Source: Mytilus edulis | Lineage: Eukaryota | DNA length: 64,000 nucleotides | Direction of reading: 5' to 3' | Assembly (NCBI RefSeq): GCF_963676685.1 | Contig: NC_092353.1 | Span: 20,307,307-20,371,306 of the forward strand | Shown: piece after piece, positions 1 to 64,000 of the stretch | Position numbering within the stretch: position 1 is the first letter of the stretch | Layout: the number at the start of each line of letters is the position of its first letter | The notes under the pieces: generated by a model | What the model was told of the DNA's origin: nothing | The model's input: the letters and a program-made list of their open reading frames with translations, nothing else | Database searches by the model: none | Made by a program: the position numbers and the translations under genes

Positions 1-599
1 GGAATTATCTTCAAAACATTGGTTAATTGTTCTTACAATGAATGTAAACTCAAGAGGAAATCAAGTTGTTTGTGTACCATGGGGGACACCTTTTTCTCCG
101 CAATGTATGATTATATGACCATCCTCATTATGATCCATTATCCTGGTATATTATAAAAACGAATGTTTGCAATTACATGAATTAGCTTCAGAGATCATTC
201 CTATACGATTTTTCTCACACATATTTACTTTAATTTGATTGCCATATAAATCTTACATAATTGCCAAAATCGTTTAAAAACACCTGCGTATTTCTTTATA
301 TGTGCGATCGAATAACCTTGAAAATGGGTAAAGAGGAATGTCAACAGTTCGAACATAACAAACAGTCTTTAACATATATTTAGGCAAGTATTGGGTAAAG
401 GCACACAATTTTTACAGAAAAAATAGCAAAACGGCGAAAATTTGTCCACGGCGAATATGCGCCACCCACTCTAGAGTCAAAATCAAACGATTGAAAAACG
501 GACTGCAGTGTTTAAAAGAGAGACGAATGCTACCAAAGCTGATCATTCAAATTCATTAGCCGAAATAAATATACATAATTCATCTTAATAAAACAAAGA

Positions 600-790
600 A
601 ATTGAGTATTCGCAATTGGAAACTGAAACCATCTCTTATGTCACTCAGTCGTAAAGTTTTGTTCTTAACCATCCTTCATTGTCAATTTATTGATGTACTA
701 GGAAGTTAAGATATGAGGCAGCCTTAACTTTATCTAAGTGATCCTTTATTTCAATTTCAATGGGATCGATGCATTCAAATAAGTCATCAC
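600..790 (-). mobile_element. Degenerate fragment of the Penelope/LINE-like retroelement family (region homologous to 7090-7270)
   Basis: Direct alignment by eye: 'tcattgtcaatttattgatgtactaggaagttaagatatgaggcagccttaactttatc' versus 7133-7200 'tcattgtcaatttctagatgtaagtcaagatatgaagccgacttaactgtatc'. No intact ORF. Confidence 0.4.
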
Positions 791-1189
791 GCATTAGGAG
801 AAAAAAGTAAAAAATCACAAAAATACCGAACTCCGAGGAAAATTCAAAACTGAAAGTCCTTTATCAAATATATGAGAACATCAATTGAATAAGATAAGGT
901 AACGGATACTGTTAGCGGCTTTTAATTCTTTAAAGAGACTCTTATCTACAACGGGTACTAATTAAACAATGGATCATATGATATAATTCTTTCTGAACAA
1001 CCAACAGATTATGGACGCGGGAAACAACACACTAGAGAAGAGTCACATGAGAAGATCAGAAAGACATGCTGCACCAGGACGAGGACAGATGAAGACGATG
1101 ATGAAAGATGAAATCAATCACCGGTCAATTGTCCTGTTTGCTGAATATATGCGTTTGTGTTAACATTGCGGTGCGGAGGATATGTATCA

Positions 1190-1300
1190 ACCGTTTGTAC
1201 CGGGTTTGTACGTACGTGAACAACACGACGGGTGCCACATGTGCCATATGTGGAGCAGGATCTGCTTACCCTTCCAGAGCAGCAAACAACTGCAATGCTC
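1190..1300 (+). mobile_element. Fragment of the retroelement 3' tail containing the CCACATGTGG palindrome
   Basis: Matches 9722-9790: 'gtgccacatgt...ggagcag(g/t)atctgcttacccttccagagca'. Listed ORF 1108..1371 overlaps it and is judged spurious. Confidence 0.35.
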
Positions 1301-2854
1301 CACTTGAGAGAAAGCAGCGGATTTTTAAGAGAAAACTAACCTGGAAAACGAAGCAAAGGGAAGAAGGCTAGATGGAATATACTAGATTGATCAGGACTCG
1401 TTGGTGAAGTTCATCGAGGAAAAGACCAACTGAAAATTTAATCTTAATGAGGTGTTCAAAAAGACGCAACTAAAGAAACTCGTGGAGAGACGATGACTAT
1501 TCAATTACTAGTTTTCCAAATTGCAGAGAAACGATCTCAATGATTTCCTCAATGAGTTGATGAAAACAGAGACATATACTAACAATTGTATTATATGTCT
1601 CTGATGAAATAGGGACTTGAAAAAGCCCCGGTCGAAGACGAGCTAGAAGTTAAAGACACACGTGTTGCGTTAAATGGTGTCCTAGGTACGGTAACAATTC
1701 GACATACGATGAAGAAAAATGATGTAGACAAGTACTTGTTCTTTATTAAGAGCAATATTTTTGGTGCATTTACTAAGAAGAAGGTGTAAATACAAATGTA
1801 CTTTCAAAAGTGTAGATGCTGAAAATGTATAACAAAAATACCGAACTCCAGTAAATTGGAAAGGAAGCTGAATTCTACAAATAAGGAGGTAATATATATC
1901 ACCCCATACTTGAGATCGGACTTAGCAACCATACATGAATCGACAGACCTCAAATATGAGATTGATTTCATGGTTGAGAAGATCAAAAATACATGACTTA
2001 CTTTCAGCGCGCGCGTAGAGAAATGGACTGGTGATCTTAAAGTGTAGGGCATTATTGCGTTCTCGGTCGTACTCGGAGCCACTGCTAAGTTTGAAATGCA
2101 GAATGAGCATACCGCTGTGAACAATGAGGATGTGAATAAAGGATGGAGAAAACAATTGGAAGTATATCCTTTAAGAATAAAAAGGAACACAGGTATGGAG
2201 CACTTAAACCTCATGTTTCTAACTTGCAACGAAAAATCTTACTGTTGGGTGAATAGCTAGACTCTTGGGATCACAATCATGAAATCTTTGTTGCCGTCGG
2301 TGTTGGAGTCACTTCTCTAGACATGACATCTTAGATCTTAGATATTGAGTATTGTAGTCAAAAGAAGCCGTTGAAGATCACCAGAGGATGATACGTGCAC
2401 AAGATTCACTTTATCATTTCTATTAAGCGATGAGAGTTCCGATCACAGTCTACGTGGACTTTGATTACTTTATGAAGAAGATTGATTAGCGCCAGCCCAT
2501 CAAAAGCTCACAAGAAGCAATTTCAACATCGCACACCATCTTTATTTTGTTATTTAGTGAAGAACATACATGACTAAGGATTGTTACGCGTATTGAGAAT
2601 GGTAGAAGCCATCATCAAGATTTACCGAGGCAAGAAATTGATACCAGGGATAATGATGACTGAGGAAGACGATGAATGTTTTAATACAAGCATGGACATG
2701 CAGTCATTTATATCAGTGAGAAACCTCTAGTGCAACACATGCTTCTCGATCACAATCGTCTCAAAGGGAAATATCAAGGTCATGCACACAACAGCTGTAA
2801 CTTGGTCAACAAACTATCACGGTTTGTTCCCAAATCGTTTTATATAAATAAGGC

Positions 2855-3045
2855 CGTTAGCTTTCTCGTTTGAATTGTTTTACATTGTCATATCCCCGAT
2901 TCGGGGCCTTTTATAGCTTACTATATGGTATGGACTTTGCTCATTGTTGAAGGCCGTACGGTGACTTATAGTTGTTAATGTCTGTGTCATTTTGGTCTCT
3001 TGTGGACAGTTGTCTCATTGGCAATCATACCACATCTTTTTTTTT
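2855..3045 (+). mobile_element. SINE/MITE-like short interspersed repeat (~190 bp), full-length copy
   Basis: 'ggccgttagctttctcgtttgaattgttttacattg...ggactttgctcattgttgaaggccgtacggtgac...ttggtctcttgtggacagttgtctcattggcaatcataccacatct' followed by a T-run. Homologous copies or fragments at 3655-3720, 17940-17990, 22750-22830, 27640-27745 (-), 28305-28565 (-), 29225-29450, 36790-36975, 37740-37790, 39320-39360, 45725-45845, 57945-58135. Confidence 0.6.
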
Positions 3046-3654
3046 AATATTAATCAATTTAAGATATTTATGACGACATGTGATAAACTTCATGTTGTTG
3101 CTACAAATGGAAGAGTATCCCTTAGATTTCATAAATGGTTAAAAATGATTGAAGGAGGTTGAACGAACTAGCATCCAAACAAGACTTTTACAGCAAACTC
3201 AACGGCGAAGACAATAGCAACGAAGACTGTGCTCATGCACAAACGGTGTATTTAGATACTTTCGTGTGTAAGAACTTCCGGGAGTGATTATCACAATATT
3301 TATCTACAATTCGATGTATAACTGTTTACGAAAATTTTGTAATACTTGTGTGCATGAAAACTACAAGCTAATTCCAACTTAGTACTATCACCAGGATAAG
3401 TCTGTAACGCAGCGCTCAAAACAAAGAGTCAGATTTGAACTGTTGTTTAGTTCAATTCAATTCAAAGCTTATAGGCAGCATGTCACATAACAAATTAAAA
3501 TAATCTTTTGAACTTTTATAACCGATACATACATACAATTTCACAATAACTATACAAAATACTAATATTAAAACACAAAAGACATAGAACATACATTCCA
3601 TGCACATTTTCGCTGAACTAATTTAAATACTATATGTTATACATAATGGTTTAC

Positions 3655-3720
3655 TTTTATCAAAATTGTTACTTGGATGGAGAGTTGTCGCATTGGCACT
3701 CATACCACAGCTCCCTATAT
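3655..3720 (+). mobile_element. 3' fragment of the same SINE family
   Basis: 'ggatggagagttgtcgcattggcactcataccacagct'. Confidence 0.4.
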
Positions 3721-6700
3721 CTATGAGCACTAAGCCAAAAGCAACAAAAAAACTAAAGCAATTAAGACATGCTACAGAAATTTGGCAAATCAACCAGAGA
3801 AGTCGTGGCCATGATAAACTATTGACATGGCAAGGATAACAGTCCGTACATGACCGACAACGACAAAACACAACAGTACAATTAGCAAACCTGCCTGTAG
3901 GGATAGGTTATGACACAACCCATACCTACAGAAGACTTTGAACGGACGGAACCTGCGGATATCGAAGAAATTCTTAACTACTAAAACGATGACAAGGGGT
4001 ACATGGTTCAATGCGACGACGAGTACCCACAAGAATTCCACATCAAACATGACGATTTTGCGTTGGAGCCTGAGAATTAAGATATCAACAAGGTGAACGA
4101 ACTGAATAACATGTATATACTCCATTACCACAATTTGAAACAGTGCTTAGCAATGGCATTTCATTTGACCAAGGTCAACCACATCATCGGGTTCGAGGCG
4201 TCTCCATGGCTCAAAATGTATATATCAACATGAACACAAGTCTTCACGCCAAGGCAAAAACCAACTCTGAGAAGACCTTTTTTTTAAAACTTTTGAACAA
4301 TTCGGTGTTCAGCAATATCATGGAGATCATCTGCAATAGCGTTGACGTCAAACTGGTAACAAATTAAAACCCACAGTAGTATACCGCTGTTCAATATTCA
4401 TACTTCGATTAAGCAAAACAAATCAAAGTTGAAAACTAAAGCACAGGGAAATACATCAAATATAAGAGGAAAGGAACAAAAACAAAACCCACTGAACTGC
4501 AACAAAATCAAACGCCAACAAAAATAGAAACGGACTGAAAATAACAACTGCCATATTCCTGACTAAGTACAGGCAATTTAAAAAAAAATTACAAGTTGGA
4601 ACTGATCTTATGGTTATCCAACCCTCCCTTTTACATGTCAATGATACAAAAACCGTAAAAAATAACAACAAGTTTAAGTTCGTCAAATAAAGCATGGTAG
4701 ACAAGTTTGGATGTTATGGAGAGAGCAAGGAATTGATATGAAAAGTCTGGTCGACGACCTATTGCGTAACCAAAATAAAAGCTCACAATATCTGGCCAGT
4801 ATAATGAAACAAAATGGTGGGTTATTCAACCAATGAAAGATTGCAGTATGATGAAATCAAAGCATAACAATATGTCTAAACAGACACGATGGATATAGAA
4901 CAGTCGAAGAAAGCTCATGATGGGGCGATAAAAGAAGTCCAGAAAAAAATGTAGATTAGTCTGAATGTGGTGCAGAAAAATTGGTACCGTTACTGTTACT
5001 ACCACCACTGGGTCGATGCCTCTGCTGGTGGACTGTTAGTCCCGAGGGTATCACCAGCCCAGTAGCCAGTACTCCGGTACTGGCATGAAAATACGGATTT
5101 TTTGTGTTATTAAATTTGCTGTTACAAAATGTTAAAAAATATTATAAATTAAGGAATGTATCTCCCTCATGCAAAGCTCTGACTCCTTTCATGGATTTGG
5201 CTATACTTTTTTTGGAACTTTTGGATTATAGCTCTACATCTTTTATATAAGCTTTGGATTTTACATATTTTTGCCACGAGCATCACTGAACAGACATTAT
5301 TTGTCGAAATGCGCATCTGGTGCAGAAAAATTGGTACCGTTAATGTTATTATATCAAACAACAGTACGTGTAACATGAAAATTGACATAGATATTTGAAA
5401 ACAATTGGATTGCTTATCCTTGACGGAAAACAGCCGATAAACTGGTGACGAAAGTCTAGTATTCAAATAATTTGCAAGAACTGACTGTAAACATGCATGC
5501 GAGAGAAATCAGATTGAGAAAAGCTCGAATAAGAAATTGGAAGAACATCGACCAAAACCTGACACTCAATTCAGACTAAGCATGATCAAACGATTGATCG
5601 AATGAAGTCAACTCTTCAACGTCTAAGTAACCTTATTAGTCTTGTCAAATCGTTAAGATAATTTAGCTTCATGAGTTGTTGTAACTGTATGTCTGATTGT
5701 TTGATCCAAAAATGGCTGACGGTATAAACTCCAAAGCTCTTAGCTGATACATCAAGATGAAATTTTCACTGGTCTCCGCGGGTCTGTGTCTAAGGGGAGA
5801 AATATTACCTGCCGGTACATATATCCTGTTCCTGTTTTGCTTTCGCTAGACCTTTTAGATGCGGTTCACGTCTTGATCTGCTACTGGATTTCATGCTCGT
5901 AGAATGAACCATGCATCTTCTCATCGTTGAAATCCTTGAGACTTTAAGTCGGAGGAAAATTGATTGTTTAAACTTGGGAAGCGGTGGCCACTAGTCGTGT
6001 ATCCCTATTCAAACATACTCTTCTTCTTAGGGTAATAACTATAACTGTTTTGAAACTATAATTATACAAACAACACTATCAAAAACTATAGAATTAAAGT
6101 TAAGTCAATTGTTTAGATTTGCTAATTCAGTATTTGTAGTGGTTATATCTCGAAACTTGATACATTAATCCACAGTCATCTCAACTAAGGTACCTTAACT
6201 GAAATACAACACACTTCAAATTATAATATCATCTAATGCATCCAGCGTATTTTTATTTATCATTTTACCTAGGATAGTTCGTGGTGAAATATCATCAGAA
6301 AAAGTGCTTGAAAACGGCTTCTGTTGGTATCTTAATTTGATTAAAAAGGTCAATGACATTGCTCCTACCATCTGCATATTTTGTTTAGAACTTCATTTTG
6401 AATGTTTTCATCTATGCTTTTTTTGAGACCTGACATTTTACACACCTTACAGCCAAATCCTCCATTTGGCTAATGTACCCAATATTTTAATCGTCATGAA
6501 TATGCATGTAAAAGAGGGACGAAAGATACCAAAGGGACAGTCAAACTCATAAATCTAAAATAAACTGATAACGCCATGGCTAAAAATGAAAAACAGAAAC
6601 AGAAAAACAATAGTACACATGACACAACAGAGAAAAACTAAAGAATAAACAACACGAACCCCACCAAAAACTAGGGGTGATCTCAGGTGCTCCGGAAGGG

Positions 6701-6811
6701 TACGCAGATCCTGCTCCACATGTGGAACCCGTCGTGTTGCTTATGTGATTACAAATCCGGTAAATAGTCTAATTCGGTAGGTCACATTCATGAAAGGGAA
6801 GGGGATTGTAG

Positions 6812-7088
6812 TTACGACGTAAGGAACATATCCGATATCATTTGTGAAACGGTTAATCCATAACGGTCAACCAACTCGTAATGGCGTCCGTAAAATTTAC
6901 GAAGGGATGATTTCAACTTCACCATTTGGAACTCTTGGTTTAATAGCTTCCTTTTGAGCAGTAACCCGGCCTCTATCAAGAAAATCATGATAGGAAATGC
7001 AAGCACGGGAATATCGTATCAATTGGGAGATATATACCCCGTATGCAGGTGCTGCTGGAATGTTGCTACTTAGAAATGAAAAGTTCAC
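6812..7088 (-). pseudogene. Frameshifted C-terminal conserved domain of the same retroelement ORF
   Basis: 'NIPAAPAYGVYISQLIRYSRACISYHDFLDRG' then, after a frame shift, 'LLKRKLLNQEFQMVKLKSSLRKFYGRHYELVDRYGLTVSQM'. This is ~80% identical in amino acids to the intact-frame copy at 9254-9655. Confidence 0.45.
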
Positions 7089-7104
7089 AATTGGAAAGCT
7101 GAAA

Positions 7105-8070
7105 TCATCTCTTTTGTCGTAAAGTTTTTGTTTTCAACCGACCCTCATTGTCAATTTCTAGATGTAAGTCAAGATATGAAGCCGACTTAACTGTATCTGT
7201 AGTATCCTTTATCTCCAATTCGATGGAATAGATGCGTTCCACATAGTCACCAAATTTTGAATTGTTTAGTGAAAGAACGTCATCTATATAGCGGAAAGTA
7301 GAGTTAAAGGATTTTGCTAACTTCTTATCTTTCTTCCTAAGAAGTTTCTGCATGAAGTCAGCCTCATAATAATAAAGAAACAAGTCGGCAAGTAGAGGAG
7401 CACAGTTTGTTCCCATTGGGATGCCGACAGTTTGTTGAAAAACACGTCCTCCGAACGTTACAAATATGTTGTCAATCAAGAAATCAAGCATCTTGATAAT
7501 ATCGGTTTCAGAGAATTTTTTGTTTGAATCAGAGTGATTCTTTACAAAGTATGATTTATCCCTCCCTAAGACAAGATACTTGTATCTACGTTGGCCATTC
7601 TTTTTTATGAAGCAAAATAATACCAACTCTTTCCATTTGTCTTTTAGTTTGGAATGTGGAATACTTGTGTAAAGAGTAGAAAAGTCAAATGTTTTAATAC
7701 TGTTACAAGATGAAAGAGAGTTAGATTGTATGTACTCTAAAAGATCTTTGGAATTTTTAAGTATCCACATCTGATTCACGCCACCTCTAGAATAGGCAGT
7801 TTCACAATAACTTTGAAGCCCGTCTTTTATTGCTGATAAAAGAGATGTTAATAATTTAGAAAGAGGTTTCGTGGAGCACTTGGAAGATCCAGCAATATAC
7901 CGTTGTTTGTAAGGACACTTATGTAGTTTAGGTATCCAATACAGTGATGGAAGATCCAGTTCTTCATCTTTGGTTGAAATACCAAAGGAACAAAGAACAG
8001 ACCTATGATTATCAAGGATTTCCTCTTTGGTAAGTGTCGTGAGGGTATATGTTGAGTTAATATATGACAC
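7105..8070 (-). CDS. Reverse transcriptase domain (retroelement pol fragment)
   Basis: Motifs read from the translation: 'YWIPKLHK...QRYIAGSSKCSTKPLSKLL' (K-x-H-K plus R-x-I-x-x-S, resembling the Penelope-like RT N-terminal signature, from memory); 'FDFSTLYTSIP' (motif A-like); 'GIPMGTNCAPLLADLFL' (motif B'); 'FRYIDDVLSL' (YxDD catalytic motif C). Confidence 0.65.
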   Translation of the reverse strand: MSYINSTYTLTTLTKEEILDNHRSVLCSFGISTKDEELDLPSLYWIPKLHKCPYKQRYIAGSSKCSTKPLSKLLTSLLSAIKDGLQSYCETAYSRGGVNQMWILKNSKDLLEYIQSNSLSSCNSIKTFDFSTLYTSIPHSKLKDKWKELVLFCFIKKNGQRRYKYLVLGRDKSYFVKNHSDSNKKFSETDIIKMLDFLIDNIFVTFGGRVFQQTVGIPMGTNCAPLLADLFLYYYEADFMQKLLRKKDKKLAKSFNSTFRYIDDVLSLNNSKFGDYVERIYSIELEIKDTTDTVKSASYLDLHLEIDNEGRLKTKTLRQKR

Positions 8071-9239
8071 TGGACATTAAACAAGCAGCAATCAATCTGT
8101 TAAGTTCACAATTAGTCATATAACTGACTATTTATACACCTTTGACACTACAAACTTGACAGTACTTCCAAAATAGCTGGTTTGTTGTATTTCAGTTAAA
8201 TGTTGTAGATTCTTTATTATTCTTTTGAGGGGGGAGATTTCTTGTGTTAAGGTGAAACAACATATCCAAATGTTCACCGGATCAGAACTTTTCCATATTT
8301 GTTTGCAGACTTTGACAAAAACGAATCAAATATCCACGAGAATGCGATTCTCTCTAATACACTAAGTTAATACCCACAAAAATAAATAAATTGACATGAA
8401 CTTAAATTCAACCCATGCATAATTTACCTGGGTATGGTGGTTACATCTGAGAGTTTAGGTCATTTAGATTATTTGTTCAGTGAATCTCAAGGTTAATGCA
8501 TAGATAGTTTTGATCTGATCAATATAATATTAATTTTATGCTGGTCATGGTCTAAAATTTTACTCACAGATTTCCTTAGATAGTGCTTCTGTAAATAGTT
8601 ATCTTCTACACGTTTCTTCTACATTAGACTCATCCATAAGGCTCAGATCAAAATGGTTATAAAGCGAAACAAGTACTAAGTTGACGAGCATTGAGAACCC
8701 AAAATTCCAAAGAGTTGTGCCAAATGCAACTGAATCAAAACTAATTTTATTTTGTACCTTCTACAAATATTTACATTTTGCAATTCAAAATGAAATTTTG
8801 TTGTTAAGATATGTGGTATGCAATTCTTGATTTTTTTTAGATGAAACCACAATACACTTTTTTTGTAAAGAATAATATTTTGACTACCATCAAAACTTTA
8901 ATTTCCAAATGGGTTCAGCAGGAAATTGTTCCCTCATTGCTTAGTTTATAATTTATCTTGTTTTAATGTCAAATAGAACTAAATAAACAATTCCTGTGTT
9001 AGTCTCATCAAGATTTCATTATTTCTACAATGGTCAATGATATAATTGTAATTTCAAGACCATACCTGCCAGCTTTCCTGATATAAGTGGGATTTCCCCA
9101 ATGAGGGGTGCTAGAGTGAACTCATCATTGCAACTGAGGGTACATCAAAACAGGTAGTTAAAGGAGTTTCAATGAAATTTTAGGGTTCATTGGGAAATTG
9201 TGTCAAATTTGATGACTCTGTTGAACGCATCTATCCTAT

Positions 9240-9960
9240 CTAACTAGAGTATAATGGATACAGCTAAGTCTGCCTCAAATCTTGACTTACATCTAGAAAT
9301 TGACAATGAGGGTCTGTTGAAAACAAAACTTTTCGACATAAGAGATGATTTCAGCTTCCCAATTGAAAACTTGCCATTTCTATGTAGCACTATTCCAGCA
9401 GCGCCTGCATACAGAGTATATACCTCCCAATTGATACAATATGCTCGTGCTTGTATTTCCTATCATGATTTTCTTGATAGAGGGTTGCTGTTCACAAGGA
9501 AGCTTTTAAACAAAGAGTTCCAAATGGTGAAGTTGAAATCATTCCTTCATAAATTTTACGGATGCCATCGCAAGTTAGTTGACAGTTATGGAATAACCGT
9601 TTTTTCCATAACCGTTTCACAGATGACATCTTATAATATGCTCCTTATGTCATAACTGCAATCCCCTTCCCTATTCAGGAATGTGACCTACAGAATTAGA
9701 CTATTTACCAGGTTTGTAATAACATGAGCTGGTGCCACATGTGGAGCAGTATCTGCTTATCCTTCCAGAGCACCTGAGATCATCCCCAGTTTTTGGTGGG
9801 GTTCGTGTTGCTTAGTCTTTAGTTTTCTATGTTGGATCTTGTGTACTATTATTTGTCTGTTTGTCTTTTTTGTTTTTAGCCATTGCGTTTTCAGTTTATT
9901 TTGGATCTATGAGTTTGACTGTTCCTCTGGTATCTTTAGCCCCTCTTTTATAGTGTTTCT
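9240..9960 (+). mobile_element. Second copy of the same retroelement family: 3' portion only (C-terminal domain plus tail), head-to-head with the copy at 6500-8090
   Basis: ORF 9254-9655 'SASNLDLHLEIDNEGLLKTKLFDIRDDFSFPIENLPFLCSTIPAAPAYRVYTSQLIQYARACISYHDFLDRGLLFTRKLLNKEFQMVKLKSFLHKFYGCHRKLVDSYGITV' matches the end of the 7105-8070 ORF ('SASYLDLHLEIDNEGRLKTK') and the 6812-7088 frames. Tail 9655-9960 is the reverse complement of 6500-6810. Confidence 0.55.
9254..9655 (+). CDS. Retroelement ORF C-terminal domain fragment (intact frame, 133 aa)
   Basis: See above; the domain is not identifiable by me as GIY-YIG or another named nuclease. Confidence 0.5.
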   Translation: MDTAKSASNLDLHLEIDNEGLLKTKLFDIRDDFSFPIENLPFLCSTIPAAPAYRVYTSQLIQYARACISYHDFLDRGLLFTRKLLNKEFQMVKLKSFLHKFYGCHRKLVDSYGITVFSITVSQMTSYNMLLMS

Positions 9961-11304
9961 GTGTTTTCTTTGACTAAACCTTAATACCTAATGAAACATT
10001 GAACCAGGTATGTAGATCTGGTAAATGATCCAAATCCAATAAACACATTTATTTACTTGATGGTAAAAACTACAACAAAAACTATTCATGATTCTGACTG
10101 GGCTGACCCTGTGCTTTATACATTCACAAGTCTTTAAAGTGCTATTTTCATTTTCAAGTTAATTGCAGAATAAGAATAACAAATTTAATCCTATCCTTTT
10201 TTTTATTAAATATATTAAACCATAATACAAATCATTATCACAAAACCAAAACCTTTTTTTTTTATCACAAAGTATAAAGCAATTAGTTAAATGCTAACCA
10301 GGTGCTCCGCAGGGCGCAGCTTTATACGACCGCAGAGGTCGAACCCTGAACAGTTGGGGCAAGTATGGACAAAACATTCAAGCGTGATACAGCTCTGAAT
10401 TTGGATTGTGATCAAATTTTTGACATTACATGGTTTTTTTTTACACAAAACAAATGTCAAGATTTTACAAATCAATTAAAAATTTCTTCTTCAAACTTTT
10501 TAAATCTAAAATTAAATAGTTGACACAGCATAGGTTTCTGACACAGAATGAATGTGGTTTAATGAACTTAAAAGTTTTTTTTGCCTTTGAGCAATTCACT
10601 ATGCTGTTGAATATTAATCCTCTCAAAAAAATGTTTGAAGAAATTTTCTTTTTATTTATGAAATCTGAAATGACAAAAATTAAACCCCCCCCTCCTTTTT
10701 TTCACATCCCCGTTTCCCTTTTTCCAAAACTGATATCAATTCAAATTTCTAATGGAGTTTGCAACAATAACTACTCTTTTAAATACATCATAAAATATTA
10801 AAATGTAAAATAAAGTGCTTGTTATCACTGAATGGTAAAGATTGGTTGGTAGTAAAAGTGAATATACATTGTTTATTGTTTAAAACAATAAAAAAAACTT
10901 CATCAGCAACATTTTATATTGGCAAATTTCCAATGAAGTTATTTACATAAAGTTATTGGCAAATAAAAATAGAAAATGACATCATAGTCATGTCTGGCAA
11001 ATGTCCAACATACATTATCTAAAAACATTTTAGATAAGATAAGGAAAAAAAGCTTCATCAGCAACATTTTATATTGGCAAATTTCCAATGAAGTTATTTA
11101 CATAAAGTTATTGGCAAATGAAAATATAAAATGACATCATAGTCATGTCTGGCAAATTTCCAACATATATTATCAACTACTATTCTATACAAAGAAAGAT
11201 AACTCCAATTGAAAATTAATTGCTATTGCACAATATTGTGCAATTAGATATTTCTTGCTATTGTGCAATACTGTGCAATTGAAAATTTCTTGCTATTGCA
11301 CAAT

Positions 11305-11865
11305 ACTTGATATGGAATCCTGATTTGGACCAACTTGAAAACTGGGCCCATAATCAAAAATCAAAGTACATATTTAGATAAAGCATATCAAATAAGCCCA
11401 AGAATTTAATTTTTGTTAAAATCAAACTTAGTTTAATTTTGGACCCTTTGGACCTTAATGTAGACCAATTTGAAAACTGGACCAAAAATTAAGAATCTAC
11501 ATACACAGTTAGATTTGGCATATCAAAGAACCCATTTATTCAATTTTTGATGAAATCAAACAAAGTTTAATTTTGGACCCCCATTTGGACCAACTTGAAA
11601 ACTAGGCCAATAATTAAAAATCTAAATACATTTTTAAATTCAGCATATCAAAGAACCCCAAGGATTCAATTTTTGTTAAAATCAAACTAAGTTTAATTTT
11701 GGACCCTTTGGACCTTAATGTAGACCAATTTGAAAACGGGACCAAAAATCAAGAATCTACATACATAGTTAGATTCGGCATATCAAAGAACCCCAATTAT
11801 TCAATTTTTGATGAAATCACACAAAGTTCAATTTTGGACCCTTTGGGCCCCTTATTCCTAAACTG
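11305..11865. repeat. ~122 bp tandem repeat, ~4.6 units (internal array of the family A element)
   Basis: Unit 'ttggaccaacttgaaaactgggcccataat...aatcaaac(a/t)(a/t)agtttaattttggaccc'. Confidence 0.7.
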
Positions 11866-12460
11866 TTAGGACCAAAACTCCCAAAATCAAACCCAACCTT
11901 CCTTTTATGGTCATAAACCTTGTGTTTAAATTTCATAGATTTCTATTTACTTATACTAACGTTATGGTGGGAAAACCAAGAAAAATGCTTATTTGGGTCC
12001 CTTTTTGGCCCCTAATTCCTAAACTGTTGGGACCTAAACTCCCAAAATCAATACCAACCTTCCTTTTGTAGTCATTAACATTGTGTTTAAATTTCATTGA
12101 TTTCTATTTACTTAAACTAAAGTTATTGTGCGAAAACCAAGAATAATGCTAATTTGGGCCCTTTTTTGGTCCCTAATTCCTAAACTGTTGAAACCAAAAC
12201 TCCCAAAATCAATCCCAACCGTTCTTTTGTGGTCATAAACCTTGTGTCAAAATTTCATAGATTTCTATTAACTTAAACTAAAGTTATAGTGCGAAAACCA
12301 AGAAAATGCTTATTTGGGCCCTTTTTGGCCCCTAATTCCTAAAATGTTGGGACCAAAACTCCCAAAATCAATACCAATCTTCCTTTTGTGGTCATAAACC
12401 TTGTGTTAAAATTTCATAGATTTCCATTCACTTTTACTAAAGTTAGAGTGCGAAAACTAA
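11865..12460. repeat. ~150-160 bp tandem repeat, ~4 units (second internal array)
   Basis: Unit 'ccctaattcctaaactgttgggaccaaaactcccaaaatcaataccaaccttccttttgtggtcataaaccttgtgtt(a)aaatttcatagatttctat...gcgaaaaccaagaaaaatgcttatttggg'. Confidence 0.7.
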
Positions 12461-12465
12461 AAGTA

Positions 12466-12530
12466 TTCGGACGCAGGACGACGACGACGACGACGACGCC
12501 GACGACGACGCCGACGCAGACGTGATAGCA
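12466..12530. repeat. (ACG)n / (GAC)n microsatellite preceding the element's 3' hairpin
   Basis: 'gacgcaggacgacgacgacgacgacgccgacgacgacgccgacgcagacg'. Confidence 0.8.
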
Positions 12531-13080
12531 ATATACGACGAAAAATTTTTCAAATTTTGCGGTCGTATAAAAATAGATATAACAAAAACATTTTCATCAC
12601 AGGAAAAAAACTTAATAAACTTACTGCTAAAAATATGACTATAAAAACATATGATATTAAGTGAATTTAATATCATCTTTAGTCCTTCAAATACCTATTT
12701 GGTAGTGAAATCTTTATGTATTAGGTGAAATTGTTTGTTTCAAGTGACTTTAGATTAGATTAAACAGAGATCCATGATAGTAGGGGAATTTTGTAACTGA
12801 AACTGATTAACAAACATTTAATATAATTGCATCATTATCATCAATTAATAATTACATTAAATGTATGTTTCACTATAATACGTTATTCTGATTGGCTAAC
12901 TGTACGTCACATGTTATTCCTTAAGCAGTTGTATCACACAATAAAACTTTTCATTCATGATGACACGAGGTCCCACAATAAAGTGCACAGGTAAATGAAA
13001 TAAATACTTGATAAAAGGCGTGTTTTCATGATCCTATAGGTAAAAATGTAATTATAAGTATTGAATGCTTTTTTTTGTAA

Positions 13081-13190
13081 CTTTATAGGGTTGTAAAAGC
13101 GTTGACCGTGTGCACATTTTTAGTATGAAGCGCTTCTGCGCTTCATACAAAATGTACTTCGGTCAACGCTTTTACACCCCAATAAATTTA
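13081..13190. repeat. ~110 bp near-perfect palindrome (foldback/cruciform-capable)
   Basis: 'ctttatagggttgtaaaagcgttgaccg' ... inner 'gaagcgcttctgcgcttc' ... 'cggtcaacgcttttacaccccaataaa'. Confidence 0.5.
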
Positions 13191-14347
13191 CAAAAAAGAG
13201 CATTTAATTCTTGAATAATAGATACATGGTTATAATAGGTTCAATACCAAAACCAATTTAGATATATTAAAACATAACAATTATAATTATATCACAATTT
13301 AGCAGATAATTAGCAATAAAAAACATAGTTAAAAGTGAATATGTTTGTAATATCTAGCTGCAGTATTGTGTTTTATGAACAAAAATATAAAATAACATTA
13401 TACATTGGCAATCTGTATAAAGACAAATGAAGTTCTGAAGATGTCCAAAATATGACCACTTAAATATGTTACAGACTTGATAGCAAAATGTAAACATCAT
13501 TAGACAATAAAATTATGAATTAAAAAAAACATAAAACAACAATTAAATCATTAATCAAATAACATACATACATAGAAATAAAAATAAAACAATATGCTTT
13601 TAAAAATGTTATAACAAAAATTTACAAAAAACTAATTTTTATTTTACAATTTGTGTTAATAAATTAAATAAAAGTTATAATATCCATGATATCATAGCCT
13701 TTGTAAAAATGTATAATAATGGCATTTTGAAATTTGTATAACATAAAACTTATTTGTGCAGAGCACTTGCAGTAACTCAATTTTTCTCTTGCAGTTTAAT
13801 TGAGATTTCATGAAAATTTGTCTTTTTGTTCAACAATTTGTACATATCATGAAAGGTAAACTTTTATTTGACTTTCAAACATTAATTCAATATATTCAAC
13901 AGAAATTTGCAGGACGCCATCATCTATGTATTATTATATCATTATTACCAATAAAATATTTTTTCTTTATTTAGATATTTTGAGATGGACAGTGTTAATT
14001 AAAATTCTTTTTTCAAATTTTGTTAACTTTTGTTTGAAAAAAATAAATACATAAATAAAATAAATAAATGAATATTTTGTAAACAACATTATAAGGAACA
14101 AAGTTTTCTATCTCCGTGGTAACCAATACATTTGCACTGAATAACTAATATCATAAATATTGTAAAATGCTACATTTTGAATGGCTAGTCATATAGATTA
14201 TTCAAATCTCTTAGAATCAAAGAAAAAAACCAAAACCATGTCATATTTATTAGCATAAATACTGAAGAGCTACCTTGGTATATAGGGAAAAGAAGTTTTT
14301 TCAATCATTAATTACATTTGGTTTTTCTTTATAAAAAACATAATAAA

Positions 14348-14653
14348 AAATGAGAAAACAAGAATGTGTCCTCAGTACACGAATGCCCCACTCGCACTAT
14401 CATTTTCCATGTTCAGTGGACCGTGAAATTGGGGTAAAAACTCTAATTTGGCACTAAAATTAGAAAGATCATATCATAGGGGACATGTGTACTAAGTTTG
14501 AAGTCGATTGGACTTAAACTTCATCAAAAACTACCTTGACCAAAAACTTTAACCTGAAGCGGGACAGATGGACGGACGAACGAACGGACGGACGGACGGA
14601 CGCACAGACCAGAAAACATAATGCCCCTCTACTATCGTAGGTGGGGCATAAAA
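14348..14653 (+). mobile_element. ~300 bp MITE/SINE-like element with terminal inverted motif (atgccccac / gtggggcat) and internal (GGAC)n-like microsatellite
   Basis: Starts 'caagaatgtgtcctcagtacacgaatgccccactcgcactatcattttccatgttcagtggaccgtgaaattggggtaaaa', ends '...cagaccagaaaacataatgcccctctactatcgtaggtggggcataaaaaa'. Near-identical copy at 56035-56313; partial diverged copy at 19255-19470. Confidence 0.5.
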
Positions 14654-17600
14654 AAGCTCCTCAATAATAATCAAATTGCAATTACTATGCCGAAATTAGA
14701 CCAATGCTTGATAAAACCAGAACCAGGAGTTTTTGGAAAGCATTTGCTATATTTTACTCCATTATCAATTAAATCTTAAGTCACAATGAAATTTAGGAAA
14801 ACAATATTTGGTAGTGGCTCATTTTTCTACAATTAGCACTAAACTACATGTAACATTTTAGCAGCAACATGGCCCCAACAATGGCCCAATTCTAACATGC
14901 CTGAGGTCCATTTATATTCAGTTTCTTTTTGCTGATAGAAGGTTACCATTTTTAACAAATCGGTTGGGGTCTTAAAACATATCTGCCTTGTGATTGGTCT
15001 TTTAGTACTATCTGACAGCCATTGTGTTAGCTCTTGTTGCCATGACTGTTCCAGAATGTGGTCAGATACAAAATCAGGAGATATCAGCTGGATAATAACC
15101 AGAAGTGTTAAAGATGTGGCAAGTAATATCATAATTTCTTCTTGTATTTTTGAAGCTGAAATTAAAAACACAGAAATTCTGTATCTCTTTACATACATAA
15201 TTGTTCACATGTGAAATAAATATTTCTTAAGTCTTATATATTTTTGGTTTAATAAAAGATGTGTAAATATAGTTACTAAATGTAGATATGCACACATCAA
15301 CTGTATTTATAGTCAGCCAAATGAGTTTTACTGATGCAAAATGATGAATTAAACAAAATGACATAATGTTGACAGAAGTTTTCCAAACTTGACTTTGCTA
15401 TACAAATTATAAAAGTTATAGCTTAAAGGGTTTGACAAGACCGTTTGTCTTACCTGCTTTTGCTTGTCAGTGTCATAGTAAAGGTTAATTCTTTTGATAT
15501 AGCTTTATATTTCAGAAGGTAGAATACCAGGATGCTTCAAACCTTGAATACAGATACCATGTAATACAAAGTTTCTGTTTGTCATACATAGTTTTTTAAT
15601 GTAACTTTCTCACTAATTATAAGAAATACAATAAGCATCCATTTGCCTCAGGCATAACAAAAAATTTCACTATATTTTAATTTTAGTGTTGAAGGTAAAT
15701 GATGATAAACAAATGTTTGTTTGTTATGTCTAATCTTAGCAACCTTTACCAGACAATAATCAAAGAGCTGAATAGCTCTAAGGGGAAAGACGGCCCTTGT
15801 TTCTATTTCATTTTTTTTTTTGGGGGGGGGGGGTATTTTTTGATAGTCTTCATATAAAGAATGAAAAAAAGAACAGCTAGAACATGTGGAAGGTTGACAC
15901 TATTGGAATCAATTGTTGTTTAATGTAATTTCGTTTCTTTGGTTTAGGATTCAATTTAGACCAATGGAAGAGATCTGCATCTTCTAAAACTAAAAATTCA
16001 ATTAAAGTTGATAGTTAATTATCTAAAATTCAACTAGTTGAATTCTGTCATTTATCAACAACTACAATTATTTTTGAAATCTTAATAGTGTACGACTGAA
16101 CTGCAGGCTAGGGCCATTTTCCATTTTTTTGTGACAGTACTCTTAAGATTTTAAATTTTTTTCTTAAGAAAGTTAGGATTGAAAAATCTATTCAGTTTTA
16201 AATTTCCATTGATAAAGTTCCCAGTTACATCTCTCATCACAGGGATGCAGGTACTAATAAAAATAAGAATATGATTGATGTAAACTGTGTGAAGCTTGTT
16301 TCCAAATCCTACATTTTGAAATATTTGTAAAATTTCATGAATATTATAAATAGGTTTAAACTACAAAATGCAACTTTTGTAAAAATTTTTGTAACAATTA
16401 CAATGATTATGTTGGTACACAAAATTTAGTTTTAACTACTTATCATATACTAAATGTCACATTTTAAGTGTTTATTTTAGTGGATAATTAGCTCATAATT
16501 GAGGTGCTCCTGAATTGGAGGAAGATTCTCAAAACAGAGTTTTACAGAAAAAAAAATGGAAAAGATCGTTTCTCTCCCCGATCTCATATAGCCCCTCGGA
16601 CTTCCTGTTTACTTTGGAAGTTGTTGACCTACAAATTAAAGTATTGCATGTTGATGTTTGAATCATCTACAGCAAACATCATTATGTTTAAATTTAACAA
16701 ATACTTTTTTTTAATAAGTGCACAATCTTTGAAAATGATTTAAATAACCAGTGAAGGATATCTCTGCTGATGCGAAGTGTGGCATTCCAACAATGACGTC
16801 ACTATAAAATATAATGTAGGTTGGATATTTTTAGAATATCTCGTCATACTGATTTTTCCGGATTGTTAAAGAAACGTATATAGTGTAAATGAGAGCTCAA
16901 TATACGATAATTTCGAGATAAACAGAAGGGAAATGTGTAAAAAAGTGTTTAAAGTCAATTTATTCATTTGTGTCTCCCCATCTCATCATTCTCAGTAAGA
17001 TTTGTTGGGGGGTTTTCCACACTTTAAAAACAAAATGAATGATGTGAGGGAATGTCACTCTGGTCAACACCATTGGGGATTGACGGCTTGAAGCCGTCTT
17101 CCCCAAAAATGCAAGTAGACAGTTTACTCTTTTTTTTATTTTAATCAAAACATGAGCATGCATAAATGAATGTCCAAAGTTACCTAATGATTTTATCCCT
17201 GCCTCTTTAAGTATTTTCATACAAGCATCATATTCTATACCAAGTAAGGTACATAACTGTTGAGAAAACTTCCAACTACCATCCTGGAAATAAAGGCAAA
17301 TTTCAACATCTTGTAGTTATATACTATTTATCTAGATCTGTTTCAAAATGAGTAGGCCAGGTAAAACCTCTTTTTAGCCCCAAATCATAGGATTATAACA
17401 AATGGGTTAAAATGAGCACTTTTAGCTATTTATTTAAAAGTAGAATATGTGTTATATGTATGTGTTATAAATTCGTTTAATATTACTGAAATCTTCACAA
17501 TTTTAACATTTATGCTAATTTTATGAAGGTTTTTGTCTAAAATGAAAGAGGTCACACTTGTGTTCAGACTTAATATTTTAACAGAAAACCAAATATAACA

Positions 17601-19254
17601 TCCCCTATCTGATCTGGACTAATTATTAACATTGGTGTCTGTAAAATGAGACCTACCTCTTCTTGAATAGCAAATATTTTATTCATACTATATTTATCTA
17701 CTGTTCCTCCTGTCTTCACTGGTTTTATAGTTGAACCGATTCCATAATCGGCCAAATCTGTTGAAGGACCTATAATTATAATTAACAAATATGGAACAAT
17801 GTTCAACAAGGAGATTTATTTTTTCTTTCATTACTCGGTTATTAATCTCATCGGCTGTAGTATCAAGTTTGTTGAGGGTAACAATACTGATTTGTTTATT
17901 TTCTTTTCTGTAAAAGTTTTGTATAAATGAATTTTAATGTGATTTGGTCTCTAGTGGACAGAGTTGCCACATCATTCTTATTCATAAATGTCTTAAACAG
18001 GTTTAAATCCGAAAGGACCAAATTTTATCTAGCCTAATTGAATTTCAATTCTATCAAAAATTTTTACTTTCCTCAGCTTAAAGAAATTGTTGGCTTTGAA
18101 TTATTTCTGATATTTCAGGACATAAATAAATGGCACCCCTCCCAAGATTAGCATGTTCTATATGGGATGCAAATTGTGCCCTAACAGGAGGTGTAAATAC
18201 AGAAGTAATAATAATCATGCCACCATATCTAAATAAGATACAGCCGTATAAGGACAAAAATATGGTCTCCAATAAAACACTTAAGACATCATCACCAAAT
18301 TCATAACCCCTTAGATCATGTGAGTATCTAACCCTCAATCTTGTCATGGCCAAATGTGAAAGTGAAATGAAAACCTTGTAAACAATGACCGAGGATAGAC
18401 AAGACAAAAGATGAAATTTTATACCAGTAGAAACAACTCAGGGGTGTTGAAAATAAAATGCTAGTTCGGTTATCATAACATATAGCTCTAACCCTCTTTG
18501 AATCAAAACTACGTATTAATTCAGGTACTTTCAAAGGGTCATGACAGCACCAATAATAATCAATCTACAGTATTTGACATAAAAGTATGAAATGTAGTTA
18601 CTATATAATATAACTATATTATAAACATTGTAAACATATAAGATATATGTAAATTGTACACAAATCTTGAACATATTATCTATACCTTGTTGCCTAACTG
18701 TTTCTGATCTTGATGACACCTACATTAAAATAAATAAAGATTAAGTCAAAATAGTGCAATGCTTTTGGGTGTTCAATAAATCATTCTATGAGTAACTACA
18801 ATTTATAGCACCATGCAGGGTAAAAAATAACCATAGTGAGTAGAACTCAATTTGTAGAATTTAACTTTTTCAATTTAAAATGTATAATAAAGGGTTCATC
18901 TGAGAAATAGAATTAAAGCAATATTATCTCCACATCTTAAATTTCATGAACCATGAGAACCATAATGCCATAATTCATGATATTTTGAAAATTATAGAAC
19001 ACAAGCAAGTGCTTTTTCCTAGAAAAATATCAAATTGTGTGCCTTTACCGTTTAAGTTCAAGGTCAAATTATATTTGGACCATTTTATGCAAAAAATGAT
19101 ATCTTTCTGAACATTTTCCCTGTCTGCATGTGAACTTGCCCAGATTCTGACACTGATTAGATTTTTGTTTCATGCATTTCAATATATAAGTGCCTGGAAA
19201 ATATTGAATAGTGTTCAAATGATATTTATGATCTATTTACACACAAGATTTTTC

Positions 19255-19470
19255 AAATTCAGTGGACCATGAAATTTGGGTAAAAATCTAATATGGCATT
19301 GAAAATAAAAAGATCATAGCATAAGGAACATGTGTAATAAGTTTAAAGTTGATTGATCTTCAACTTCATCAAAATCTACCTTGAACCAAAATTTTAACCG
19401 AATGAGGGGCAGACGGACGAACAAAAGTATGTAAATACCAGATAACATAATGCCCATAAATGGGGCATAA
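19255..19470 (+). mobile_element. Partial, diverged copy of the 14348-14653 element
   Basis: 'cagtggaccatgaaatttgggtaaaaatctaatatggcattgaaaataaaaagatcata...ggcagacggacgaac...ataatgcccataaatggggcataaaaa'. Confidence 0.35.
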
Positions 19471-20139
19471 AAATTACATGTTTACAACAAAAATTTCAGT
19501 GTTCTTCCCTTAAAAGATGCAAATTTTGATTGCCATGTTTCTATGTGTAGCATATCAAGCGCAGAAAGATAGTTTGTTCCTATTAAGGGACGACATCAAA
19601 AGTTCAATGAAGGATAAAAAACTTAATTCATATAGTTTTTTCACTGACCCCCACACCCCCCCTCTTAACTTAATTTGGGAAAAATTGATTTACCAATAGG
19701 GATATATGTAAAAATCGATTTTAGATATACAAAACTTGCAGAATTTTAACCCCCCCACCCCCAAACTATTTGATTTAAGTTTTCTATCCTACATCGATCT
19801 TTTGATGTCGTCCCTAAGTTAGAGGGTTTTAAAATACCCATCAATTCATATATTTCTCAAAATTACCATTGTTCAAGGCATAAATATTTAATGTAAAAGT
19901 TTCCAACCCAATCTTATATTTGACAGCAGTATCGTGGTTGGAAGGACAGTAAGAAAAGTTTCTAACCTCAAATAATCTGCATGGTTACAGTGCCTTTATG
20001 TTTTATCCTGTTTGCAATGTTCATATGGGCTTAGTTCAGTTTTCCTTGCTGCATCTAAGCAAGATGGAGATGCAACATTTTTTACCTGATTTAAGTGTGC
20101 GTATGGATAACTAGCGGATTTAGGGGGTTTTGGGGGGTT

Positions 20140-20172
20140 CGCAACCCCCCCCCCCCCCCCCCCCCCCCCCCC
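20140..20172. repeat. Long poly(C) homopolymer (~32 nt) flanked by G-runs
   Basis: 'gggggttttggggggttcgcaacccccccc...cccgcttg'. Other long homopolymer runs: T(n)G(n) at 15817-15845 and 30607-30635; C(n) at 22610-22630. Confidence 0.9.
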
Positions 20173-20724
20173 GCTTGAAAATCTTAAAATATTTTTTGTA
20201 TTAACCATTTCTTGTTTTAATGTTATCTTTACTATAAATTGAATATCTAGCACTGAATAGCGTGACAGTTTGTAGCTACACACCTTTAAATATACACATG
20301 TCATAATTACATTGGCCTGAGGGTAACTTGATACTTAGAGGATCAAAGGATTTAATTAAGACAATCAAAGGCAGGTATCCCTATATTTTATTACTTTGTT
20401 GGTTTTATGATTAAAACGATGTTTTTTGTTAGATAAGATTTGAAGAAAAATACTTTTTCACCCTATCAAATATAAGATTTTTTTTTAGAAAATGACACTT
20501 GCTGAATCTAAGGATATTGCAAACTTTATTTCCACATCTGTACCTAGTGCTCAAATGTATAGCATTCTAAATGAAAACTGGAATCCACCTAGTTCTTTAC
20601 CTTTTCATAAACGTGAAATATACCGGTTAGAAAGATGCTTCTAATATGCGTGGCTGTACTATTTCCCATGCATTGTCTATTCAACTTCAAAGTACGAAAT
20701 TTATTGCAAATTTTGCGTTTTGTT

Positions 20725-22357
20725 CAGACATGGGGTCAATTACATTTGAAAGTAATTAATTACATTCAATTACAATTACAAAATCTTCAATTAAATTACA
20801 CATTACATTTGACTTTTTTTACCAATGTAATTAATTACATTCCAATTACTTGGCAAATGTAATTAATTACTTCAATTACATTTGAAAGGAAATTTAAGAT
20901 AAAACATTGAAAACATGCATTTATTCTATGATATGTACATAAGTATTATACATTGCTCTATAGTTATAACAATTAGACAGTGTTCAACTAGTATATACAT
21001 TTTTGTATTGTGTCATATAACTTATTTAAGCATTTTCCCATTACATTTGACCATCATCAGCTTTTCAAATGTTCCATCAGCCAGTCTGCACCTTTCCGGC
21101 CTAAATGTTTTTCCAGCAGTGCTAAATAAGCGTTCAACTGGTGCAGATGTGGCTGGAATAGCTAAATATTGCACTGCTAACTTAGCTAGACGTGGTAAAC
21201 GTTGACAGTTACTATGCCAATACAAAAGAGGGTCTTTTGACATATCAATACAATTATCTGACAAGTAATCATCCATTTCTGAACTTACAGAAATCCCTGA
21301 AGGGTTTCTTTTTCTTTCCACTGATGGGGCTGGCATGAAACTGAAAAGATCATCATTTTTTGCTCGCTTACATGGGGGAGAATTTTGATCACAAGGGGGC
21401 TCAGATGATGTAGGGACTTGACTAAGTTTGTCCTTAACAACAGCTAAACACTGATCAATCTGTTCAGTTTCACACCATCTGGTCTTAAATCTTGGGTCTA
21501 AAAAGCTAGCAAGAATATATGCTTCATCCTCTACAAACTGAAACAATCTTTCTTCAACAGAAGATTTCAATGATTTTATCATTTTACAATTATAGTCAAC
21601 TGATATAAGTTTTAACTGGTGTTTTAATCCAAGTGTTACAGGAATTGGCAAGCTAGCATAAAATGTTTTCTTTCAACATTCATATATATAGTGAACAAAT
21701 TTTGCAAGTGAGATTTTGTCATATGCATTATCCCTTCAAGAATTTAAACATGTACCTATAGGCCCTAGGGGTATATTTATCTCTCTCTAATTAGCCTTAT
21801 ATCTGTTTAACATAACTGTTATAAAAACAGTCATTATATAGTTTGTAATAAAACAAATAGCCAGAGGTTATATTTATTGGTTATTTAAGTCCTTGAATAA
21901 AGTTAATTATGTTAAATCAATGTCTTAAAATATCTATCTAAATCTACTAATTAAGGTCAAGACAGTGACTTCCTAGTGGTTTCTTTTAAAATTATGGCAT
22001 GTGTCTACATTTTTTTTATCATTCAATACAAAATGAAGAATCTACCATGGTTGTGTTAATACAGAAAGTATACTGTGAAGGCTTTTCTTTGTCAGCTTAC
22101 AACATTTGTTAAGATTATTGCTTTTAATAATTTTTTGAGAAAACACAAGATTTAATCTTTTGATCCAAAATTTCAAATGTAATTGACTTGTAATTGAAAA
22201 GTAATTGTCAATTACAGGCAATTTTGGCTATGTAATTAATTACATTCAATTACATGTAATTGAAAAAATGCTCAATTACACATTACATTCAATTACATGA
22301 TAAATTGTAATTAATTACAGTCAATTACAATTACATATTTCAATTACCCCATGTCTG
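20725..22357 (-). mobile_element. hAT-superfamily DNA transposon, internally deleted (non-autonomous)
   Basis: Perfect 12 bp TIRs: CAGACATGGGGT at 20725-20736, and its reverse complement ACCCCATGTCTG ending at 22357. Perfect 8 bp TSD GTTTTGTT at 20717-20724 and 22358-22365. Sub-terminal arrays of 'aattacatt' repeats on both arms. Internal ORF encodes the hAT C-terminal dimerisation domain. Confidence 0.85.
21022..21651 (-). CDS. hAT transposase C-terminal fragment (hATC dimerisation domain); N-terminal and catalytic part missing
   Basis: 'FLDPRFK' motif and 'LAKLAVQYLAIPATSAPVERLFSTAGKTFRPERCRLADGTFEKLMMVKCN' (classic hAT dimerisation signature). No upstream ORF inside the element, so the transposase is truncated. 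Confidence 0.7.
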   Translation of the reverse strand: MPIPVTLGLKHQLKLISVDYNCKMIKSLKSSVEERLFQFVEDEAYILASFLDPRFKTRWCETEQIDQCLAVVKDKLSQVPTSSEPPCDQNSPPCKRAKNDDLFSFMPAPSVERKRNPSGISVSSEMDDYLSDNCIDMSKDPLLYWHSNCQRLPRLAKLAVQYLAIPATSAPVERLFSTAGKTFRPERCRLADGTFEKLMMVKCNGKMLK

Positions 22358-22619
22358 GTTTTGTTCGCTACTGACGACAACCCCGGACAGTTTGTTAAAA
22401 AAACACGTTCATAATTGGGTAAAGCAAATGGTGAATGTAAAAAAATACCACCAAACAGCCTTATTAAGATCACAAAACTTTACCAACACACATGATAAGA
22501 CGCGACCAGTGGAATAGATGCAAGGGGTGATACAGCAATTGCAAAACGGGTAGATACAATCTGTAATTAAATAATTAAAGTAATCAAAAGTTTATTTAGA
22601 GTAACCATATGCCCCCCCC

Positions 22620-23110
22620 CCCCTGAGTTTTGTGGTAATAAACATTGTGTGCATGTTTTATAACATTTAGTTGAGACAAACTTAAGTAAGAGAACGAAAC
22701 AAAAAAAATCAGCAACTTTTCCATTTGTAAAGGGGTATAAAATCAGGTTTCCTTTTACAAAATGTCACTTGGATGGAGAGTTGTCTCATTGGCACTCATA
22801 CCACATCTTCTTATATCTATAACTATAGAAAAGCTTAAGTGATGCCACCAAAATTGGAACTTAAGCATTTTGTATATGTTTCATAATATTTAGTTGAGGC
22901 AAACTTAAGTAAGGGAATGAAAATGAAAAAAAAATCAGCAATTTTTTAATTTGTTAAGGGCAGATTCCTAGAACAGTAGAATGGACGCCATCAAAATTCT
23001 TAACTATGTTTGTGGTCAAAAGCATTGTGTATCAGTTTCATAACATTTGGATGAGGCAAACTAAAGTAAGAGAATGGAAACAAAAAACTTTGCCAATTAG
23101 TAGCAGAGGA
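22620..23110. repeat. ~200 bp repeat, 3 copies (22640-22740, 22860-22960, 23015-23110), interrupted by a SINE 3' fragment at 22750-22830
   Basis: 'gtaataaacattgtgtgcatgttttataacatttagttgagacaaacttaagtaagagaacgaaac...atcagcaacttttccatttgtaaagg'. Another copy at 25800-25880. Confidence 0.5.
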
Positions 23111-24130
23111 AATTATTTTGTAAAAATTTACAAAAATTTACCAAACTAATGAAAATTGTTAAAAATTGAATATAAAGGGCAGTAACTCCTTAAGGGATCA
23201 ACTGACCATTTTGATCATGTTGACTTATTTGTACATCTTATTTTGATGAACATTATTGCTGTTTACAGTTTATCTCTATCTATAATAGTATTTAAGATAA
23301 TAACCAAAAACAGCAAAATTTCCTTAAAAATTACCAATTCAGGGGCAGCAACCCAACAACCAGTTGTACAATTCATCTGAAAATTTCAGAGCAGATAGAT
23401 ATTGACTTCATATACAATTGAACCACTTGTCAGATTTGCTCTAAATGCTTTGGTTTCAGAGTTATAAGCCAAAATCTACATTTTACACTCTATGTTCTAT
23501 TTTTAGCCATTGCGGCCATCTTGGTTAATTGGCTGGGGCATCGCACACATTTTCAAACTAGATACCCTAATAATGATTGTGGCTAATTTTGGTTTTTATT
23601 GATGGTAAAAGATTACAGAAATTTATGAAAAAATTGTAAAAAAATGACTATAAAAGGGCAATTACTCCTTAACGGGTCAATTGACCATTTTGATCATGCT
23701 GACTTATTTGTAGATCTAACTTTGCTGAACATTTTTGCTGTTTTCAGTTTATCTCTATCTATAATAATATTCAAGATAATAACCAAAAACTGCAAAATTT
23801 CCTTAAAATTACTATTTTGGGAGCTGTCAGAGCAACCCAATAACGGGTTGTCTGATCTGTCTGAAAATTTGAGGGCAGATAGATCTTGATCTGATATAAT
23901 TTTAACCCCATGTCAGACTTGCTTTAAATGCTTTGGTTTCAGAGATAAAAGCCAAAATCTACATTTTACCCCTATGTTCTATTTTTAGCCATGGTGGCCA
24001 GCTTGGTTGGTGGGCCGGGTCACTGGACACATTTTGTAAACTAGATACCCTAGTGATGATTAAGACCAAGTTTGGTGAAATTTGGCCCAGTAGTTTCAGA
24101 GGAGAAGATTTTTGTAAAAGTTAACGATGA
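23110..24130. repeat. Tandem duplication of a ~510 bp unit (2 units, ~85-90% identical)
   Basis: Units at 23130-23640 and 23620-24130, both containing 'tagccat(t/g)g(c/t)ggcca(t/g)cttggtt...ctagataccct'. Array is immediately followed by (GAC)n plus hairpin (24128-24200). Confidence 0.6.
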
Positions 24131-24200
24131 CAAACGGACGACGACGACGTACGCCAAGTGATGAAAAAAAGCTCAGTTGGCCCTTTGGCCAGTTGAGCTA
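24128..24200 (+). other. Element 3' terminus, family B: (GAC)n microsatellite, imperfect hairpin, short tail
   Basis: 'gttaacgatgacaaacggacgacgacgacgtacgccaagtgatgaaaaaaagctcagttggccctttggccagttgagctaataa'. Homologous to 53865-53945: 'gttaacgacgacgacgacgg...caagtggtgagaaaagctcacttggcccttcgggccaggtgagctagaaa'. Confidence 0.5.
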
Positions 24201-24880
24201 ATAATAATGAATGTGTACTGAACTGCCTTTGATTTGCAGTATTTTAAAACGCTTGCACAGTGATGTAATACTGTTTCTCTAACCACGTTAGTTTCGTATA
24301 TGCAAATCAGTTAACGTGTAATTGGGCCCTGCATGCATTATTTGCTGAACATAAGTGTTGAAAGTGAGAAAATAGAATAATTAGAAGTTAATGTTCTTTA
24401 AAAAAAATATTAAATACAAGATTTATGTATAAAATTCTTCAACCATATATAAATGCCCTATAGGCTCTAATATTAAACATATGTGTAGATCACCCCAAGC
24501 CAAATTATGACAGTACACATGATCCACGTGGGATAATAATCAATAATTAGCAGGGGTTATTGTTTTTAAAATTCACCCAAATGTAATCTATGAACAATGT
24601 ATGAAATCCAATCAATAATTAACACCTTTTGAGATAGGATGGTCTTGTTTTTTACAACAATCACCTGTTAACATTTTTATGACCTGGAGGCTTAAAATAG
24701 AACATGGTTTTTTTTTCACATGTTCTAACAGGGATGATCTGAGCCGAATCACCCCTACCAGATCACCCCAGTTTGAGTTTCTATGTTATGCATGCTTTCC
24801 TTTGGTCTGTAACATTTTGGCGGGAATTTCAAATCCACTATAAAACTTATAATTAAATATACAATTATACGGAAAAGACT

Positions 24881-24990
24881 ATCTATCAAAATTCACGTAG
24901 AAAAAATCCAGTGTATATGCTGGGATTCGAACTCAAGACCTTTAGCATATCAAGCCACGACACAACCACTACACCAGGACGACTGGATAC
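24881..24990 (-). mobile_element. tRNA-derived SINE head or tRNA pseudogene (box A / box B present, cloverleaf imperfect)
   Basis: Minus strand reads 'ggtatccagtcgtcctggtgtagtggttgtgtcgtggcttgatatgctaaaggtcttgagttcgaatcccagcatatacactgga'. Box A-like 'TGTAGTGG', box B-like 'GAGTTCGAATCCC'; T-stem and acceptor pairing imperfect. Confidence 0.35.
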
Positions 24991-25385
24991 CAACTATCAG
25001 TAATTTAACATACTTAAAGGAAGCAAGATATTTTTATAAGTGGGGCGAGTTGGCAGACCTTTATTCAGTGGAGTTTAAACCCTTTTCGTTAATAAGTGAG
25101 TGGTCAGTGATTGTTCAGTTTGATTTTACACTTTTTGAAAAGTGGGGCAAGTCGATAAACAAAAATGGTGCGATTTTTTTCATAAAGTGGCGATATAGGT
25201 TAGGACGATTGGCCAGTGGGGCGAGTTGACATTATTTGATATCTACTCATTGTGTTCGGGGGTCAAAAAGGGTATAAATCATATAGTAATGTATAATGTA
25301 TATTATAATGGTTGTGTGGCTTTCAAAACTAGATTTTATGAATTTTAAATGGTTTTTCGTCTACTCTAAAACAGCTGGGATGTAA

Positions 25386-25493
25386 AATAGTTATCCCACT
25401 CAGACTTGGTGTGTCAGTGTTAGATCATCCTCTGGCCTCCGGCCATCGAGGTGATCTTACACTGACACACCGCGTCATCGTGGGATAACTATT
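25386..25493. repeat. ~108 bp palindrome / foldback structure
   Basis: Outer inverted repeat 'aatagttatcccac' / 'gtgggataactatt'; inner inverted repeat 'ggtgtgtcagtgt' / 'acactgacacacc'. Confidence 0.5.
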
Positions 25494-25969
25494 AAATAAT
25501 CATATAAACACGAAAGAAACTGTTTAAAAACTTTATTTAAACAACACAAAGGAAAATATGAAATAATTACGAAAATTATGATGCATTCAAGAAAAATATA
25601 CTTACCAAAATGACGTTTCCGGTCAAAAATCTTGTCAGTTTTAACTAAGCATATCTAGATGGCGAATATTTTCTATGCAATTAACCAAAAGGCCACTTGT
25701 AAGGCTATGCATATAACCGGACAATTTAACATTAGATGAATAGGAAATGGCTTTGTGCAGGAGAAAAGTATGCAATTCACCGAATTATGCAATTAAGAGG
25801 AGTTGACTATAATTTAATATTTTGTATAAGTTTCATATCATTTGGTTGAGGCAAACTAAAGTTAGAGAACAGAAACCAATTTAAGAACATACAGATGTAC
25901 AGACGGACAAGATTATAACTTAATTTCCCCTCCACTATGACGGGAACATCAATATTGAAATTAAATTAC

Positions 25970-26118
25970 CTTTTTCACATCTATCCCATATGAATCTCTA
26001 TCTTTAGCCTTTATTGCTGCTCTTCGACGTTGGCCTCCTATTTCGCAAAGAAATCCTCTTGGCTTTGCTGGTTCTGTTGAAAGCTTGACTTTAAATCCAT
26101 GAACATTCACCGTCCTCA
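25970..26118 (-). CDS. Candidate internal exon of an unidentified gene
   Basis: Minus-strand reading 'acaatcag|TTGAGG...' gives 'LRTVNVHGFKVKLSTEPAKPRGFLCEIGGQRRRAAIKAKDRDSYGIDVKK' followed by donor 'AAAAAG|gtaatt'. No family assignment. Phase-compatible with the acidic candidate exon 27862-27960 (-) 'VNVTDYADNRLQVDEDDEDGEDGDDDNRGMMTK|gtaaaa'. Confidence 0.25.
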
Positions 26119-26384
26119 ACTGATTGTATATTATAAAACTAATTAATAATTTAGTCTAATATCTATCTTCTTTCCTGAATATTTTCCTTACATATCTAAT
26201 GACTAACAAACAGACATACATAAGCTAAACCTGGTTAAATTTGAGTGCATAATTAAATACAAGAGCACACATGTTGAAATGTCTCATTGGAATTTATGTT
26301 TATATATGAACATAAAAAGATGTATTATAATTGAAATGAGATGACTGTCCATTAGAGACCAAATAACATAACAAGCAGTGGCGT

Positions 26385-27616
26385 AGCTTGCATGTATGCT
26401 CAGATGCTCAAGCATCCACATCAGTTTGACTAAAAAAAATTAGCAGCAGTTTAACTCGAAAGTATCCAAATGTAACAAGGCTGAGGATATGAGGATTACG
26501 TCCAGTCATTTTCGAAGCAGTATGCCTGGTCTCAAGTTCATTTAGGATAATTTAGTTTATGTAAACAAGATAAGTTGAATCGCAGAATAGAGTTTCAAGT
26601 TAACTTTTGTTCGTAAAAAAGTCTACGTCATGCGAAGAGGACTGATACATAGACCCGTGGACATGTTTCATCTGAGATTGAACCTAGTGGAGTGATGGCT
26701 TCTCATTTGACTATAGCAACTAATAACTAAAACACCATATCCTGATTATCGTTTCTTGCGACATGGTGAACGACGTGATAAAAAAATCAATTTGTAATAT
26801 AAGTCCTAGGCTTATGAATTCCCGTTTCTATCTAGGTTCAAGTTACTAATTTTATTTTCAATCAGTAAAGAACAAAGATCCAATGTTCCCCGCCATGAAC
26901 ATTTCATTTCATATTTTATCTATCAAAGGACAAGGAACAAGGGAACAACTAAAAAAACACTTTTTTTCTTTTTCTTTTTTATTTTCAATATATTAAGAGA
27001 AATAAAAGCTTCACAGAATAGGGTTTCATATTTATGTTTCAAAGGGTCATAACTGATTAAAAATATTTGATTAAGACTTATTTTCAAAATTGTCAAAGTC
27101 ATTGCTTATGATATGAGTTTCATTTAATCTGACAAGAATTGTACACATGAGAGTGCTAACAAGACCGAACGATCGGACGCCCGGTATTTTTATGTCTCCT
27201 GCAACGCGTTTAGCTCAGTAATAAAAAATCAAAAACCCAAGGTTGTAGACTCAAATTCCTGGAAAGAGAAGTCACTTTTGTTCCTATATTCAGAAGTTCC
27301 TAAATTATTCAGAAGTGCCGCGGTAATGGGGTCCGTTTTTGATATGTCAAATATAAGATTGGGTGGGAAACTTTACATCAAATATTTATGAATTGAATGA
27401 TGGTACTTTTCGAGGAAACAATAACATTTGGTTAAAAATATAAATATATAAATTAATAGGTAATTTGAATTTAAACAAAAATTTAACTAGTGTCGGATTC
27501 TGAGGGAGTACATGTGCTTAATTAAAAAATAATTTTCTGCATAAAAAGGTCAAAAAATTTTTTCGCCTCGCTCCGCTCGGCGAGACATCCACATCATTTC
27601 AACCCTGGCTACGCCA
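26385..27616. mobile_element. Candidate non-autonomous DNA element with 12 bp TIR (CAGTGGCGTAGC) and possible 5 bp TSD (ACAAG)
   Basis: Left 'aacaag|cagtggcgtagcttgcatg', right 'ggctacgccactg|acaagtgt'. No internal ORF. Weak: short TIR, could be chance. Confidence 0.25.
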
Positions 27617-27639
27617 CTGACAAGTGTGGGGCACTGTAT

Positions 27640-27745
27640 CCCATTCAACAATGAGCAAAACCAATACTGCATAGTCAGCTATAAAAGGCCTAGAAATAAC
27701 TAATGTATAACAATTCAAACGAGAAAACTAACGGCCTTATTTATG
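27640..27745 (-). mobile_element. 5'-half fragment of the SINE family (reverse orientation)
   Basis: Reverse complement reads 'cataaataaggccgttagttttctcgtttgaattgttatacattagttatttctaggccttttatagctgactatgc'. Confidence 0.5.
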
Positions 27746-28149
27746 TAAAAAAATGAACGAAAAACAAATATGTGACACATAAACAAACTGTTCATTTGAT
27801 TATCTGAGTTCTAACCTTTTTTAATTATTATTTATTTTTTATTAAGCCTGTTATTTTTTACCTTAGTCATCATTCCTCTATTATCATCATCACCATCTTC
27901 ACCATCTTCATCATCTTCATCAACCTGCAATCTGTTATCTGCATAGTCTGTGACATTTACCTTACCCCTACAAATATATATCAAGATATATTTATTATTT
28001 TGTAATGAAACTGTTACACAATTAGAATGTATATCATCTAAATTATAATAAGGCTTTTGATAAAGTTTTAATATCTAAAATATGATCTAATCAGAATAGC
28101 TATGGCAGGCCATTTTTATATTTATTCACTTTCGAGATACCTTAGAAAG

Positions 28150-28700
28150 TTAAATCAGATATCTTTATAATTAAATAAGATATCTTATAAATTAATAGAT
28201 ATCTTATAAATTAATAGATTTCTTATAAATTAATAGATATCTTGATAAATAAATAAGATATCTTATTTAGTTTAAAAGATATCTCATTAATTAGATATAG
28301 GAAGATGTGGTGTGAGTGCCAATGAGACAACTCTCCATACAAATAACAATTTAAAAAGTAAACCATTATAGGTTAAAGTACGGCCTTCAACACGGAGCCT
28401 TAGCTCACACCGAACAACAAGCTATAAAGGGCCCCAAAATTACTAGTGTAAAACCATTCAAACGGGAAAACCAACGGTCTAATCTATATAAACAAAACGA
28501 GAAACGAGAAACACGTATATATTACATAAACAAACGACAACTACTGTACATCAGATTCCTGACTTAGGACAGGTGCAAACATTTGCAGCGGGATTAAACG
28601 TTTTAATGGATTATTAAGTTTATAAGATATCTTATAAACTATATAAGATATCTTTTATATAGTTTCTTATAAAGATATCTTTGAAACAAAATAAGATATC
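28150..28700. repeat. Minisatellite of ~19-21 bp units built on the palindromic core AAGATATCTT, interrupted by a SINE insertion at 28305-28565
   Basis: 'agatatcttataaattaatagatatcttataaattaatagatttcttataaattaatagatatcttgataaataaataagatatctt', resuming at 28610-28700. Confidence 0.8.
28305..28565 (-). mobile_element. SINE family copy (longer subfamily), inserted into the GATATC minisatellite; inverted relative to the copy at 29225-29450
   Basis: 'gaagatgtggtgtgagtgccaatgagacaactctccatac' is the reverse complement of the SINE 3' end; the body matches 29230-29400 in reverse. Confidence 0.5.
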
Positions 28701-29224
28701 TTCTTTTCTTTTTACGTATTAAAATAAAGTATCCCTGTATGTTGGAAAAAAGTTTGACCAATCATAAAATCCAAAGCAATTCAGATCGAGATTGCTAATT
28801 CATATCTGTATCTGTGTTAGATTCTGCCAGTGTAGGCACACTTCCAAAGGAGGAAAATAAAACATTAAGTGTCCTTCACCATCCACCAGCAGGAATATAT
28901 TAATAATAAAATTGACTTCTGTTTCGCCACCGTTATGTACATTGATATATGATCATATATAATTTCACAATAAAAAGAGACAATTATCTTTGATTTAAAT
29001 TTGCATGCACCAAAAATTTATAATTGGTTAACAACAGTATTTGATTTGATTACAACTAATGATACCTGTTGAGATTCGAACCTTGATCATCAGCATAATG
29101 TCAAAATAATTACTGTGCACTTATAAAAGCTATATATATAAATGCTTGTTTTCTCCATTTTTGTTATCAAATTTTATTAAATTCTATTGGCAAACATTTA
29201 TTCTCTGCTGTATTAAATGGAAGT

Positions 29225-29450
29225 GCATGGTATATACAGATAAGGCCGTTGGTTTCCCCCTTTGAATTGTTTTACACTATATTATTATAGCTATAAATTT
29301 TTGGAGCCCTAAAATTATAGCTTGTTGTTCGGTGTGAGCCAAAGCTTCGGATTGAAGGCTGTACCTTGACCTATAATGGTTTACTTTTATAATTTTTTAC
29401 TTGAATGGAGAGTTGTCTCATTGTAAATTACCACATTTTCCTCTATCTAT
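29225..29450 (+). mobile_element. SINE family copy (longer subfamily)
   Basis: 'aaggccgttggtttccccctttgaattgttttacac...gaaggctgtaccttgacctataatggtttacttt...ttgaatggagagttgtctcattg'. Confidence 0.5.
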
Positions 29451-29809
29451 TTTGTTAACATACAAATTACTAAAAATGGGTAAAGGGGGGATACATGCAT
29501 TTCAACTGTTTCATTGTAAATGATTATTTCACGATAAACGAAAGAGAAAAGGGCAATTCCTTGCTTCCTATCAAAATGAATGAAATTTGTTTAATGTGCT
29601 TCAAGCAGGAAAAATTGCAAAGATATGAAAATAACAGTTTACTACCAGAACGAAAATCCCAATAAAAACAAGGATATTTCTTTTGTCCTTTTTTCTAGGT
29701 AATTCTGCTTTAAAAAAAATAAAATCAAATAAACATAAAAACTTATCACATTTAGTTTGTTAGAATTCTTACTTGTAATTGTTTATTGTTTGATAGATTC
29801 TTATTTATT

Positions 29810-30440
29810 ATATCAAATATATATAAGATATCTTATTTAATAATTGAGATATCTTATTTTATAATTGAGATATCTTATTTATCTTATTTAATAATTGAGA
29901 TATCTTATTTAATAATAGAGATATCTTATTTAATAATTGAGATATCTTATTTAATAATTGAGATATCTTATTTATCTTATTTAATAATTGAGATATCTTA
30001 TTTAATAATTGAGATATCTTATTTAATAATTGAGATATCTTATTTAATAATTGAGATATCTTATTTAATAATTGAGATATCTTATTTATCTTATTTAATA
30101 ATTGAGATATCTTATTTAATAATAGAGATATCTTATTTAATAATTGAGATATCTTATTTATCTTATTTAATAATTGAGATATCTTATTTAATAATTGAGA
30201 TATCTTATTTAATAATTGAGATATCTTATTTAATAATTGAGATATCTTATTTATCTTATTTAATAATTGAGATATCTTATTTAATAATTGAGATATCTTA
30301 TTTTATAATTGAGATATCTTATTAAATAATAGAGATATGTTATATATAAGATATCTTATTTAATAATTGAGATATCTTATTTAATAATAGAGATATGTTA
30401 TATATAGAGATATCTTATTTAATAATAGAGATATCTTATT
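29810..30440. repeat. 21 bp minisatellite (unit gagatatcttatttaataatt, with 30 bp variants), ~28 units
   Basis: Direct reading. The listed 179-aa ORF 29786-30325 'ISYLIIE...' is a repeat-frame artefact (21 is a multiple of 3). Confidence 0.9.
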
Positions 30441-30974
30441 TAATATATAAGATTTCTTAATTACTATTAAAGATATTCTATTTAAAATAAAATAAGTCTC
30501 ACTCAAAATATGTATAACCAATCTCATTTCAATTTGTTTTCTGTTTATCTAGAAATAAGAATTTACGAAACTATTATAAAGAATTGAAATATTTTATTAA
30601 GTTCCATTTTTTTTTTGGGGGGGGGGGGGTGATTAACTCAAAATGCTCTCCCTTTCATAATTCGTCAGTCAGAAATAATGACAAGAATGAGACTTAGTCC
30701 ACAAATAGATATGATACAAAAATTACAGGAATTTTCACATTCGTTGAACCATTCACTTGTGCTGGCATGGTCATCTACATTCTTTATAACCATGGTTAAC
30801 ATACCTCTCTTTTATTCTATCCGAATGTGACAAAAACTATTTTGTTAGCTTACTTCTATTATATTTCGATGGTTTTTTTTTCCATCACAATCTCTCCTTG
30901 ATTATTACTTGCATCAAAGTCAACAGATTTTATATAAGGTAACTGTTTTAAAATAAAATTAATAATATGTCATA

Positions 30975-31305
30975 TTTCAAATAGTTTGAAAAAATAAGAT
31001 ATCTTATAAAGTAAATAAGATATCTTATTTACTTTTAAAGATATCTCATAAACTATACAAGATATCTTATAAAGTATTTGTTTAAAAGATATCTTTGAAA
31101 AGATATAAGATATCTTATAGAATAAATAAGATATCTTATAGAATAAATAAGATATCTTATAAATTAAATAAGATATCTTATAAATTAAATAAGATATCTT
31201 ATAAATTAAATAAGATATCTTATAAATATTATAAGATATCTTGTATACTTTATAAGATATCTTATTAACTTTACAAGATATCTTGAAATTGATTAAATAT
31301 AAAAA
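30975..31305. repeat. 21 bp minisatellite (unit aagatatcttataaattaaat) sharing the AAGATATCTT core
   Basis: Direct reading. Listed ORF 30970-31320 (-) is an artefact. Confidence 0.85.
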
Positions 31306-31789
31306 CAGCTTGCCATACATAGCGCTTTGATCCTGCCATTCTGACTAGAACATCAACAATGTTGACTTCTATGATAAAAAAAACTTTTTTTTCAAAGCAG
31401 CAGTTGTAGAAGTCCTCTTTTCAAGTTTGAAAGGGATATATAAGGGGCTTGTTATGGTTTTAAATGAAACATTATCAACATTTAAAGTAAGTAAACTTTT
31501 TTTCATATTTGTTTCAATTACAATCATTCCACACATATTTTTAATCCAGAAATGTCTACTTTTTTTCTTTTTGATAACTGATAATTAATTGTCATCCTAA
31601 AGGGATCCCAAATTTTATTTCAGCTGGTCTGACATTTTTTTTGAAATCATTGTGAATGTTTTTCTTAAATTATGTGAACTGCAATTATAAATTTCAAAAC
31701 AGCAATCAAACCTCAGGATAAGTCATTAGTCCCTCAATCCTCTAATATGCTGACATTCATTGATTTGAACTCAGTTTTAACCCCTACAA

Positions 31790-32205
31790 AAGATTTAAAG
31801 CCTTTGCAAACAGATGGGATCAAATGCTTTACCGAGCTCAGCCTGATACGACAGCAGAAATTGAACCCTGAACAGTTGGTGCAAGTTTGGACACAATACT
31901 CAAGCTTGATACTGAGACACAAACTAAATGTGGGGAAAGATCTTGAAATATTTTTATTAACTTTCAATTGAATATTTCTTGCTATTACACAATACCATAT
32001 GCAATTGAAGATTTCTGGCTATTGCACACTATTGGGCTATTGTGCAATACTATGCAATTGGATATTTCTTGCTTTTGTCCCATACTGTGCAATTGAAGAT
32101 TTCTTGCTATTGTGCAATACTGTGCAATTGAAGATTTCTTGCTATTGTGCAATACTGTGCAATTGAAGATTTCTTGCTATTGCGCAACACTTCATATATA
32201 GTTTA
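31790..32205. mobile_element. Partial third copy of the family A element: left arm plus 40 bp sub-repeats
   Basis: 'gaaattgaaccctgaacagttggtgcaagtttggacacaatactcaagcttgat' matches 10335-10385 and 55165-55205. It is followed by 5-6 units of 'ttgcacaatactgtgcaattgaagatttcttgctat', each unit carrying the inverted repeat attgcaca/tgtgcaat. Confidence 0.4.
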
Positions 32206-33523
32206 CAAATCATGTTTGGTGTATCTCCTGCCATATCAGTATTATTTTGCTTTTATCTATAAATTGCAAAATGGAAAATTTTGAAGAGAAAAAAAAAAAT
32301 ATGAAAAAAAATTCCTACCCAAATTTTATTCAATTCCCTTTGAGTAATTATCAAACTCTATCCCAGCTTTCCCTTTAAGGTATGGTACATTGCAGTACAA
32401 TTTCAGAGAAATCCATACACTTGAACACAAGTTAATGTCTAGAAACTAGAAAAATGCTTGTTAACCAAAATAAAATGACATTAATTTTTTGTGGGTACTA
32501 ATTTTCGTGGATTGAGAAAACTTGCATTTCAGTGGATATTTGGTTTCATGGTTTTGTCAATGTCTGTATACAATCCTATACATATAAACTTTCTCATTGG
32601 TTGAATATTTAAATTTGTCAGTTTCACCTTTACCCACAAAACCCATGAAAAGTGGTATCCAACACATAACACAAATGTAATAATGAATACACAGTATTTC
32701 CCTATACTTACATCCTCTTTTTAAACTTTCTAGACCTTAGATTATCAAATAATGAAGCATGGGAATCAACCTAGAAAATTAAGAAATCATTTTTAAAATT
32801 CTCACAAGGTCTGAGGTTTTTCATCTAACAAAGTGTATCTAAATTTTTGCCCTATACATATAGCATTGCCTGCCAAGTTATATAACATATACATCTCGAT
32901 CTATGTGCCTGTCATTTATTCTGTTGATATTACTGAATAGCTTTGTTCTTTTACAGTTGTGGCATAATCATTAATTTGCACAGAATTTCCAATAAACCAG
33001 TGCTATTAAGGTCTTAAACTTGCAGTGAGGTGAGAGCTTTTGCTCCATGTTAAACAATGTGACTGAAATAAGTTTTAACAAGAGTTTTTATTGTTCACTG
33101 ACTTCTTCGCATCTACCAGTTCAAATCTATTCAGCATATCACCACAATGGCAGGGATTCAAAGTTTACTGAACAGTCGTTTGCCAAAGTATATAAATGCT
33201 GACATATATAGCATAGTAGTTGTTCGACTTTGCTATTACATAAATCGATGTGAAAAAGAACAAGAAGTTTAGATTTCCTTTTAAAATAGAATGCACTAAC
33301 AACCCAAGGAATCATAATATCATATATATATATATATATCTGATGGTGGAAATGAGATTTTGCAAATCGTAAAAACAACACTTTTAAACTAAGTTTTCAA
33401 AATCGGAACTATTTGTTTGATATTATCTAAAATTAACTTTTTCATTTGTCATTATCTATAATTGGTTCAAATTAATCATTCATTTGACATTCATATTATA
33501 AGTACAGGTATCTTTTTACTTAC

Positions 33524-34875
33524 CATTAATTCTTCAGTATTACTTTGTTTTTGAACGCTATCAGCAGAATCTAATTGGCTAGGTATATCCTTCTCAATTA
33601 TTGATAGTGATTTTGTTATACTCCCAAAAACACGAGCAGATCCTCCACGAGCAGTTAAACCACTCATTTTTTTAGCTGAAGATCCATCTGAAATGTCTGA
33701 AAGTAATTGTGCTCTTGGTGATGTTGATGAAAATACTTGATTTTGTTTTAGATGAGAAGAACTACTCTTTGCCATTTCCCTAGGACCAAATGGCGGTGGT
33801 TGTATTCCTCTTGGAGGACCATACCTTGGTTCCGGTAGCATACGATTCAATTCTTTTAGTAGTGAAGGTGGTGGTGCACCAGACACTAAAGAGTCCATTT
33901 GTTTTGATGACTGCAAAGGTGGTTGTGGTTTTCCCTGTTGATGCAGTGGTGGCATTCCTGATGCTGAGCATTTAATTTTAACTGGCATTCCTCTTGATTG
34001 TAGGGATGTTGGAGGTGGCATTCCGCTTGATGGAAGAGGCGGTGGGGGTGGTGGTATCCCTCTTGATGATGCTAGAGGGGGTGGAGGAGGGGGTATTCCA
34101 AACTGTGGACCAACCTGTTGTGGCAACAGTTCATCACATATTTCTTCTGGAAATGCTAATGCAGCAGACATTGGAGAGTACATTTGTATTGATGGAGGAT
34201 CTGACTTTACTGATGAAGAGCCAACAACATGCATTCCTCCTGGTGGTTGTGGAGGTGGCATTCCTCTCGATGGATCATCAAATAACCTTTTTGAACGAAA
34301 TGTTGATGGTTTAATTTGCCATTTGTCTGACATTGCTCTTGTTGATTGTAGGGGTGCTGGAGGTGGCATTCCTCTTGTTGATGGTAGAGGGGGTGGAGGA
34401 GGTGGCAAAGCGTCATAAACTATTTCTTCAGGAAATGCTTGTGCAGGAGACATTGGAAAGTACAATTGTGTCGATGGATCAGGTGGTATTACTGATGAAG
34501 ACCCATCAACATGTTTTCCTCTTAGTGGTTGTGACGGTGGCATTCCTCTGGGTGGTTGGGGAGGACGCATTTCTCCTGGTGGCTCATAAGATAACCTTTT
34601 TGAATGAAATGGTGATGCTTTAATTTCCAATTTATCTGACAGAAGTTGCGATGTACTTTGTTGTGTTCCTTTTGATTGAGCATCAGAAATCATTTGGGAT
34701 TGGAATGGTGGTGATGCATCTTGTTGGGTTGGTTGTATTTTTCTTAGTGAACCAGATTTAAGAGAAAGCATGTCTGATAGTGTTTTTAATGCTTGATGTT
34801 TGTCAGGTACACTAGATTCTATTGTATCTTCATCTGAAGATAAGGTTAAAGACCTGCTATATTTCATCAAAGTAT
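33524..34875 (-). CDS. Large exon encoding a proline-rich, FH1-like low-complexity repeat domain (two ~100-aa internal repeats)
   Basis: 465-codon open frame. Acceptor 'ttttgtag|ATACTTTGATG' (exon high end 34875, needs 1 nt from the previous exon). Donor 'GAAGAATTAATG|gtaagt' (exon low end 33524). Motifs 'GIPPPPPPLPSSGMPPP', 'RGMPPPQPP', 'ALPPPPPPLPSTRGMPPPAP'. The plus-strand ORFs 33790-34623 are antisense artefacts of CCN codons. Confidence 0.55.
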
Positions 34876-35689
34876 CTACAAAATGCAAAAATTATTAATC
34901 AACTATTTTTTTCATCCAATATTGTATCTTAATATTTCTAAAAAAAAAATATTATCTTCAACCTTTTCTAGTGTATTCAATAAATATGAGTATATGAATA
35001 AATATTATATGTAGGTTACACCTTTGCATGAATATATAATTCTGACCTCACTTGCAAACACAGGAATAGCAGATGGCTTAACTATAATTTATCAGCCATG
35101 GACTCGGGGATTTTCTTGTACTAGTAATGTTTATCTGTTTTCATAATGCATTTGCATGAAATATTTGCCACTGGATGCTAATCCTTAGTTCATTTAACAA
35201 AGTCAAACATAAATCTGTTGTAGTACATGAGTTTATAATTAGTGTCTTCTTAATATGAGAGTTTTATGGGTTTTTTTCTTATAAAATTGTTCTTGTAGAA
35301 AGTTTCATATCAAAGTGTGTGTTTTTTTTTATCAGATAACTTTTGTCCACCAATGACTTATTTGTCACTCAGATTGAGGTTCTTTTCAAATTAAACATAC
35401 ATTTTTTTCCCTTCCTCATTCTAAATTTTTTTATTGTGATAGTATAGAGATCCCATTTGTTTTGTCAAGTCTAATAGTGAACTACTGTTCATCATTTATG
35501 CCAAAATTTATGACTTGCCAGGCAAATATGAAAATGTTCAACAAAATGATGACAACAGCACAAAATATATTAACTGCAAATTCTCTTATCTCTGTTTTTT
35601 TTGCCTGTTTTTTTAGCACTTTAGTTGTTTTCATGACTATTACTGATCTTTTGACTTAAACCAATTGCAACTAATTTTAACGGTTTAGT

Positions 35690-36335
35690 CCACTGTGTAA
35701 GACTAGTGTGAGAGTTAAACACCACCGTCTAAGACTAGTGTGAGAGTTAAACACCACCGTCTAAGACTAGTGTGAGAGTTAAAACACCACCGTCTAAGAC
35801 TAGTGTGAGAGTTAAACACCACCGTCTAAGACTAGTGTGAGAGTTAAAACACCACCGTCTAAGACTTGTGTGAGAGTTAAACACCACCGTCTAAGACTAG
35901 TGTGAGAGTTAAACACCACCGTCTAAGACTAGTGTGAGAGTTAAACACCACCGTCTAAGACTAGTGTGAGAGTTAAAACACCACCGTCTAAGACTAGTGT
36001 GAGAGTTAAACACCACCGTCTAAGACTAGTGTGAGAGTTAAACACCACCGTCTAAGACTAGTGTGAGAGTTTATCACCACCGTCTAAGACTAGTGTGAGA
36101 GTTAAACACCACCGTCTAAGACTAGTGTGAGAGTTAAACACCACCGTCAAAGACTAGTGTGAGAGTTAAACACCACTGTCTAAGACTAGTGTGAGAGTTA
36201 AACACCACTGTCTAAGACTAGTGTGAGAGTTAAACACCACTGTCTAAGACTAGTGTGAGAGTTAAACACCACTGTCTAAGACTAGAGTGAGAGTTAAACA
36301 CCACTGTCCAAGACTAGTGTGAAAGTTAAGCACTA
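35690..36335. repeat. 32 bp minisatellite, ~20 units, with a variant gradient
   Basis: Unit 'taagactagtgtgagagttaaacaccaccgtc'. The last ~6 units carry accaccgtc -> accactgtc, with occasional 33 bp variants. Confidence 0.9.
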
Positions 36336-36789
36336 ACAAACATGTTTAACCCATCACATTCTTTATGTGCCAGTTCAAAGTCAGGTTGCCTGTTGTTCAG
36401 TGGTTATTAGTTCATATCTTTAATTATTTTTTTCTTTAATTGTTTTGTTTTTAATTAAATCTGTTAGTTTTCTCATTTGAATTGTTTTATATTTTCATGT
36501 CAGACCCCTTATTAAGGATTTGAATGAGTATAATTAAGTGCTTAAATATATTTCCAACCCCTTTGGATGGCTTTTTTTTATTTAGATATTTAGATAATGT
36601 TATGGAGGATTTTAAATCGAATGTCAACATTCCTCAAGGGAAATTTTTCATAAATCAGGCAGCCAGCTATAATGTTTAGCCCTACAACATTCTGTATTTA
36701 TGTGCCTGTCCCTAGTTAATAGCCTGTAATTTAAAGGTTGTCTTTTGTTGCTATGTTAAATACTTGCTCTTCAGTCTTTTTTTTGTGCA

Positions 36790-36975
36790 TTAATCATGCG
36801 GTTAGTTTTCTCGTTTGAATTGTTTTACATTTGTGATATTGGAGCCTCTTATAGCTGACTATATGTGGTATGGGCTTTGCTCATTGTTGAAGGTTGTAAA
36901 GTGACCTATAACTGTTAATTTTCGTATCATTTGGTTGTCTCATTGGCAATCAAACCACATCTTCATCTTTAAAGG
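36790..36975 (+). mobile_element. SINE family copy
   Basis: 'gcggttagttttctcgtttgaattgttttacatttgtgatattggagcctcttatagctgactatatgtggtatgggctttgctcattgttgaaggttgtaaagtgacc...ttggttgtctcattggcaatcaaaccacatct'. Confidence 0.6.
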
Positions 36976-37959
36976 AATGGAATTTTAGGAAATATTTATT
37001 TGTGTTTAGATGGTTTTTCTTTGTAAGTATAATGACATCTTTATTCAATTGTGATTGAACTATCTTCATTGCAGTATTATACAAGGCAAAAGAACCATTC
37101 ATAATAAGCTGTGAAATAAGGGAAATAGGGGATTTTGTTATAGAGAAGGCAAACGTACGCTGCAAAAATCTGAGACATTTAACATTTTCTTTATAGGTTT
37201 TAGAAATTATTTGCTTATTTGAGTATTGGCAAAAGTTTAAATGTCTATTTGGTTCAGATGAAAAGTGTCAGTGGCTTAGTGCTACAACAGAATCAGCAGC
37301 TAAATGATGAAGTACAATTGGGAAGTTGTTTTTTTTTAAATCAGAAATACAATTACCTGCACCTCTCTGCTTTACTTCTTTCTTTTCGAGTTCTTTTCCT
37401 TTAGCTGAAAGACAAAAACAATTATATCATAAAGAGAGAAGCTAAATTCAACAAACTGAATCATAAAAGAATTTGGTACACATCTCAATCAATTATGCTT
37501 AAGAGGGTTTATCCTACTTCATTGATTGATTTTAAATTGGAAGTTTTTAAGATAAAGGTTTAACTACAAGTATCACAGAAACTTTACATTATCAATGATC
37601 TATGTAAATGCAGTCAAGAACCATGCCACATGAATATGCATGTGCACTGTAGAATCGTTCAAAACCTTTAAATAGTAAACCATGAAAATGAGGTGTTTTT
37701 CTCATTTGTGCAGGACATACTTTTGCCTTTATTGAACTTTAATAGATATTAGTTGTCTCTTTGCATATTGGCAATCAAATCACATCTCCATATTTTCATA
37801 TGTATTATATTAAGTGACTTTCATCACAGGATAGATAATAAGAAAAATATATTGTTTATGGTATTATTTCAAAATATTATTTCCTTATCATCTTCTTATC
37901 CCTCTTCTCTTTTGGTGTTAAAGTTACTTTAAACACTTCTGTGCTATTTTGCGGTGGTC

Positions 37960-38170
37960 AGTTTTGTTGGTGAAGGAAGCCTGAGTGCCAAAAGAGAACC
38001 ACGACCTTAGATAGGAAAACTGTCAATTCTAGTCCATTAAGATTATTAGGAAAACTGTCAATTCTAGTCAATAAAGATTATTAGAGTCCTATGCACCTGT
38101 TTAATGCAGGGTTTGAACTTAATACCTCAGTGTTGACTAGCTAGTGATAAAGTAGACCCATTTCCTTATG
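37960..38170 (-). mobile_element. tRNA-derived SINE (box B-like GTTCAAACCCTGC on the minus strand)
   Basis: Reverse complement of 38080-38160 reads 'ggtctactttatcactagctagtcaacactgaggtattaagttcaaaccctgcattaaacaggtgc'. Related to 38740-38920 and to the head at 24881-24990. Confidence 0.4.
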
Positions 38171-38216
38171 ATCAACACAGTATCAAACCGTTATGGTTAA
38201 ACAGAAAGTTTTATAC

Positions 38217-38591
38217 CTGGTTTTCCACAGGCTTCAAATCCAACATATGCATCCTTCTGTCCCATTCCAACCATTACCCCTTGATGTCTAGGTCTACCTA
38301 CAGCTGTTGGGAAATTAGCTCTAGGATGATCATCTCCAGCAAATCCTGCCTTCATCATGAGTGATCCAGCATCTAATACTAATGGCATTATCTGCACATC
38401 TTCATCAGAGCTTGACTTATATTGGCCTTCTTCAGAAATCATACTTGTAGCTTCTTCAAGAATTTCATCTTCCTCAAAATCCTCACATGATGCATATGAA
38501 GAATTAAAGCTAAATAATTCATTAGCATCTTCGTCTGAATCAATAAACCTGGCATAACCCTTTTGTTCTGGTGACATATCAGTTTCAAGAT
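38217..38591 (-). CDS. Actin-like protein exon: acidic N-terminal extension followed by a divergent actin N-terminus
   Basis: '...[62 protein letters not shown]' versus actin '[52 protein letters not shown]'. ATG at 38577; a possible acceptor 'ttattttag|' sits 14 nt upstream (exon high end 38591). Donor 'GGAAAACCAG|gtataa', phase 1 (exon low end 38217). Downstream actin exons not located. Confidence 0.6.
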
Positions 38592-38739
38592 CTAAAATAA
38601 GATATTAACAAGAGGGCACATGCTGTAATATCTAGCCAAAGCTTAAAGTGATGATAATTGAATATTATGATGAAAGTATTTTATGCAAACAGGTATTGCA
38701 TAAATTTAATAGTTTCAAAGACTGATTGGTGTTTAACAC

Positions 38740-38920
38740 ACTATTATGCTATTTTGTAGCAGTTTTTACTGGTGGTGGAAGCCAGAGTGCCTTGAAACAA
38801 CGACATTTTGGTAAAAACTGAAATTAAGATTGCAGTCAAGTGCACCTGCTCCTTGCAGGATTCAAACTCACAACCTCAGTATTGACAGTCTTAGTTATAC
38901 AGTAGTTTGACTACTTAGAC
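38740..38920 (-). mobile_element. tRNA-derived SINE copy
   Basis: Reverse complement reads 'ggtctaagtagtcaaactactgtataactaagactgtcaatactgaggttgtgagtttgaatcctgcaaggagcaggtgcacttgac'. Box B-like 'GAGTTTGAATCCTGC'. Confidence 0.4.
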
Positions 38921-39515
38921 CAGTTAACAGTAAACAGTTAATTTATAAATATGAAAAAAAGTTAAAAAGGCCAAATAAAGTAAGAAGTTGAAGAGCATTG
39001 AGGACCAAAGTTCCTAAAAGTTGTGCCAAATACGGCTAAAATAATCTATTCCTGAAGTAAAAAAACCTTAGTATTTCAAAAATTCTAAATTTATTTTGTA
39101 AACAGTTAATTTATAAATATGACCATATCAATGATAATTCATGTCAACACAGAACTGACTACTGGGCTTATGAAACCCTCGGGGTATTAAAACTCCACCA
39201 GCAGTGGTATTGACCCAGTGGTTGTAAATAAACTCATCAGAGATACCAGATACCAGATAGACTGCTTTATGGAACAGATTTTACTCATCGCCAAAGATTG
39301 CTTTCATCTTTACATTTGGTTTATATGGTTAGATGTCTCATTGGTAATCATAACACATCTGATTCCTTTATACTCTATAAACAATTGTTGGTGCTATCAA
39401 TGTCCAAAGCATGCTTAAGTTTTGATTTTGGTACTTTCTTGCACTTCTGCAACTCTGATGCAGTCAAGACAGTAATTATGGTAACTTTACCGAATTCAAT
39501 AAACTCTAAACTTAC

Positions 39516-39871
39516 CTTCACCTTCAGCAGACCACAGTGTTAAATTATCTCTTAACAACTGCATTTTTACAGTTGAATCTTTATAGCTCTCTTCACTTAA
39601 ACAATCTAGCTCTGATATTGCCTGATCAAATGCTGATTTTGCTATACTACATGTTTTATCTGGGGAGTTGAGAACATCGTGATATAATGCAGACAAACTA
39701 AGTGCTAAATCTAGACATACAGGATGAGTAGGTGGTAAACCTGCAGATGCTGTATCACTTGCAATGTTATATGCAGCTAATTTTTTTTCTGTGGCTTCAT
39801 TTTTATCATTTCCTGTGACAGTTTCATTTAAGAATTGGTAATAGTCTGCTAAGTATTGGTAATAATTTCTC
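39516..39871 (-). CDS. 14-3-3-like protein, C-terminal-half exon
   Basis: 'RNYYQYLADYYQF...[74 protein letters not shown]' versus canonical 14-3-3 'GDYYRYLAEVA...[69 protein letters not shown]'. Acceptor 'cctggaaag|GAGAAATTAT'. A possible donor 'GAAGGTGAAG|gtaagt' (phase 1) sits at 39516; alternatively the frame reads through to a stop at 39496 ('...GKFRVY*'). Confidence 0.7.
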
Positions 39872-40247
39872 CTTTCCTGGAAATTTTGGAAGGTCAAAAT
39901 ATAAAAAAGAAAATGTGGTCTAATTTGCCAATAAGATAACTCTCCACAAGAGACCAAATGACACAGAAATTAACAACACTAAGTGACTGTACAGCCTTCA
40001 ACAAAGCCCATACAGCATATAGGCAGCTATAAAAACAAAGATAATGACAATCTTGAAACACTTTTGGATCAATCAATGATTTTTACTTTATACTTAAGTA
40101 CCTACAGAACAGTCATTCATAAAGTTTTTAGTTAAACTTTAATTCATAGAATAAAAAATATAAGAGGTCAAGAAATTTCCAATAATACATTAGAAGAATT
40201 TAATCTTTGGTCTTTTTAACATTTGAAGAATTTTTTGTGAAACTTAC

Positions 40248-40336
40248 ATTTTATAGTAGAAAACTTTGGATTCTTCACTTGCTGCATAAGGAATTAGTTT
40301 GTTATCTAAAATGTCTAAAATACTATGGCAAATATT
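40248..40336 (-). CDS. 14-3-3-like upstream exon
   Basis: Minus strand reads 'NICHSILDILDNKLIPYAASEESKVFYYK' + 'AT|gtaagt'. Joined to the next exon it gives 'KVFYYKM-RNYYQYLADYY', matching 14-3-3 'KVFYLKMKGDYYRYLAEV' and completing the ATG codon across the junction. The 5' boundary is approximate (acceptor 'gataag|AAT' or 'caataag|AT'). Confidence 0.55.
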
Positions 40337-40364
40337 CTTATCTTATTGTCCAGAAACCAAGTGT

Positions 40365-40440
40365 CTTAAACTTTGGACGACGCTGACGACGACAATGTAA
40401 TACAAATGTGCGTCTGCAAACTTTTTTTGGGAAGATCCTG
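40365..40440 (+). other. (GAC)n-containing terminus-like segment resembling the family A/B element 3' ends
   Basis: 'ctttggacgacgctgacgacgacaatgtaatacaaatgtgcgtctgcaaac' versus 56695-56740 'ctttgatgacgctgacgctgatgccaacgtgataccaatatacgacc'. Confidence 0.3.
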
Positions 40441-40974
40441 GTAAGATGTATAAAAAGTATTTCTAAAATTAAAATATAATATCATTAAACATTTTTAAAA
40501 ACTAATAAAAAAGTAAAATCCTTGACTATTTTTAAATCAAAGCGCTGTAAGCGCTGAAGGCAGTTAACCAAAAACCAAGACAAACGTAATTATGAAAACT
40601 GTGGCAATGTTGCTTCAACATTAAACATTTATATATAGTACATTTATGTTTTTCTAATGAATTAATTATTAAGGCAAATAGTTTATATGTTATCAAGGTT
40701 TCAAAAGCAATGCATATATCAATGTATATTTTTTATGGTGAGTCTGCAGTGGTACAAGTTGTTCTACTTGGTAGTTAACGTTGGTTTTAGTTGACTGTTA
40801 GTAGTACAAGTTGACTTATTATGAATATGTAATGGTATGAATGGACAAGTTTCCCTGGAAAGAAAACTGAGTTTGTGTTCTATAAGTACAAAAGTTATGA
40901 GACACAAATCAGACAATTCCCTACTACAGGGATTAGAGGTGAGGTCTGACTAACCTGAAGGTAGTAAATGTAAA

Positions 40975-41885
40975 TGATTTGTTATTTTGTCCCATACATG
41001 AATATATATAGTTTAGGGGTGGGGATCTCAACGGTTTTCAAGTTCTCAAACAGGAAGGGGTATGGTGACCCTAGGGACTTCCCATATATTTAATTTGATT
41101 TGTTATATTGTCCAATACATGAATATATATGGTTTAGGGGTGGGGATCTCATCAGTTTCCAAGTTCTCAAACAGGAGGGTGTACGGTGACCCACCCTATA
41201 TTTCATTTGAATTGTTATATTGCCCCATACATGAATATATATGGTTAAGAGGTAGGGATCTCAACAGTTTTAAAATTCTCAAACAGGAGGGGGTGGGTGA
41301 CACAAGGGACTCCCTCTATATTTCATCTGATTTGTTATATTGTCCCATACATGCATTTTGCCATATATATGGTTTAGGGGTGGGGATCTCACCCGTTTTC
41401 AAATTCTAAAACAGAAGGGGTGGGGTGACCCCCAACGACTCCCCTATATTTCATTGGATTTTTTATATTGTCACAAACATTCGTTTCCAAGTTATCAAAC
41501 AAGAGGGGGTAGGGTGAAAACAGGGACTCCCCTATATTTCATTTGATTTCTTATATGGTCCCATACATGAGTATGTATGGTTTAGGGGTGGGGATCTCGA
41601 CCATTTCCAAGTTCTCAAATGGGAGGGATGGGGCAACCCCAGGGACTCCCCCTATATTTCATTTAATTTCTCATAGTGTCCCATACTTGATTATATGGTT
41701 TAGTGGTGGGGATCTCAACTGTTTCAAAGTTCCAAAACAGGATGGGGGTGGGTTGATCCCAGGGACTCCCCTATATTTCATTTGATTAGTTATATTGTCC
41801 CATACTTGAATATATATGGTTTAGGGGTAGGAATCCCAACCGTTTCATAGTTATCAAACAGGAGGGGATAGGACGCCACCTATAT
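40975..41885. repeat. ~118 bp satellite, ~7.7 units
   Basis: Unit 'tgttatattgtcccatacatgaatatatatggtttaggggtggggatctcaacngttttcaagttctcaaacaggagggg...gtgaccc...gggactcccctatatttcatttgatt'. The listed ORFs 41062-41785 (+) are artefacts. Confidence 0.85.
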
Positions 41886-41986
41886 ATCATATGATTTGAT
41901 TACATTCCGGTATTATATAATATAGTTGCACTATTTGTTGAAAAAAAAAGTAAGAAACCTCCAGCTACTTTAATTAACCCTTCAAA

Positions 41987-42211
41987 GGGGGTCTCATTGG
42001 GGGGTTCTGATCCCGGATCCCACTTACTGTTTTGTCAACTTCCTGTATCCCGCTTATACTATGTACCTAAGCAATTCTCATTTTTTTGTAATTTCCCGTG
42101 TCCCGCTAGACCTTAATTCCCGTTTTCACTGCACAATAATTTGACTTTCCCGTGTCATGCTTACAATAAATCGGCAATCCCGCGTCACGCTTAGACCCCA
42201 ATGAGACCCAC
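41987..42211. mobile_element. Foldback MITE candidate: 14-16 bp TIR GGGTCTCATTGGGG with 6 bp TSD TTCAAA
   Basis: Left 'TTCAAAgg|gggtctcattgggg', right 'ccccaatgagaccc|acTTCAAA'. Interior carries 4 direct ~30 bp sub-repeats ('tcccgtgtcccgcta', 'tcccgtgtcatgctta', 'tcccgcgtcacgctta'). Confidence 0.35.
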
Positions 42212-44029
42212 TTCAAAATTGAGAGAAAATACCCCTATAAAATTGCAGTAATATGTTTACACTTTAAAAGCATCTTACATGCATTATCATCATTTATCAC
42301 TGATAAAGATAATTTATACTGTGACCAGGAACATATATATTGTTAGATATACTGTTTCCAGCTGTCACATTGTATTGGAATTTGACATTAAAATTTGTCA
42401 AAAAGTAAATTTGAGTTTCTGTATAAAATATTTTTTGCTTTTTCTTTCTTTTACATATATCTTTTGGTTTTCAATTCTAGTGTTTATATTCATTTACCAT
42501 GCATAGATGTATTTTGTCAACTGCCTGGATTTTGTGTAGTTGATCGCCAAAACCCGGAATTACCCTTATCCCCTTCCGGAATCGGATCAATATTGTAATT
42601 ACGGCAATCATATTGTTTATGTTTACAATGTTGATTTTGTCAGTCAGATACGCTTTTACTCGAATTTACACATTATTTGTCGGCTATTTTCTGTATAAAC
42701 CTAGCGGTTGATCAAAATGAACATCGCTGTCATGAATAATAATGAGGAAAATAAGTTTTTGTTTATTTGGAGACTTTGGTGAAAAGGCTTGCAAAGTTAT
42801 TTTTTATTTTCTTTCAAGTGGAAGGTCTGTCTGGCGTAGCTATGAACCAAGTTGAAATTTCGATTGCAAAAGTGGACGGTTGCGGACCTCACACCACCGC
42901 TAATTTGAATCCCTGCCTCAAAATTGAAAAGATACAAAAATTTCGTATCCTAATTTGAAATTGCCGTCAACAGCATGACCAGTTGAACTTATTATATAAT
43001 AGACTACTGACGTAGTTGTACTACATATTGACAACAAACAATATTCCTACGACTTTTGCCATTTTGGAAATCTAAACTACTTGTCTTAAGAGATTTTCGA
43101 CGATTAAATATTTCATACAATTGTTCTTTGACATCTTAGCCAAAAGCACAGGCAATAATAAACTACATAAGGATTCCTAATAAGCACTACTTCCTATGTG
43201 CAACTTCAAAACTTTTGGGTGAATCAACCATCATTTTAGGTTTTTCTTGTCATATTTTTTGTAATCCAGAATTAAAAGTATTAAAAAAGTGTTCAATTAG
43301 TTATATATAACATAGTAGCCAGCTAGATAATAACAATGGCAAGTATTTTAGCATTTATTGGGTAGAACACAAATCTAGGGTGCTCACATAATGCAGCTTA
43401 ACTGCATAAAAATCAGTTTTGAATAACAGAAAACCTTATCAAGATTAAAAATATTTTCTTTTTAAAAGAAATATTAAAACTCCTGGAATGAGTGTAAAAT
43501 TATTATCACCTAGAGACAAAAGTGATTCACTTTTTGTTGTAAATGTGTGCACTAGTTATTCCCAAGTAAAAAATATTGTTACTATTGTATTAAGAGATTT
43601 TGTATAACTTATCAGAAGTTTATATTAATAATGATTAGTATATTAGTAATTAACTTTTTACTTTATGTTATTAGCTGTATTGATAATGTCATATATAGTG
43701 CAACCTTGTCATGTATTGTTCAGAACATTACATTATATTTGTCTTACACCAAGGCTCTGCCCATGGGTTACTAGATGTAAGAAGCAGAGCATTTAGCTGT
43801 ATGCCTCACCGTTTATCTTATGAGTAAGGGTCATAGTTTAAAGGTAAGAAGCAGCGCAAATAGCTGTATACCTTGCATTTATTTACATTGTAGAATTTGT
43901 AAGATAGTCCCGTTTGGTCAATACAAAAATACAAGAGAAAGAATGTTATTCTAGTAGCTTGACTGTTAGATGAAATAAAATAACTTTTTAACAATCATTT
44001 TGGGTTTTAACAAAATTGAAACAAAACAG

Positions 44030-44209
44030 AGATTTATTCCTATACCTTTCCCTTGTTTTCTTTGTGTTCATTTCGGCTATTATTTCGCAAAATTGTTCTT
44101 TTAGATAAGATTTCTCTTCTAAATACATCTGACAACAAGTTTCTCTGTTCAGCTGTTAAATCCACATGTGTTGACTCAACCTTATTTATTTGATCCATTA
44201 TTTCTGAAA
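44030..44209 (-). CDS. Candidate distal exon of the VWA5A-like gene (or a separate gene)
   Basis: Acceptor 'ttgttttcag|AAATAATGGATC' gives 'EIMDQINKVESTHVDLTAEQRNLLSDVFRREILSKRTILRNNS...'. Weak similarity to the VWA5A 'LEEIMAAQP' region. Boundaries uncertain. Confidence 0.25.
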
Positions 44210-45096
44210 ACAATAATGTGTGGTCTCAGGTCAGTATTGGGGTGTCAAAAATAAAATCACACTTTTACTTTTAGTATAAGGTTGAAACCATTAGGCTACA
44301 TGCTTAACTGAAATGGAATAAAGTTATTTTGTTGATAGAGTGTAAGATTATAGAATCAAACACTACCTATATGAAAGAGTTCTTTTTTTTTAAACAAACA
44401 AGAAACTTTTATTACTTTATAACATTTCGAGAAGGGATTGACAATGGCAATGATTTTTCATTATCCTAAGTTAATTTTAAATACATTTTAGTTTTATCTT
44501 GTTTATATATTTTTTTTTATCTTTTATCAGTATCATTGCACAAATCTTTAGACTTGAATGATTTTTCCTGTTTTTAAATTGACTGTTTACTTATAAAGTC
44601 ACTACATATATATGTCTAAAGTTGTGTATGTCAATCAGATCCTCAAATTACTCATCCTTCATACATATAGATTTATTGCACATCACAGTATTATCAACTC
44701 ATCAGACAAAACAGGCTGCAAATGTTCAAATTATATCAGAGCATTATGAATTCCAATTTTTAAAATGTAGATTATAAAATACAATTATAATATCACAACC
44801 AAAGTTCAGTATTTGTTTTTTTACATATAACCAGAAACCAGAATCATTCTAAAAATCTTTAAAACAAACATTTATTAATCAACGGTAGAAATTTTCTTGC
44901 TTAGGACAGCTAATCTCCCAATATTATAGAGGTTAATCAAGGGTTTTTTTTTTTAAAAGAAAAGGGCTCTACATCAAATGTGTGTTTTCTCTCTATAAAA
45001 ATACCTTGTAGCACTACTACATGTAGCAGTTCAGTTTGAGATAAGACACGAGCATAAGGACATAAAAAGGTAAGTGATTTATAAAGAATTGGGTAC

Positions 45097-45355
45097 CTAT
45101 CCCATTAAAATCCTGTTCCTCAATCAACTTACCACATCTAAGTAAGTTATGCATAGGAGCGGCTTCTTCCATTCCTACGCAAATCAATTCATCGTAAGAA
45201 TCTCCCATTTCTGCGCCAAAATATGTACTGTTACAGTAAAGATGTTCCTCTTCCCCTTCCCCTTCCCCTTCCCATCCTAAATACTGCAAAGTATCTACAT
45301 CTTCATCAGAAACCAATTCCAGTATTGATGGTTCATCAGCCTCAATCACTTCATC
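45097..45355 (-). CDS. VWA5A-like gene, distal acidic exon (low boundary uncertain)
   Basis: Acceptor 'cttgattaag|GATGAAGTG', phase 0, continuing from exon 46333-46434: '...AVEKREK|DEVIEADEPSILELVSDEDVDTLQYLGWEGEGEGEEEHLYCNSTYFGAEMGDSYDELICVGMEEAAPMHNLLRCGKLIEEQDFNG'. Confidence 0.4.
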
Positions 45356-45724
45356 CTTAATCAAGTAAAATTTTTAACATGACATACTGGTATATAAGAA
45401 ATATATTTTAGTTCCCATATATGTTGCTTGGCATACAGATCATTTCAGATACTAATGTGGAAAACTAGACAGGATGAAAAACTTGTAGAGTAATAGTTAT
45501 TCTACAATTTACACAGAAATTATATTAATTTAAATAATCATTTTTTGTCTGCTATAGAAAATTAACAATAATAATTTAAATGGACAAATCAAATTCTGAT
45601 TTTAAATCATAATATCTTAAACATTTTATTATCATTTTATAGCTAGACATATTAATTCTTTCAGATTTCTGAAAATATTTTACCAACATAACTTAGTATT
45701 AGCTTTAATAGTCAATTATACAAT

Positions 45725-45845
45725 ATGGGTTTTTCTAATTGTTGAAGGCTGTATGGTTGACTATAATTGCTTACACCCTATAGCTATCCATATCAATTTG
45801 TCTGGTGAATATTTGTCTCCTTGGCAATCATACCACATCTTTTTA
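45725..45845 (+). mobile_element. SINE family 3'-half fragment (intronic)
   Basis: 'ttgttgaaggctgtatggttgactataattg...gtctccttggcaatcataccacatct'. Confidence 0.5.
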
Positions 45846-46332
45846 TTCTAATAACAAGTTACGGTTTCTAGTGTGTATTTATTCTGAACTTTTTGACTAC
45901 ATAAAACATTGGAATATGAATTTATTCAAACAGTTCTGGGTCGTACAGTAACTTTCAATTTGGTTTAAAACTTTTAAGTGTTATTCTATTCTGTATTATT
46001 TGTTCATGAAATAGTTACAGAATAAATTACCAAGCCTACAAGTCCATTTGTGTTAAAAGTTTCAAAAGCTAACAGCAACATTATCAGTATCTCTGCCCAT
46101 CTAATTTGGACCATTTTTATAGGCCTTAAGTTTTTATAGCATATTCAATATAATAGAAAGACTCTCCACATATATATCTATGTTTGGTCATGCAAAATTT
46201 ATAGGAAAGATAAAGCATCAAAATACTTTATACAGAATCTGTGTTATATGTAACAAAAGTTACAACAGATGGACCAAAACGGACAAAGAGTTGGGGTGAA
46301 ATATTCTTATCTATTAACATAGGTAAATATTA

Positions 46333-46434
46333 CCTTTTCTCTTTTCTCCACAGCTATGAAACTTGTCAGCTGAGTGACTATAGAGTATTTCTTACTCAGT
46401 TCTATTATATAGTCTTTCATGTCCATCTTCTTCA
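46333..46434 (-). CDS. VWA5A-like exon
   Basis: 'gtttgcag|TTGAAGAAG...' gives 'LKKMDMKDYIIELSKKYSIVTQLTSFIAVEKREK' + 'AAG|gtaata'. Similar to VWA5A 'KKDALNLSLESGVISSFTAFIAINKE'. Confidence 0.6.
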
Positions 46435-47266
46435 ACTGCAAACAAATCATAAATAATTCTACTTCTTTATCCATAGAAATTACCTTAAATTCAGAAATCA
46501 TTGGGATATTTTTATTATTGCGAAAATGCGACAGGTTTATCATCACAATAATTAAAACTCGCATTTTGTAATTTATTATATGAATCAACTAGGAGTTTTC
46601 TAAATATCTCAAAAATTAAATTGCATTTTATTCTAAAATGACAAAATCACAATAATAAATGCACACAATAATTTCTGAATTTACAGTATATATATATAAT
46701 TCCTCCTAGAGTAATTCAAAAACTGACTCAGTAATTACAGAGATGTCTCAAAATAAAGAGCTTGGATACTAGATGCAATTTTGCAGCTGGTGTTTTAGTT
46801 ATAACATGAACTTTCATTTTCAGCAAATAAGGATGTAAATGTTTAACTGCTATACAAATATGAACCCTGTTTTGTAATAGAATGACATCTTGGGCATGCG
46901 TTTTAACAAGATAAAGATCACAAGGTATCTGTACAGGATGATATCTAACCCTACTCACACACATTTATTGACTCAAAGCCAAATGCTCTAATTCCTGAAT
47001 GCTGTATGATTGGCTAATAGATCATGAGCAGTAGCACATATATGAACTTTGGTAGCAGGGGTTTCAACTAACACTTAGTCTTGTCAGTTTTAAAAGTACT
47101 GCAAATGTTCTCCTCTTTTTATAAAAAATTATTACAACAAAAATGAATGTTGTTGTACTGAAATGTTGTAGTTTTTATTGCAAGAAATTTTGTAAAATTA
47201 GTAACTGTCTCTTATGATTCACATCCAAACTAAAGTTCAGATTCTACTTTATTCATCTAAATTTAC

Positions 47267-47347
47267 CTGATGGTCAATACTGTCTGGGGAGAGTACTCCA
47301 TCTTCCCAGTCTCTGATTATTGCTTTAGCTGTTAGTCTGTGGAGATT
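47267..47347 (-). CDS. VWA5A-like exon
   Basis: 'ttcttgcag|AAT...' gives 'NLHRLTAKAIIRDWEDGVLSPDSIDHQ' + 'CAG|gtaaat'. Similar to VWA5A 'NLTIHRLAAKSLLQTKD'. Confidence 0.6.
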
Positions 47348-47753
47348 CTGCAAGAAAAAAACAACAACATTATCATATCAATCTCAAGAATAAAAGGTGA
47401 TTCTAGGTACATGACAGCATGGCAATAACAAAGAAAAAAGACATCTAGTGGTCAACATGTTGTCTTCAAAACAGTTTAGTATAAAGCTCTGACTTACCCC
47501 CCTAAAGGAACAGTTGTGACAAATATCACTGTAACAATTATATTTTCTCCATTGTTTTCTAAAAAGATTAAACATAAAAATATCAAGTTTATACACATGA
47601 TATTACTAATGTCAGATCTGAAAGTTAGGATTTGTGTTCAAAGTTTCAAAAATCTATATATGCACTTTAAATGTTTTTTAAATGAGGATACTAACCCAAA
47701 GAAAAGTTTAGATAGACTTATATGGCAGTTTTCAGTTGTAAAACTATCCTTAC

Positions 47754-47834
47754 CTGCCCTTGTGTAGTACTGAGCTCAGACGTAGAGACAACTGTAGATA
47801 TTTCTTGGCCACCAATCTCTGCCTTTAAAGTAGC
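47754..47834 (-). CDS. VWA5A-like exon
   Basis: 'ttttatacag|GCT...' gives 'ATLKAEIGGQEISTVVSTSELSTTQGQ' + 'CAG|gtaagg'. Confidence 0.5.
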
Positions 47835-48576
47835 CTGTATAAAAAAACGTAAAACATGGTTTATATGTGTACATATTATATTCATTTGAGGGCAAACCAG
47901 TTACTAAGTATATAAATGACGGAGAACATAACCTATCTTTGATCTTTCACATCATTGTATAAGTTCATGGTATATAACTATATACTAAGGCTTTAAAAAA
48001 CAACCATTTCAAGGGGCATAACTCTAAAATATTGGCAGTCAATATACAAAATGTGCAATAGAATACTGAAGTTAATGGAAAGCTATTTAAAGTTATCATT
48101 TTGGAACTATATATCATGATTTGTGAGAAACAAAATAATAACTTCACCTAAACAAGAAATATATATGTCCATAAAGAATACACTACATATATGTATTGTA
48201 TCAGGGTGATCAATTTACATGTCAAATTTGGTTATATGTCTGCACAAACATTGGAAAATCCTGTTAAGTTATATGTAGTGTTGTTCATGTGCGATCTTTT
48301 AAAAGTTATAATTCTGAAAGTGTTTCAACTTTCCATAATGTAACTTTTGTTAATTCAAACTGATGATTCTTAGCACAAAAAGTTACATTATATTGGCTCC
48401 CAACATAGATATAATAAAAAGGGTGAAAAAAAGGATACTTTGTTCTTTAGAACAAAATAAAAGGTTAATCTAAAAAGAAATCAGTCTGACTTAATGAATA
48501 ATTGTCTGATTTGTCTTTAAGTTTGTTATTTGTTAATGTATAACAAAACAAAATTGTAAAATGTACTTATAATTAC

Positions 48577-48741
48577 CATTTTACAATTGCTGACAAATCC
48601 ATATACCACAAGTCTGGAGCCATTAAACAGAGCTGTGATTTGTTGTGGAGCTTGAACTGGAGGAGGAGTATCAAACTGTTGCCAAGCAACTGATACAGAG
48701 GTCAACACTGGCTGAGAGGTCTTCTGAATTTGGGATTTTAC
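48577..48741 (-). CDS. VWA5A-like exon
   Basis: 'attgcag|GTAAAATCC...' gives 'VKSQIQKTSQPVLTSVSVAWQQFDTPPPVQAPQQITALFNGSRLVVYGFVSNCKM' + 'ATG|gtaatt'. Similar to VWA5A 'RSLQPVVEDVSLSWHLPPG...QTVIFRGQRLISYAQL'. Confidence 0.65.
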
Positions 48742-49039
48742 CTGCAATATTCATACATTATGAATTATAGATCACACAAGTCATGATATTTTTAGATGAC
48801 TTAAATGTCATTATCTTTATTTTTACACTGCGTTTTCAGCTTTCTTATTGAAATCAACTGTAAAAGAGTTCTAATGAAAAATACTATTTTACTGATCTTA
48901 TTTCTTTCTACAGCTTATTGTATCCTCTTTTTAATCAAATAAAACTTTCAATAAATCCCACTTAAAAAAAACATAAAACTCTTCTTCAAACAGAAAAATA
49001 GTTACAAAAAAAAGCTTCTTTAATAAGTTTATTATCTAC

Positions 49040-49139
49040 CTTGTTTTCCCACTTTGACTTTGCATGAGAATCAAAATATTCAAAAGAACCTGCTCCAAGT
49101 CTGGACATAGCCTTCAGCACATGTTTGTTAGCAATGGCA
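49040..49139 (-). CDS. VWA5A-like exon
   Basis: 'ctgtttcag|TGCC...' gives '(S)AIANKHVLKAMSRLGAGSFEYFDSHAKSKWENK' + 'AAG|gtagat'. Similar to VWA5A 'TSLIKGIARASGGTSEFITGKDRMQSKALRTLK'. Confidence 0.65.
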
Positions 49140-49510
49140 CTGAAACAGAACAAGTACCTTCATTTATTTTTTCATTCTCTTTAACAAGCAATTAGTCTTT
49201 ATGACAATAAACTTTTTTTTCTTTTTTAAAAATACATACATGATGAAAATATCCAAATTAAAAAGAAATATACATAGCCTTTAATATATGCTTGTTACCA
49301 TAAGGAACATAAAATGTTTAACCTCCCTTGTTTATGAGAACTATTAAAAAGGGAAAAATGTCATTCTTTTTACATTTCAGCAAGCAACTTTTCATTACGG
49401 TAGTAGATATAAATTTAAGTGCCAATCTGCCTAGGAATAAGGCAGTGGTGCAAACATGACAAACAAAAACCTAAATTATCTTTTAATATAAAAGTTTTAT
49501 CTACAGTTAC

Positions 49511-49698
49511 CTAACACCGAATGTAAAGATTCTTGTGTGCTGACAGTTGTCATGAACAGATTTAAGAGTCGTCTCCTCATTGTTAATATGACCGTCAGAT
49601 AATATAAAGACATTTCTCAATGAGTTCTCCGGCTTTAGGAGGAAGAAACTGTGGAGGGGACGATATACTTCTGTGCTACCCATGTTGGCTTGGATATC
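49511..49698 (-). CDS. VWA5A-like exon (VWA domain, second half)
   Basis: 'tttgtttcag|GATATC...' gives 'DIQANMGSTEVYRPLHSFFLLKPENSLRNVFILSDGHINNEETTLKSVHDNCQHTRIFTFGV' + 'AG|gtaact'. Similar to VWA5A 'ADLGGTEILAPLQNIY...LQLFVFTDGEVTDT...RCFSFGIG'. Confidence 0.7.
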
Positions 49699-50391
49699 CT
49701 GAAACAAAAAATACAGAATTAGAGGGAAACAAGCCAAGGTGTATAGAAAAGGATAAGTAATGAGTATGCTTATACCATTTTTAATCTATAATTTATAAAG
49801 ATACTTATACTAATGTTAGATGAAGAAGTCTCATCAAGAGTTACTGTAAACAACAGATTGTAAGTATTTATAAATGCTACTCACTGAATATGAAAAATTT
49901 TTCAATATACAGTACTAGTGTAATCTGTGTTATCCGAAACATTTGGGGACCAGAAAAAAATGTCGGATTGAGCAGGGTGTCGGAATACTCAGTTTTTTTC
50001 TGCAAGGATAGGAATATATTGGGACCATGAAAATGTGTCAGTTAATGCAGGATGTTGGAATACTCAGGTGTGGGATTAGTCAGGTTACACTGTATATACA
50101 TTATTTGATTGATTGATTGTAGGTTGCTTAACAACGAGTGGCAAATATTTCATGCATATCCAGGACGCTTAAACATAAATGAAAAGAAAATTACAAATAA
50201 AAATTTTACACAGAAAGTATATGAGACTTGTTCATCACATTTTAACATTTTTTTTATTTTGCCTTCCCACCAAAAAAAGTTCAGAAACTCTACGCTACCT
50301 CTTTCAATCTGTTTTACATGAGAGGCTGCACGTCAAATTTTAGTGCCCTTGATATAATGCATATTGAACTGAGTTTGAAATTTAAACATAC

Positions 50392-50465
50392 CTTAACAAA
50401 TTGCTCAGCAAATTTCAGCGTTGACTTGGACTTTTTCTGTCCTGCAGGAAATAATTCTCTGTAAC
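50392..50465 (-). CDS. VWA5A-like small exon
   Basis: 'tttaaacag|GTTACAG...' gives '(C)YRELFPAGQKKSKSTLKFAEQFVK' + 'AAG|gtatgt'. Similar to VWA5A 'SYEACFPESVKYTQQTMEEALGRVK'. Bridges the flanking exons with consistent phase. Confidence 0.6.
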
Positions 50466-50795
50466 CTGTTTAAAAGGACAGTTTATAATTACATGTGAAA
50501 CTTTATAGACATTGTTGTTACATATATTGTAAATTAATACTAAGGAACAGTTACAGATGACATATTCATAAAGGATGATGCATTGTTATAGATATATTTT
50601 TAAAGCTGTGACATAAACCTCTTGCACCTTCTGACATTGACCTCTTGCTACCTATGACATTGACCTCTTGCAACCTTTGACATTGACTTATTGCTTCATT
50701 TGACATTGTCAAGAGTTTCTCAAGCATAAAATGTAAGTAAGGATGATCAAGACAGTCATATTATCATATCTTAAGACATCTACTCAAGTACCTAC

Positions 50796-50982
50796 ATGTG
50801 CCAAATACTACAATGTTAAACAGAGTATGTGCTGACAGATGATTCAGTGTTAGCAGCAAAATTTTCTTAGCTTCCTGCAAAGCTTTCCCCTTCATTGAAT
50901 TTGAAAGGTCAAGGACAAGTATTATCTCTGTTTCATTGTCTTCTGCTGCTTCAAATTCTGGATAAAATGTCAACATGGCTGC
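50796..50982 (-). CDS. VWA5A-like exon (VWA domain start with MIDAS motif)
   Basis: 'cattttttag|GCAGCCATG...' gives 'AAMLTFYPEFEAAEDNETEIILVLDLSNSMKGKALQEAKKILLLTLNHLSAHTLFNIVVFGT' + 'T|gtaggt'. D-x-S-x-S present. Similar to VWA5A 'EFIFLMDRSGSM...AKETLILLLKSLPIGCYFNIYGFGS'. Confidence 0.7.
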
Positions 50983-51315
50983 CTAAAAAATGTGAAAGAT
51001 AGAATGTTTATACCAGCAAGAGTACATAACTCTCATTGTTCCTTTTTTTACCCCCTATATAATTGTTGAAAGGTTACAAAGTATGTTCTCTATATAAAAT
51101 TTAGATAAAAAAAAATTTAACAAAATTTGGTTCTGACAATTCACATAAGTAGTTAAAAAGACCATACTTTTTTTTTATCATATGTTTGAAATTATTTAAA
51201 ATGGATATTATAATTTATAATTAATGTTTGGCAGTGAATTGACCTTGAAAAAGTAAATAAAGAAATTGTTTTGCACATACTAAACTAGCTATTTCCCCAT
51301 CTTTTGATAACATAC

Positions 51316-51453
51316 CTCAGTTTGTTTGCCTTCACTATCTACCTCAACCCACATCCTCGGTACATGTATCTCAGCCAGTCCTATCAGTAACTGAAATCCA
51401 TCAGAAATAGTCTGTCCTTCCACCATTGAAACTGTACATCTTGTAGCTGTACT
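51316..51453 (-). CDS. VWA5A-like exon
   Basis: 'tttgtttcag|AGTACAGC...' gives 'STATRCTVSMVEGQTISDGFQLLIGLAEIHVPRMWVEVDSEGKQTE' + 'GAG|gtatgt'. Similar to VWA5A 'SAQVSLAAGHKFDRDVELLIYYNEVHTPSVVLEMG'. Confidence 0.6.
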
Positions 51454-51534
51454 CTGAAACAAAAAAAAAACAAACTTTACTTCATTTCTATATTTTATAT
51501 ATATATATATGCTTACAGAAAATTAATGGGCCCT

Positions 51535-51736
51535 ACTAAAAAGTGCCCGGTAGTGCCCAGTAGAAGAAAAATTGCCCGGGGAAGAAAACTAGAGGCTCTC
51601 AAGAGCCTGTATCGCTCACCTGATTCTACTTGGGTTTTTGAAATCATATAAAAAAATATAAAATTTGGCTAAAAGTGACAACACAACCTCATTTATAAGG
51701 AAAGGAACATGTTTAATTTCATTCAAAAGTCCCCCA
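51535..51736 (+). other. Putative left arm of the family B element preceding the 166 bp satellite
   Basis: 'gtgcccggtagtgcccagtagaagaaaaattgcccggggaagaaaactagaggctctcaagagcct...'. The motif 'gcccggggaagaaaa' recurs in tandem at 53950-54050 and inverted at 54715-54830. Confidence 0.3.
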
Positions 51737-53855
51737 CTGGCGGCCATCTTGGATGACGGATCGGCTACAAAGTAACAACACTTGGTCAGCACCTCATAAG
51801 GAACATTCATGCCATGTTTGGTTTTATTCCATTCAGTGGTTCTCTAAAAGAAGTTATTTGTATGCATTTCCCATAGGGTCCTATGTTAAACTAAGTCCTC
51901 TGCTGGCGGCCATCTTGGATGATGGATCGGCTACAAAGTAACAACACTTGGTCAGCACCTCATAAGGAACATTCATGCAATGTTTGGTTTTATTCCATTC
52001 AGTGGTTCTCTAAAAGAAGTCATTTGTATGCATTTCCCATAGGGTCCTATGTTAAACTAAGTCCCCCGCTGGCGGCAATCTTGGATAATGGATTGGCTAC
52101 AAAGTAACAACACTTGGTCAGCACCACATTAGGAACATTCATGCCATGTTTGATTTCATTCCATTCAATGGTTCTCTAAAAGAAGTCATTTGTATGCATT
52201 TCCCATAGGGTCCTATGTTAAACTAAGTCCCACGCTGGCGGCCATCTTGGATGATGGATCGGCTACAAAGTAACAAAACTTGGTCAGCACCACATAAGGA
52301 ACATTCATGCAATGTTTGGTTTCATTCCATTCAGTGGTTCACTAGAAGAAGTGATTTGTATGCATTTCCAATAGGGTCCTATGTTAAACTAAGTCCCCCG
52401 CTGGCGGCCATCTTGGATAATGGATCAGCTACAAAGTAACAACACTTGGTCAGCACTCCATAAGGAACATTCATGCTATGTTTGCTTTAATTCCATTTAG
52501 TGGTTCTCTAGAAGAAGTCATTTGTATGCATTTCCCATAGGGTCCTATGTTAAACTAAGTCCGCCGCTGGCGGCCATCTTGGATGATGGATCGGCTACAA
52601 AGTAACAACACTTGGTCAGCACCCCATAAGGAACATTCATGCTATGTTTGGTTTTATTCCATTCAGTGGTCTTCTAAAAGAAGTCATTTGTATGCATTTC
52701 CCATAGGGTCCTATGTTAAACTAAGTCCCCGGCTGGCGGCCATCTTGGATGATGGATCAGCAACAAAGTAACAACACTTGGTCAGCACCTCATAAGGAAC
52801 ATTCATGCCATGTTTGGTTTCATTCCATTTAGTGGTTCTCTAAAAGAAGTCATTTGTATGCATTTCCCATAGGGTCCTATGTTAAACTAAGTCCCCCGCT
52901 GACGGCCATCTTGGATGATGGATCGGCTACAAAGTAACAACACTTGGTCAGCACCCCATAAGGAACATTCATGCTATGTTTGGTTTTATTCCATTCAGTG
53001 GTTCTCTAAAAGAAGTCATTTGTATGCATTTCCCATAGGGTCCTATGTTAAACTAAGTCCCCGGCTGGGGGCCATCTTTGATGATGGATCGGCTACAAAA
53101 TAACAACACTTGGTCAGCACCACATAAGGAACATTCATGCCATGTTTGGTTTCATTCCATTCAGTGGTTCACTAGAAGAAGTCATTTGTATGCATTTCCA
53201 ATAGGGTCCTATGTTAAACTAAGTCCCTGCTGGCGGCCATCTTGGATAATGGATCGGCTACAAAGTAACAACAATTGGTCAGCACTCCATAAGAAACATT
53301 CATGCAATGTTTGGTTTCATTCCATTTAGTGGTTCTCTAGAAGAAGTCATTTGTATGCATTTCCCATAGGGTCCTATGTTAAACTAAGTCCCCCGCTGGC
53401 GGCCATCTTGGATGATGGATCGGCTACAAAGTAACAACACTTGGTCAGCACCCCATAAGGATAATTCATGCTATGTTTGGTTTTATTCCATTCAGTGGTT
53501 CTCTAAAAGAAGTCATTTGTATGCATTTCCCATAGGGTCCTATGTTAAACTAAGTCCCCGGCTGGCGGCCATCTTGGATGATGGATCGGCAACAAAGTAA
53601 CAACACTTGGTCAGCACCTCATAAGGAACATTCATGCCATGTTTGGTTTCATTCCATTCAGTGGTTCTCTAAAAGAAGTCATTTGTATGCATTTCCCATA
53701 GCGTCCTATGTTAAACTGAGTCCCCCGCTGGCGGCCATCTTGGATGATGGATCGGCTACAAAGTAACAACACTTGGTCAGCACCTCATAAGGAACATTCA
53801 TGCCATGTTTGGTTCCATTCCATTCAGTGGTTCTCTAGAAGAAGTTCAAAATGTA
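51737..53855. repeat. 166 bp satellite, ~13 monomers, organised as a 332 bp dimeric higher-order repeat
   Basis: Monomer 'ctggcggccatcttggatgatggatcggctacaaagtaacaacacttggtcagcacctcataaggaacattcatgc(c/a)atgtttggtt...catttcccatagggtcctatgttaaactaagtcc'. Alternate monomers differ (gatgatggatcggc versus gataatggattggc). The 62-aa ORFs listed every 332 bp are repeat artefacts (166 bp monomers; reading frames are not continuous across units). Confidence 0.9.
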
Positions 53856-53864
53856 AATTGTTAA

Positions 53865-53945
53865 CGACGACGACGACGGACGACGACGACGGACGACAAG
53901 TGGTGAGAAAAGCTCACTTGGCCCTTCGGGCCAGGTGAGCTAGAA
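53865..53945 (+). other. Family B element 3' terminus: (GACGAC)n, 14 bp-stem hairpin 'agctcacttggccc-ttc-gggccaggtgagct', tail 'agaaa'
   Basis: Direct reading. Stem has 1 mismatch. Homologous to 24128-24200. Confidence 0.5.
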
Positions 53946-54830
53946 ACAGTGCCTGGGGAAAAGAAAAAGCGCCCCATGTAGAAAAAACAGCGCCCGGGGA
54001 AAAGAAAATGCGCCTGGGAAAGAAAAGGCGCCCAGGGAAATTTTATAGATATTGTATTGGCATGAGACAACTTTGTGTCGATGAAATAAGTTATGCACAT
54101 TGATTTTTTTTTCTAATTTCAGACAAGTATTTTGCAAATTCAGATAATAGAGATATATAATAAAGCATAAAAACAAGTATGAATGTTTCAATTTTAACAA
54201 TAATATATGAATACTATTTCAAAAGACAGATAAAAATGAATCGATCACAGTTTATGCTATAGATTTATAAAATGTAAGACATCAAAAGACATGTTTTTTA
54301 AGAATGATTTAAAAAAAAAATGCAAAATCAACAGTGTGTACAGTTAACGATTGTTAAAAAAATGAAAACGGATGTAGAATAATGAAATATTAAAATTCCA
54401 TAAGCGTACCTTTTGCATTGTCTGAACAGAACGTTTTATTATTTTCTCTTTATTATTTATATAATATATTACAAATCTCATCTCTGTCAATCGTAATAAA
54501 GCTGATGTGTATGTGTATTAATCTGACTGGTCATTGGAAAAAAACACTTTGCATGAATAATTCACATTTTTTGTCTGTGGTGAGGAACATCTCAGGCAAA
54601 GTTTGTCAATTCCAGATCGTAGCATCGTACATATCCCCATTTATATAAGGACAAAACAAGCAATGATTTTTTTTCTTCAGGAAAATATTTATTGTTATCA
54701 TACATATTATTATTTTATTCTCCCAGGCGCCTTTTCTTTTCCCCGGGCGCTGTTTTTTCTTCCCCGGGCGCTTTTTCTTTTCTCCGGGCGCTTTTTCTTC
54801 ACCCGGGCGCTCCTGAGCGCTTTTTAGTAC
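53945..54830. mobile_element. Foldback-like structure: inverted arrays of ~25 bp G/C-rich sub-repeats flanking ~665 bp
   Basis: 53950-54050 '(gtgcctggggaaaagaaaaa)(gcgccccatgtagaaaaaaca)(gcgcccggggaaaagaaaat)(gcgcctgggaaagaaaag)(gcgcccagggaaatttt)' versus 54715-54830 'ctcccaggcgccttttcttttccccgggcgctgttttttcttccccgggcgctttttcttttctccgggcgctttttcttcacccgggcgc' (reverse-complement arrangement). No ORF inside. Confidence 0.35.
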
Positions 54831-55113
54831 GACCGTAATTAATCAATATAAAGCTATATTATTATTCCATTCAATTCATATTTTGTATTTTTTCAAAATA
54901 GAACTGAACTGTTAACTGCTGTTGCTATTATCATAATATTCTTTTGAATATCAAACGAGTCAAATTTGGCAGTCTTCAAATATCTATTGAAAATGATGAA
55001 GTTAACAAAAACACAATCAAAAAAGCAAATCTGCTGATAAAAAAGAAAGTCTAGAAGAATGAAGAATGCTATTTGTAAATCTTATGATACTTATGGTTTT
55101 CTAATCCATCAAG

Positions 55114-56772
55114 CTAACCAGATGCTCTGCAGGGTGCAGCTTTATATGACCGCAGAGGTCGAACCCTGAACAGTTGGGGCAAGTATGGACACAACATTTA
55201 AGCTTGATCAAATAATTAACACAATATAGGTTTCTGACACAGAATGAATGTGGTCTAAGAACTTAAACTTAAAAACTTAAAAATTTTAAATTGGACATTT
55301 ACCTATTATGGTCCAATATCCAAAATCTAAATACATGGTTAGATTCAGCATATCATAGAACCCCAAGAATTCAATTTTTGATGAAATCAAATAATGTTCA
55401 ATTTTAGACCCTTTAGACCTCAATGTGGACCAATTTGATAACCGGGTCTAAATATTAAAAATCTAAATACATGGTAAGATTCAGCATATTGAAGAACCCC
55501 ATATATTCAATTTTTGTTGAAATCAAACAAAGTTTAATTTTTGACCCTTTGGACCTTAATGTAGACCAATTTGAAAACGGGACAATACTGTGCAATTGAA
55601 TATTTCTTGCTATTGCGCAAAACTATGAAATTGAAAATATCTTGCTATTGCGCAATATTGTGCAATTAGATATTTCTTGCTATTGCACAATACTGTGCAA
55701 TTGAAGATTTCTTGCTATTGCGCAATACTGTGCAATTGAAAATTTCTTGCTATTGCACAATACTGTGCAATTGAAGATTTTTTGCTATTGCGGAATACTG
55801 TGCAATTAAAAATTTCTTGCTATTGCACGATACTAAATATAATAATTTTGGACCTCGATTTGGACCAACTTGAAAACTGGGCCCATAATTTAAAATTTAA
55901 GTACATGTTCAGATTCAGCATATATCAAAGAACCTCAATTTTTGTTCAAATCAAGCTAAGTTTAATTTTGGACCCTTTGGGCCTTAATGCAGACCAATTT
56001 GAAAACAGGACCAACAAGAATGTGTCCCCAGTACACGAATGCCCCACTCGCACTATCATTTTCTATGTTCAGTGGACCGTGAAATTGGGGTAAAACCCTC
56101 TAATTTGGCATTAAAATTAAAAAGATCATATCATAGGAAACATGTATACTAAGTTTGAAGTCGATTGGACTTCAACTTCGTCATAAACTACCTTGACCAA
56201 AAACTTTAACCTGAAGAGGGACAGACGGACGAAGGAACAGATGGACGGACGAACGAACGGGCGCACAGACCAGAAAACATAATGCCCCTCTACTATCGTA
56301 GGTGGGGCATAAAAATTAAGAATCTGAATACACGGTTAGATTTGGCATATCAAAGAACCCCAATAATTCATTTTTGATGAAATCAAACAAGTTACTTTTG
56401 GACCCTTTTGGCCCCTAATTCATTGTCACCAAAACTCCCAAAATCAATCCAAACCTTCCTTTAGTGGTCATAAACCTTGTGTTAAAATTTCATAGATTTC
56501 TATTAACTTATACTAAAGTTATTGTGCAAAAACCAAGAAAAATGCTTATTTGGGATCTGTTTTTGGTCCCTAATTCCTAAACTGTTGGGACCAAAACACC
56601 CAAAATCAATCCCAACCTTCCTTTTATGGTCAGGTTTATATTTCATAGATTTCTGTTTACTTTTACTAAAGTTAGAGTGCGAAAACCAAATATCTTTGAT
56701 GACGCTGACGCTGATGCCAACGTGATACCAATATACGACCAAAAAATTTTCAATTTTTGCGGTCGTATAAAA
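55114..56772. mobile_element. Family A tandem-repeat-carrying element, copy 2, with a nested MITE insertion
   Basis: Left arm 'gctaaccagatgctctgcagggtgcagctttatatgaccgcagaggtcgaaccctgaacagttggggcaagtatggaca' matches 10287-10365. ~122 bp units at 55270-55590 and 55850-56030; 40 bp units at 55590-55840; ~155 bp units at 56340-56690; (GAC/GCT)n at 56695-56725; hairpin 'caatatacgacc...gcggtcgtataaaa' at 56735-56772. Lies within the 51453-56897 intron of the VWA5A-like gene. Confidence 0.5.
56035..56313 (+). mobile_element. Nested copy of the ~300 bp MITE/SINE-like element (same family as 14348-14653) inserted into a 122 bp unit of the family A array
   Basis: The host unit 'ggaccaaaaattaag' becomes 'ggaccaa[caagaatgtgtcc...gtaggtggggcat]aaaaattaag'; the insertion is absent from copy 1 (10287-12575). 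An A-run expansion by 2 is consistent with a 2 bp (AA) TSD. Confidence 0.5.
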
Positions 56773-56896
56773 AGGAGCTTGAACATATCAGACATTTCAA
56801 AAAACTCAATTTGTCAAAATTTGAAAGCTTTTCATAGCTGAAAAATAAAACCATGCACAGAAAAATTCTTGAAGCAACATAAAGAGAGTTACTTAC

Positions 56897-56986
56897 CTTT
56901 TTCATAATTTTATGAGTTGGACATGTTACTGTTCTGATATCAAATGGCATCTGTATTGACACTTGGATGGTACAGCTGTCATCATC
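56897..56986 (-). CDS. VWA5A-like exon (VIT domain, part)
   Basis: 'tgtattacag|GATGAT...' gives 'DDDSCTIQVSIQMPFDIRTVTCPTHKIMKK' + 'AAG|gtaagt'. Similar to VWA5A 'SKDSCLNVKTPIVPVED...IEKVQSNCPLSPTEY'. Confidence 0.6.
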
Positions 56987-57299
56987 CTGTAATACATGTA
57001 CAATGATAACATACGTGTTTCAATATAACTTTAACTCACCTCTCTGTCCAATATAAAATTCTAAGTGTAAAATGAATTCTGTAGATACAAATAAACTTTC
57101 CTGCTATGATAAACTTAGATTTCACTTTTTTACAAATGGTTTCATTTAATATCATCATCTTCCAAAAATATATCCCTTTACCAGTAGCGGATCCAGAAAT
57201 TTTAATAAGTGGTGGCCCACTGACTGCTTAAGACGGGGCCTCTCCGGTTACGCTTCAGTGATTTATTATTTTACCCTATGCTATTGTTATCTCCCTTAC

Positions 57300-57485
57300 T
57301 TCAGTATTACTGGCTTCCTGTTTCCAAGGAGCCACAGATCCAGGAATTGTGAAGTTGATCAATTCTCCTTCTACTTGTAATTCTGATACATAAGTTATTT
57401 TGATAAGGGCCACACACCCTGGTGGCAAATTACCCACACTGACAGTAAATACATCCTGCAAAAAACAAGAAGGATTTATTAGTAA
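57300..57485 (-). CDS. VWA5A-like exon (VIT domain core); 5' boundary approximate
   Basis: '...KLLINPSCFLQDVFTVSVGNLPPGCVALIKITYVSELQVEGELINFTIPGSVAPWKQEASNTE' + 'GAA|gtaagg'. Similar to VWA5A 'AFLLEEDDYSRDVFSCNVGNLQPGAKVAVTLRYVQELPLEADGALRYLLPAILNPRY'. More 5' exons not located in this window. Confidence 0.65.
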
Positions 57486-57944
57486 CTTTTCTTCAAAAAA
57501 AGACACATAACATATAGCCTACAAATTATAACAGTATATCATAAATCTTCAGTTTAGTCTTAGATACATGATTTTTTGTATTAGTTGTTAGAAGCTTTGA
57601 ACTAGCTGTCAGATAACTGCGAGTACTCTCAGATCTGTTCCTTAAATGTCTTTTTGTTGTCGGGATGTACAAGTACTCGGACTACGTCCACTTGTATTTT
57701 TGTCCATCTGATGAGTTAAGCCTTTCTCAACAGATTTTTATAGTTCGTTCTTTATATGTTGTTCTGTTATACCACTGTCCCAGGTTAGGGGAGGGTTGGG
57801 ATCCCGCTAACATGTTTAACCCGGCCACATTATTTATGTATGAGCCTTACCCAAGTCTGGAGCCTGTAATTCAGTGGTTGTCATTTGTTTATGTGTTACA
57901 TATTTGTTTTTCATTTATTTTTTTATATAAATAACTTTTATAAG

Positions 57945-58135
57945 GCCGTTAGTTTTCTCATTTGAATTGTTTTACATTGACATATAGGGGCTTTTTATAG
58001 CTGACTATGCGGTATGGGCTTTGCTCTTTGTTGAAGGCCGTATGGTGACCTATAGTTGTCAATTGTCTGTATCATTTTGGTCTCTTTTGGACAGTAATGT
58101 CTTATTGGTAATCATACCACATCTTCTTTTTTACA
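57945..58135 (+). mobile_element. SINE family copy
   Basis: 'aaggccgttagttttctcatttgaattgttttacattgacatataggggctttttatagctgactatgcggtatgggctttgctctttgttgaaggccgtatggtgacctatagttgtc...ttttggacagtaatgtcttattggtaatcataccacatcttc'. Confidence 0.6.
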
Positions 58136-58148
58136 TTCACTATATTAA

Positions 58149-58653
58149 CCCTTTCAACGCTATACACGGCATATGCCGCGATGACATACGCCGTCCGCCA
58201 CTGCTATTCGCGGAAAACGGAGGTTGACTGAAAATTTTGAGGACGGAGCCACTGATTTGTGTCAAGATTACATAATACGTTGTGAATGGTGCTATACGCT
58301 ACGGAATCGAGCAATTGGTGTCTTCTTTATTATATGGCAGATAAAACAACAAAATAGATGAAGACTAAAAGTAGTTTTTATTCCAAATTCAACACAAATG
58401 TAATAAATTACACCTTTTACCTGTTAATTACATGAAAATGCAGGTAACCTGATAAAAATTTTACTGAAATAACTGCCCAACATTACAGTTCATACTCTCC
58501 TGAGCATTTTTCATGCAATAACTTTCTCTGTATATCTTATAATAAAAAAGATACAGCAGTCTGAAAAGGAATATACTGTTCTAATGAATGAACACAAAAA
58601 AAATGCAGCAGCAGCAGCCATTTTTCTATTTTTTTTGTGTAGCGTTGAAAGGG
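58149..58653. mobile_element. piggyBac-like MITE (505 bp) with TTAA target-site duplications
   Basis: Left 'TTAA|ccctttcaacgctatacacggc', right 'gtgtagcgttgaaaggg|TTAA' (reverse complement 'ccctttcaacgctacac'). TIR is ~17 bp starting CCC, as in piggyBac TIRs (CCCT...). No ORF inside. Confidence 0.45.
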
Positions 58654-61099
58654 TTAAGAAATTTGGTGTTCAATTTATATATGTAAAGTTGGCTAACAAA
58701 TTGATCTGTGCACTGTATTGTAAATGTTTACATGACCTGTGTGTTCAAAAAGATCCTTTAATATATTTGAATTTGATGACACCAAATCAGTCGGGGCACT
58801 TAGCGAACACCATAATATTATGGAATTGGCTAAATTTGACTGCTTTATAAAAATCCATAATATTATGAGATTAAATAATATTTCCAGTTATATTATGCGT
58901 ATCCATAATTTTGAATATTATTGAATTTCATAATTATGCATGAAAAAATTAAATTTGATGTGTCCGAAAAACAATGTTTTGGGTACTGCTAACAAGTTCC
59001 GTAATTTATTAATCTTAAAATGCTATTTTTATGATCATCTATTGATTATATTCATCCGACAATCGTCGCCTTTCTCGCGTCATATTTAAAATGCTTTCGT
59101 CTTCAATGTCTTTTATCTAGGACAGTATTTTGTACAAGGGAGACAAATCGTGTCGTCTTATAAGCCATATTTTTCTTAAATGTATTATCGTTCCTTAAAC
59201 AATGAATAAATCGTGTTTTAGAAAATAAATGTAGAAAATAAGTGTGTCAGTTGACCTCGTTTTCAATACATTAGTTTTATCAAGGGGAAATGTTACAAAA
59301 AAAATAGTACACATCCTTCAGACGTCTTTATAAATTATAAATGACTATGTACACAATAGGTATAGAAACACATTACTTTCACGTGTTTATATGTCTTGAT
59401 TTGACGAAATTTAATTAATGGTCAGATCCACAAAAACTCATTACATGCAATTGTTATTGTTTCAAATTCAGTTTATGTTGCAGACCGTTTTAATGTTGCT
59501 TATGTGTATTTGTGTATATTGGGTAAGGTGGGTACATTAATTCGAATACACATGCATACAACGTATTTTTTCTGTCACCATCAAATTTGAAATGTTTCTT
59601 TTCAAATCCTTTAAAATTAAAATTGTGTCTGTAAAAGAAAAGTCTCTTGTGTTGTCTTACATGTAAATAAAAATTACATCTTAGAATAAAAATCGAGACA
59701 TCAAGACAGAATTTAAAAAAAAATCATAATCTATAAACATAGGCAGGTAGAAATTAGATATTCATTTTGATGTATTACCAATACATATTTATTTCGACGT
59801 CGGTCAATATTTGATGATAGATACACCTGAGTATTCAAAACAGCACTATGACATGTATGATTGTTATTTTCCTACATAACACGTTGCATATCAAAATTCA
59901 GTTATTGTCCATTTGACTTCTATATATCTGCAGAAAATTTAAAAAAAAAAATTAAGATAACATATTGGTTCTTGAGAACCACAAAATTAATTTATATACA
60001 AGTATAAAAACAGCAGAAGAAATAAATTGTAAATATTAAACTATTTCAAAGCGAAGCAAGGTCATGTAATACAATATTATTTAGTTCAGCAGTATGATTA
60101 ATTGGTAAGAAACAGATGACATAATTTACGTTTGATATGAAAATTTATACACATTGCAGAATGAACTCATAATATTAATGCCTAGTTGAAATTATATCAC
60201 AACATACTAATGGGAGTGCAACCTGTCAAAATAATCTTTTGGAAATAAATATATAAGTACTGTATGAAATGTGGATGATGACTTATGCATGACGACATTT
60301 ATAATAGACTTTTATTTTTGTTTGTTAATATATAATATTAAAATCGAAAAAAAAAAATTCTATTTCTATTTATCCAAATTTATTCGTTGACTTCTTTGCA
60401 CATCATACTAGTCAAAACACGAAGTTTGTTAGTCAAAATATAATATAGAATAATATAAATAAATATATTAAATATTTATAATATAGAGATTTGAACACTC
60501 CAAACAAATATCAATCACTACGTGTTAATCGCAATTCATTGAATGGTAAATCAGTTGATTCAAACAATAAAATATAATATAAAAGCTACGAGAAATGTTG
60601 TATAAAGGTTTAAAAATTGTTCTATTATCTCGGCTAATATTCTAAAACTATAACACCTGTATTCCTTAATTTCCGAATTAAGTAGTATTTTTTATTGAGA
60701 GTAATGACTTATTGCTCCGGATTCACAATAATATGTCCGAGTAGGACGTCATGTCTAATTACATAAAATTGAGATCGAAATAGGGAATATATGTAAAAGA
60801 GACAACACTCCAGCCAGAGAGCAGACAACAGACTGACACTTTGTGAACTAGCAAGACTTGAATCCTGGTCAACATTTAAGAATAGTAAAAAGCCGGGTTG
60901 ATATGGTATTATCGTGATTTGTCGTAAGGAAGCTGTTTTTCTCCAATTTAAGTTTAGACGAGTAAATTCATATAAGATATATGACGTCCCATTGAATTGC
61001 TTTAAACTAATACAATAATATATTACATATATGAATGTTACTTCCTATTAAGTTTACAAAAATGTCGCGCTTACAAAATACTAAAACAATATAACCACT

Positions 61100-61440
61100 C
61101 TCTGTGAAAGATGGGCGACAGATTCCAGAGGGACAGTCAAACTTATAGATCGAAAATAAACTGACAAGGCTATGGCTAAAAAAGAAAAGACAAACATTCA
61201 AATAATAGAACCCAATACACAACACAGAAAGGTAAAAACTGAGCAACACGAACCCCAACGAAAACTGTGGATGATATCAGGTGCTCCGGAAGGGTATGCT
61301 GATCCTGATCCACATGTGGCACCCGTCGTGTTGCTCATGTTATTACAAACCCGGTAAATACTTTAATTCGGTATGTCATATACGTGAAAAGGAAAGGGGA
61401 TTTTAGTTATGAAATAAGGAACATATCCGATATCATCTGT
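61100..61440 (-). mobile_element. Retroelement 3' tail fragment (same family as 6500-6810); a shorter fragment at 61930-62000; flanking ~110 bp direct repeats at 61490-61600 and 62190-62300
   Basis: 'ggacagtcaaacttatagatcgaaaataaactgacaaggctatggctaaaaaag...caggtgctccggaagggtatgctgatcctgatccacatgtggcacccgtcgtgttgctcatgttattacaaacccggtaaatac...ggaacatatccgatatcatctgtaaaacggttaatccataac' aligns to 6520-6860. Confidence 0.5.
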
Positions 61441-62379
61441 AAAACGGTTAATCCATAACTATCATTTATCATCTACAAAATACCACATTTAATAAACATA
61501 CTCTATCGACACCATTCAAACTCTCATCATCTTTGAAAAACTAAAGCTAATAATTGAAGAGTTTTGAAGAAGGCTTATTTTCTTTGGTAAAGTGCTAGTT
61601 ACATTACACCATAACGAATATTATGGTACACCATTATTTAAGATATATTATAAAAATCAATAATAGTATAAGATAGCATAATGTGTGGATTAATATTATG
61701 AAATCAAATAATTTTGGAAATGCTTATAATGCATCAAGATATTAAAAATCGATCATATCGTGATAACGATTTTATTGGAATATGTTTTTGTTTCGGTAGA
61801 CATGTCTAACATTTGGTGCTTTCATAAGATAAACACTGACAATGTTTTGAATTTGACATAGGTAACAATTTATTTAAAAATAAACCATTTATCCGCTAAT
61901 TCATTTACTTTAAAAAAATCATAACTAAAAAACAGGCAAAGGATACCCAGAGGACATAAAAACCCACAAGTCGAAAATAAACTGAATAAGCCATGGCTAA
62001 AAAAGAAAACAAAAAAAAAACACTCTGAAAACAGTAAACATTACAGAAGAATAAAAAAACGTAGACAATTTCATCTAACCTTTACAACATACCCAATTTA
62101 ATAACCATACTCTATCGATGTACTCTTCGATTCTATTATATAAGTGCATTAATTTTAAAGCAATGTACTGATTCGTTCATTCAAATAAAGCAGTCAATAT
62201 AAAAGTTTCGACACCATTCAAACTCTGGTTCATGGACATTTTTATAAAACTTAAGCTTATGATCGAAGAGATTTGCAGAAGGCTTGTTCTCTTTGGTAAA
62301 GTGCTACCCAAAGTATTTTTTCGTGAAAGCAGCATACCATCCGTATATACATTGGACACCCGTTCTGTCCGGACATCTT

Positions 62380-62700
62380 TTTTTTTTTTCATCCGTTAGG
62401 CGTCCGTTCGTGCTATCCGGTAAGGTGTGACCGAAGCACGAACGGACGTCTAACGAATGAAAATAAAAGTTGTCCGTTGACAGAATTGTTATCCGTTGGG
62501 AGTCCGTTGATGTACTGACCGAATACAGCGGACGTGTAACAGATGCCTTACGGACACATACCGGATATGCAAAGTACGAGAAACGGAAACGTACCGGACA
62601 GAACGGATGTCGAACGTACATCCAACGGAAGAGTACCGCATAAAACGCACACCTAACGGAAGCGTACCGGATAAAACGGATGAACAATATATACGGAAAA
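62380..62700. repeat. CpG-rich degenerate repeat cluster built from AACGG / CCGTT-containing ~20 bp motifs
   Basis: 'ccgttaggcgtccgttcgtgctatccgg', 'gaacggacgtctaacgaatg', 'cgttgggagtccgttgatg', 'ggacagaacggatgtcgaacgtacatccaacggaagagtaccgcataaaacgcacacctaacggaagcgtaccggataaaacggatg'. ORF 62304-62783 (-) is judged spurious. Confidence 0.4.
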
Positions 62701-63469
62701 ATTAAAGGCAACAATAATAATACATGTACATCGCATAAATATTCAAAATGTTTAGGTGTAACTGTTTTTGGTTTATTCTTCAAAATACCGCATAAGGTCA
62801 GCGTCTGAAATAAGAGCTGCTTGATTGTGAAGAATCGCCCTTACTTTAAGGTTGATTATGAATAATAAGAATTCATGAACCTTAAGAAATCTGACATACC
62901 AATAATTGGCATTTCTGACGAAAATTTCAATTGGCATATTGTAATGCCGTCAACCCCCCTTTTTGAATATGCTGTGTTATTAAGTACAAATAATAATACG
63001 GAGTTGTCTGTGAGATGATATGCTTTGCATATGAGTGTATTCGATACGCTGATTACACTAAAATTGATTTAATTCTATTGTGTTTCAAGTGATGTTATGA
63101 GTGGAATTTACTCGCGGTGACCAAGTTTGTTCCCGGAGTGCCTGTACCTTTAGTTCTGTTGTATATTTGAGATATTAACCTTTTTCATGTGTTCCTAAGT
63201 TATCCTGTTGGTGTAATAACCTTCATGATGAATACATATGTTAGTTCTTAATGATTTTAAGCTGGAAAACATCTTTATTTACATAAAATGTCCAGTGTTT
63301 ACATTTTGAATTGCCATTTCGGGAATTTCCCTAATTAGAGAGATGGTTGCTGATTGGTCCGACTTATGTAAGAGGGTCTGTGATTGGCTGACATTCTTAT
63401 AAAACTAAAATGATCAACTACGGAAAGCAGTAATTGTTGTGGTTTGGAATTGAATGTTATGAAACACCA

Positions 63470-63800
63470 AACTTGAAATCTCGGAGAATTTAGGAGGAAA
63501 TTAGGAGACGAATTAGGGAGACATTAGGAGGAAATTAAGGAGACAATTCGGGAGACATTAGTAGGAAAATAGGAGACTTTAGGAGGAAATTAAGGAGACA
63601 ATTAAGGAGACATTAGGAGGAAAATAGGAGACTTTAGGAGGAAATTAAGGAGACAATTAGGGAGACATTAGGAGGAAATTAGGAGACTTTAGGAGGAAAT
63701 TAAGGAGACAATTAGGGAGACATTAGGAGGAAATTAAGGAGACGAATTTGGGAGACATTAGGAGGAAATTAAGGAGACGAATTTGGGAGAAGCTGGGAGT
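63470..63800. repeat. Purine-rich ~33/66 bp tandem repeat, ~10 units
   Basis: 'ttaggaggaaattaaggagacaattagggagaca' repeated with variants. Confidence 0.75.
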
Positions 63801-64000
63801 AAATCTCGGTGACTCAGTTTGGGTGGTAATAGTTGGTGACAATATATGTAGAGGGTAAATTATACCTATAGTTTTAATTAGTCAAAGAAATATATGTCTT
63901 GGTGACGATAATAACCACTAGTATTTATATACAGATGGTTATTTTAAACAGATGTTGTTGAATTAAGGCTACATAATTTTATAGGTGTTCTTTTATTGAG

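Follow-up and report, generated by a model that had tools for sequence, protein, structure and literature searches.

Family A of Mytilus edulis, a probable Helentron-associated interspersed element carrying up to four unrelated tandem arrays

Introduction

The closest described counterparts of the elements reported here are pearl, DTC84 and MgE, which share a modular plan: core repeats and a microsatellite lie between a left flank (L), whose inverted motif is subterminal, and a right flank (R), whose inverted motif is terminal, and the ends are AA (PMC3879986). Pearl and DTC84 were first interpreted as MITEs (PMC3879986), and all three have been reclassified as non-autonomous Helentrons, or Helentron-associated interspersed elements (HINEs; PMC4067079, PMC7492417). 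HINEs, including Cg_HINE, are defined by the order of their parts: the tandem repeats are preceded by a 5' subTIR, an inverted repeat (IR) and a microsatellite, and followed by a 3' subTIR and a palindrome (PMC7492417, PMC4067079). They are characterized by subTIRs of 11-15 nt and by integration between T and T with no target-site duplication. The microsatellite is typically (GTCY)n, and published distances to the element ends are 2-4 nt for the 5' subTIR, 8-35 nt for the palindrome and about 38-60 nt for the 3' subTIR (PMC7492417, PMC4067079). Canonical Helitrons have 5' TC and 3' CTRR ends and insert between A and T (PMC4067079).

We analysed a stretch of 64,000 nucleotides from M. edulis (contig NC_092353.1, positions 20,307,307 to 20,371,306; hereafter the window), in which an earlier note had recognized a repeat family with a layout like that of pearl, MgE and DTC84. 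This family, family A, is very probably a non-autonomous Helentron-associated interspersed element (HINE or pearl-type) of the Mytilus genome, lying on the minus strand of the window. Its copies, of which there are several, end at shared, sharply defined positions within unrelated flanks, and they differ in their arrays. The class of element is already known; family A is unusual in the number of arrays it carries.

Anatomy of family A

Read on the minus strand, family A consists of TTTT, a 12-nt 5' subTIR, a complementary IR, (GTC)n, tandem arrays, a 3' subTIR and a GC-rich palindrome, and ends in ...GGTT. Its body holds up to four mutually unrelated tandem arrays (161, about 133, 35 and 155 bp) plus a spacer. 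Copy 1 is laid out as follows in window coordinates (L001-L004 are marine-metagenome contigs with further copies):

10296..12573, minus strand: family A copy 1, complete, 2278 bp (homology limits against copy 2 and L002-L004)
12570..12573, minus strand: 5' terminal T-run TTTT, five Ts counting the first base of the subTIR (sequence)
12558..12569, minus strand: 5' subTIR TATACGACCGCA (exact match; reverse complement of 10323-10334)
12532..12549, minus strand: IR complementary to the 5' subTIR, the other hairpin arm (inverted-repeat search; fold z = -3.85)
12461..12522, minus strand: microsatellite, (GTC)n on the element strand, (GAC/ACG)n on the plus strand (TRF and sequence)
11833..12460, minus strand: tandem array, 161-bp unit x 3.9 (TRF, module map)
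11323..11846, minus strand: tandem array, about 133-bp unit x 3.9 (TRF)
11206..11307, minus strand: tandem array, 35-bp unit x 2.9, with an internal inverted repeat (TRF, inverted-repeat search)
10890..11174, minus strand: tandem array, 155-bp unit x 1.8, 96% matches (TRF)
10396..10889, minus strand: internal spacer, non-repeated (module map)
10323..10334, minus strand: 3' subTIR, TGCGGTCGTATA on the element strand (inverted-repeat and motif search)
10304..10320, minus strand: 3' palindrome, GCTGCGCCCTGCGGAGC on the element strand (stem-loop in the fold)
10296..10303, minus strand: 3' terminus ...ACCTGGTT (six copies lose homology exactly here)

The claim that two full copies share both arms was borne out. 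The left arm on the plus strand, which is the right flank of the element, was 92.7% identical between copies 1 and 2 over 96 bp (E=1e-36) and 83% identical between copies 1 and 3 over 77 bp. The right ends of copies 1 and 2 were 86% identical over 73 bp (E=2e-20), and the 5' ends of both copies begin TTTTT.

The 5' hairpin comprises perfect stems of 8-9 bp inside an 18-bp imperfect palindrome. In DNA folding it reached -9.2 and -10.9 kcal/mol in copies 1 and 2, respectively (z = -3.9 and -4.3), and none of 200 shuffles folded as well. These results agree with the (ACG)n microsatellite and terminal hairpin described before; the microsatellite, at 12461-12522 in copy 1 (12477-12522, period 3, 13 copies according to TRF), is decayed in copy 2. 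On the element strand it is (GTC)n, a trinucleotide form of (GTCY)n, and directly adjoins the first 161-bp unit. The hairpin had been labelled as 3'. Because the element lies on the minus strand in the Helentron frame, it is in fact the 5' subTIR/IR hairpin, and the true 3' palindrome (10304-10320) had been overlooked inside the supposed left arm. The pearl-, MgE- and DTC84-like Helentron layout proposed from these parts was as published, with its orientation reversed and with an identity to MgE that is not obvious.

When reverse-complemented, the 14-nt motif tttatacgaccgca (10321-10334) matches 12558-12571 exactly, as the earlier note had observed. Searching for the subTIR 12-mer with at most two mismatches gave seven matches in the window, where 1.3 were expected, and six of the seven lie inside the three family A copies. 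When inverted, the 3' subTIR matches the 5' subTIR at 12/12 positions in copy 1 and 11/12 in copy 2. The right-flank segment with the 3' palindrome folded with z = -2.4 in copy 1, and the palindrome is retained with substitutions in copy 2, L002, L003 and L004, with its 5-bp stem preserved. Two features speak against a HINE: the 3' palindrome is short, its copy 2 version being no better folded than shuffled sequence (z = -0.9), and the long spacer adjoins the right flank, whereas the variable segment of Cg_HINE comes after the microsatellite.

The 5' subTIR lies 4 nt from its end, and 8 nt separate the palindrome from the 3' terminus. The 3' subTIR stops 26 nt (10297-10322) short of that terminus, and its far edge is 38 nt away. 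These distances fit the published HINE values, with the 3' subTIR at the low side of 38-60. The ends, TTTTTATACG... and ...CCTGGTT as read on the element strand, are not those of a canonical Helitron, and this assignment was rejected. Of the window ORFs of at least 130 aa that were scanned against Pfam, none matched a Rep or helicase domain, in keeping with a non-autonomous element.

Further copies and boundaries

A DNA pattern scan for the right-flank end gave seven copies, three in the window and four in marine-metagenome contigs (L001-L004). All four metagenome copies begin at the nucleotide corresponding to window position 10296 in copy 1 and have unrelated flanks, so that the end search proposed in the earlier note yielded a left boundary on which they agree. 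In six of the seven right-flank copies the flanks are unrelated and homology is lost at one common base; six 3' ends close with TT, and L001 is truncated before the subTIR. The 3' boundary of family A is defined from six independent ends, and the 5' end from two copies, no additional copy of the plus-strand right end having turned up. The sharp common ends claimed earlier were upheld, and the six independent left ends shifted their placement by 1-9 bp. No flanking direct repeat longer than the terminal Ts was visible at the family A copies. The three window copies have 3-7 nt in common outside the boundary set by the metagenome copies, a point against the reading as a HINE; these nucleotides might have been left by read-through at the 3' end, which is seen in rolling-circle elements.

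Identity between L004 and copy 1 is 98.4% over 835 bp and reaches 100% in the terminal 100 bp. Its flank is nevertheless different, the pattern expected of recent transposition. DNA pattern scans with the right- and left-flank patterns found none in viral contigs or in bacterial and archaeal genomes. A protein-level search with an ORF reading through the left flank gave 2270 candidates, none of them significant, and an exact-ORF look-up of two family A ORFs gave no record. The subTIR strings returned only unrelated primer and miRNA matches from the literature.

Tandem arrays across copies

Copies 1 and 2 have three classes of tandem repeats in common, in differing numbers and order, as had been noted. 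The periods given for them, 40, 122 and 155 bp, were incorrect; TRF and the module map put them at 35, about 133 and about 161 bp, and copy 1 has a fourth class. The arrays follow the order 155-35-133-161 in copy 1 and 133-35-133-161 in copy 2. Relative to the flanks, every unit keeps a single orientation throughout the copies (module map). The four classes are mutually unrelated, except for two 133-bp subtypes, a and b, which are 79% identical to each other and alternate in copy 1 to form a 260-bp higher-order unit. The 155-bp class occurs in copy 1 and L004 only and is missing from copy 2 and L003; positions 1462-1701 of L004 are 99-100% identical to the array in copy 1. The spacer of copy 1 is common to L003 and L004, and copy 2 has only 10520-10584 of it in common (module map). 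The 161-bp unit contains GGGCCC, on account of which we considered, and then dropped, the idea that it might be a known ApaI satellite of Mytilus.

Copy 2 and a nested element

Copy 2 sits in an intron of a PARP4-like gene, with a VIT exon on one side and a VWA exon on the other, confirming that one copy is intronic. It also holds a different HINE-like element, family C:

55116..56773, minus strand: family A copy 2, complete, 1658 bp including the nested element (homology, module map)
55116-55208, minus strand: right flank (module map)
55143-55154 (1 mismatch) and 56758-56769, minus strand: subTIRs (motif search)
55324-55583, minus strand: 133-bp units, first block (module map)
55583-55834, minus strand: 35-bp unit x 7 (module map)
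55858-56405, minus strand: 133-bp units, second block, interrupted (module map)
56015..56310, minus strand: family C, nested in a 133-bp unit of copy 2 (split unit)
56397-56689, minus strand: 161-bp unit x 1.8 (module map)
56690-56722, minus strand: microsatellite, decayed (module map)
56723-56773, minus strand: left flank (module map)

The T-run is as in copy 1 (56770-56773). The family C insert splits its host unit so that unit positions 1-36 lie before it and 32-128 after it, and is 88% identical to 14344-14557. Family C is one of two other families in the window with the architecture of family A.

We found no empty site for family A, and the filled and empty sites compared here come from its sister family C. 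In one pair the nested copy was set against uninterrupted 133-bp units, and in the other M. trossulus was set against the window. In both comparisons the element had entered a T-run and the site had gained two Ts net, with no other change, which is equally compatible with a TT target-site duplication made by a cut-and-paste enzyme.

Copy 3 and M. trossulus

The third, partial copy reported earlier was recovered, with the left arm, six 35-bp units and no right end:

31830..32190 (approximate), minus strand: family A copy 3, old, truncated (homology, module map)

Its right flank is diverged and has lost part of the palindrome by deletion; the six 35-bp units follow, and there is neither microsatellite nor 5' end. 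Its 3' terminus is mutated to GGTA, and a possible 161-like relic lies nearby at 32399-32459. Copy 3 is also present in M. trossulus at the orthologous position, with a 35-bp array that is one to two units different in number from that in the window; the insertion predates the split from M. trossulus. The M. trossulus segment compared (CM071711.1, 50,201,049-50,223,426) matches window positions from about 49,000 down to 27,800. A search with a proline-rich 465-aa ORF (33491-34888) gave no hits.

Comparison with described elements

Family A was likened to Cg_HINE of Crassostrea gigas (Repbase Helitron-N*_CGi; Vojvoda Zeljko et al. 2020, PMC7492417) by layout. In both, the left flank contains a 5' subTIR of 11-12 nt together with its complementary IR and a microsatellite of GTC type, and the right flank a 3' subTIR and a palindrome. 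The central repeats of both are satellite-like, measure about 160 bp and keep a fixed orientation; both have T-rich ends and intronic copies. Cg_HINE carries one array, exceptionally two, whereas family A carries three to four unrelated arrays whose order varies between copies. The microsatellite unit of family A is 3 nt rather than the usual 4 nt, and its long spacer is beside the right flank rather than behind the microsatellite.

Compared by layout, pearl (C. virginica CvA/CvE/CvG; Gaffney 2003) and DTC84 (Donax trunculus; Satovic & Plohl 2013, PMC3879986) have the same modular plan of L, core repeats, microsatellite and R as family A, with an inverted motif of about 11 nt that is subterminal in L and terminal in R, and AA ends; the earlier note had followed this orientation. 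They differ in having a single core-repeat type of up to 5-6 units and an ACGG-type microsatellite. MgE (Mytilus galloprovincialis; Kourtidis et al. 2006), as described in later papers, is from the same genus and is intronic, pearl-like and satellite-associated (PMC3879986, PMC7492417). As summarized in one of these it has no microsatellite (PMC3879986), whereas family A has one, and going by that description family A is therefore not obviously MgE. DINE-1, HINE-Mo and autonomous Helentrons (Thomas et al. 2014, PMC4067079) share with family A the subTIRs, a 5' IR nested against the subTIR, the microsatellite, central repeats, 3' stem-loop and T-run boundaries; insertion at TT, as described for them, may also be common to both (PMC4067079). 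Unlike DINE-1, family A has no conserved DINE-1 core, and its arrays are multiple and much larger.

Alternative interpretations

We consider it unlikely that family A is a classical MITE, moved by a DDE cut-and-paste transposase with a 2-bp TT/AA target-site duplication. Inverted repeats are indeed present, the plus-strand ends read AA...AA as in pearl and DTC84 (PMC3879986), and filled and empty sites of family C differ by exactly two A/T. However, the inverted repeats are asymmetric, one being terminal and the other 26 nt from its end, and there are an additional 3' palindrome and a 5' IR. The same architecture has been linked to autonomous Helentrons sharing termini (PMC4067079), and the C. 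gigas counterparts have no target-site duplication at empty sites (PMC7492417).

Family A might instead be immobile, its copies being local segmental duplications of a satellite-rich block that included the arms. The three copies do lie within 46 kb in identical orientation, with the 3-7 nt in common outside the metagenome-defined boundary. Beyond those nucleotides, however, the flanks are unrelated, and four more copies on unrelated contigs end at one nucleotide; copy 3 predates the M. trossulus split, and copy 1 has a 98.4% identical twin elsewhere. These observations have already largely refuted such a duplication, which we regard as highly improbable. We give almost no credence to a SINE-like retroposon. 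On that reading the A5 of the plus strand would represent a short poly(A) tail, and GGTCGAACCC, within the left arm, would be a degenerate B box for pol III. The plus strand does close with AAAAA, and GGTCGAACCC is one base short of the tRNA B-box consensus. However, the A-run is fixed at five bases, there are no variable-length target duplications, and the architecture of subTIRs and hairpin is not of SINE type. The authors describing pearl and DTC84 likewise reported no complete A and B boxes (PMC3879986). A tRNA- or SINE-derived left arm was dropped as a candidate after ARAGORN found no tRNA-like match, and Rfam no match, in the window.

Discussion

For family A as a HINE, we infer both the enzyme and a rolling-circle mechanism by analogy with described Helentrons. 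The enzyme would be a Helentron Rep/helicase(-endonuclease) whose gene lies elsewhere in the genome; it would recognise both subTIR-bearing ends and move the element by a rolling-circle type of transposition. The element would enter T-rich DNA between two Ts, and no target-site duplication would arise. Afterwards, slippage, unequal exchange or inter-element recombination would make copies differ in the number of units and the order of arrays. The outcome would be that short satellite-like arrays are carried into euchromatin, including introns.

Elements of this kind are the leading proposal for how short satellite-like arrays become dispersed in the euchromatin of bivalves and for how classical satellites are seeded from them. 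Family A leaves knowledge of the element class unchanged. It places four array types under one pair of ends and has near-identical copies at different loci. Together with an old copy shared with M. trossulus and a nested element, these near-identical copies make it a convenient, datable case for the rate of array change and for exchange between elements. Tentatively, and with more doubt than confidence, we also put forward that family A is a recently active composite HINE that has gathered four unrelated satellite-like arrays between one pair of Helentron ends, that its copies reshuffle these arrays, and that recombination between HINE families builds and spreads a 'satellite library'. If this is true, recombination between families, beyond the expansion of single arrays, would make the Mytilus 'satellite library'.

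Family A copies and their ends

Family A, most likely a Helentron-associated (HINE-type) element on the minus strand, is represented in the window by two full copies, c1 (10296–12573) and c2 (55116–56773), and by a truncated copy, c3 (about 31830–32190). In BLAST searches of the window, the left arm (the low-coordinate end) of c1 matched that of c2 at 92.7% identity over 96 bp (E=1e-36) and that of c3 at 83% identity over 77 bp. The right ends of c1 and c2 matched at 86% identity over 73 bp (E=2e-20), which bears out the arms that the earlier note had claimed for these two copies. Its third, partial copy, described as a left arm with 40-bp units, also held: c3 consists of the left arm and six units with a true period of 35 bp, and no trace of the right end was found downstream of it.

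A 22-base left-arm core was used to scan public metagenome contigs; it hit four (L001–L004), each containing a further family A copy. L004 was 98.4% identical to c1 over 835 bp, with 100% identity in the terminal 100 bp. L003 matched c1 at 94% and then 89% identity across the spacer and arrays and lacked the 155-bp array class. L002 carried the arm and 1.3 kb of new flank, and L001, a truncated copy, ended before reaching the subterminal inverted repeat (subTIR). At the left, homology ended at the same position, window 10296 (AACCAGG...), in all five of c1, c2, L002, L003 and L004, and the outer flanks were unrelated. For this end, the result answers the refuting outcome named in the earlier note, namely conserved ends that fail to coincide with its arms. 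The right end was placed at ...GGTCGTATAAAAA (12573 in c1 and 56773 in c2) from c1 and c2 only; DNA pattern scans of viral contigs and of bacterial and archaeal genomes gave no match to further right ends. Directly outside the 3′ boundary, 3–7 nt (AGCATTT or AGCTT) are common to the three window copies and absent from the metagenome copies, although L004 equals c1 right up to the boundary. These bases could be a chance match, a target motif or 3′ read-through bases of one sub-lineage.

The sharp common boundaries with unrelated flanks, together with the 98–100% identity of L004 on another flank, argue for transposition of family A, some of it recent. The retention of c3 at the orthologous M. 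trossulus site (L005, a segment of CM071711.1) also argues for transposition; column identity in the L005 alignment is about 89% overall and rises to >93% in the flanks and arm around c3. For family A itself, no empty site came to light. Simple local duplication was rejected.

Anatomy, orientation and relatives

In published HINEs, the left flank carries a 5′ subTIR 2–4 nt from the end, a complementary inverted repeat (IR) and a microsatellite; central tandem repeats come next, and the right flank has a 3′ subTIR followed by a short palindrome 8–35 nt from the end. T runs form the boundaries, and insertion is at TT (PMC4067079; PMC7492417). Family A matches this layout in its minus-strand reading only.

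Family A anatomy in c1, in element order
12569–12558, −, 5′ subTIR, TATACGACCGCA, preceded by the terminal TTTT
12549–12532, −, IR
12522–12461, −, (GTC)n microsatellite
between (GTC)n and the 3′ subTIR, −, arrays and spacer
10334–10323, −, 3′ subTIR, TGCGGTCGTATA
10320–10304, −, 3′ palindrome, GCTGCGCCCTGCGGAGC
10303–10296, −, 3′ terminus, ACCTGGTT

The microsatellite, hairpin and 14-nt inverted motif are all present as the earlier note stated. What it called a 3′ hairpin is, in the Helentron frame, the 5′ subTIR/IR hairpin, and the arm that it took as left contains the genuine 3′ palindrome. This reversal arose because older pearl and DTC84 papers use that orientation (from flank L through the core repeats and the microsatellite to flank R, the ends being AA; PMC3879986).

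A canonical Helitron was rejected, as TC...CTRR ends are absent from family A, and so was a tRNA- or SINE-derived origin, for which ARAGORN and Rfam gave no match. Among the scanned window ORFs of at least 130 aa, no Pfam match to a Rep/helicase domain was found, and an autonomous element was rejected on this basis.

Elements of this kind are well described in bivalves, including Mytilus (pearl, MgE, DTC84 and Cg_HINE; PMC3879986; PMC7492417), and by comparison of descriptions we rate family A as a further member. Cg_HINE has one array, exceptionally two, whereas family A has three to four unrelated arrays (PMC7492417). As MgE reportedly has no microsatellite (PMC3879986) and family A has one, family A is probably not MgE, a distinction drawn from MgE's published description only. 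Family A is modestly distinctive in its unrelated arrays, copy-variable array order, trinucleotide microsatellite unit and nested HINE.

Sister families and the insertion site

Two HINE-like families, B and C, have the same architecture.

Families B and C
51589–53943, −, family B; CTAG...CTAG ends, 166-bp × 12.8 array (93% identity)
53864–53897, family B (ACG)n microsatellite
51614–51622, family B 3′ subTIR
51593–51608, family B palindrome
14359–14649, family C
56015–56310, family C, nested in c2
about 19250–19475, family C
L005 8916–9541, family C

Family B has a strong 5′ hairpin (CTCACCTGGCCC/GGGCCAAGTGAG, z = −4.3) and is bordered by host T-runs (element strand). Arrays of an about 20-bp unit, GCGCCCGGGGAAAAGAAAA, directly border it (51530–51588 and 53944–54040), and the unit reappears inverted at 54713–54811, about 700 bp beyond the bordering array; these arrays look like a foldback-type repeat that received the family B insertion. 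Family C has the subTIR ATGCCCCAC and a (GTCC)n microsatellite. Its window copies have one internal unit of about 165 bp; the M. trossulus copy has three in tandem, and the corresponding window site (44400–44470) is empty, which indicates both a presence/absence difference between the species and internal-unit amplification.

The family C copy nested in c2 splits a 133-bp unit, which reads ggaccaa[element]aaaaattaag; its intact neighbours read ggaccaaaaattaag. In M. trossulus the filled sequence is ataaaa[element]aataataaaag; its empty counterpart in the window is ataaagtaataaaag. In both pairs the element went into an A/T run, where the filled site exceeds the empty one by a net two A/T; nothing else was duplicated. 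One reading is insertion between T and T, in which case the terminal Ts are the element's own; the two-T gain is equally compatible with a TT target-site duplication. The same ambiguity is acknowledged in the literature, where it was settled by autonomous Helentrons sharing the same ends.

Host locus

Window positions from about 49,000 down to 27,800 are collinear with the M. trossulus locus (76–95% identity), and a PARP4-like gene (2387 aa; BRCT, PARP, VIT and VWA domains) covers that locus entirely.

PARP4-like exons (Pfam, weak scores from fragment queries)
57279–57518, −, VIT exon
50767–50982, −, VWA exon
49510–49785, −, VWA exon

Because the VIT and VWA exons bracket c2, this copy is intronic, as the earlier note had proposed for one copy; family B lies in the same intron, and c3 lies within the span of the gene. 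A divergent 14-3-3 epsilon-like gene (exon 39496–39957, −) is nested inside the PARP4-like gene. Its exon is 89% identical to an M. trossulus protein and ≤62% identical to every other match, which marks it as a fast-evolving paralogue. Together, this exon match and the collinear locus place the window in a Mytilus species distinct from M. trossulus, or in a strongly diverged haplotype. A proline-rich 465-aa ORF (33491–34888, −) had no homologue among 5.8 billion proteins searched; in the alignment to M. trossulus, its region is 71–81% identical at the DNA level.

Other tandem arrays in the window, none of them assigned to an element, are a 32 bp × 20 array (35690–36333, 96% identity), AGATATCTTAT-type 21-bp units (29795–30485 and 30992–31284) with opposite orientations across about 30.5–31.0 kb, a 112–120 bp × about 8 array (40975–41869) and 34/55-bp units (63483–63790). 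Transposon remnants at 7105–8070 (−), 9254–9655 (+) and 21022–21651 (−) include a reverse-transcriptase fragment (RVT_1, E=1.6e-6), with a related ORF 1.2 kb away in opposite orientation, and a hAT C-terminal dimerisation domain (E=6e-19).

Turnover of the tandem arrays

Array composition was determined with TRF and a module map built with c1 units.

Family A arrays in window order
c1: 155 bp × 1.8; 35 bp × 2.9; about 133 bp × 3.9; 161 bp × 3.9
c2: 133 bp × 2; 35 bp × 7; 133 bp × 2 (interrupted); 161 bp × 1.8

Both full copies thus share three repeat classes in differing numbers and order, as had been noted from the sequence; the unit sizes then given (40, 122 and 155 bp) were off, the TRF periods of the common classes being 35, about 133 and 161 bp. 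The 155-bp class occurs in c1 and L004 only. Unit comparison revealed no similarity between classes, except between two 133-bp subtypes. The orthologous 35-bp array of c3 counts about six units in the window (31965–32176) and about 4.5 in M. trossulus (L005 20695–20879). The difference, made up of a 24-bp and a 17-bp indel, shows array turnover directly, though on a small scale, at a single locus.

What the first reader, a model, noticed from the sequence alone, without database searches (positions are those of the whole stretch)
33524..40336. Three consecutive minus-strand exons (14-3-3-like, actin-like, proline-rich FH1-like) have mutually compatible splice phases, suggesting a possible chimeric gene
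Three boundaries are direct observations. (1) The 14-3-3-like exon carries a possible phase-1 donor 'GAA G|gtaagt' at 39516; its frame also reads through to a stop 6 codons later, so splicing is optional. (2) The actin-like ORF has a consensus acceptor 'ttattttag|' 14 nt upstream of its ATG, preceded by an in-frame TAA. Splicing the 14-3-3 donor to it gives an uninterrupted frame (...[21 protein letters not shown]...). (3) The actin-like exon ends in a phase-1 donor 'CCAG|gtataa' that is in frame with the phase-1 acceptor of the 1.35 kb proline-rich exon (...[19 protein letters not shown]...).

Chance phase agreement is about 1 in 9. The more ordinary readings are three adjacent genes (14-3-3; an actin-like protein with an acidic N-terminal extension; a proline-rich protein), or gene fragments mobilised by the surrounding Helitron-like and other elements. 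An actin-like fold fused to a polyproline (profilin- or SH3-binding-like) module would be an unusual architecture worth confirming.
Basis: partly seen in the sequence, partly recalled or inferred. Interest (0 to 1): 0.55.

Follow-up and report, generated by a model that had tools for sequence, protein, structure and literature searches.

The report
Mussel vault-PARP gene's borrowed-fragment linker
The 14-3-3-like, actin-like and proline-rich exons are not three genes or a fresh chimera: they are internal exons of the blue mussel's vault PARP (PARP4) gene, whose linker region has carried fragments of 14-3-3 and actin since early animal evolution.

Summary
There are two corrections: a 48-nt exon lies between the actin-like and proline-rich exons, and the first junction peptide reads ...SAEGE-D-LETD.

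The window is Mytilus edulis. On the minus strand it holds the 3' two-thirds of PARP4 (vault PARP), in this order:
- VIT and vWA exons (57.4-46.3 kb)
- an acidic exon
- 14-3-3-derived exons
- an exon that holds only actin residues ~5-58
- a 48-nt Lys-rich exon
- the 1.35-kb Pro/Ser-rich disordered exon
- the MVP-interaction-domain exons, ending at 14,839

An annotated M. edulis model (CAG2205451.1) already joins PARP4 to the actin-like and Pro-rich exons. It skips the 14-3-3 exons.

PARP4 orthologues in oysters, a pearl oyster, a hemichordate, a brittle star and lancelets carry the same fragments in the same order: 14-3-3 C-terminal half, then actin N-terminal fragment. Perina et al. (2014) noted this architecture in passing.

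So the transcript is chimeric-looking but real and ancient, and it is not formin-like. Whether the 14-3-3 exons are included in the mussel mRNA remains unproven. The function of the fragments is unknown. One untested idea is that they act as baits at a pathogen interface.

The parts
46334..57455 (-). Upstream PARP4 exons encoding the VIT, vWA and post-vWA (ITIH-like) region: 11 exon matches to residues 708-1150 of CAG2205451.1. The BRCT and PARP catalytic exons lie beyond window position 64000.
   Evidence: tblastn of P0121 against the window. Pfam families of P0121. Orthologue tails align exon by exon.
45133..45355 (-). Acidic exon (DEVIEADEPSILELVSDEDVDTLQYLGWEGEGEGEEE...MHNLLRC), phase 0 to 1, donor TGTG|GTAAGT. 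It holds the PSIxELVxxExVDxLxY(L/M)GWE motif conserved in PARP4 across phyla. A weaker in-frame alternative donor G|GTACCC follows base 45097 and would add GKLIEEQDFNGI (resembles 14-3-3 helix A).
44046..44203 (-). 14-3-3-derived exon 2 (EIMDQINKVESTHVDLTAEQRNLLSDVFRREILSKRTILRNNSRNEHKENKGK), phase 1 to 0, acceptor ttattgttttcag|, donor AAG|gtatag. Its inclusion in mRNA is unresolved.
   Evidence: tblastn with YWHAZ. Pfam 14-3-3 profile positions 15-63. 0/158 nt differences from M. galloprovincialis L011 against 2.8 expected. Coordinates.
40248..40336 (-). 14-3-3-derived exon 3 (NICHSILDILDNKLIPYAASEESKVFYYK-M), phase 0 to 2, weak acceptor ataag|, donor AT|GTAAGT. About 20 residues of helix D are missing before it. 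Its inclusion in mRNA is unresolved.
   Evidence: 0/89 nt differences from M. galloprovincialis L001.
39813..39876 (-). 5' extension of the last 14-3-3 exon (ERRNYYQYLADYYQFLNETVT). It is reachable from exon 2 through acceptor ttccag|GAAAGG (start 39876, phase 0) or from exon 3 through gaaag|G (start 39871, phase 2). Most of it, and both acceptors, are removed by a 63-nt deletion in M. galloprovincialis scaffold KV586961.1.
39516..39812 (-). 14-3-3 C-terminal-half exon (G-NDKNEATEKKLAAYNIASDTASAGLPPTHP...[11 protein letters not shown]), phase 1 to 1 when entered at cacag|GAAATGAT.
   Evidence: Pfam 14-3-3 positions 131-223/223, 106 bits. 61% identical to the Branchiostoma PARP4 module, E=1e-25. 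Same profile boundaries as the Ptychodera and Branchiostoma modules. Acceptor retained in M. galloprovincialis. In frame from the acidic exon.
38217..38591 (-). Actin-fragment exon: an acidic stretch ([25 protein letters not shown]...SSSDEDVQ) followed by actin residues ~5-58 ([58 protein letters not shown]). Phase 1 to 1.
   Evidence: Last ~55 nt of the upstream intron and the acceptor are nearly invariant in three Mytilus species. pN/pS of the actin core is 0.20 against M. coruscus.
37357..37404 (-). 48-nt Lys-rich exon (AKGKELEKKEVKQRGA), phase 1 to 1, acceptor gtctttcag|, donor CAG|gtaatt.
   Evidence: Present in OPL32772.1 (M. galloprovincialis) and CAG2205451.1 (M. edulis).
33524..34875 (-). 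Large Pro/Ser-rich disordered exon (450 codons; P 17.6%, S 16%; internal ~80-residue duplication), phase 1 to 0. By position it is the counterpart of the large disordered exon of vertebrate PARP4.
   Evidence: In-frame indels of 21 and 12 codons and a missing repeat unit of about 41 codons in M. galloprovincialis. No homologue elsewhere.
32712..32770 (-). 59-nt exon (VDSHASLFDNLRSRKFKKR-), phase 0 to 2, donor AT|GTAAGT. If the donor is read through, a stop follows at 32710-32708, as in the 157-aa M. galloprovincialis model.
17657..17769 (-). MVP-interaction-domain exon A (PSTDLADYGIGSTIKPVKTGGTVDKYSMNKIFAIQEE), phase 1 to 0.
17184..17283 (-). MVP-interaction-domain exon B (DGSWKFSQQLCTLLGIEYDACMKILKEAGIKSL), phase 0 to 1.
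   Evidence: phmmer and tblastn against vertebrate PARP4 C-termini
14839..15155 (-). Last coding exon of PARP4 (SKIQEEIMILLATSLTLLVI...LELGHCWGHVAAKMLHVV*), stop TAG at 14841-14839.

Best explanation
The finding lies inside the Mytilus edulis orthologue of PARP4 (vault PARP). The gene runs on the minus strand from beyond position 64000 to its stop at 14839.

The three exons belong to the linker between the ITIH-like (VIT-vWA) region and the C-terminal MVP-interaction domain that docks PARP4 in vault particles.

Most likely mRNA path:
- acidic exon (45355-45133)
- 14-3-3 C-terminal-half exon (39812-39516), possibly with further 14-3-3 exons in some isoforms
- actin-fragment exon (38591-38217)
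- 48-nt exon (37404-37357)
- Pro/Ser-rich exon (34875-33524)
- 59-nt exon (32770-32712)
- about 96 residues of exons I did not locate
- MVP-interaction-domain exons (17769-14839)

What is shown:
- the exons, phases and open frames
- the flanking PARP4 domains
- one public model that joins PARP4 to the actin and Pro-rich exons
- the same 14-3-3-half then actin-fragment order in PARP4 of other phyla

What is inferred:
- that the 14-3-3 exon is spliced into the mussel mRNA
- the function of the fragments

Neither fragment can act as its parent protein.
- The actin piece is about 55 of 375 residues, and Gly15 of the phosphate loop is replaced by Leu.
- The 14-3-3 half lacks the helices that carry the phosphate-binding Lys49, Arg56, Arg127 and Tyr128.

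My best guess at mechanism is that they are displayed interaction or mimicry modules on a flexible tether. They would present the most conserved surfaces of their parents (the actin D-loop segment [16 protein letters not shown] and 14-3-3 helices G-I) to partners that normally recognise actin or 14-3-3.

The confidence of 0.62 is for the whole chain including the 14-3-3 C-half. Membership of the actin, 48-nt and Pro-rich exons in PARP4 alone I put at about 0.85-0.9.
For: Identity of the window.
- It is 99.3% identical over 10 kb to M. edulis CAJPWZ010001022.1 and collinear with it.

Link between PARP4 and the actin and Pro-rich exons.
- An exhaustive HMMER search with the Pro-rich exon found one protein, CAG2205451.1 'PARP2_3_4 [Mytilus edulis]' (1730 aa, 99% identical).
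- Its sequence runs BRCT-PARP-VIT-vWA...MHNLLRC|[12 protein letters not shown]...actin fragment...AKGKELEKKEVKQRGA|DTLMKYSRSL...Pro-rich.
- The next gene model in that assembly starts inside the Pro-rich exon's 3' end and carries PF26156 PARP4_MVP-ID.
- The split between the two models is explained by one extra G in a G-run of that assembly.
- The window and M. galloprovincialis keep the frame open.

MVP-interaction domain in the window.
- Exons at 17.8-14.8 kb assemble into a sequence that aligns across both junctions with vertebrate PARP4 C-termini (E about 1e-10).

Orthologues.
- The actin fragment (Pfam profile ~2-54) sits downstream of vWA in PARP4 of Saccostrea, Pinctada, Magallana, Ptychodera and Amphiura.
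- The 14-3-3 C-half (profile ~124-223) sits downstream of vWA in Ptychodera and Branchiostoma, with a below-threshold match in Amphiura (E=4e-4, 20 bits).
- By eye, degenerate 14-3-3-like stretches also follow the motif in Gigantopelta, Saccoglossus, Liolophura, Ruditapes and Porites. Only Gigantopelta was scored (tblastn E=1.5e-4 against the window's exon).
- It always follows the conserved ...VDxLxYMGWE motif.

Shared derived residues argue for common descent of the modules.
- NF to SL in helix G, and LWSAE.
- GSG to GSL/GSF, and VGDEAQ to VG[FK]EA.G.
- A phase-1 donor sits within one or two codons of the same point of the actin homology in four species.

Frames and conservation in Mytilus.
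- Four in-frame splice paths were verified.
- The phase-1 acceptor of the C-half exon survives a 63-nt deletion in M. galloprovincialis that removes the alternative acceptors.
- The 3' end of the intron before the actin exon is about 96% conserved in M. coruscus, against about 76% in the flanks.

Literature.
- PARP4-like proteins with appended 14-3-3, actin and ubiquitin-related domains were reported by Perina et al. 2014 (PMC4245714).
Against: - No transcript data could be consulted.
- The only Mytilus model that spans the region skips every 14-3-3 exon.
- Neither Mytilus annotation calls a 14-3-3 exon or gene here.
- The C-half acceptor is only moderate (55% pyrimidines).
- M. edulis against M. 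galloprovincialis is too close to show constraint. Noncoding identity is 97-98%, and the C-half exon shows 6/297 mismatches against 8.5 expected.
- The M. coruscus contig shows neither the 14-3-3 exons within 2.9 kb upstream of the actin exon nor the Pro-rich exon within 6.8 kb downstream.
- Oyster PARP4 models have no 14-3-3 module.
- Intron positions in the Ptychodera gene differ from those in Mytilus.
- About 96 residues between 32.7 and 17.8 kb were not located.
- The functional reading (display or mimicry modules) is inference only.
Confidence: 0.62

Rival explanations
1. PARP4 includes the actin-fragment, 48-nt and Pro-rich exons, but all the 14-3-3-derived exons are skipped, exactly as in CAG2205451.1 (45133->38591). 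On this reading they are a decaying relic or a nested 14-3-3-like pseudogene inside a 6.5-kb intron.
For: - The annotated M. edulis model uses this junction, and it is in frame.
- No annotation calls the 14-3-3 exons.
- The reconstructed domain lacks about 20 residues of helix D, and exon 3 has a poor acceptor.
- A 63-nt deletion in one M. galloprovincialis scaffold removes two of the acceptors.
- Oyster PARP4 has lost the module.
- pN/pS of the last exon is 0.69, on 7 changes.
Against: - All 14-3-3 exons keep open frames of 29-118 codons in AT-rich DNA.
- They have splice signals whose phases chain in frame in three different ways into the actin exon.
- The assembled exons match Pfam 14-3-3 over profile positions 13-223 at E=4e-48.
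- The C-half shares derived residues with PARP4 modules of deuterostomes. Persistence since the bilaterian ancestor would need selection.
- Exons 2 and 3 show 0 substitutions in 247 nt against M. galloprovincialis, where about 5.4 are expected. The joint probability is about 0.004.
- In one mollusc and one hemichordate (Gigantopelta, Ptychodera), NCBI-named 'PARP4-like' models place the module in the protein.
Confidence: 0.28
2. There are three or more independent adjacent genes: a divergent 14-3-3 ending at the 39496 stop, a small acidic actin-like protein starting at the ATG at 38577, and a proline-rich protein. The draft M. galloprovincialis annotation partly has this (134-aa 'actin, partial' and a 157-aa protein).
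For: - An ATG with an upstream in-frame stop precedes the actin-like exon and is conserved in three Mytilus species.
- Models OPL32772.1 and CAC5387869.1 start there.
- The 14-3-3 frame reaches a stop 6 codons after the donor.
Against: - The M. galloprovincialis split coincides with an N-gap in that scaffold.
- The actin piece has only one exon, about 55 actin residues, which cannot fold as actin.
- The Pro-rich exon has a phase-1 acceptor and no start of its own.
- The exons are bracketed by PARP4 domains on the same strand.
- The same fragments are internal to PARP4 proteins in five or more other phyla or classes.
Confidence: 0.05
3. The exons are recent gene fragments captured and mobilised by Helitron-like or other transposable elements. 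On this reading they are non-functional pseudo-exons that match phases by chance.
For: - The introns are full of repeats and transposon remnants: a hAT dimerisation-domain ORF at 21022-21651, a reverse-transcriptase-like ORF at 7105-8070, and satellite arrays.
- Fragments of highly expressed genes are typical captured cargo.
Against: - The same two fragments, with the same boundaries and order, occur in PARP4 of molluscs, hemichordates, echinoderms and cephalochordates.
- The literature also reports them in amoebae, Capsaspora and choanoflagellates.
- The actin core is under purifying selection between M. edulis and M. coruscus: 94% nt identity against about 76% in the flanks, pN/pS 0.20.
- Every indel aligned in the Pro-rich exon is in frame.
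Confidence: 0.03

Closest known systems
Vertebrate PARP4 / vPARP (human Q9UKK3): BRCT, WGR-HD-ART, ITIH-like (VIT-vWA), disordered linker, MVP-interaction domain
   Same: - Same domain order.
- The VIT/vWA exons in the window are 41-45% identical to fish and bird PARP4.
- The C-terminal helical MVP-interaction domain is recognisable.
- A single very large disordered exon sits between the ITIH-like region and the MVP-interaction domain. In primates, bats and birds that exon is under recurrent positive selection and has been proposed as a host-pathogen interface (Daugherty et al. 2014, PMC4038475; Suskiewicz et al. 2023, PMC10450202).
   Different: - The listed vertebrate PARP4 proteins show no 14-3-3 or actin Pfam hit.
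- The mussel Pro-rich exon has no detectable sequence similarity to any vertebrate or invertebrate PARP4 linker.
- Vault association of the mussel protein is untested.
PARP4-like proteins with appended 14-3-3, actin or ubiquitin-related domains (Perina et al. 2014, DNA Repair 23:4; PMC4245714)
   Same: - That survey lists VIT-vWA PARP4-like proteins with a C-terminal 14-3-3 domain in amoebae, Capsaspora, lancelet and sea urchin.
- It adds 'additional domain at C-terminus ... e.g. actin'.
- The mussel locus encodes the same two additions, in the same order as Ptychodera and Amphiura.
   Different: - The paper gives domain cartoons only. It does not note that the additions are fragments (14-3-3 helices ~F-I; actin residues ~5-58), does not discuss molluscs, and proposes only loose links to signalling and the cytoskeleton.
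- Mytilus is unusual in still having recognisable N-terminal-half 14-3-3 exons in the intron.
Integrated decoy/bait domains of plant NLR immune receptors, and tripwire regions of mammalian NLRP1/CARD8 (comparison from my own knowledge)
   Same: - It works like these only in the speculative reading: fragments of unrelated host proteins embedded in a protein suspected of immune function.
- There is lineage-specific turnover of which host fragment is present. Across PARP4 orthologues I saw actin, 14-3-3, ubiquitin, calmodulin-like EF-hands, the HSP70 substrate-binding domain, synaptobrevin and the ribosomal P-stalk tail.
   Different: - There is no evidence here that any pathogen factor binds or modifies the PARP4 fragments.
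- PARP4 is not an NLR.
- The 14-3-3 and actin fragments are ancient and conserved rather than recently acquired.
Formin FH1 and WASP/WIP proline-rich plus WH2 modules
   Same: - Runs such as GIPPPPPPLASSRGIPPPPPPLPSSGMPPP resemble profilin- or SH3-binding polyproline.
- RAQLLSDISDGSSAKKM resembles a WH2 motif by eye.
   Different: - There is no FH2, WH2 or any other Pfam hit in the exon even at E<=1.
- No homologue was found in 1.84 billion representative proteins other than the mussel's own PARP4.
- The resemblance is compositional.

Membership tests
PARP4 / vault PARP (PARP clade 5) | N-terminal BRCT plus PARP (ART) catalytic domain | tested here: met
   These exons are not inside the window; they lie beyond 64000. 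They are present in the collinear M. edulis gene model CAG2205451.1, whose residues 708-1730 map onto the window. The catalytic residues were not inspected.
PARP4 / vault PARP (PARP clade 5) | Central VIT + vWA (ITIH-like) region | tested here: met
   Window exons 57455-46334 match P0121 residues 708-1150. They also match the VIT/vWA regions of more than 100 PARP4 orthologues (E down to 0).
PARP4 / vault PARP (PARP clade 5) | C-terminal MVP-interaction domain (PF26156) | tested here: met
   The M. edulis model downstream of the Pro-rich exon carries PF26156. Window exons 17769-14839 align with vertebrate PARP4 C-termini across two splice junctions. The local Pfam copy lacks PF26156, so no direct HMM score was obtained.
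PARP4 / vault PARP (PARP clade 5) | Physical association with vault particles / MVP | not testable with these tools
   Needs biochemistry.
PARP4-like with appended 14-3-3 and actin (Perina et al. 2014) | 14-3-3-derived segment downstream of vWA, in the same reading frame | tested here: inconclusive
   The exon is present, open and phase-compatible, and homologous to the modules of other phyla. Its inclusion in the mussel mRNA is not shown, and the annotated model skips it.
PARP4-like with appended 14-3-3 and actin (Perina et al. 2014) | Actin-derived segment downstream of vWA, in the same reading frame | tested here: met
   It is included in CAG2205451.1. Pfam Actin gives 40 bits, above the 27-bit cut-off. 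Homologous modules occur in oyster, pearl-oyster, hemichordate and brittle-star PARP4.
Actin / Arp superfamily | Complete four-subdomain actin fold (~375 residues) with nucleotide-binding loops | tested here: not met
   Only actin residues ~5-58 are present. No further actin exon is found anywhere in the 64-kb window. Pfam covers profile positions 4-61 of 410. Gly15 of the first phosphate loop is Leu.
14-3-3 family | Nine-helix fold with phosphopeptide-binding Lys49/Arg56/Arg127/Tyr128 | tested here: not met
   The C-half exon covers only profile positions 131-223. The longest in-frame assembly covers 13-223, but it lacks about 20 residues of helix D and has Gln at the Arg127 position (YYQY for YYRY).
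Formin (FH1-FH2) or WH2-containing actin nucleators | FH2 domain or a WH2 motif detectable next to the polyproline region | tested here: not met
   No Pfam hit other than Actin in the 607-residue conceptual product at E<=1.

The most novel reading that the evidence does not exclude
The PARP4 linker may be an array of host-protein baits.

Across animals the stretch between the vWA domain and the C-terminus of the PARP4 models (before the vault-docking domain where the model includes one) carries fragments or copies of abundant cytosolic proteins. In the orthologues examined here I saw:
- 14-3-3 C-terminal half
- actin D-loop segment
- ubiquitin
- calmodulin
- HSP70 substrate-binding domain
- synaptobrevin
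- ribosomal P-stalk tail motif

From general knowledge, most of these are well-known cofactors, docking sites or substrates of bacterial toxins and effectors:
- 14-3-3 for ExoS/ExoT
- actin for ExoY, YopO and actin-modifying toxins
- calmodulin for CyaA and edema factor
- ubiquitin for ExoU
- P-stalk for ribosome-inactivating proteins
- synaptobrevin for clostridial proteases

If so, vault PARP would use these mimics to capture effectors inside vaults or to report their presence. The mussel exons in this finding would be two such baits plus the fast-evolving disordered interface. This would extend to invertebrates the proposal that the mammalian PARP4 linker is a pathogen interface (Daugherty et al. 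2014).

Nothing in my evidence excludes this, and nothing tests it. Some of the extra domains in non-RefSeq models could be annotation fusions.
Probability: 0.12. Interest if true: 0.85.

Novelty: new member of a known kind. Interest (0 to 1): 0.45.

Why it matters
There are three reasons.

1. Annotation. Public Mytilus annotations break this gene into pieces.
   - M. galloprovincialis has an 'actin, partial' model and a 157-aa orphan.
   - M. edulis has a 1730-aa PARP model with a frameshifted tail and a separate 340-aa MVP-interaction-domain model.
   - M. galloprovincialis (a second assembly) has a PARP model ending in an unrelated exon.
   - The window gives a continuous open frame and a corrected structure.

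2. Deep conservation of an odd architecture. The function of vaults and of PARP4 is a long-standing open question. This locus shows that the 14-3-3-half plus actin-fragment architecture is present in a mollusc. The actin D-loop segment ([16 protein letters not shown]) is kept identical to real actin in nearly all the modules compared, although the rest of the actin fold is gone. That pattern argues that the fragment still meets partners that recognise actin.

3. A testable lead. The linker is the part of PARP4 already suspected to face pathogens. A catalogue of what different animals have inserted there makes a bait or mimicry hypothesis directly testable.

Tried and rejected
- **Word-indexed protein search with the whole Pro-rich exon.** No hits. 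The same tool also missed CAG2205451.1, so its negatives are unreliable here. The exhaustive search found the protein.
- **Pfam scan of minus-strand ORFs of 35 aa or more across 32.7-22.5 kb plus selected ORFs at 18.4-14.8 kb, looking for the MVP-interaction domain.** Nothing found. The local Pfam copy evidently lacks PF26156, because a fish PARP4 flagged with it also gave no hit. I located the domain by eye and confirmed it with phmmer and tblastn against vertebrate PARP4.
- **WH2/FH1 idea for the Pro-rich exon.** No Pfam support. Rejected.
- **Exon versus intron conservation between M. edulis and M. galloprovincialis.** BLAST identities suggested that exons were better conserved. A proper global alignment shows noncoding substitution identity of 97-98%, so the comparison has almost no power. 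Only the actin core (P=0.04) and the combined 14-3-3 exons 2+3 (about 0.004) stand out.
- **M. coruscus contig.** It holds only the actin and 48-nt exons, so it gives no information on the 14-3-3 or Pro-rich exons.
- **Second M. galloprovincialis assembly.** Collinearity ends at window 40389 (structural variant or assembly break), so it was uninformative downstream.
- **Intron positions in the Ptychodera PARP4 gene.** They are not shared with Mytilus, so they do not support the specific 39516 donor.
- **AlphaFold2 on the spliced linker without an alignment.** Mean pLDDT 34.6, uninformative.
- **Search of the window for other modules (ubiquitin, EF-hand, HSP70, synaptobrevin, P-stalk motif).** None found.
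- **Helitron capture.** Rejected on deep conservation.

Full report
**Observation**

- 14-3-3 donor: GAAG|GTAAGT, last exon base 39516, phase 1, with a stop six codons further on.
- Actin-like acceptor: ttattttag|A, exon start 38591, 14 nt before the ATG, behind an in-frame TAA.
- Actin-like donor: CCAG|GTATAA at 38217, phase 1.
- Pro-rich exon: 1352 nt, 34875..33524, phase 1 in, phase 0 out.

tblastn with human beta-actin finds residues 5-64 at 38391-38212 (75% identity, E=3e-22) and no other actin exon in the whole window. Human 14-3-3 zeta finds residues 118-231 at 39864-39523 (E=8e-33), residues 91-121 at 40339-40247, and a weak N-terminal piece near 44.1 kb.

Two details need correcting.
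- The spliced peptide at the first junction is ...SAEGE-D-LETD..., not ...EGEG-DLETD.
- A 48-nt phase-1/phase-1 exon (37404..37357, AKGKELEKKEVKQRGA) lies between the actin-like and Pro-rich exons.

**Organism and existing gene models**

The actin-like ORF's best database matches are:
- 'actin, partial [Mytilus galloprovincialis]' (OPL32772.1), 93% identical. It ends in exactly that 48-nt exon.
- An uncharacterised M. coruscus protein, 78% identical.

The M. galloprovincialis scaffold is collinear with window 42.3-31.2 kb.

A word-indexed search with the Pro-rich exon found nothing. An exhaustive HMMER scan of 1.84 billion representatives found a single protein: CAG2205451.1 'PARP2_3_4 [Mytilus edulis]', 1730 aa, 99% identical. 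Its sequence is a PARP4 (BRCT, PARP, VIT, vWA). It continues ...MHNLLRC|[12 protein letters not shown]... through the actin fragment, the 48-nt exon and the first 317 residues of the Pro-rich exon.

Its locus is 99.3% identical to the window over 10 kb, so the window is M. edulis. Residues 708-1730 of the model map onto window 57455-33783.

Its donor, however, is the one of an acidic exon at 45133, and it skips all the 14-3-3 exons.

**The gene continues beyond the Pro-rich exon**

In the M. edulis assembly the next model begins inside the 3' end of the Pro-rich exon, is 340 aa long, runs for more than 10 kb, and carries PF26156 PARP4_MVP-ID.

The two models are separated only by a frameshift. 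That assembly has GGGG where the window has GGG. The window's frame is also the one kept in M. galloprovincialis.

In the window I found three exons (17769-17657, 17283-17184, 15155-14839, stop TAG). Their joined translation aligns across both junctions with the C-terminal MVP-interaction region of fish and bird PARP4 (phmmer E about 1e-10, for example ...nkifaiqeedgswkfsqqlctllg...ikslaskiqeeimillat...).

The actin-like and Pro-rich exons are therefore internal exons of a PARP4 gene that spans more than 50 kb on the minus strand. About 96 residues between 32.7 and 17.8 kb remain unplaced.

**The same fragments occur in PARP4 of other phyla**

A search with the window's PARP4 region returned PARP4 orthologues whose precomputed Pfam lists contain extra families. 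Scanning them gave coordinates.

| Species | 14-3-3 fragment (Pfam profile positions; residues) | Actin fragment (Pfam profile positions; residues) |
|---|---|---|
| Ptychodera flava | 124-217; 1267-1360 | 7-53; 1401-1452 |
| Amphiura | weak 14-3-3 | 2-40 |
| Branchiostoma | 129-223 | none |
| Saccostrea, Pinctada, Magallana | none | ~2-54 |

In every case the module follows the conserved ...PSIxELVxxExVDxLxYMGWE motif. In the window that motif is in the acidic exon.

By eye, degenerate 14-3-3 C-halves are also visible in Gigantopelta, Saccoglossus, a chiton, a clam and a coral. Only the Gigantopelta one was scored (tblastn E=1.5e-4).

The window's C-half exon covers Pfam profile positions 131-223 (106 bits) and is 61% identical to the Branchiostoma module.

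Shared derived residues point to common descent rather than repeated capture:
- NF to SL in helix G.
- LWTSD to LWSAE, shared with a lancelet.
- GSG to GSL/GSF, and VGDEAQSKRG to VG[FK]EA.G, in the actin modules.

Short contigs from oyster and two unidentified species show a phase-1 donor within one or two codons of the same point of the actin homology.

Perina et al. (2014) already listed PARP4-like proteins with appended 14-3-3, actin and ubiquitin-related domains in amoebae, Capsaspora, a choanoflagellate, lancelet and sea urchin. I found no later paper that interprets them.

**Is the 14-3-3 part spliced in?**

This is the weak point. Four paths are open from the acidic exon through to the 59-nt exon:
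- (i) 45133->39812. The acceptor is cacag|GAAATGAT, phase 1, and it gives only the C-half, as in other phyla.
- (ii) 45133->exon 2 (44203-44046)->39876.
- (iii) exon 2->exon 3 (40336-40248)->39871. The assembled product matches Pfam 14-3-3 over profile positions 13-223 at E=4e-48.
- (iv) Skipping everything, as in the annotated model.

Other combinations hit stops.

A 63-nt deletion in M. galloprovincialis KV586961.1 removes the acceptors needed for (ii) and (iii) but keeps that of (i).

M. edulis and M. galloprovincialis are too similar (97-98% in noncoding DNA) for a test of constraint. Even so, exons 2 and 3 show 0 changes in 247 nt where about 5.4 are expected.

I put inclusion of at least the C-half at roughly 0.6. 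By contrast I put membership of the actin, 48-nt and Pro-rich exons in PARP4 at about 0.85-0.9. The evidence for the latter:
- The acceptor region of the actin exon is almost invariant in three Mytilus species.
- The actin core has pN/pS 0.20 against M. coruscus and 94% nucleotide identity, against about 76% in the flanks.
- The Pro-rich exon differs from M. galloprovincialis by in-frame indels in every aligned stretch.

**What the parts are and how they may work**

The actin piece is about 55 residues (strands of subdomain 1 plus the D-loop), with the phosphate-loop Gly15 replaced. It cannot be an actin or an Arp.

The 14-3-3 C-half lacks the helices that bind phosphopeptides. Even the longest assembly has Gln in place of Arg127.

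The Pro-rich exon has 17.6% Pro and 16% Ser, an internal duplication and copy-number differences between species. It has no homologue outside Mytilus and no FH2 or WH2 signal.

By position (the largest exon, between the ITIH-like region and the MVP-interaction domain) it corresponds to the disordered exon of mammalian PARP4. Daugherty et al. (2014) found that exon under recurrent positive selection and proposed it as a pathogen-recognition surface.

The segment [16 protein letters not shown][AS]YVG is identical to real actin in nearly all the PARP4 actin modules aligned (one oyster model has a single Q-to-R change and the brittle-star model ends within it), although the surrounding fold is gone. 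The simplest inference is that the fragments are displayed on a flexible tether and still meet partners that recognise actin or 14-3-3. This is inference. AlphaFold2 without an alignment was uninformative (pLDDT 34.6).

**A broader pattern seen in passing**

Other PARP4 orthologues carry, in the same linker:
- ubiquitin (many gastropods)
- a near-complete calmodulin directly after the actin fragment (Pinctada)
- an HSP70 substrate-binding fragment (Magallana)
- a synaptobrevin fragment (Saccostrea cucullata)
- ribosomal P-stalk-like tails (Aplysia by Pfam; by eye in Magallana, Tegillarca, Gigantopelta, Holothuria)

Several of these proteins are classic cofactors or targets of bacterial toxins (my own knowledge). 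That suggests a bait-array reading, which I rate as unlikely but not excluded. Some of these models are not RefSeq and could be annotation fusions.

**Verdict**

The 'single transcript' idea is right for the actin and Pro-rich exons and plausible for the 14-3-3 exon. The object is the linker of vault PARP, an ancient and already-recorded (if obscure and unexplained) architecture. It is not a new chimera, a formin-like protein or transposon cargo. It is a new, mis-annotated member of a known kind.

Noticed in passing
window 33936-33938 (G-run in the Pro-rich exon); L003 about 57347: The public M. edulis assembly GCA_905397895.1 has GGGG where the window has GGG. This frameshifts the Pro-rich exon and splits PARP4 into CAG2205451.1 (with a false 51-residue tail) and a separate 340-aa model carrying the MVP-interaction domain.
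   Followed up: yes
window 39842-39904; L001 about 2200: A 63-nt (21-codon) deletion in M. galloprovincialis scaffold KV586961.1 removes the 5' extension of the last 14-3-3 exon and two of its three candidate acceptors. Only the phase-1 acceptor of the C-half exon is left. I cannot tell whether this is an allele or an assembly artefact.
   Followed up: partly
window 40389 and lower coordinates, against L011 50147 onwards: The chromosome-scale M. galloprovincialis assembly GCA_900618805.1 is collinear with the window down to 40389 and then diverges for at least 14 kb. Its PARP model ends in an unrelated 84-residue exon (DYLNILNVIEPRREK...) that is absent from the window. This could be presence/absence variation or an assembly break.
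   Followed up: partly
PARP4 orthologues P0126, P0127, P0125, P0131, P0150, P0128, P0159 (not in the window): The PARP4 linker of other invertebrates holds other host-protein pieces. These are a near-complete calmodulin fused at the actin-exon boundary (Pinctada), an HSP70 substrate-binding fragment (Magallana), a synaptobrevin fragment (Saccostrea), ubiquitin (gastropods), and acidic ...[ML][GSE]F.[LF][FG] motifs like the ribosomal P-stalk tail. None of these occurs in the window.
   Followed up: partly
P0157 (M. edulis, same 5.16-Mb contig as the window's gene): A second M. edulis 'PARP2_3_4' model (775 aa) has partial PARP/VIT/vWA matches and C-terminal EF-hands (UniRef name 'Sulfhydryl light chain'). 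This suggests a nearby PARP4 paralogue with a different appended module, or an annotation fusion.
   Followed up: no
window 35690-36333: A 32-nt tandem repeat (20 copies, 96% matches; unit CCACCGTCTAAGACTAGTGTGAGAGTTAAACA) lies in the intron between the 48-nt and Pro-rich exons. BLAST alignments to M. galloprovincialis stagger across it, so the copy number may differ between the species; I did not count the copies.
   Followed up: no
window 28135-28293, 29795-30485 and 30992-31284: Arrays with a 19-21-nt period are built around the palindrome AAGATATCTT. They occur in both orientations inside a PARP4 intron and create long spurious ORFs (for example 29786-30325).
   Followed up: no
window 40975-41869: Several copies of a ~110-130-nt unit (...GGGGTGGGGATCTCAAC...) lie inside the intron between 14-3-3 exons 2 and 3. 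They give plus-strand ORFs with repeated GLGVGIS motifs. This is probably a SINE-like or satellite repeat.
   Followed up: no
window 21022-21651 (-) and 7105-8070 (-): There are two transposon remnants. One is a hAT-family C-terminal dimerisation domain ORF (Pfam E=6e-19) inside a PARP4 intron. The other is a reverse-transcriptase-like ORF downstream of the gene (RVT_1, E=1.6e-6, just below the Pfam cut-off).
   Followed up: partly
window 45097-45132: Read-through of the strong donor of the acidic exon gives GKLIEEQDFNGI. Together with the preceding HNLLRC, this resembles 14-3-3 helix A at the right spacing from exon 2. The strong donor therefore seems to sit inside an ancestral 14-3-3 first exon. 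The similarity is too short to be significant.
   Followed up: partly

What the first reader, a model, noticed from the sequence alone, without database searches (positions are those of the whole stretch)
53865..53945. Family B: one conserved (GAC)n plus hairpin 3' terminus follows two unrelated tandem arrays, a ~510 bp duplicated unit and a 166 bp satellite
The ~85 bp segments at 24120-24200 and 53865-53945 are clearly homologous. Both begin 'gttaacga', contain (GAC)n, then 'caagtg(a/g)tga(a/g)aaaa-agctca(g/c)ttggccctt(t/c)gg(g)cca(g)gt(t)gagcta' with a 13-14 bp stem. The arrays upstream of them differ: 2 x ~510 bp at 23110-24130 versus 13 x 166 bp at 51737-53855. Both arrays still share the short motif 'gcggccatcttgg'. 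Right after the second terminus comes a block of 'gcgcccggggaaaagaaaa' repeats that also occurs upstream of the array (51540-51590), hinting at tandem element insertion.

This suggests one mobile-element backbone that amplifies different internal tandem repeats, which would be a direct mechanism for satellite birth and dispersal. That part is inference.
Basis: partly seen in the sequence, partly recalled or inferred. Interest (0 to 1): 0.65.

Follow-up and report, generated by a model that had tools for sequence, protein, structure and literature searches.

The report
Satellite-carrying Helentron-type transposon ends (HINE)
The two matching (GAC)n-plus-hairpin segments are the conserved ends of a non-autonomous, rolling-circle-type transposon family (HINE / "pearl"-like) that carries satellite-like tandem repeats, a kind of element already well described in oysters, clams and flies.

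Summary
24113-24200 and 53852-53942 are homologous (83.7% over 92 bp). Both carry a 13-14 bp hairpin. The same end occurs in 16 copies from independent marine-metagenome contigs.

Read on the minus strand, each segment is the 5' flank of a Helentron-associated interspersed element (HINE; also called pearl, DTC84 or Cg_HINE). The order is subterminal inverted repeat, short complementary repeat, (GTC/GTCC)n microsatellite, central tandem repeats, 3' subterminal repeat, 3' palindrome.

Copy B (51589-53942) is complete. Its other end (CTAGAGGCTCTCAAGAGCCTGTATCGCTCACCTG) recurs in 8 external copies. It sits at an oligo-A/T tract and splits one arm of an inverted-repeat element, which explains the 'gcgcccggggaaaagaaaa' blocks on both sides. 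Copy A lacks its other end.

The two arrays are not unrelated. The 166-bp monomer is homologous, in register, to the part of the ~485-bp unit next to the microsatellite. One external copy has intermediate monomers. So the satellite probably arose from the element's own core.

Sister copies carry 1.9 to 12.8 monomers. The window array grew partly by duplicating a 5-monomer block.

No autonomous partner was found. Verdict: a new member of a known kind, of modest interest.

The parts
51589..53946 (-). Element B: a complete tandem-repeat-carrying HINE, about 2.35 kb. The last 4 nt (GAAA on the + strand) are probably element-borne terminal Ts.
   Evidence: Both ends match profiles built from independent copies. 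The element is bounded by the two halves of a split inverted-repeat arm.
53929..53942 (-). 5' subterminal inverted repeat of B (TAGCTCACCTGGCC on the - strand). It forms the outer arm of the hairpin.
   Evidence: GCTCACCTG is complementary to 51614-51622. It is conserved in 16 right ends.
53911..53924 (-). Short inverted repeat (IR) complementary to the 5' subTIR. It forms the inner arm of the 14-bp hairpin 53911-53941.
   Evidence: Fold. The stem is kept in 13 of 13 copies, with G.C->A.T and C.G->T.A double changes.
53863..53897 (-). Microsatellite: (GAC)n/(GACG) on the + strand, (GTC/GTCC)n on the - strand.
   Evidence: Its length varies between copies.
51727..53845 (-). Central tandem repeats: 12.8 monomers of 166 bp. 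Monomers 4-8 and 9-13 are a duplicated 5-monomer block.
   Evidence: TRF. Identity peaks at lag 5, with shared diagnostic variants.
51614..51622 (-). 3' subterminal inverted repeat of B (GCTCACCTG as read on the + strand).
   Evidence: It is conserved in the left ends of L001, L005 and L017, with 1-2 changes in L002, L012, L016 and L018.
51593..51608 (-). 3' palindrome AGGCTCT-CA-AGAGCCT, followed by the terminal CTAG (51589-51592).
   Evidence: The stem's 7th pair is T.A in B and C.G in L001.
24113..24200 (-). 5' flank of element A: subTIR 24187-24200, IR 24170-24182, degenerate microsatellite 24125-24154.
23120..24116 (-). Central repeats of element A: 2 units of about 485 bp. The segment 23992-24116 is homologous to positions 12-136 of the 166-bp monomer.
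   Evidence: 81.5% identity. (nhmmer E=0.002). The same register is seen in L004, L005, L006 and L013.
22618..23096 (-). Degenerate second array upstream of A's units, related to the 161-bp monomer of the other HINE family in the window. It is interrupted by a short dispersed repeat at 22746-22820. A's 3' end was not found.
   Evidence: E=3.8e-5 and 1e-4..
51529..51588 (.). Outer half of the left arm of the host inverted-repeat element that B interrupted.
   Evidence: Pairs with 54775-54834 (I2).
53943..54040 (.). Inner half of the left arm of the host inverted-repeat element (19-21 bp subrepeats).
   Evidence: Pairs with 54714-54798 at 86% (I1).
54714..54834 (.). Uninterrupted right arm of the host inverted-repeat element. 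It serves as a paralogous 'empty site' for B.

Best explanation
Both segments are the microsatellite-bearing flank of one family of non-autonomous Helentron-type transposons (HINE; the 'pearl/DTC84/Cg_HINE/DINE-1' architecture).

**Architecture, read on the minus strand**
1. A short T run.
2. A 5' subterminal inverted repeat, TAGCTCACCTGG.
4. A (GTC/GTCC)n microsatellite.
5. Central tandem repeats.
6. A 3' subterminal repeat, CAGGTGAGC.
7. A 6-7 bp palindrome.
8. CTAG, followed by Ts.

**Shown here**
- The modular anatomy.
- Conservation of both ends across many copies in unrelated flanks, which means the unit moves as a whole.
- Insertion at oligo-T/A tracts.
- A nested insertion that splits a host inverted repeat.
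- Variable monomer number with a fixed junction between array and microsatellite.
- In-situ growth of the window array by duplication of a 5-monomer block.
- Homology of the 166-bp monomer to the element's own core.

**Inferred from knowledge of the family**
- Copies are mobilised in trans by a Helentron Rep/helicase/endonuclease through a single-stranded, rolling-circle-like intermediate.
- The subTIRs and the 3' palindrome act as the recognition and termination signals.
- The tandem arrays expand and contract by unequal exchange or slippage, and are spread by transposition.
For: **Anatomy and significance:**

**Right end:** identical in 16 copies, '...AGCTCACTTGGCCCTTCGGGCCAGGTGAGCTA|AAAA'.

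**Hairpin:** the stem is kept in 13 of 13 copies, with two double compensatory changes.

**Left end:** the window copy B and the external copies share 'AAA|CTAGAGGCTCTCAAGAGCCTGTnTCGCTCACCTG'. The subTIR is complementary to the right end.

**Copy series:** B-type copies have the order LEFT, then n monomers, then RIGHT. n is 1.9, 2.8, 4.7, 4.8, at least 3.7, and 12.8. The last monomer always ends at model position 128-129.

**Insertion site:** the host inverted-repeat arm is split exactly at 51588/53942.

**Same architecture elsewhere in the window:** two further families show it.
- Family C at 10293-12573 and 55113-56773.
- Element D, nested at 56018-56310.

**Literature definitions:**
- 5' subTIR, IR and microsatellite in the left flank; 3' subTIR and palindrome in the right flank; oligo-T target; no TSD; GTCY/GTCC microsatellites (PMC7492417).
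- DINE-1/HINE structure (PMC4067079).
- L + core repeats + (ACGG/ACGA)n + R (PMC3879986).

**Exclusions:** no tRNA or Rfam family in the window.
Against: - No autonomous Helentron sharing these termini was found. The window has no Rep/PIF1-like ORF, and the host genome could not be searched.
- The subTIR is 9 bp perfect, or 11 bp with one mismatch. This is at the short end of the 11-15 bp range reported.
- The palindrome lies only 4 nt from the 3' end, closer than the 8-35 nt reported for mite HINEs.
- The TSD test is ambiguous, because both ends abut A/T runs.
- Copy A has no detectable 3' end.
Confidence: 0.8

Rival explanations
1. It is a cut-and-paste MITE with short terminal or subterminal inverted repeats and an AA/TT target-site duplication. 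This was the original classification of pearl and DTC84.
For: - Inverted motifs are present at both ends, and A-runs flank both ends.
- For B, the flanks carry 8 positions of A-run against 6 in the paralogous arm. For D, the filled site reads AACAA[...]AAAAA against AAAAA in the empty paralog. Both could be read as a short TSD.
- PMC3879986 proposed AA as the TSD.
Against: - The 4-nt A-run after GAGCTA has a constant length across copies. It carries a subfamily-specific A->G change shared by B and L015, so it behaves as part of the element rather than as duplicated target.
- The inverted repeats are subterminal and asymmetric, and there is an extra 3' palindrome. This is the pattern in DINE-1/HINE, for which autonomous Helentron partners are documented (PMC4067079).
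Confidence: 0.1
2. It is a canonical non-autonomous Helitron read on the + strand. The hairpin would then be the 3' terminal hairpin followed by CTRR.
For: On the + strand the element ends ...GAGCTAA/GAGCTAG, which fits CTRR. A strong hairpin lies at that end.
Against: - The + strand 5' end is CTAGAGG, not TC.
- The base after the end is A, not T.
- The hairpin overlaps the terminus instead of lying 10-12 nt upstream.
- Complementary subterminal repeats and a second palindrome at the other end are Helentron/HINE features, not Helitron features (PMC4067079).
Confidence: 0.05
3. The arrays are pre-existing genomic satellites captured as 'filler' DNA by a common pair of flanks. They did not arise from the element itself.
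For: - Capture is one of two published scenarios (PMC7492417).
- L011 has the flank next to an unrelated ACACCAT-type repeat.
- A carries a second, unrelated array upstream.
Against: - The 166-bp monomer is collinear with the core next to the microsatellite in sister copies, always at model positions 12-136.
- The array-microsatellite junction is the same in every B-type copy.
- L001 holds intermediate ~160-bp monomers.
Confidence: 0.15
4. It is a SINE-like retroposon with a microsatellite tail, or a chance juxtaposition of a microsatellite with local satellites.
For: A simple-repeat stretch lies near one end.
Against: - No tRNA or Rfam match.
- The microsatellite is internal and is followed by a conserved 45-bp hairpin module.
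- Both ends are conserved, with inverted complementarity.
- Sixteen independent copies rule out chance.
Confidence: 0.02

Closest known systems
Cg_HINE elements of Crassostrea gigas (Vojvoda Zeljko et al. 2020, PMC7492417)
   Same: - Left flank with 5' subTIR, complementary IR and a GTCY/GTCC-type microsatellite.
- Central 140-180 bp satellite-like repeats, usually 2-5 and up to 29.
- Right flank with 3' subTIR and palindrome.
- Oligo-T insertion sites.
- Constant orientation of the array relative to the flanks.
- Some elements carry two consecutive arrays.
- Related flanks can carry different repeats.
   Different: - No sequence comparison with the Cg_HINE consensus sequences was possible, because they are printed only in figures.
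- Here the array-microsatellite junction is fixed, whereas Cg_HINEs have a variable 10-500 bp spacer.
- One subfamily uses a ~485-bp repeat unit.
pearl elements (CvA/CvE/CvG of C. virginica), DTC84 of Donax trunculus and MgE of Mytilus galloprovincialis (PMC3879986 and references in it)
   Same: [quoted passage not shown]
- Inverted motifs are subterminal in L and terminal in R.
- AA at the ends.
[quoted passage not shown]
- Core repeats are related to bivalve satellite DNAs.
   Different: - MgE is reported to lack the microsatellite, whereas this family has one.
- Sequence relatedness to these named elements was not tested.
DINE-1 / HINE and their autonomous Helentrons (Thomas et al. 2014, PMC4067079)
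   Same: - subTIRs, with an IR next to the 5' subTIR.
- Microsatellite and central repeats.
- 3' stem-loop.
- TT or T-rich target.
- A variable number of terminal Ts.
   Different: - DINE-1 partners are known at 98% identity, whereas no partner is identified here.
- The subTIR is shorter here (9-11 bp against 13 bp).
- The palindrome is closer to the 3' end.

Membership tests
HINE (Helentron-associated interspersed element) | Complementary subterminal inverted repeats of about 11-15 bp at the two ends | tested here: met
   B has GCTCACCTG at 51614-51622 against CAGGTGAGC at 53931-53939: 9 bp perfect, or 11 bp with 1 mismatch. L001 has 10 bp perfect. Family C has 12 bp perfect. The length is at the short end of the reported range.
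HINE (Helentron-associated interspersed element) | Short IR complementary to the 5' subTIR, a few bp away (DINE-1/Cg_HINE type) | tested here: met
   A hairpin of 13-14 bp with a 3-4 nt loop is present in 13 of 13 copies examined.
HINE (Helentron-associated interspersed element) | Palindrome or stem-loop near the 3' end, downstream of the 3' subTIR | tested here: met
   AGGCTCT-CA-AGAGCCT at 51593-51608, 4 nt from the end. It is conserved in 8 left ends, with a T.A to C.G change at the 7th pair.
HINE (Helentron-associated interspersed element) | Microsatellite next to the 5' flank, followed by central tandem repeats in a fixed orientation | tested here: met
   (GTC/GTCC)n is followed by arrays in every copy with enough sequence. 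The orientation and the junction are constant.
HINE (Helentron-associated interspersed element) | Insertion into T-rich or TT sites without target-site duplication | tested here: inconclusive
   A/T runs abut both ends in nearly all copies. The two paralogous 'empty sites' cannot separate a 2-5 bp A/T duplication from element-borne terminal Ts. These are the host inverted-repeat arm for B and C1 against C2 for the nested element D.
HINE (Helentron-associated interspersed element) | An autonomous Helentron (Rep, PIF1 helicase, AP endonuclease) that shares the termini | not testable with these tools
   The window has no Rep or helicase ORF. The host genome is not available. The oyster study also failed to link its Cg_HINEs to a partner (PMC7492417).
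Canonical Helitron (non-autonomous) | 5' TC ... hairpin ... CTRR 3' ends, inserted between A and T | tested here: not met
   The + strand starts CTAG and is followed by A at the far end. The - strand starts T-run/TAGC and ends CTAG followed by T.
SINE / tRNA-derived retroposon | A pol III-type head (tRNA, 5S or 7SL related) and a terminal simple-repeat tail | tested here: not met
   No tRNA and no Rfam family. The microsatellite is internal.

The most novel reading that the evidence does not exclude
The ~125-bp core next to the microsatellite may be a functional module rather than filler. Its most conserved block, GGCGGCCATCTTGG, shares 12 nt with a standard YY1 consensus binding oligonucleotide. 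On this reading each monomer recruits a YY1/Pho-type host factor, such as a promoter or chromatin organiser. Copies that duplicate the core, giving birth to the 166-bp satellite from intrinsic sequence, would then be favoured. The module could also be far older than this species: 1193 distinct 50%-identity clusters of related spurious ORFs exist in public protein predictions. From memory only, I also recall similar 'AAILD / GGHLG / WRPSW ... KFxxxWPxxxGEE' three-frame motifs in other marine invertebrate phyla.
Probability: 0.12. Interest if true: 0.6.

Novelty: new member of a known kind. Interest (0 to 1): 0.3.

Why it matters
Elements of this kind are the main documented route by which short satellite-like arrays are seeded across bivalve and Drosophila genomes. 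They can later expand into classical satellites.

This locus adds a clear worked example from a mussel-like genome:
- a complete copy whose boundaries are fixed by a split host inverted repeat;
- a copy series from 1.9 to 12.8 monomers;
- evidence for in-situ block duplication;
- evidence that the satellite monomer derives from the element's own core rather than from captured DNA.

The last point bears on the open 'intrinsic versus filler' question raised in the oyster work. None of this changes the known picture.

There is also a practical point. Such repeats generate large numbers of spurious ORFs in metagenome protein catalogues.

Tried and rejected
1. **Plain blastn of region A against region B.** It found only the terminal homology. 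A profile of the 13 monomers was needed to see the deeper homology.
2. **Search for A's other end.** Exact and fuzzy subTIR searches and a left-end profile over the whole window found none. 21132 GTTCAACTGG is a chance-level hit inside a hAT-like ORF.
3. **Organism identification.** The protein hits carry no organism names, and all traced ones come from metagenome assemblies. 'Mytilid mussel' therefore remains my recollection from the look of the repeats, not a result.
4. **Test of the cross-phylum conservation lead.** The profile search returned 1193 clusters but no taxonomy.
5. **Literature string searches for the motif.** These gave only YY1 oligonucleotides and irrelevant primers.
6. **MAFFT alignment A2 of the hairpins.** It mis-registered copy A by one base, so stem pairs were counted by script instead.
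7. **tRNA and Rfam scans.** Both were negative.
8. **Tandem-insertion reading of the flanking 19-mers.** Rejected in favour of a nested insertion.

Full report

Yes. The segments 24113-24200 and 53852-53942 align at 83.7% identity over 92 columns, E=6e-20 (alignment). Both begin GTTAACGA and contain (GAC)n. Both end in a hairpin, with a 13-bp stem in A and a 14-bp stem in B. Folded as DNA, the energies are -13.9 and -21.3 kcal/mol, and none of 200 shuffles folded as well.

The upstream arrays are as described, with one correction.
- The 166-bp array holds 12.8 monomers at 51727-53845.
- The other array has a unit of ~485 bp rather than ~510 bp: 23120-23593 against 23605-24076, at 81.5%.

GCGGCCATCTTGG is shared by the two arrays, against a chance expectation of 0.01 matches.

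**2. What the segments are**

The window reads like a bivalve genome. I think a mytilid mussel, but that is memory and was not tested.

The key step is to read the segments on the minus strand. Read that way, each is laid out in this order:
- a short T run;
- TAGCTCACCTGG;
- a 3-4 nt loop;
- the complement of that motif;
- a (GTC/GTCC)n microsatellite;
- tandem repeats.

This is the left flank of a Helentron-associated interspersed element as defined for Cg_HINE in the Pacific oyster. There the left flank holds the 5' subTIR, IR and microsatellite, often GTCY/GTCC. Central repeats of 140-180 bp follow. The right flank holds the 3' subTIR and a palindrome, and insertion is into oligo-T without TSD (PMC7492417). 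The same holds for DINE-1/HINE (PMC4067079).

**3. The other end**

For copy B the predicted right flank exists at 51589-51622: CTAG-AGGCTCT-CA-AGAGCCT-GTATC-GCTCACCTG. It has a 7-bp palindrome 4 nt from the end. It also has a 9-bp motif exactly complementary to the hairpin's outer arm, or 11 bp with one mismatch.

Copy A has no such end anywhere in the window. Instead, degenerate monomers lie upstream of its units. They are related to the 161-bp repeat of a different element family in the window. A short dispersed repeat interrupts them. A is therefore truncated or rearranged at its 3' side.

**4. Copies from elsewhere**

I obtained 18 external loci by three routes.
- Spurious ORFs across the A core found six predicted proteins, whose contigs were fetched as L001-L006.
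- An exact-pattern scan of metagenome contigs with the hairpin gave L007-L014.
- ORFs across the 166-bp monomer gave L015-L018.

All are marine or other metagenome assemblies, presumably carrying host animal DNA.

The results were as follows.
- Sixteen right ends read ...CAAGTGnTGAGAAAAGCTCACTTGGCCCTTCGGGCCAGGTGAGCTA. Homology to the flanks stops there, and 11 of them continue AAAA.
- The A-run is nearly always exactly four bases. B and L015 share GAAA, so these bases are probably part of the element.
- Eight external left ends share AAA|CTAGAGGCTCTCAAGAGCCTGTnTCGCTCACCTG.
- Complete or near-complete B-type copies have LEFT, then monomers, then RIGHT. The monomer counts are 2.8 (L017), 4.7 (L016), 4.8 (L018) and 12.8 (window). 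Partial copies have 1.9 (L009) and at least 3.7 (L015).
- The last monomer always ends at profile position 128-129, so the junction to the microsatellite is fixed.
- L002 is a complete A-type copy of ~830 bp. L001 is a complete ~1.97-kb copy with several internal arrays.

It is not met. Only L011 departs from the pattern: there about 35 nt of core abut an unrelated ACACCAT-type repeat.

**5. The hairpin question**

Across 13 copies the stem is maintained.
- Position 8 is T.G on the + strand in 11 of 13 copies. On the - strand this is an A.C mismatch.
- L006 shows G.C->A.T at pair 11, and L002 shows C.G->T.A at pair 14. These are double compensatory changes.
- L006 and L003 repair pair 8.
- In window copy A, pair 7 changed on both sides, from C.G to G.T. 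Copy A's two odd positions are therefore wobble-compatible on the + strand only, not clean compensations.

With this few independent changes, the support for selection on pairing is modest. The conservation may equally reflect protein recognition of the subTIR sequence.

**6. The arrays are related**

A profile of the 13 monomers hits 23992-24116, the ~125 bp immediately before A's microsatellite. The match is to profile positions 12-136, at E=0.002 over the whole window.

The same register recurs in other A-type copies:
- L005, E=1e-6;
- L004, E=7e-6;
- L006, twice;
- L013 and L003.

L001 carries four ~130-160 bp monomers that combine A-type and B-type features. Its A-type features are ccggacacaattttgga and cagtagtttcagaggagaagattttt. 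Its B-type feature is atttcccatagggtcctatgttaa...gctgtggcggccatcttgg.

Hence the 166-bp satellite is a tandem amplification of the element's own core next to the microsatellite. The ~485-bp unit is a longer duplication that contains the same core. This favours the 'intrinsic origin' scenario over capture for this array. Capture remains possible for A's second array and for L011.

Within the window array, identity peaks at lag 5 (95.6% against ~93.5%). Monomers 4-8 share diagnostic variants with monomers 9-13. So an 830-bp block was duplicated in place.

**7. The flanking 19-mers**

The repeat finder shows two pairings.
- 51529-51588 pairs with 54775-54834.
- 53942-54026 pairs with 54714-54798, at 86%.

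B therefore sits inside the left arm of an inverted-repeat (foldback-like) element whose arms are built of 19-21 bp subrepeats. This is a nested insertion, and it fixes B's boundaries independently.

At the corresponding point the uninterrupted arm reads GAAGAAAAAACAGCGCC. B's flanks read GAAGAAAA|...|GAAACAGTGCC. So the target was an oligo-A/T tract.

Whether two bases were duplicated cannot be decided. The second paralogous empty site is equally ambiguous. It is the nested element D at 56018-56310, where C1 reads ggaccAAAAAttaag and C2 reads ggaccAACAA[D]AAAAAttaag.

**8. Mechanism**

Shown:
- modular ends with complementary subterminal repeats and a 3' palindrome;
- dispersal as a unit into unrelated sites;
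- an oligo-T/A target;
- variable array length with a fixed junction;
- local block duplication.

Inferred from the family:
- mobilisation in trans by a Helentron Rep/helicase/endonuclease via a single-stranded intermediate, with the subTIRs and palindrome as signals;
- array turnover by unequal exchange or slippage.

No partner element was found. The window holds only three ORFs with a Pfam domain match, none of them Rep-like or PIF1-like:
- a hAT dimerisation-domain ORF;
- an RT fragment;
- a 14-3-3 exon.

Rival readings are a MITE with an AA TSD, a canonical Helitron on the + strand, filler capture, and a SINE. Each is weighed in the Rival explanations section. The MITE reading is the only one the data leave seriously open, and only on the TSD point.

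**9. Comparison and novelty**

That is the published conclusion for Cg_HINE, including 'group 2' elements with related flanks and unrelated repeats and elements with two consecutive arrays. It is also published for pearl, DTC84, MgE and DINE-1.

I therefore file this as a new member of a known kind. Sequence identity to named elements could not be tested, because the consensus sequences are held only in figures.

Two details are mildly informative: the evidence for intrinsic origin of the satellite, and the clean copy-number series.

**10. Lead left open**

Among 13 diverged core copies (60-79% identity), the best-conserved block is GGCGGCCATCTTGG. Twelve of its bases (CGGCCATCTTGG) are identical to the YY1 consensus oligonucleotide printed in PMC4763200.

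A profile of core ORFs finds 1193 clusters at 50% identity among 1.84 billion proteins. The ones I traced come only from metagenome assemblies and have no names.

Whether this reflects function, deep conservation, or just a very abundant young repeat cannot be decided here.

Noticed in passing
window 10293-12573 (-), 55113-56773 (-), partial 31836-32461: A second, unrelated HINE family has the same architecture. It has a hairpin TATACGACCGCAAAA...TTTTCGTCGTATA, a (GAC)n microsatellite (12477-12516) and consecutive arrays of 161, 135 and 35 bp. Its 3' subTIR TATACGACCGCAGAG is followed by the palindrome GCTCCGCAGGGCGCAGC. The 161-bp unit contains GGGCCC sites.
   Followed up: partly
window 56018-56310: A 293-bp element is nested inside the second family-C copy. 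It has a (GACG/GGAC)n microsatellite, a terminal hairpin ATGCCCCTCTAC..GTAGGTGGGGCAT followed by AAAAA, and a matching ATGCCCCAC near the other end. It has no tandem repeats. Family-C copy 1 is contiguous across the site (11484/11488).
   Followed up: partly
window 51529-51588, 53943-54040 and 54714-54834: A foldback-like element of about 0.93 kb once B is removed. Its inverted arms are built of 19-21 bp GCGCCCGGGGAAAAGAAAA subrepeats. The left arm has one more subrepeat than the right arm.
   Followed up: partly
window 51740-53743 (every monomer), 23512, 24001; L001 8719, 9036, 9344: GGCGGCCATCTTGG is the most conserved block of the repeat core across diverged subfamilies. It shares 12 nt with a YY1 consensus binding oligonucleotide (PMC4763200).
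   Followed up: partly
L005 529-575 and L017 2766-2825: Two independent copies are cut off at the same place, the loop of the terminal hairpin (...ccctttg|). They have lost the outer subTIR arm. In L005 another element's opposite end starts 27 bp later.
   Followed up: no
window 22746-22820; also ~3648-3724, 28292-28364, 29378-29450, 2995-3041, 45813-45855, 36934-36964, 58088-58128, 39899-39954: A short dispersed repeat (…gagagttgtctcattggcactcataccacatcttc…) is present at least 9 times in the window, in both orientations. It is probably the end of another small mobile element.
   Followed up: no
window 28135-31284: Large, complex arrays of a 21-bp AT-rich unit (AGATATCTTATTTAATAATTG) with higher-order periods of 63, 72 and 93 bp. 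The inverse orientation appears at 30992-31284, which suggests a large inverted structure.
   Followed up: no
window 35690-36333: A very homogeneous minisatellite: 20 copies of a 32-bp unit (CCACCGTCTAAGACTAGTGTGAGAGTTAAACA), 96% matches.
   Followed up: no
window 21022-21651 (-), 7105-8070 (-), 39496-39957 (-), 33491-34888 (-): A hAT C-terminal dimerisation-domain ORF (E=6e-19), a reverse-transcriptase fragment, a 14-3-3 exon (E=1e-35) and a 465-aa proline-rich ORF with no Pfam match.
   Followed up: partly
proteins P0001-P0163: ORFs read through these repeats populate public metagenome protein catalogues. There are 1193 clusters at 50% identity, all unnamed or 'hypothetical protein'. Several show ~52-55 aa periodic units (P0081, P0141, P0157). 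They are almost certainly non-coding animal repeat DNA called as prokaryotic genes.
   Followed up: partly
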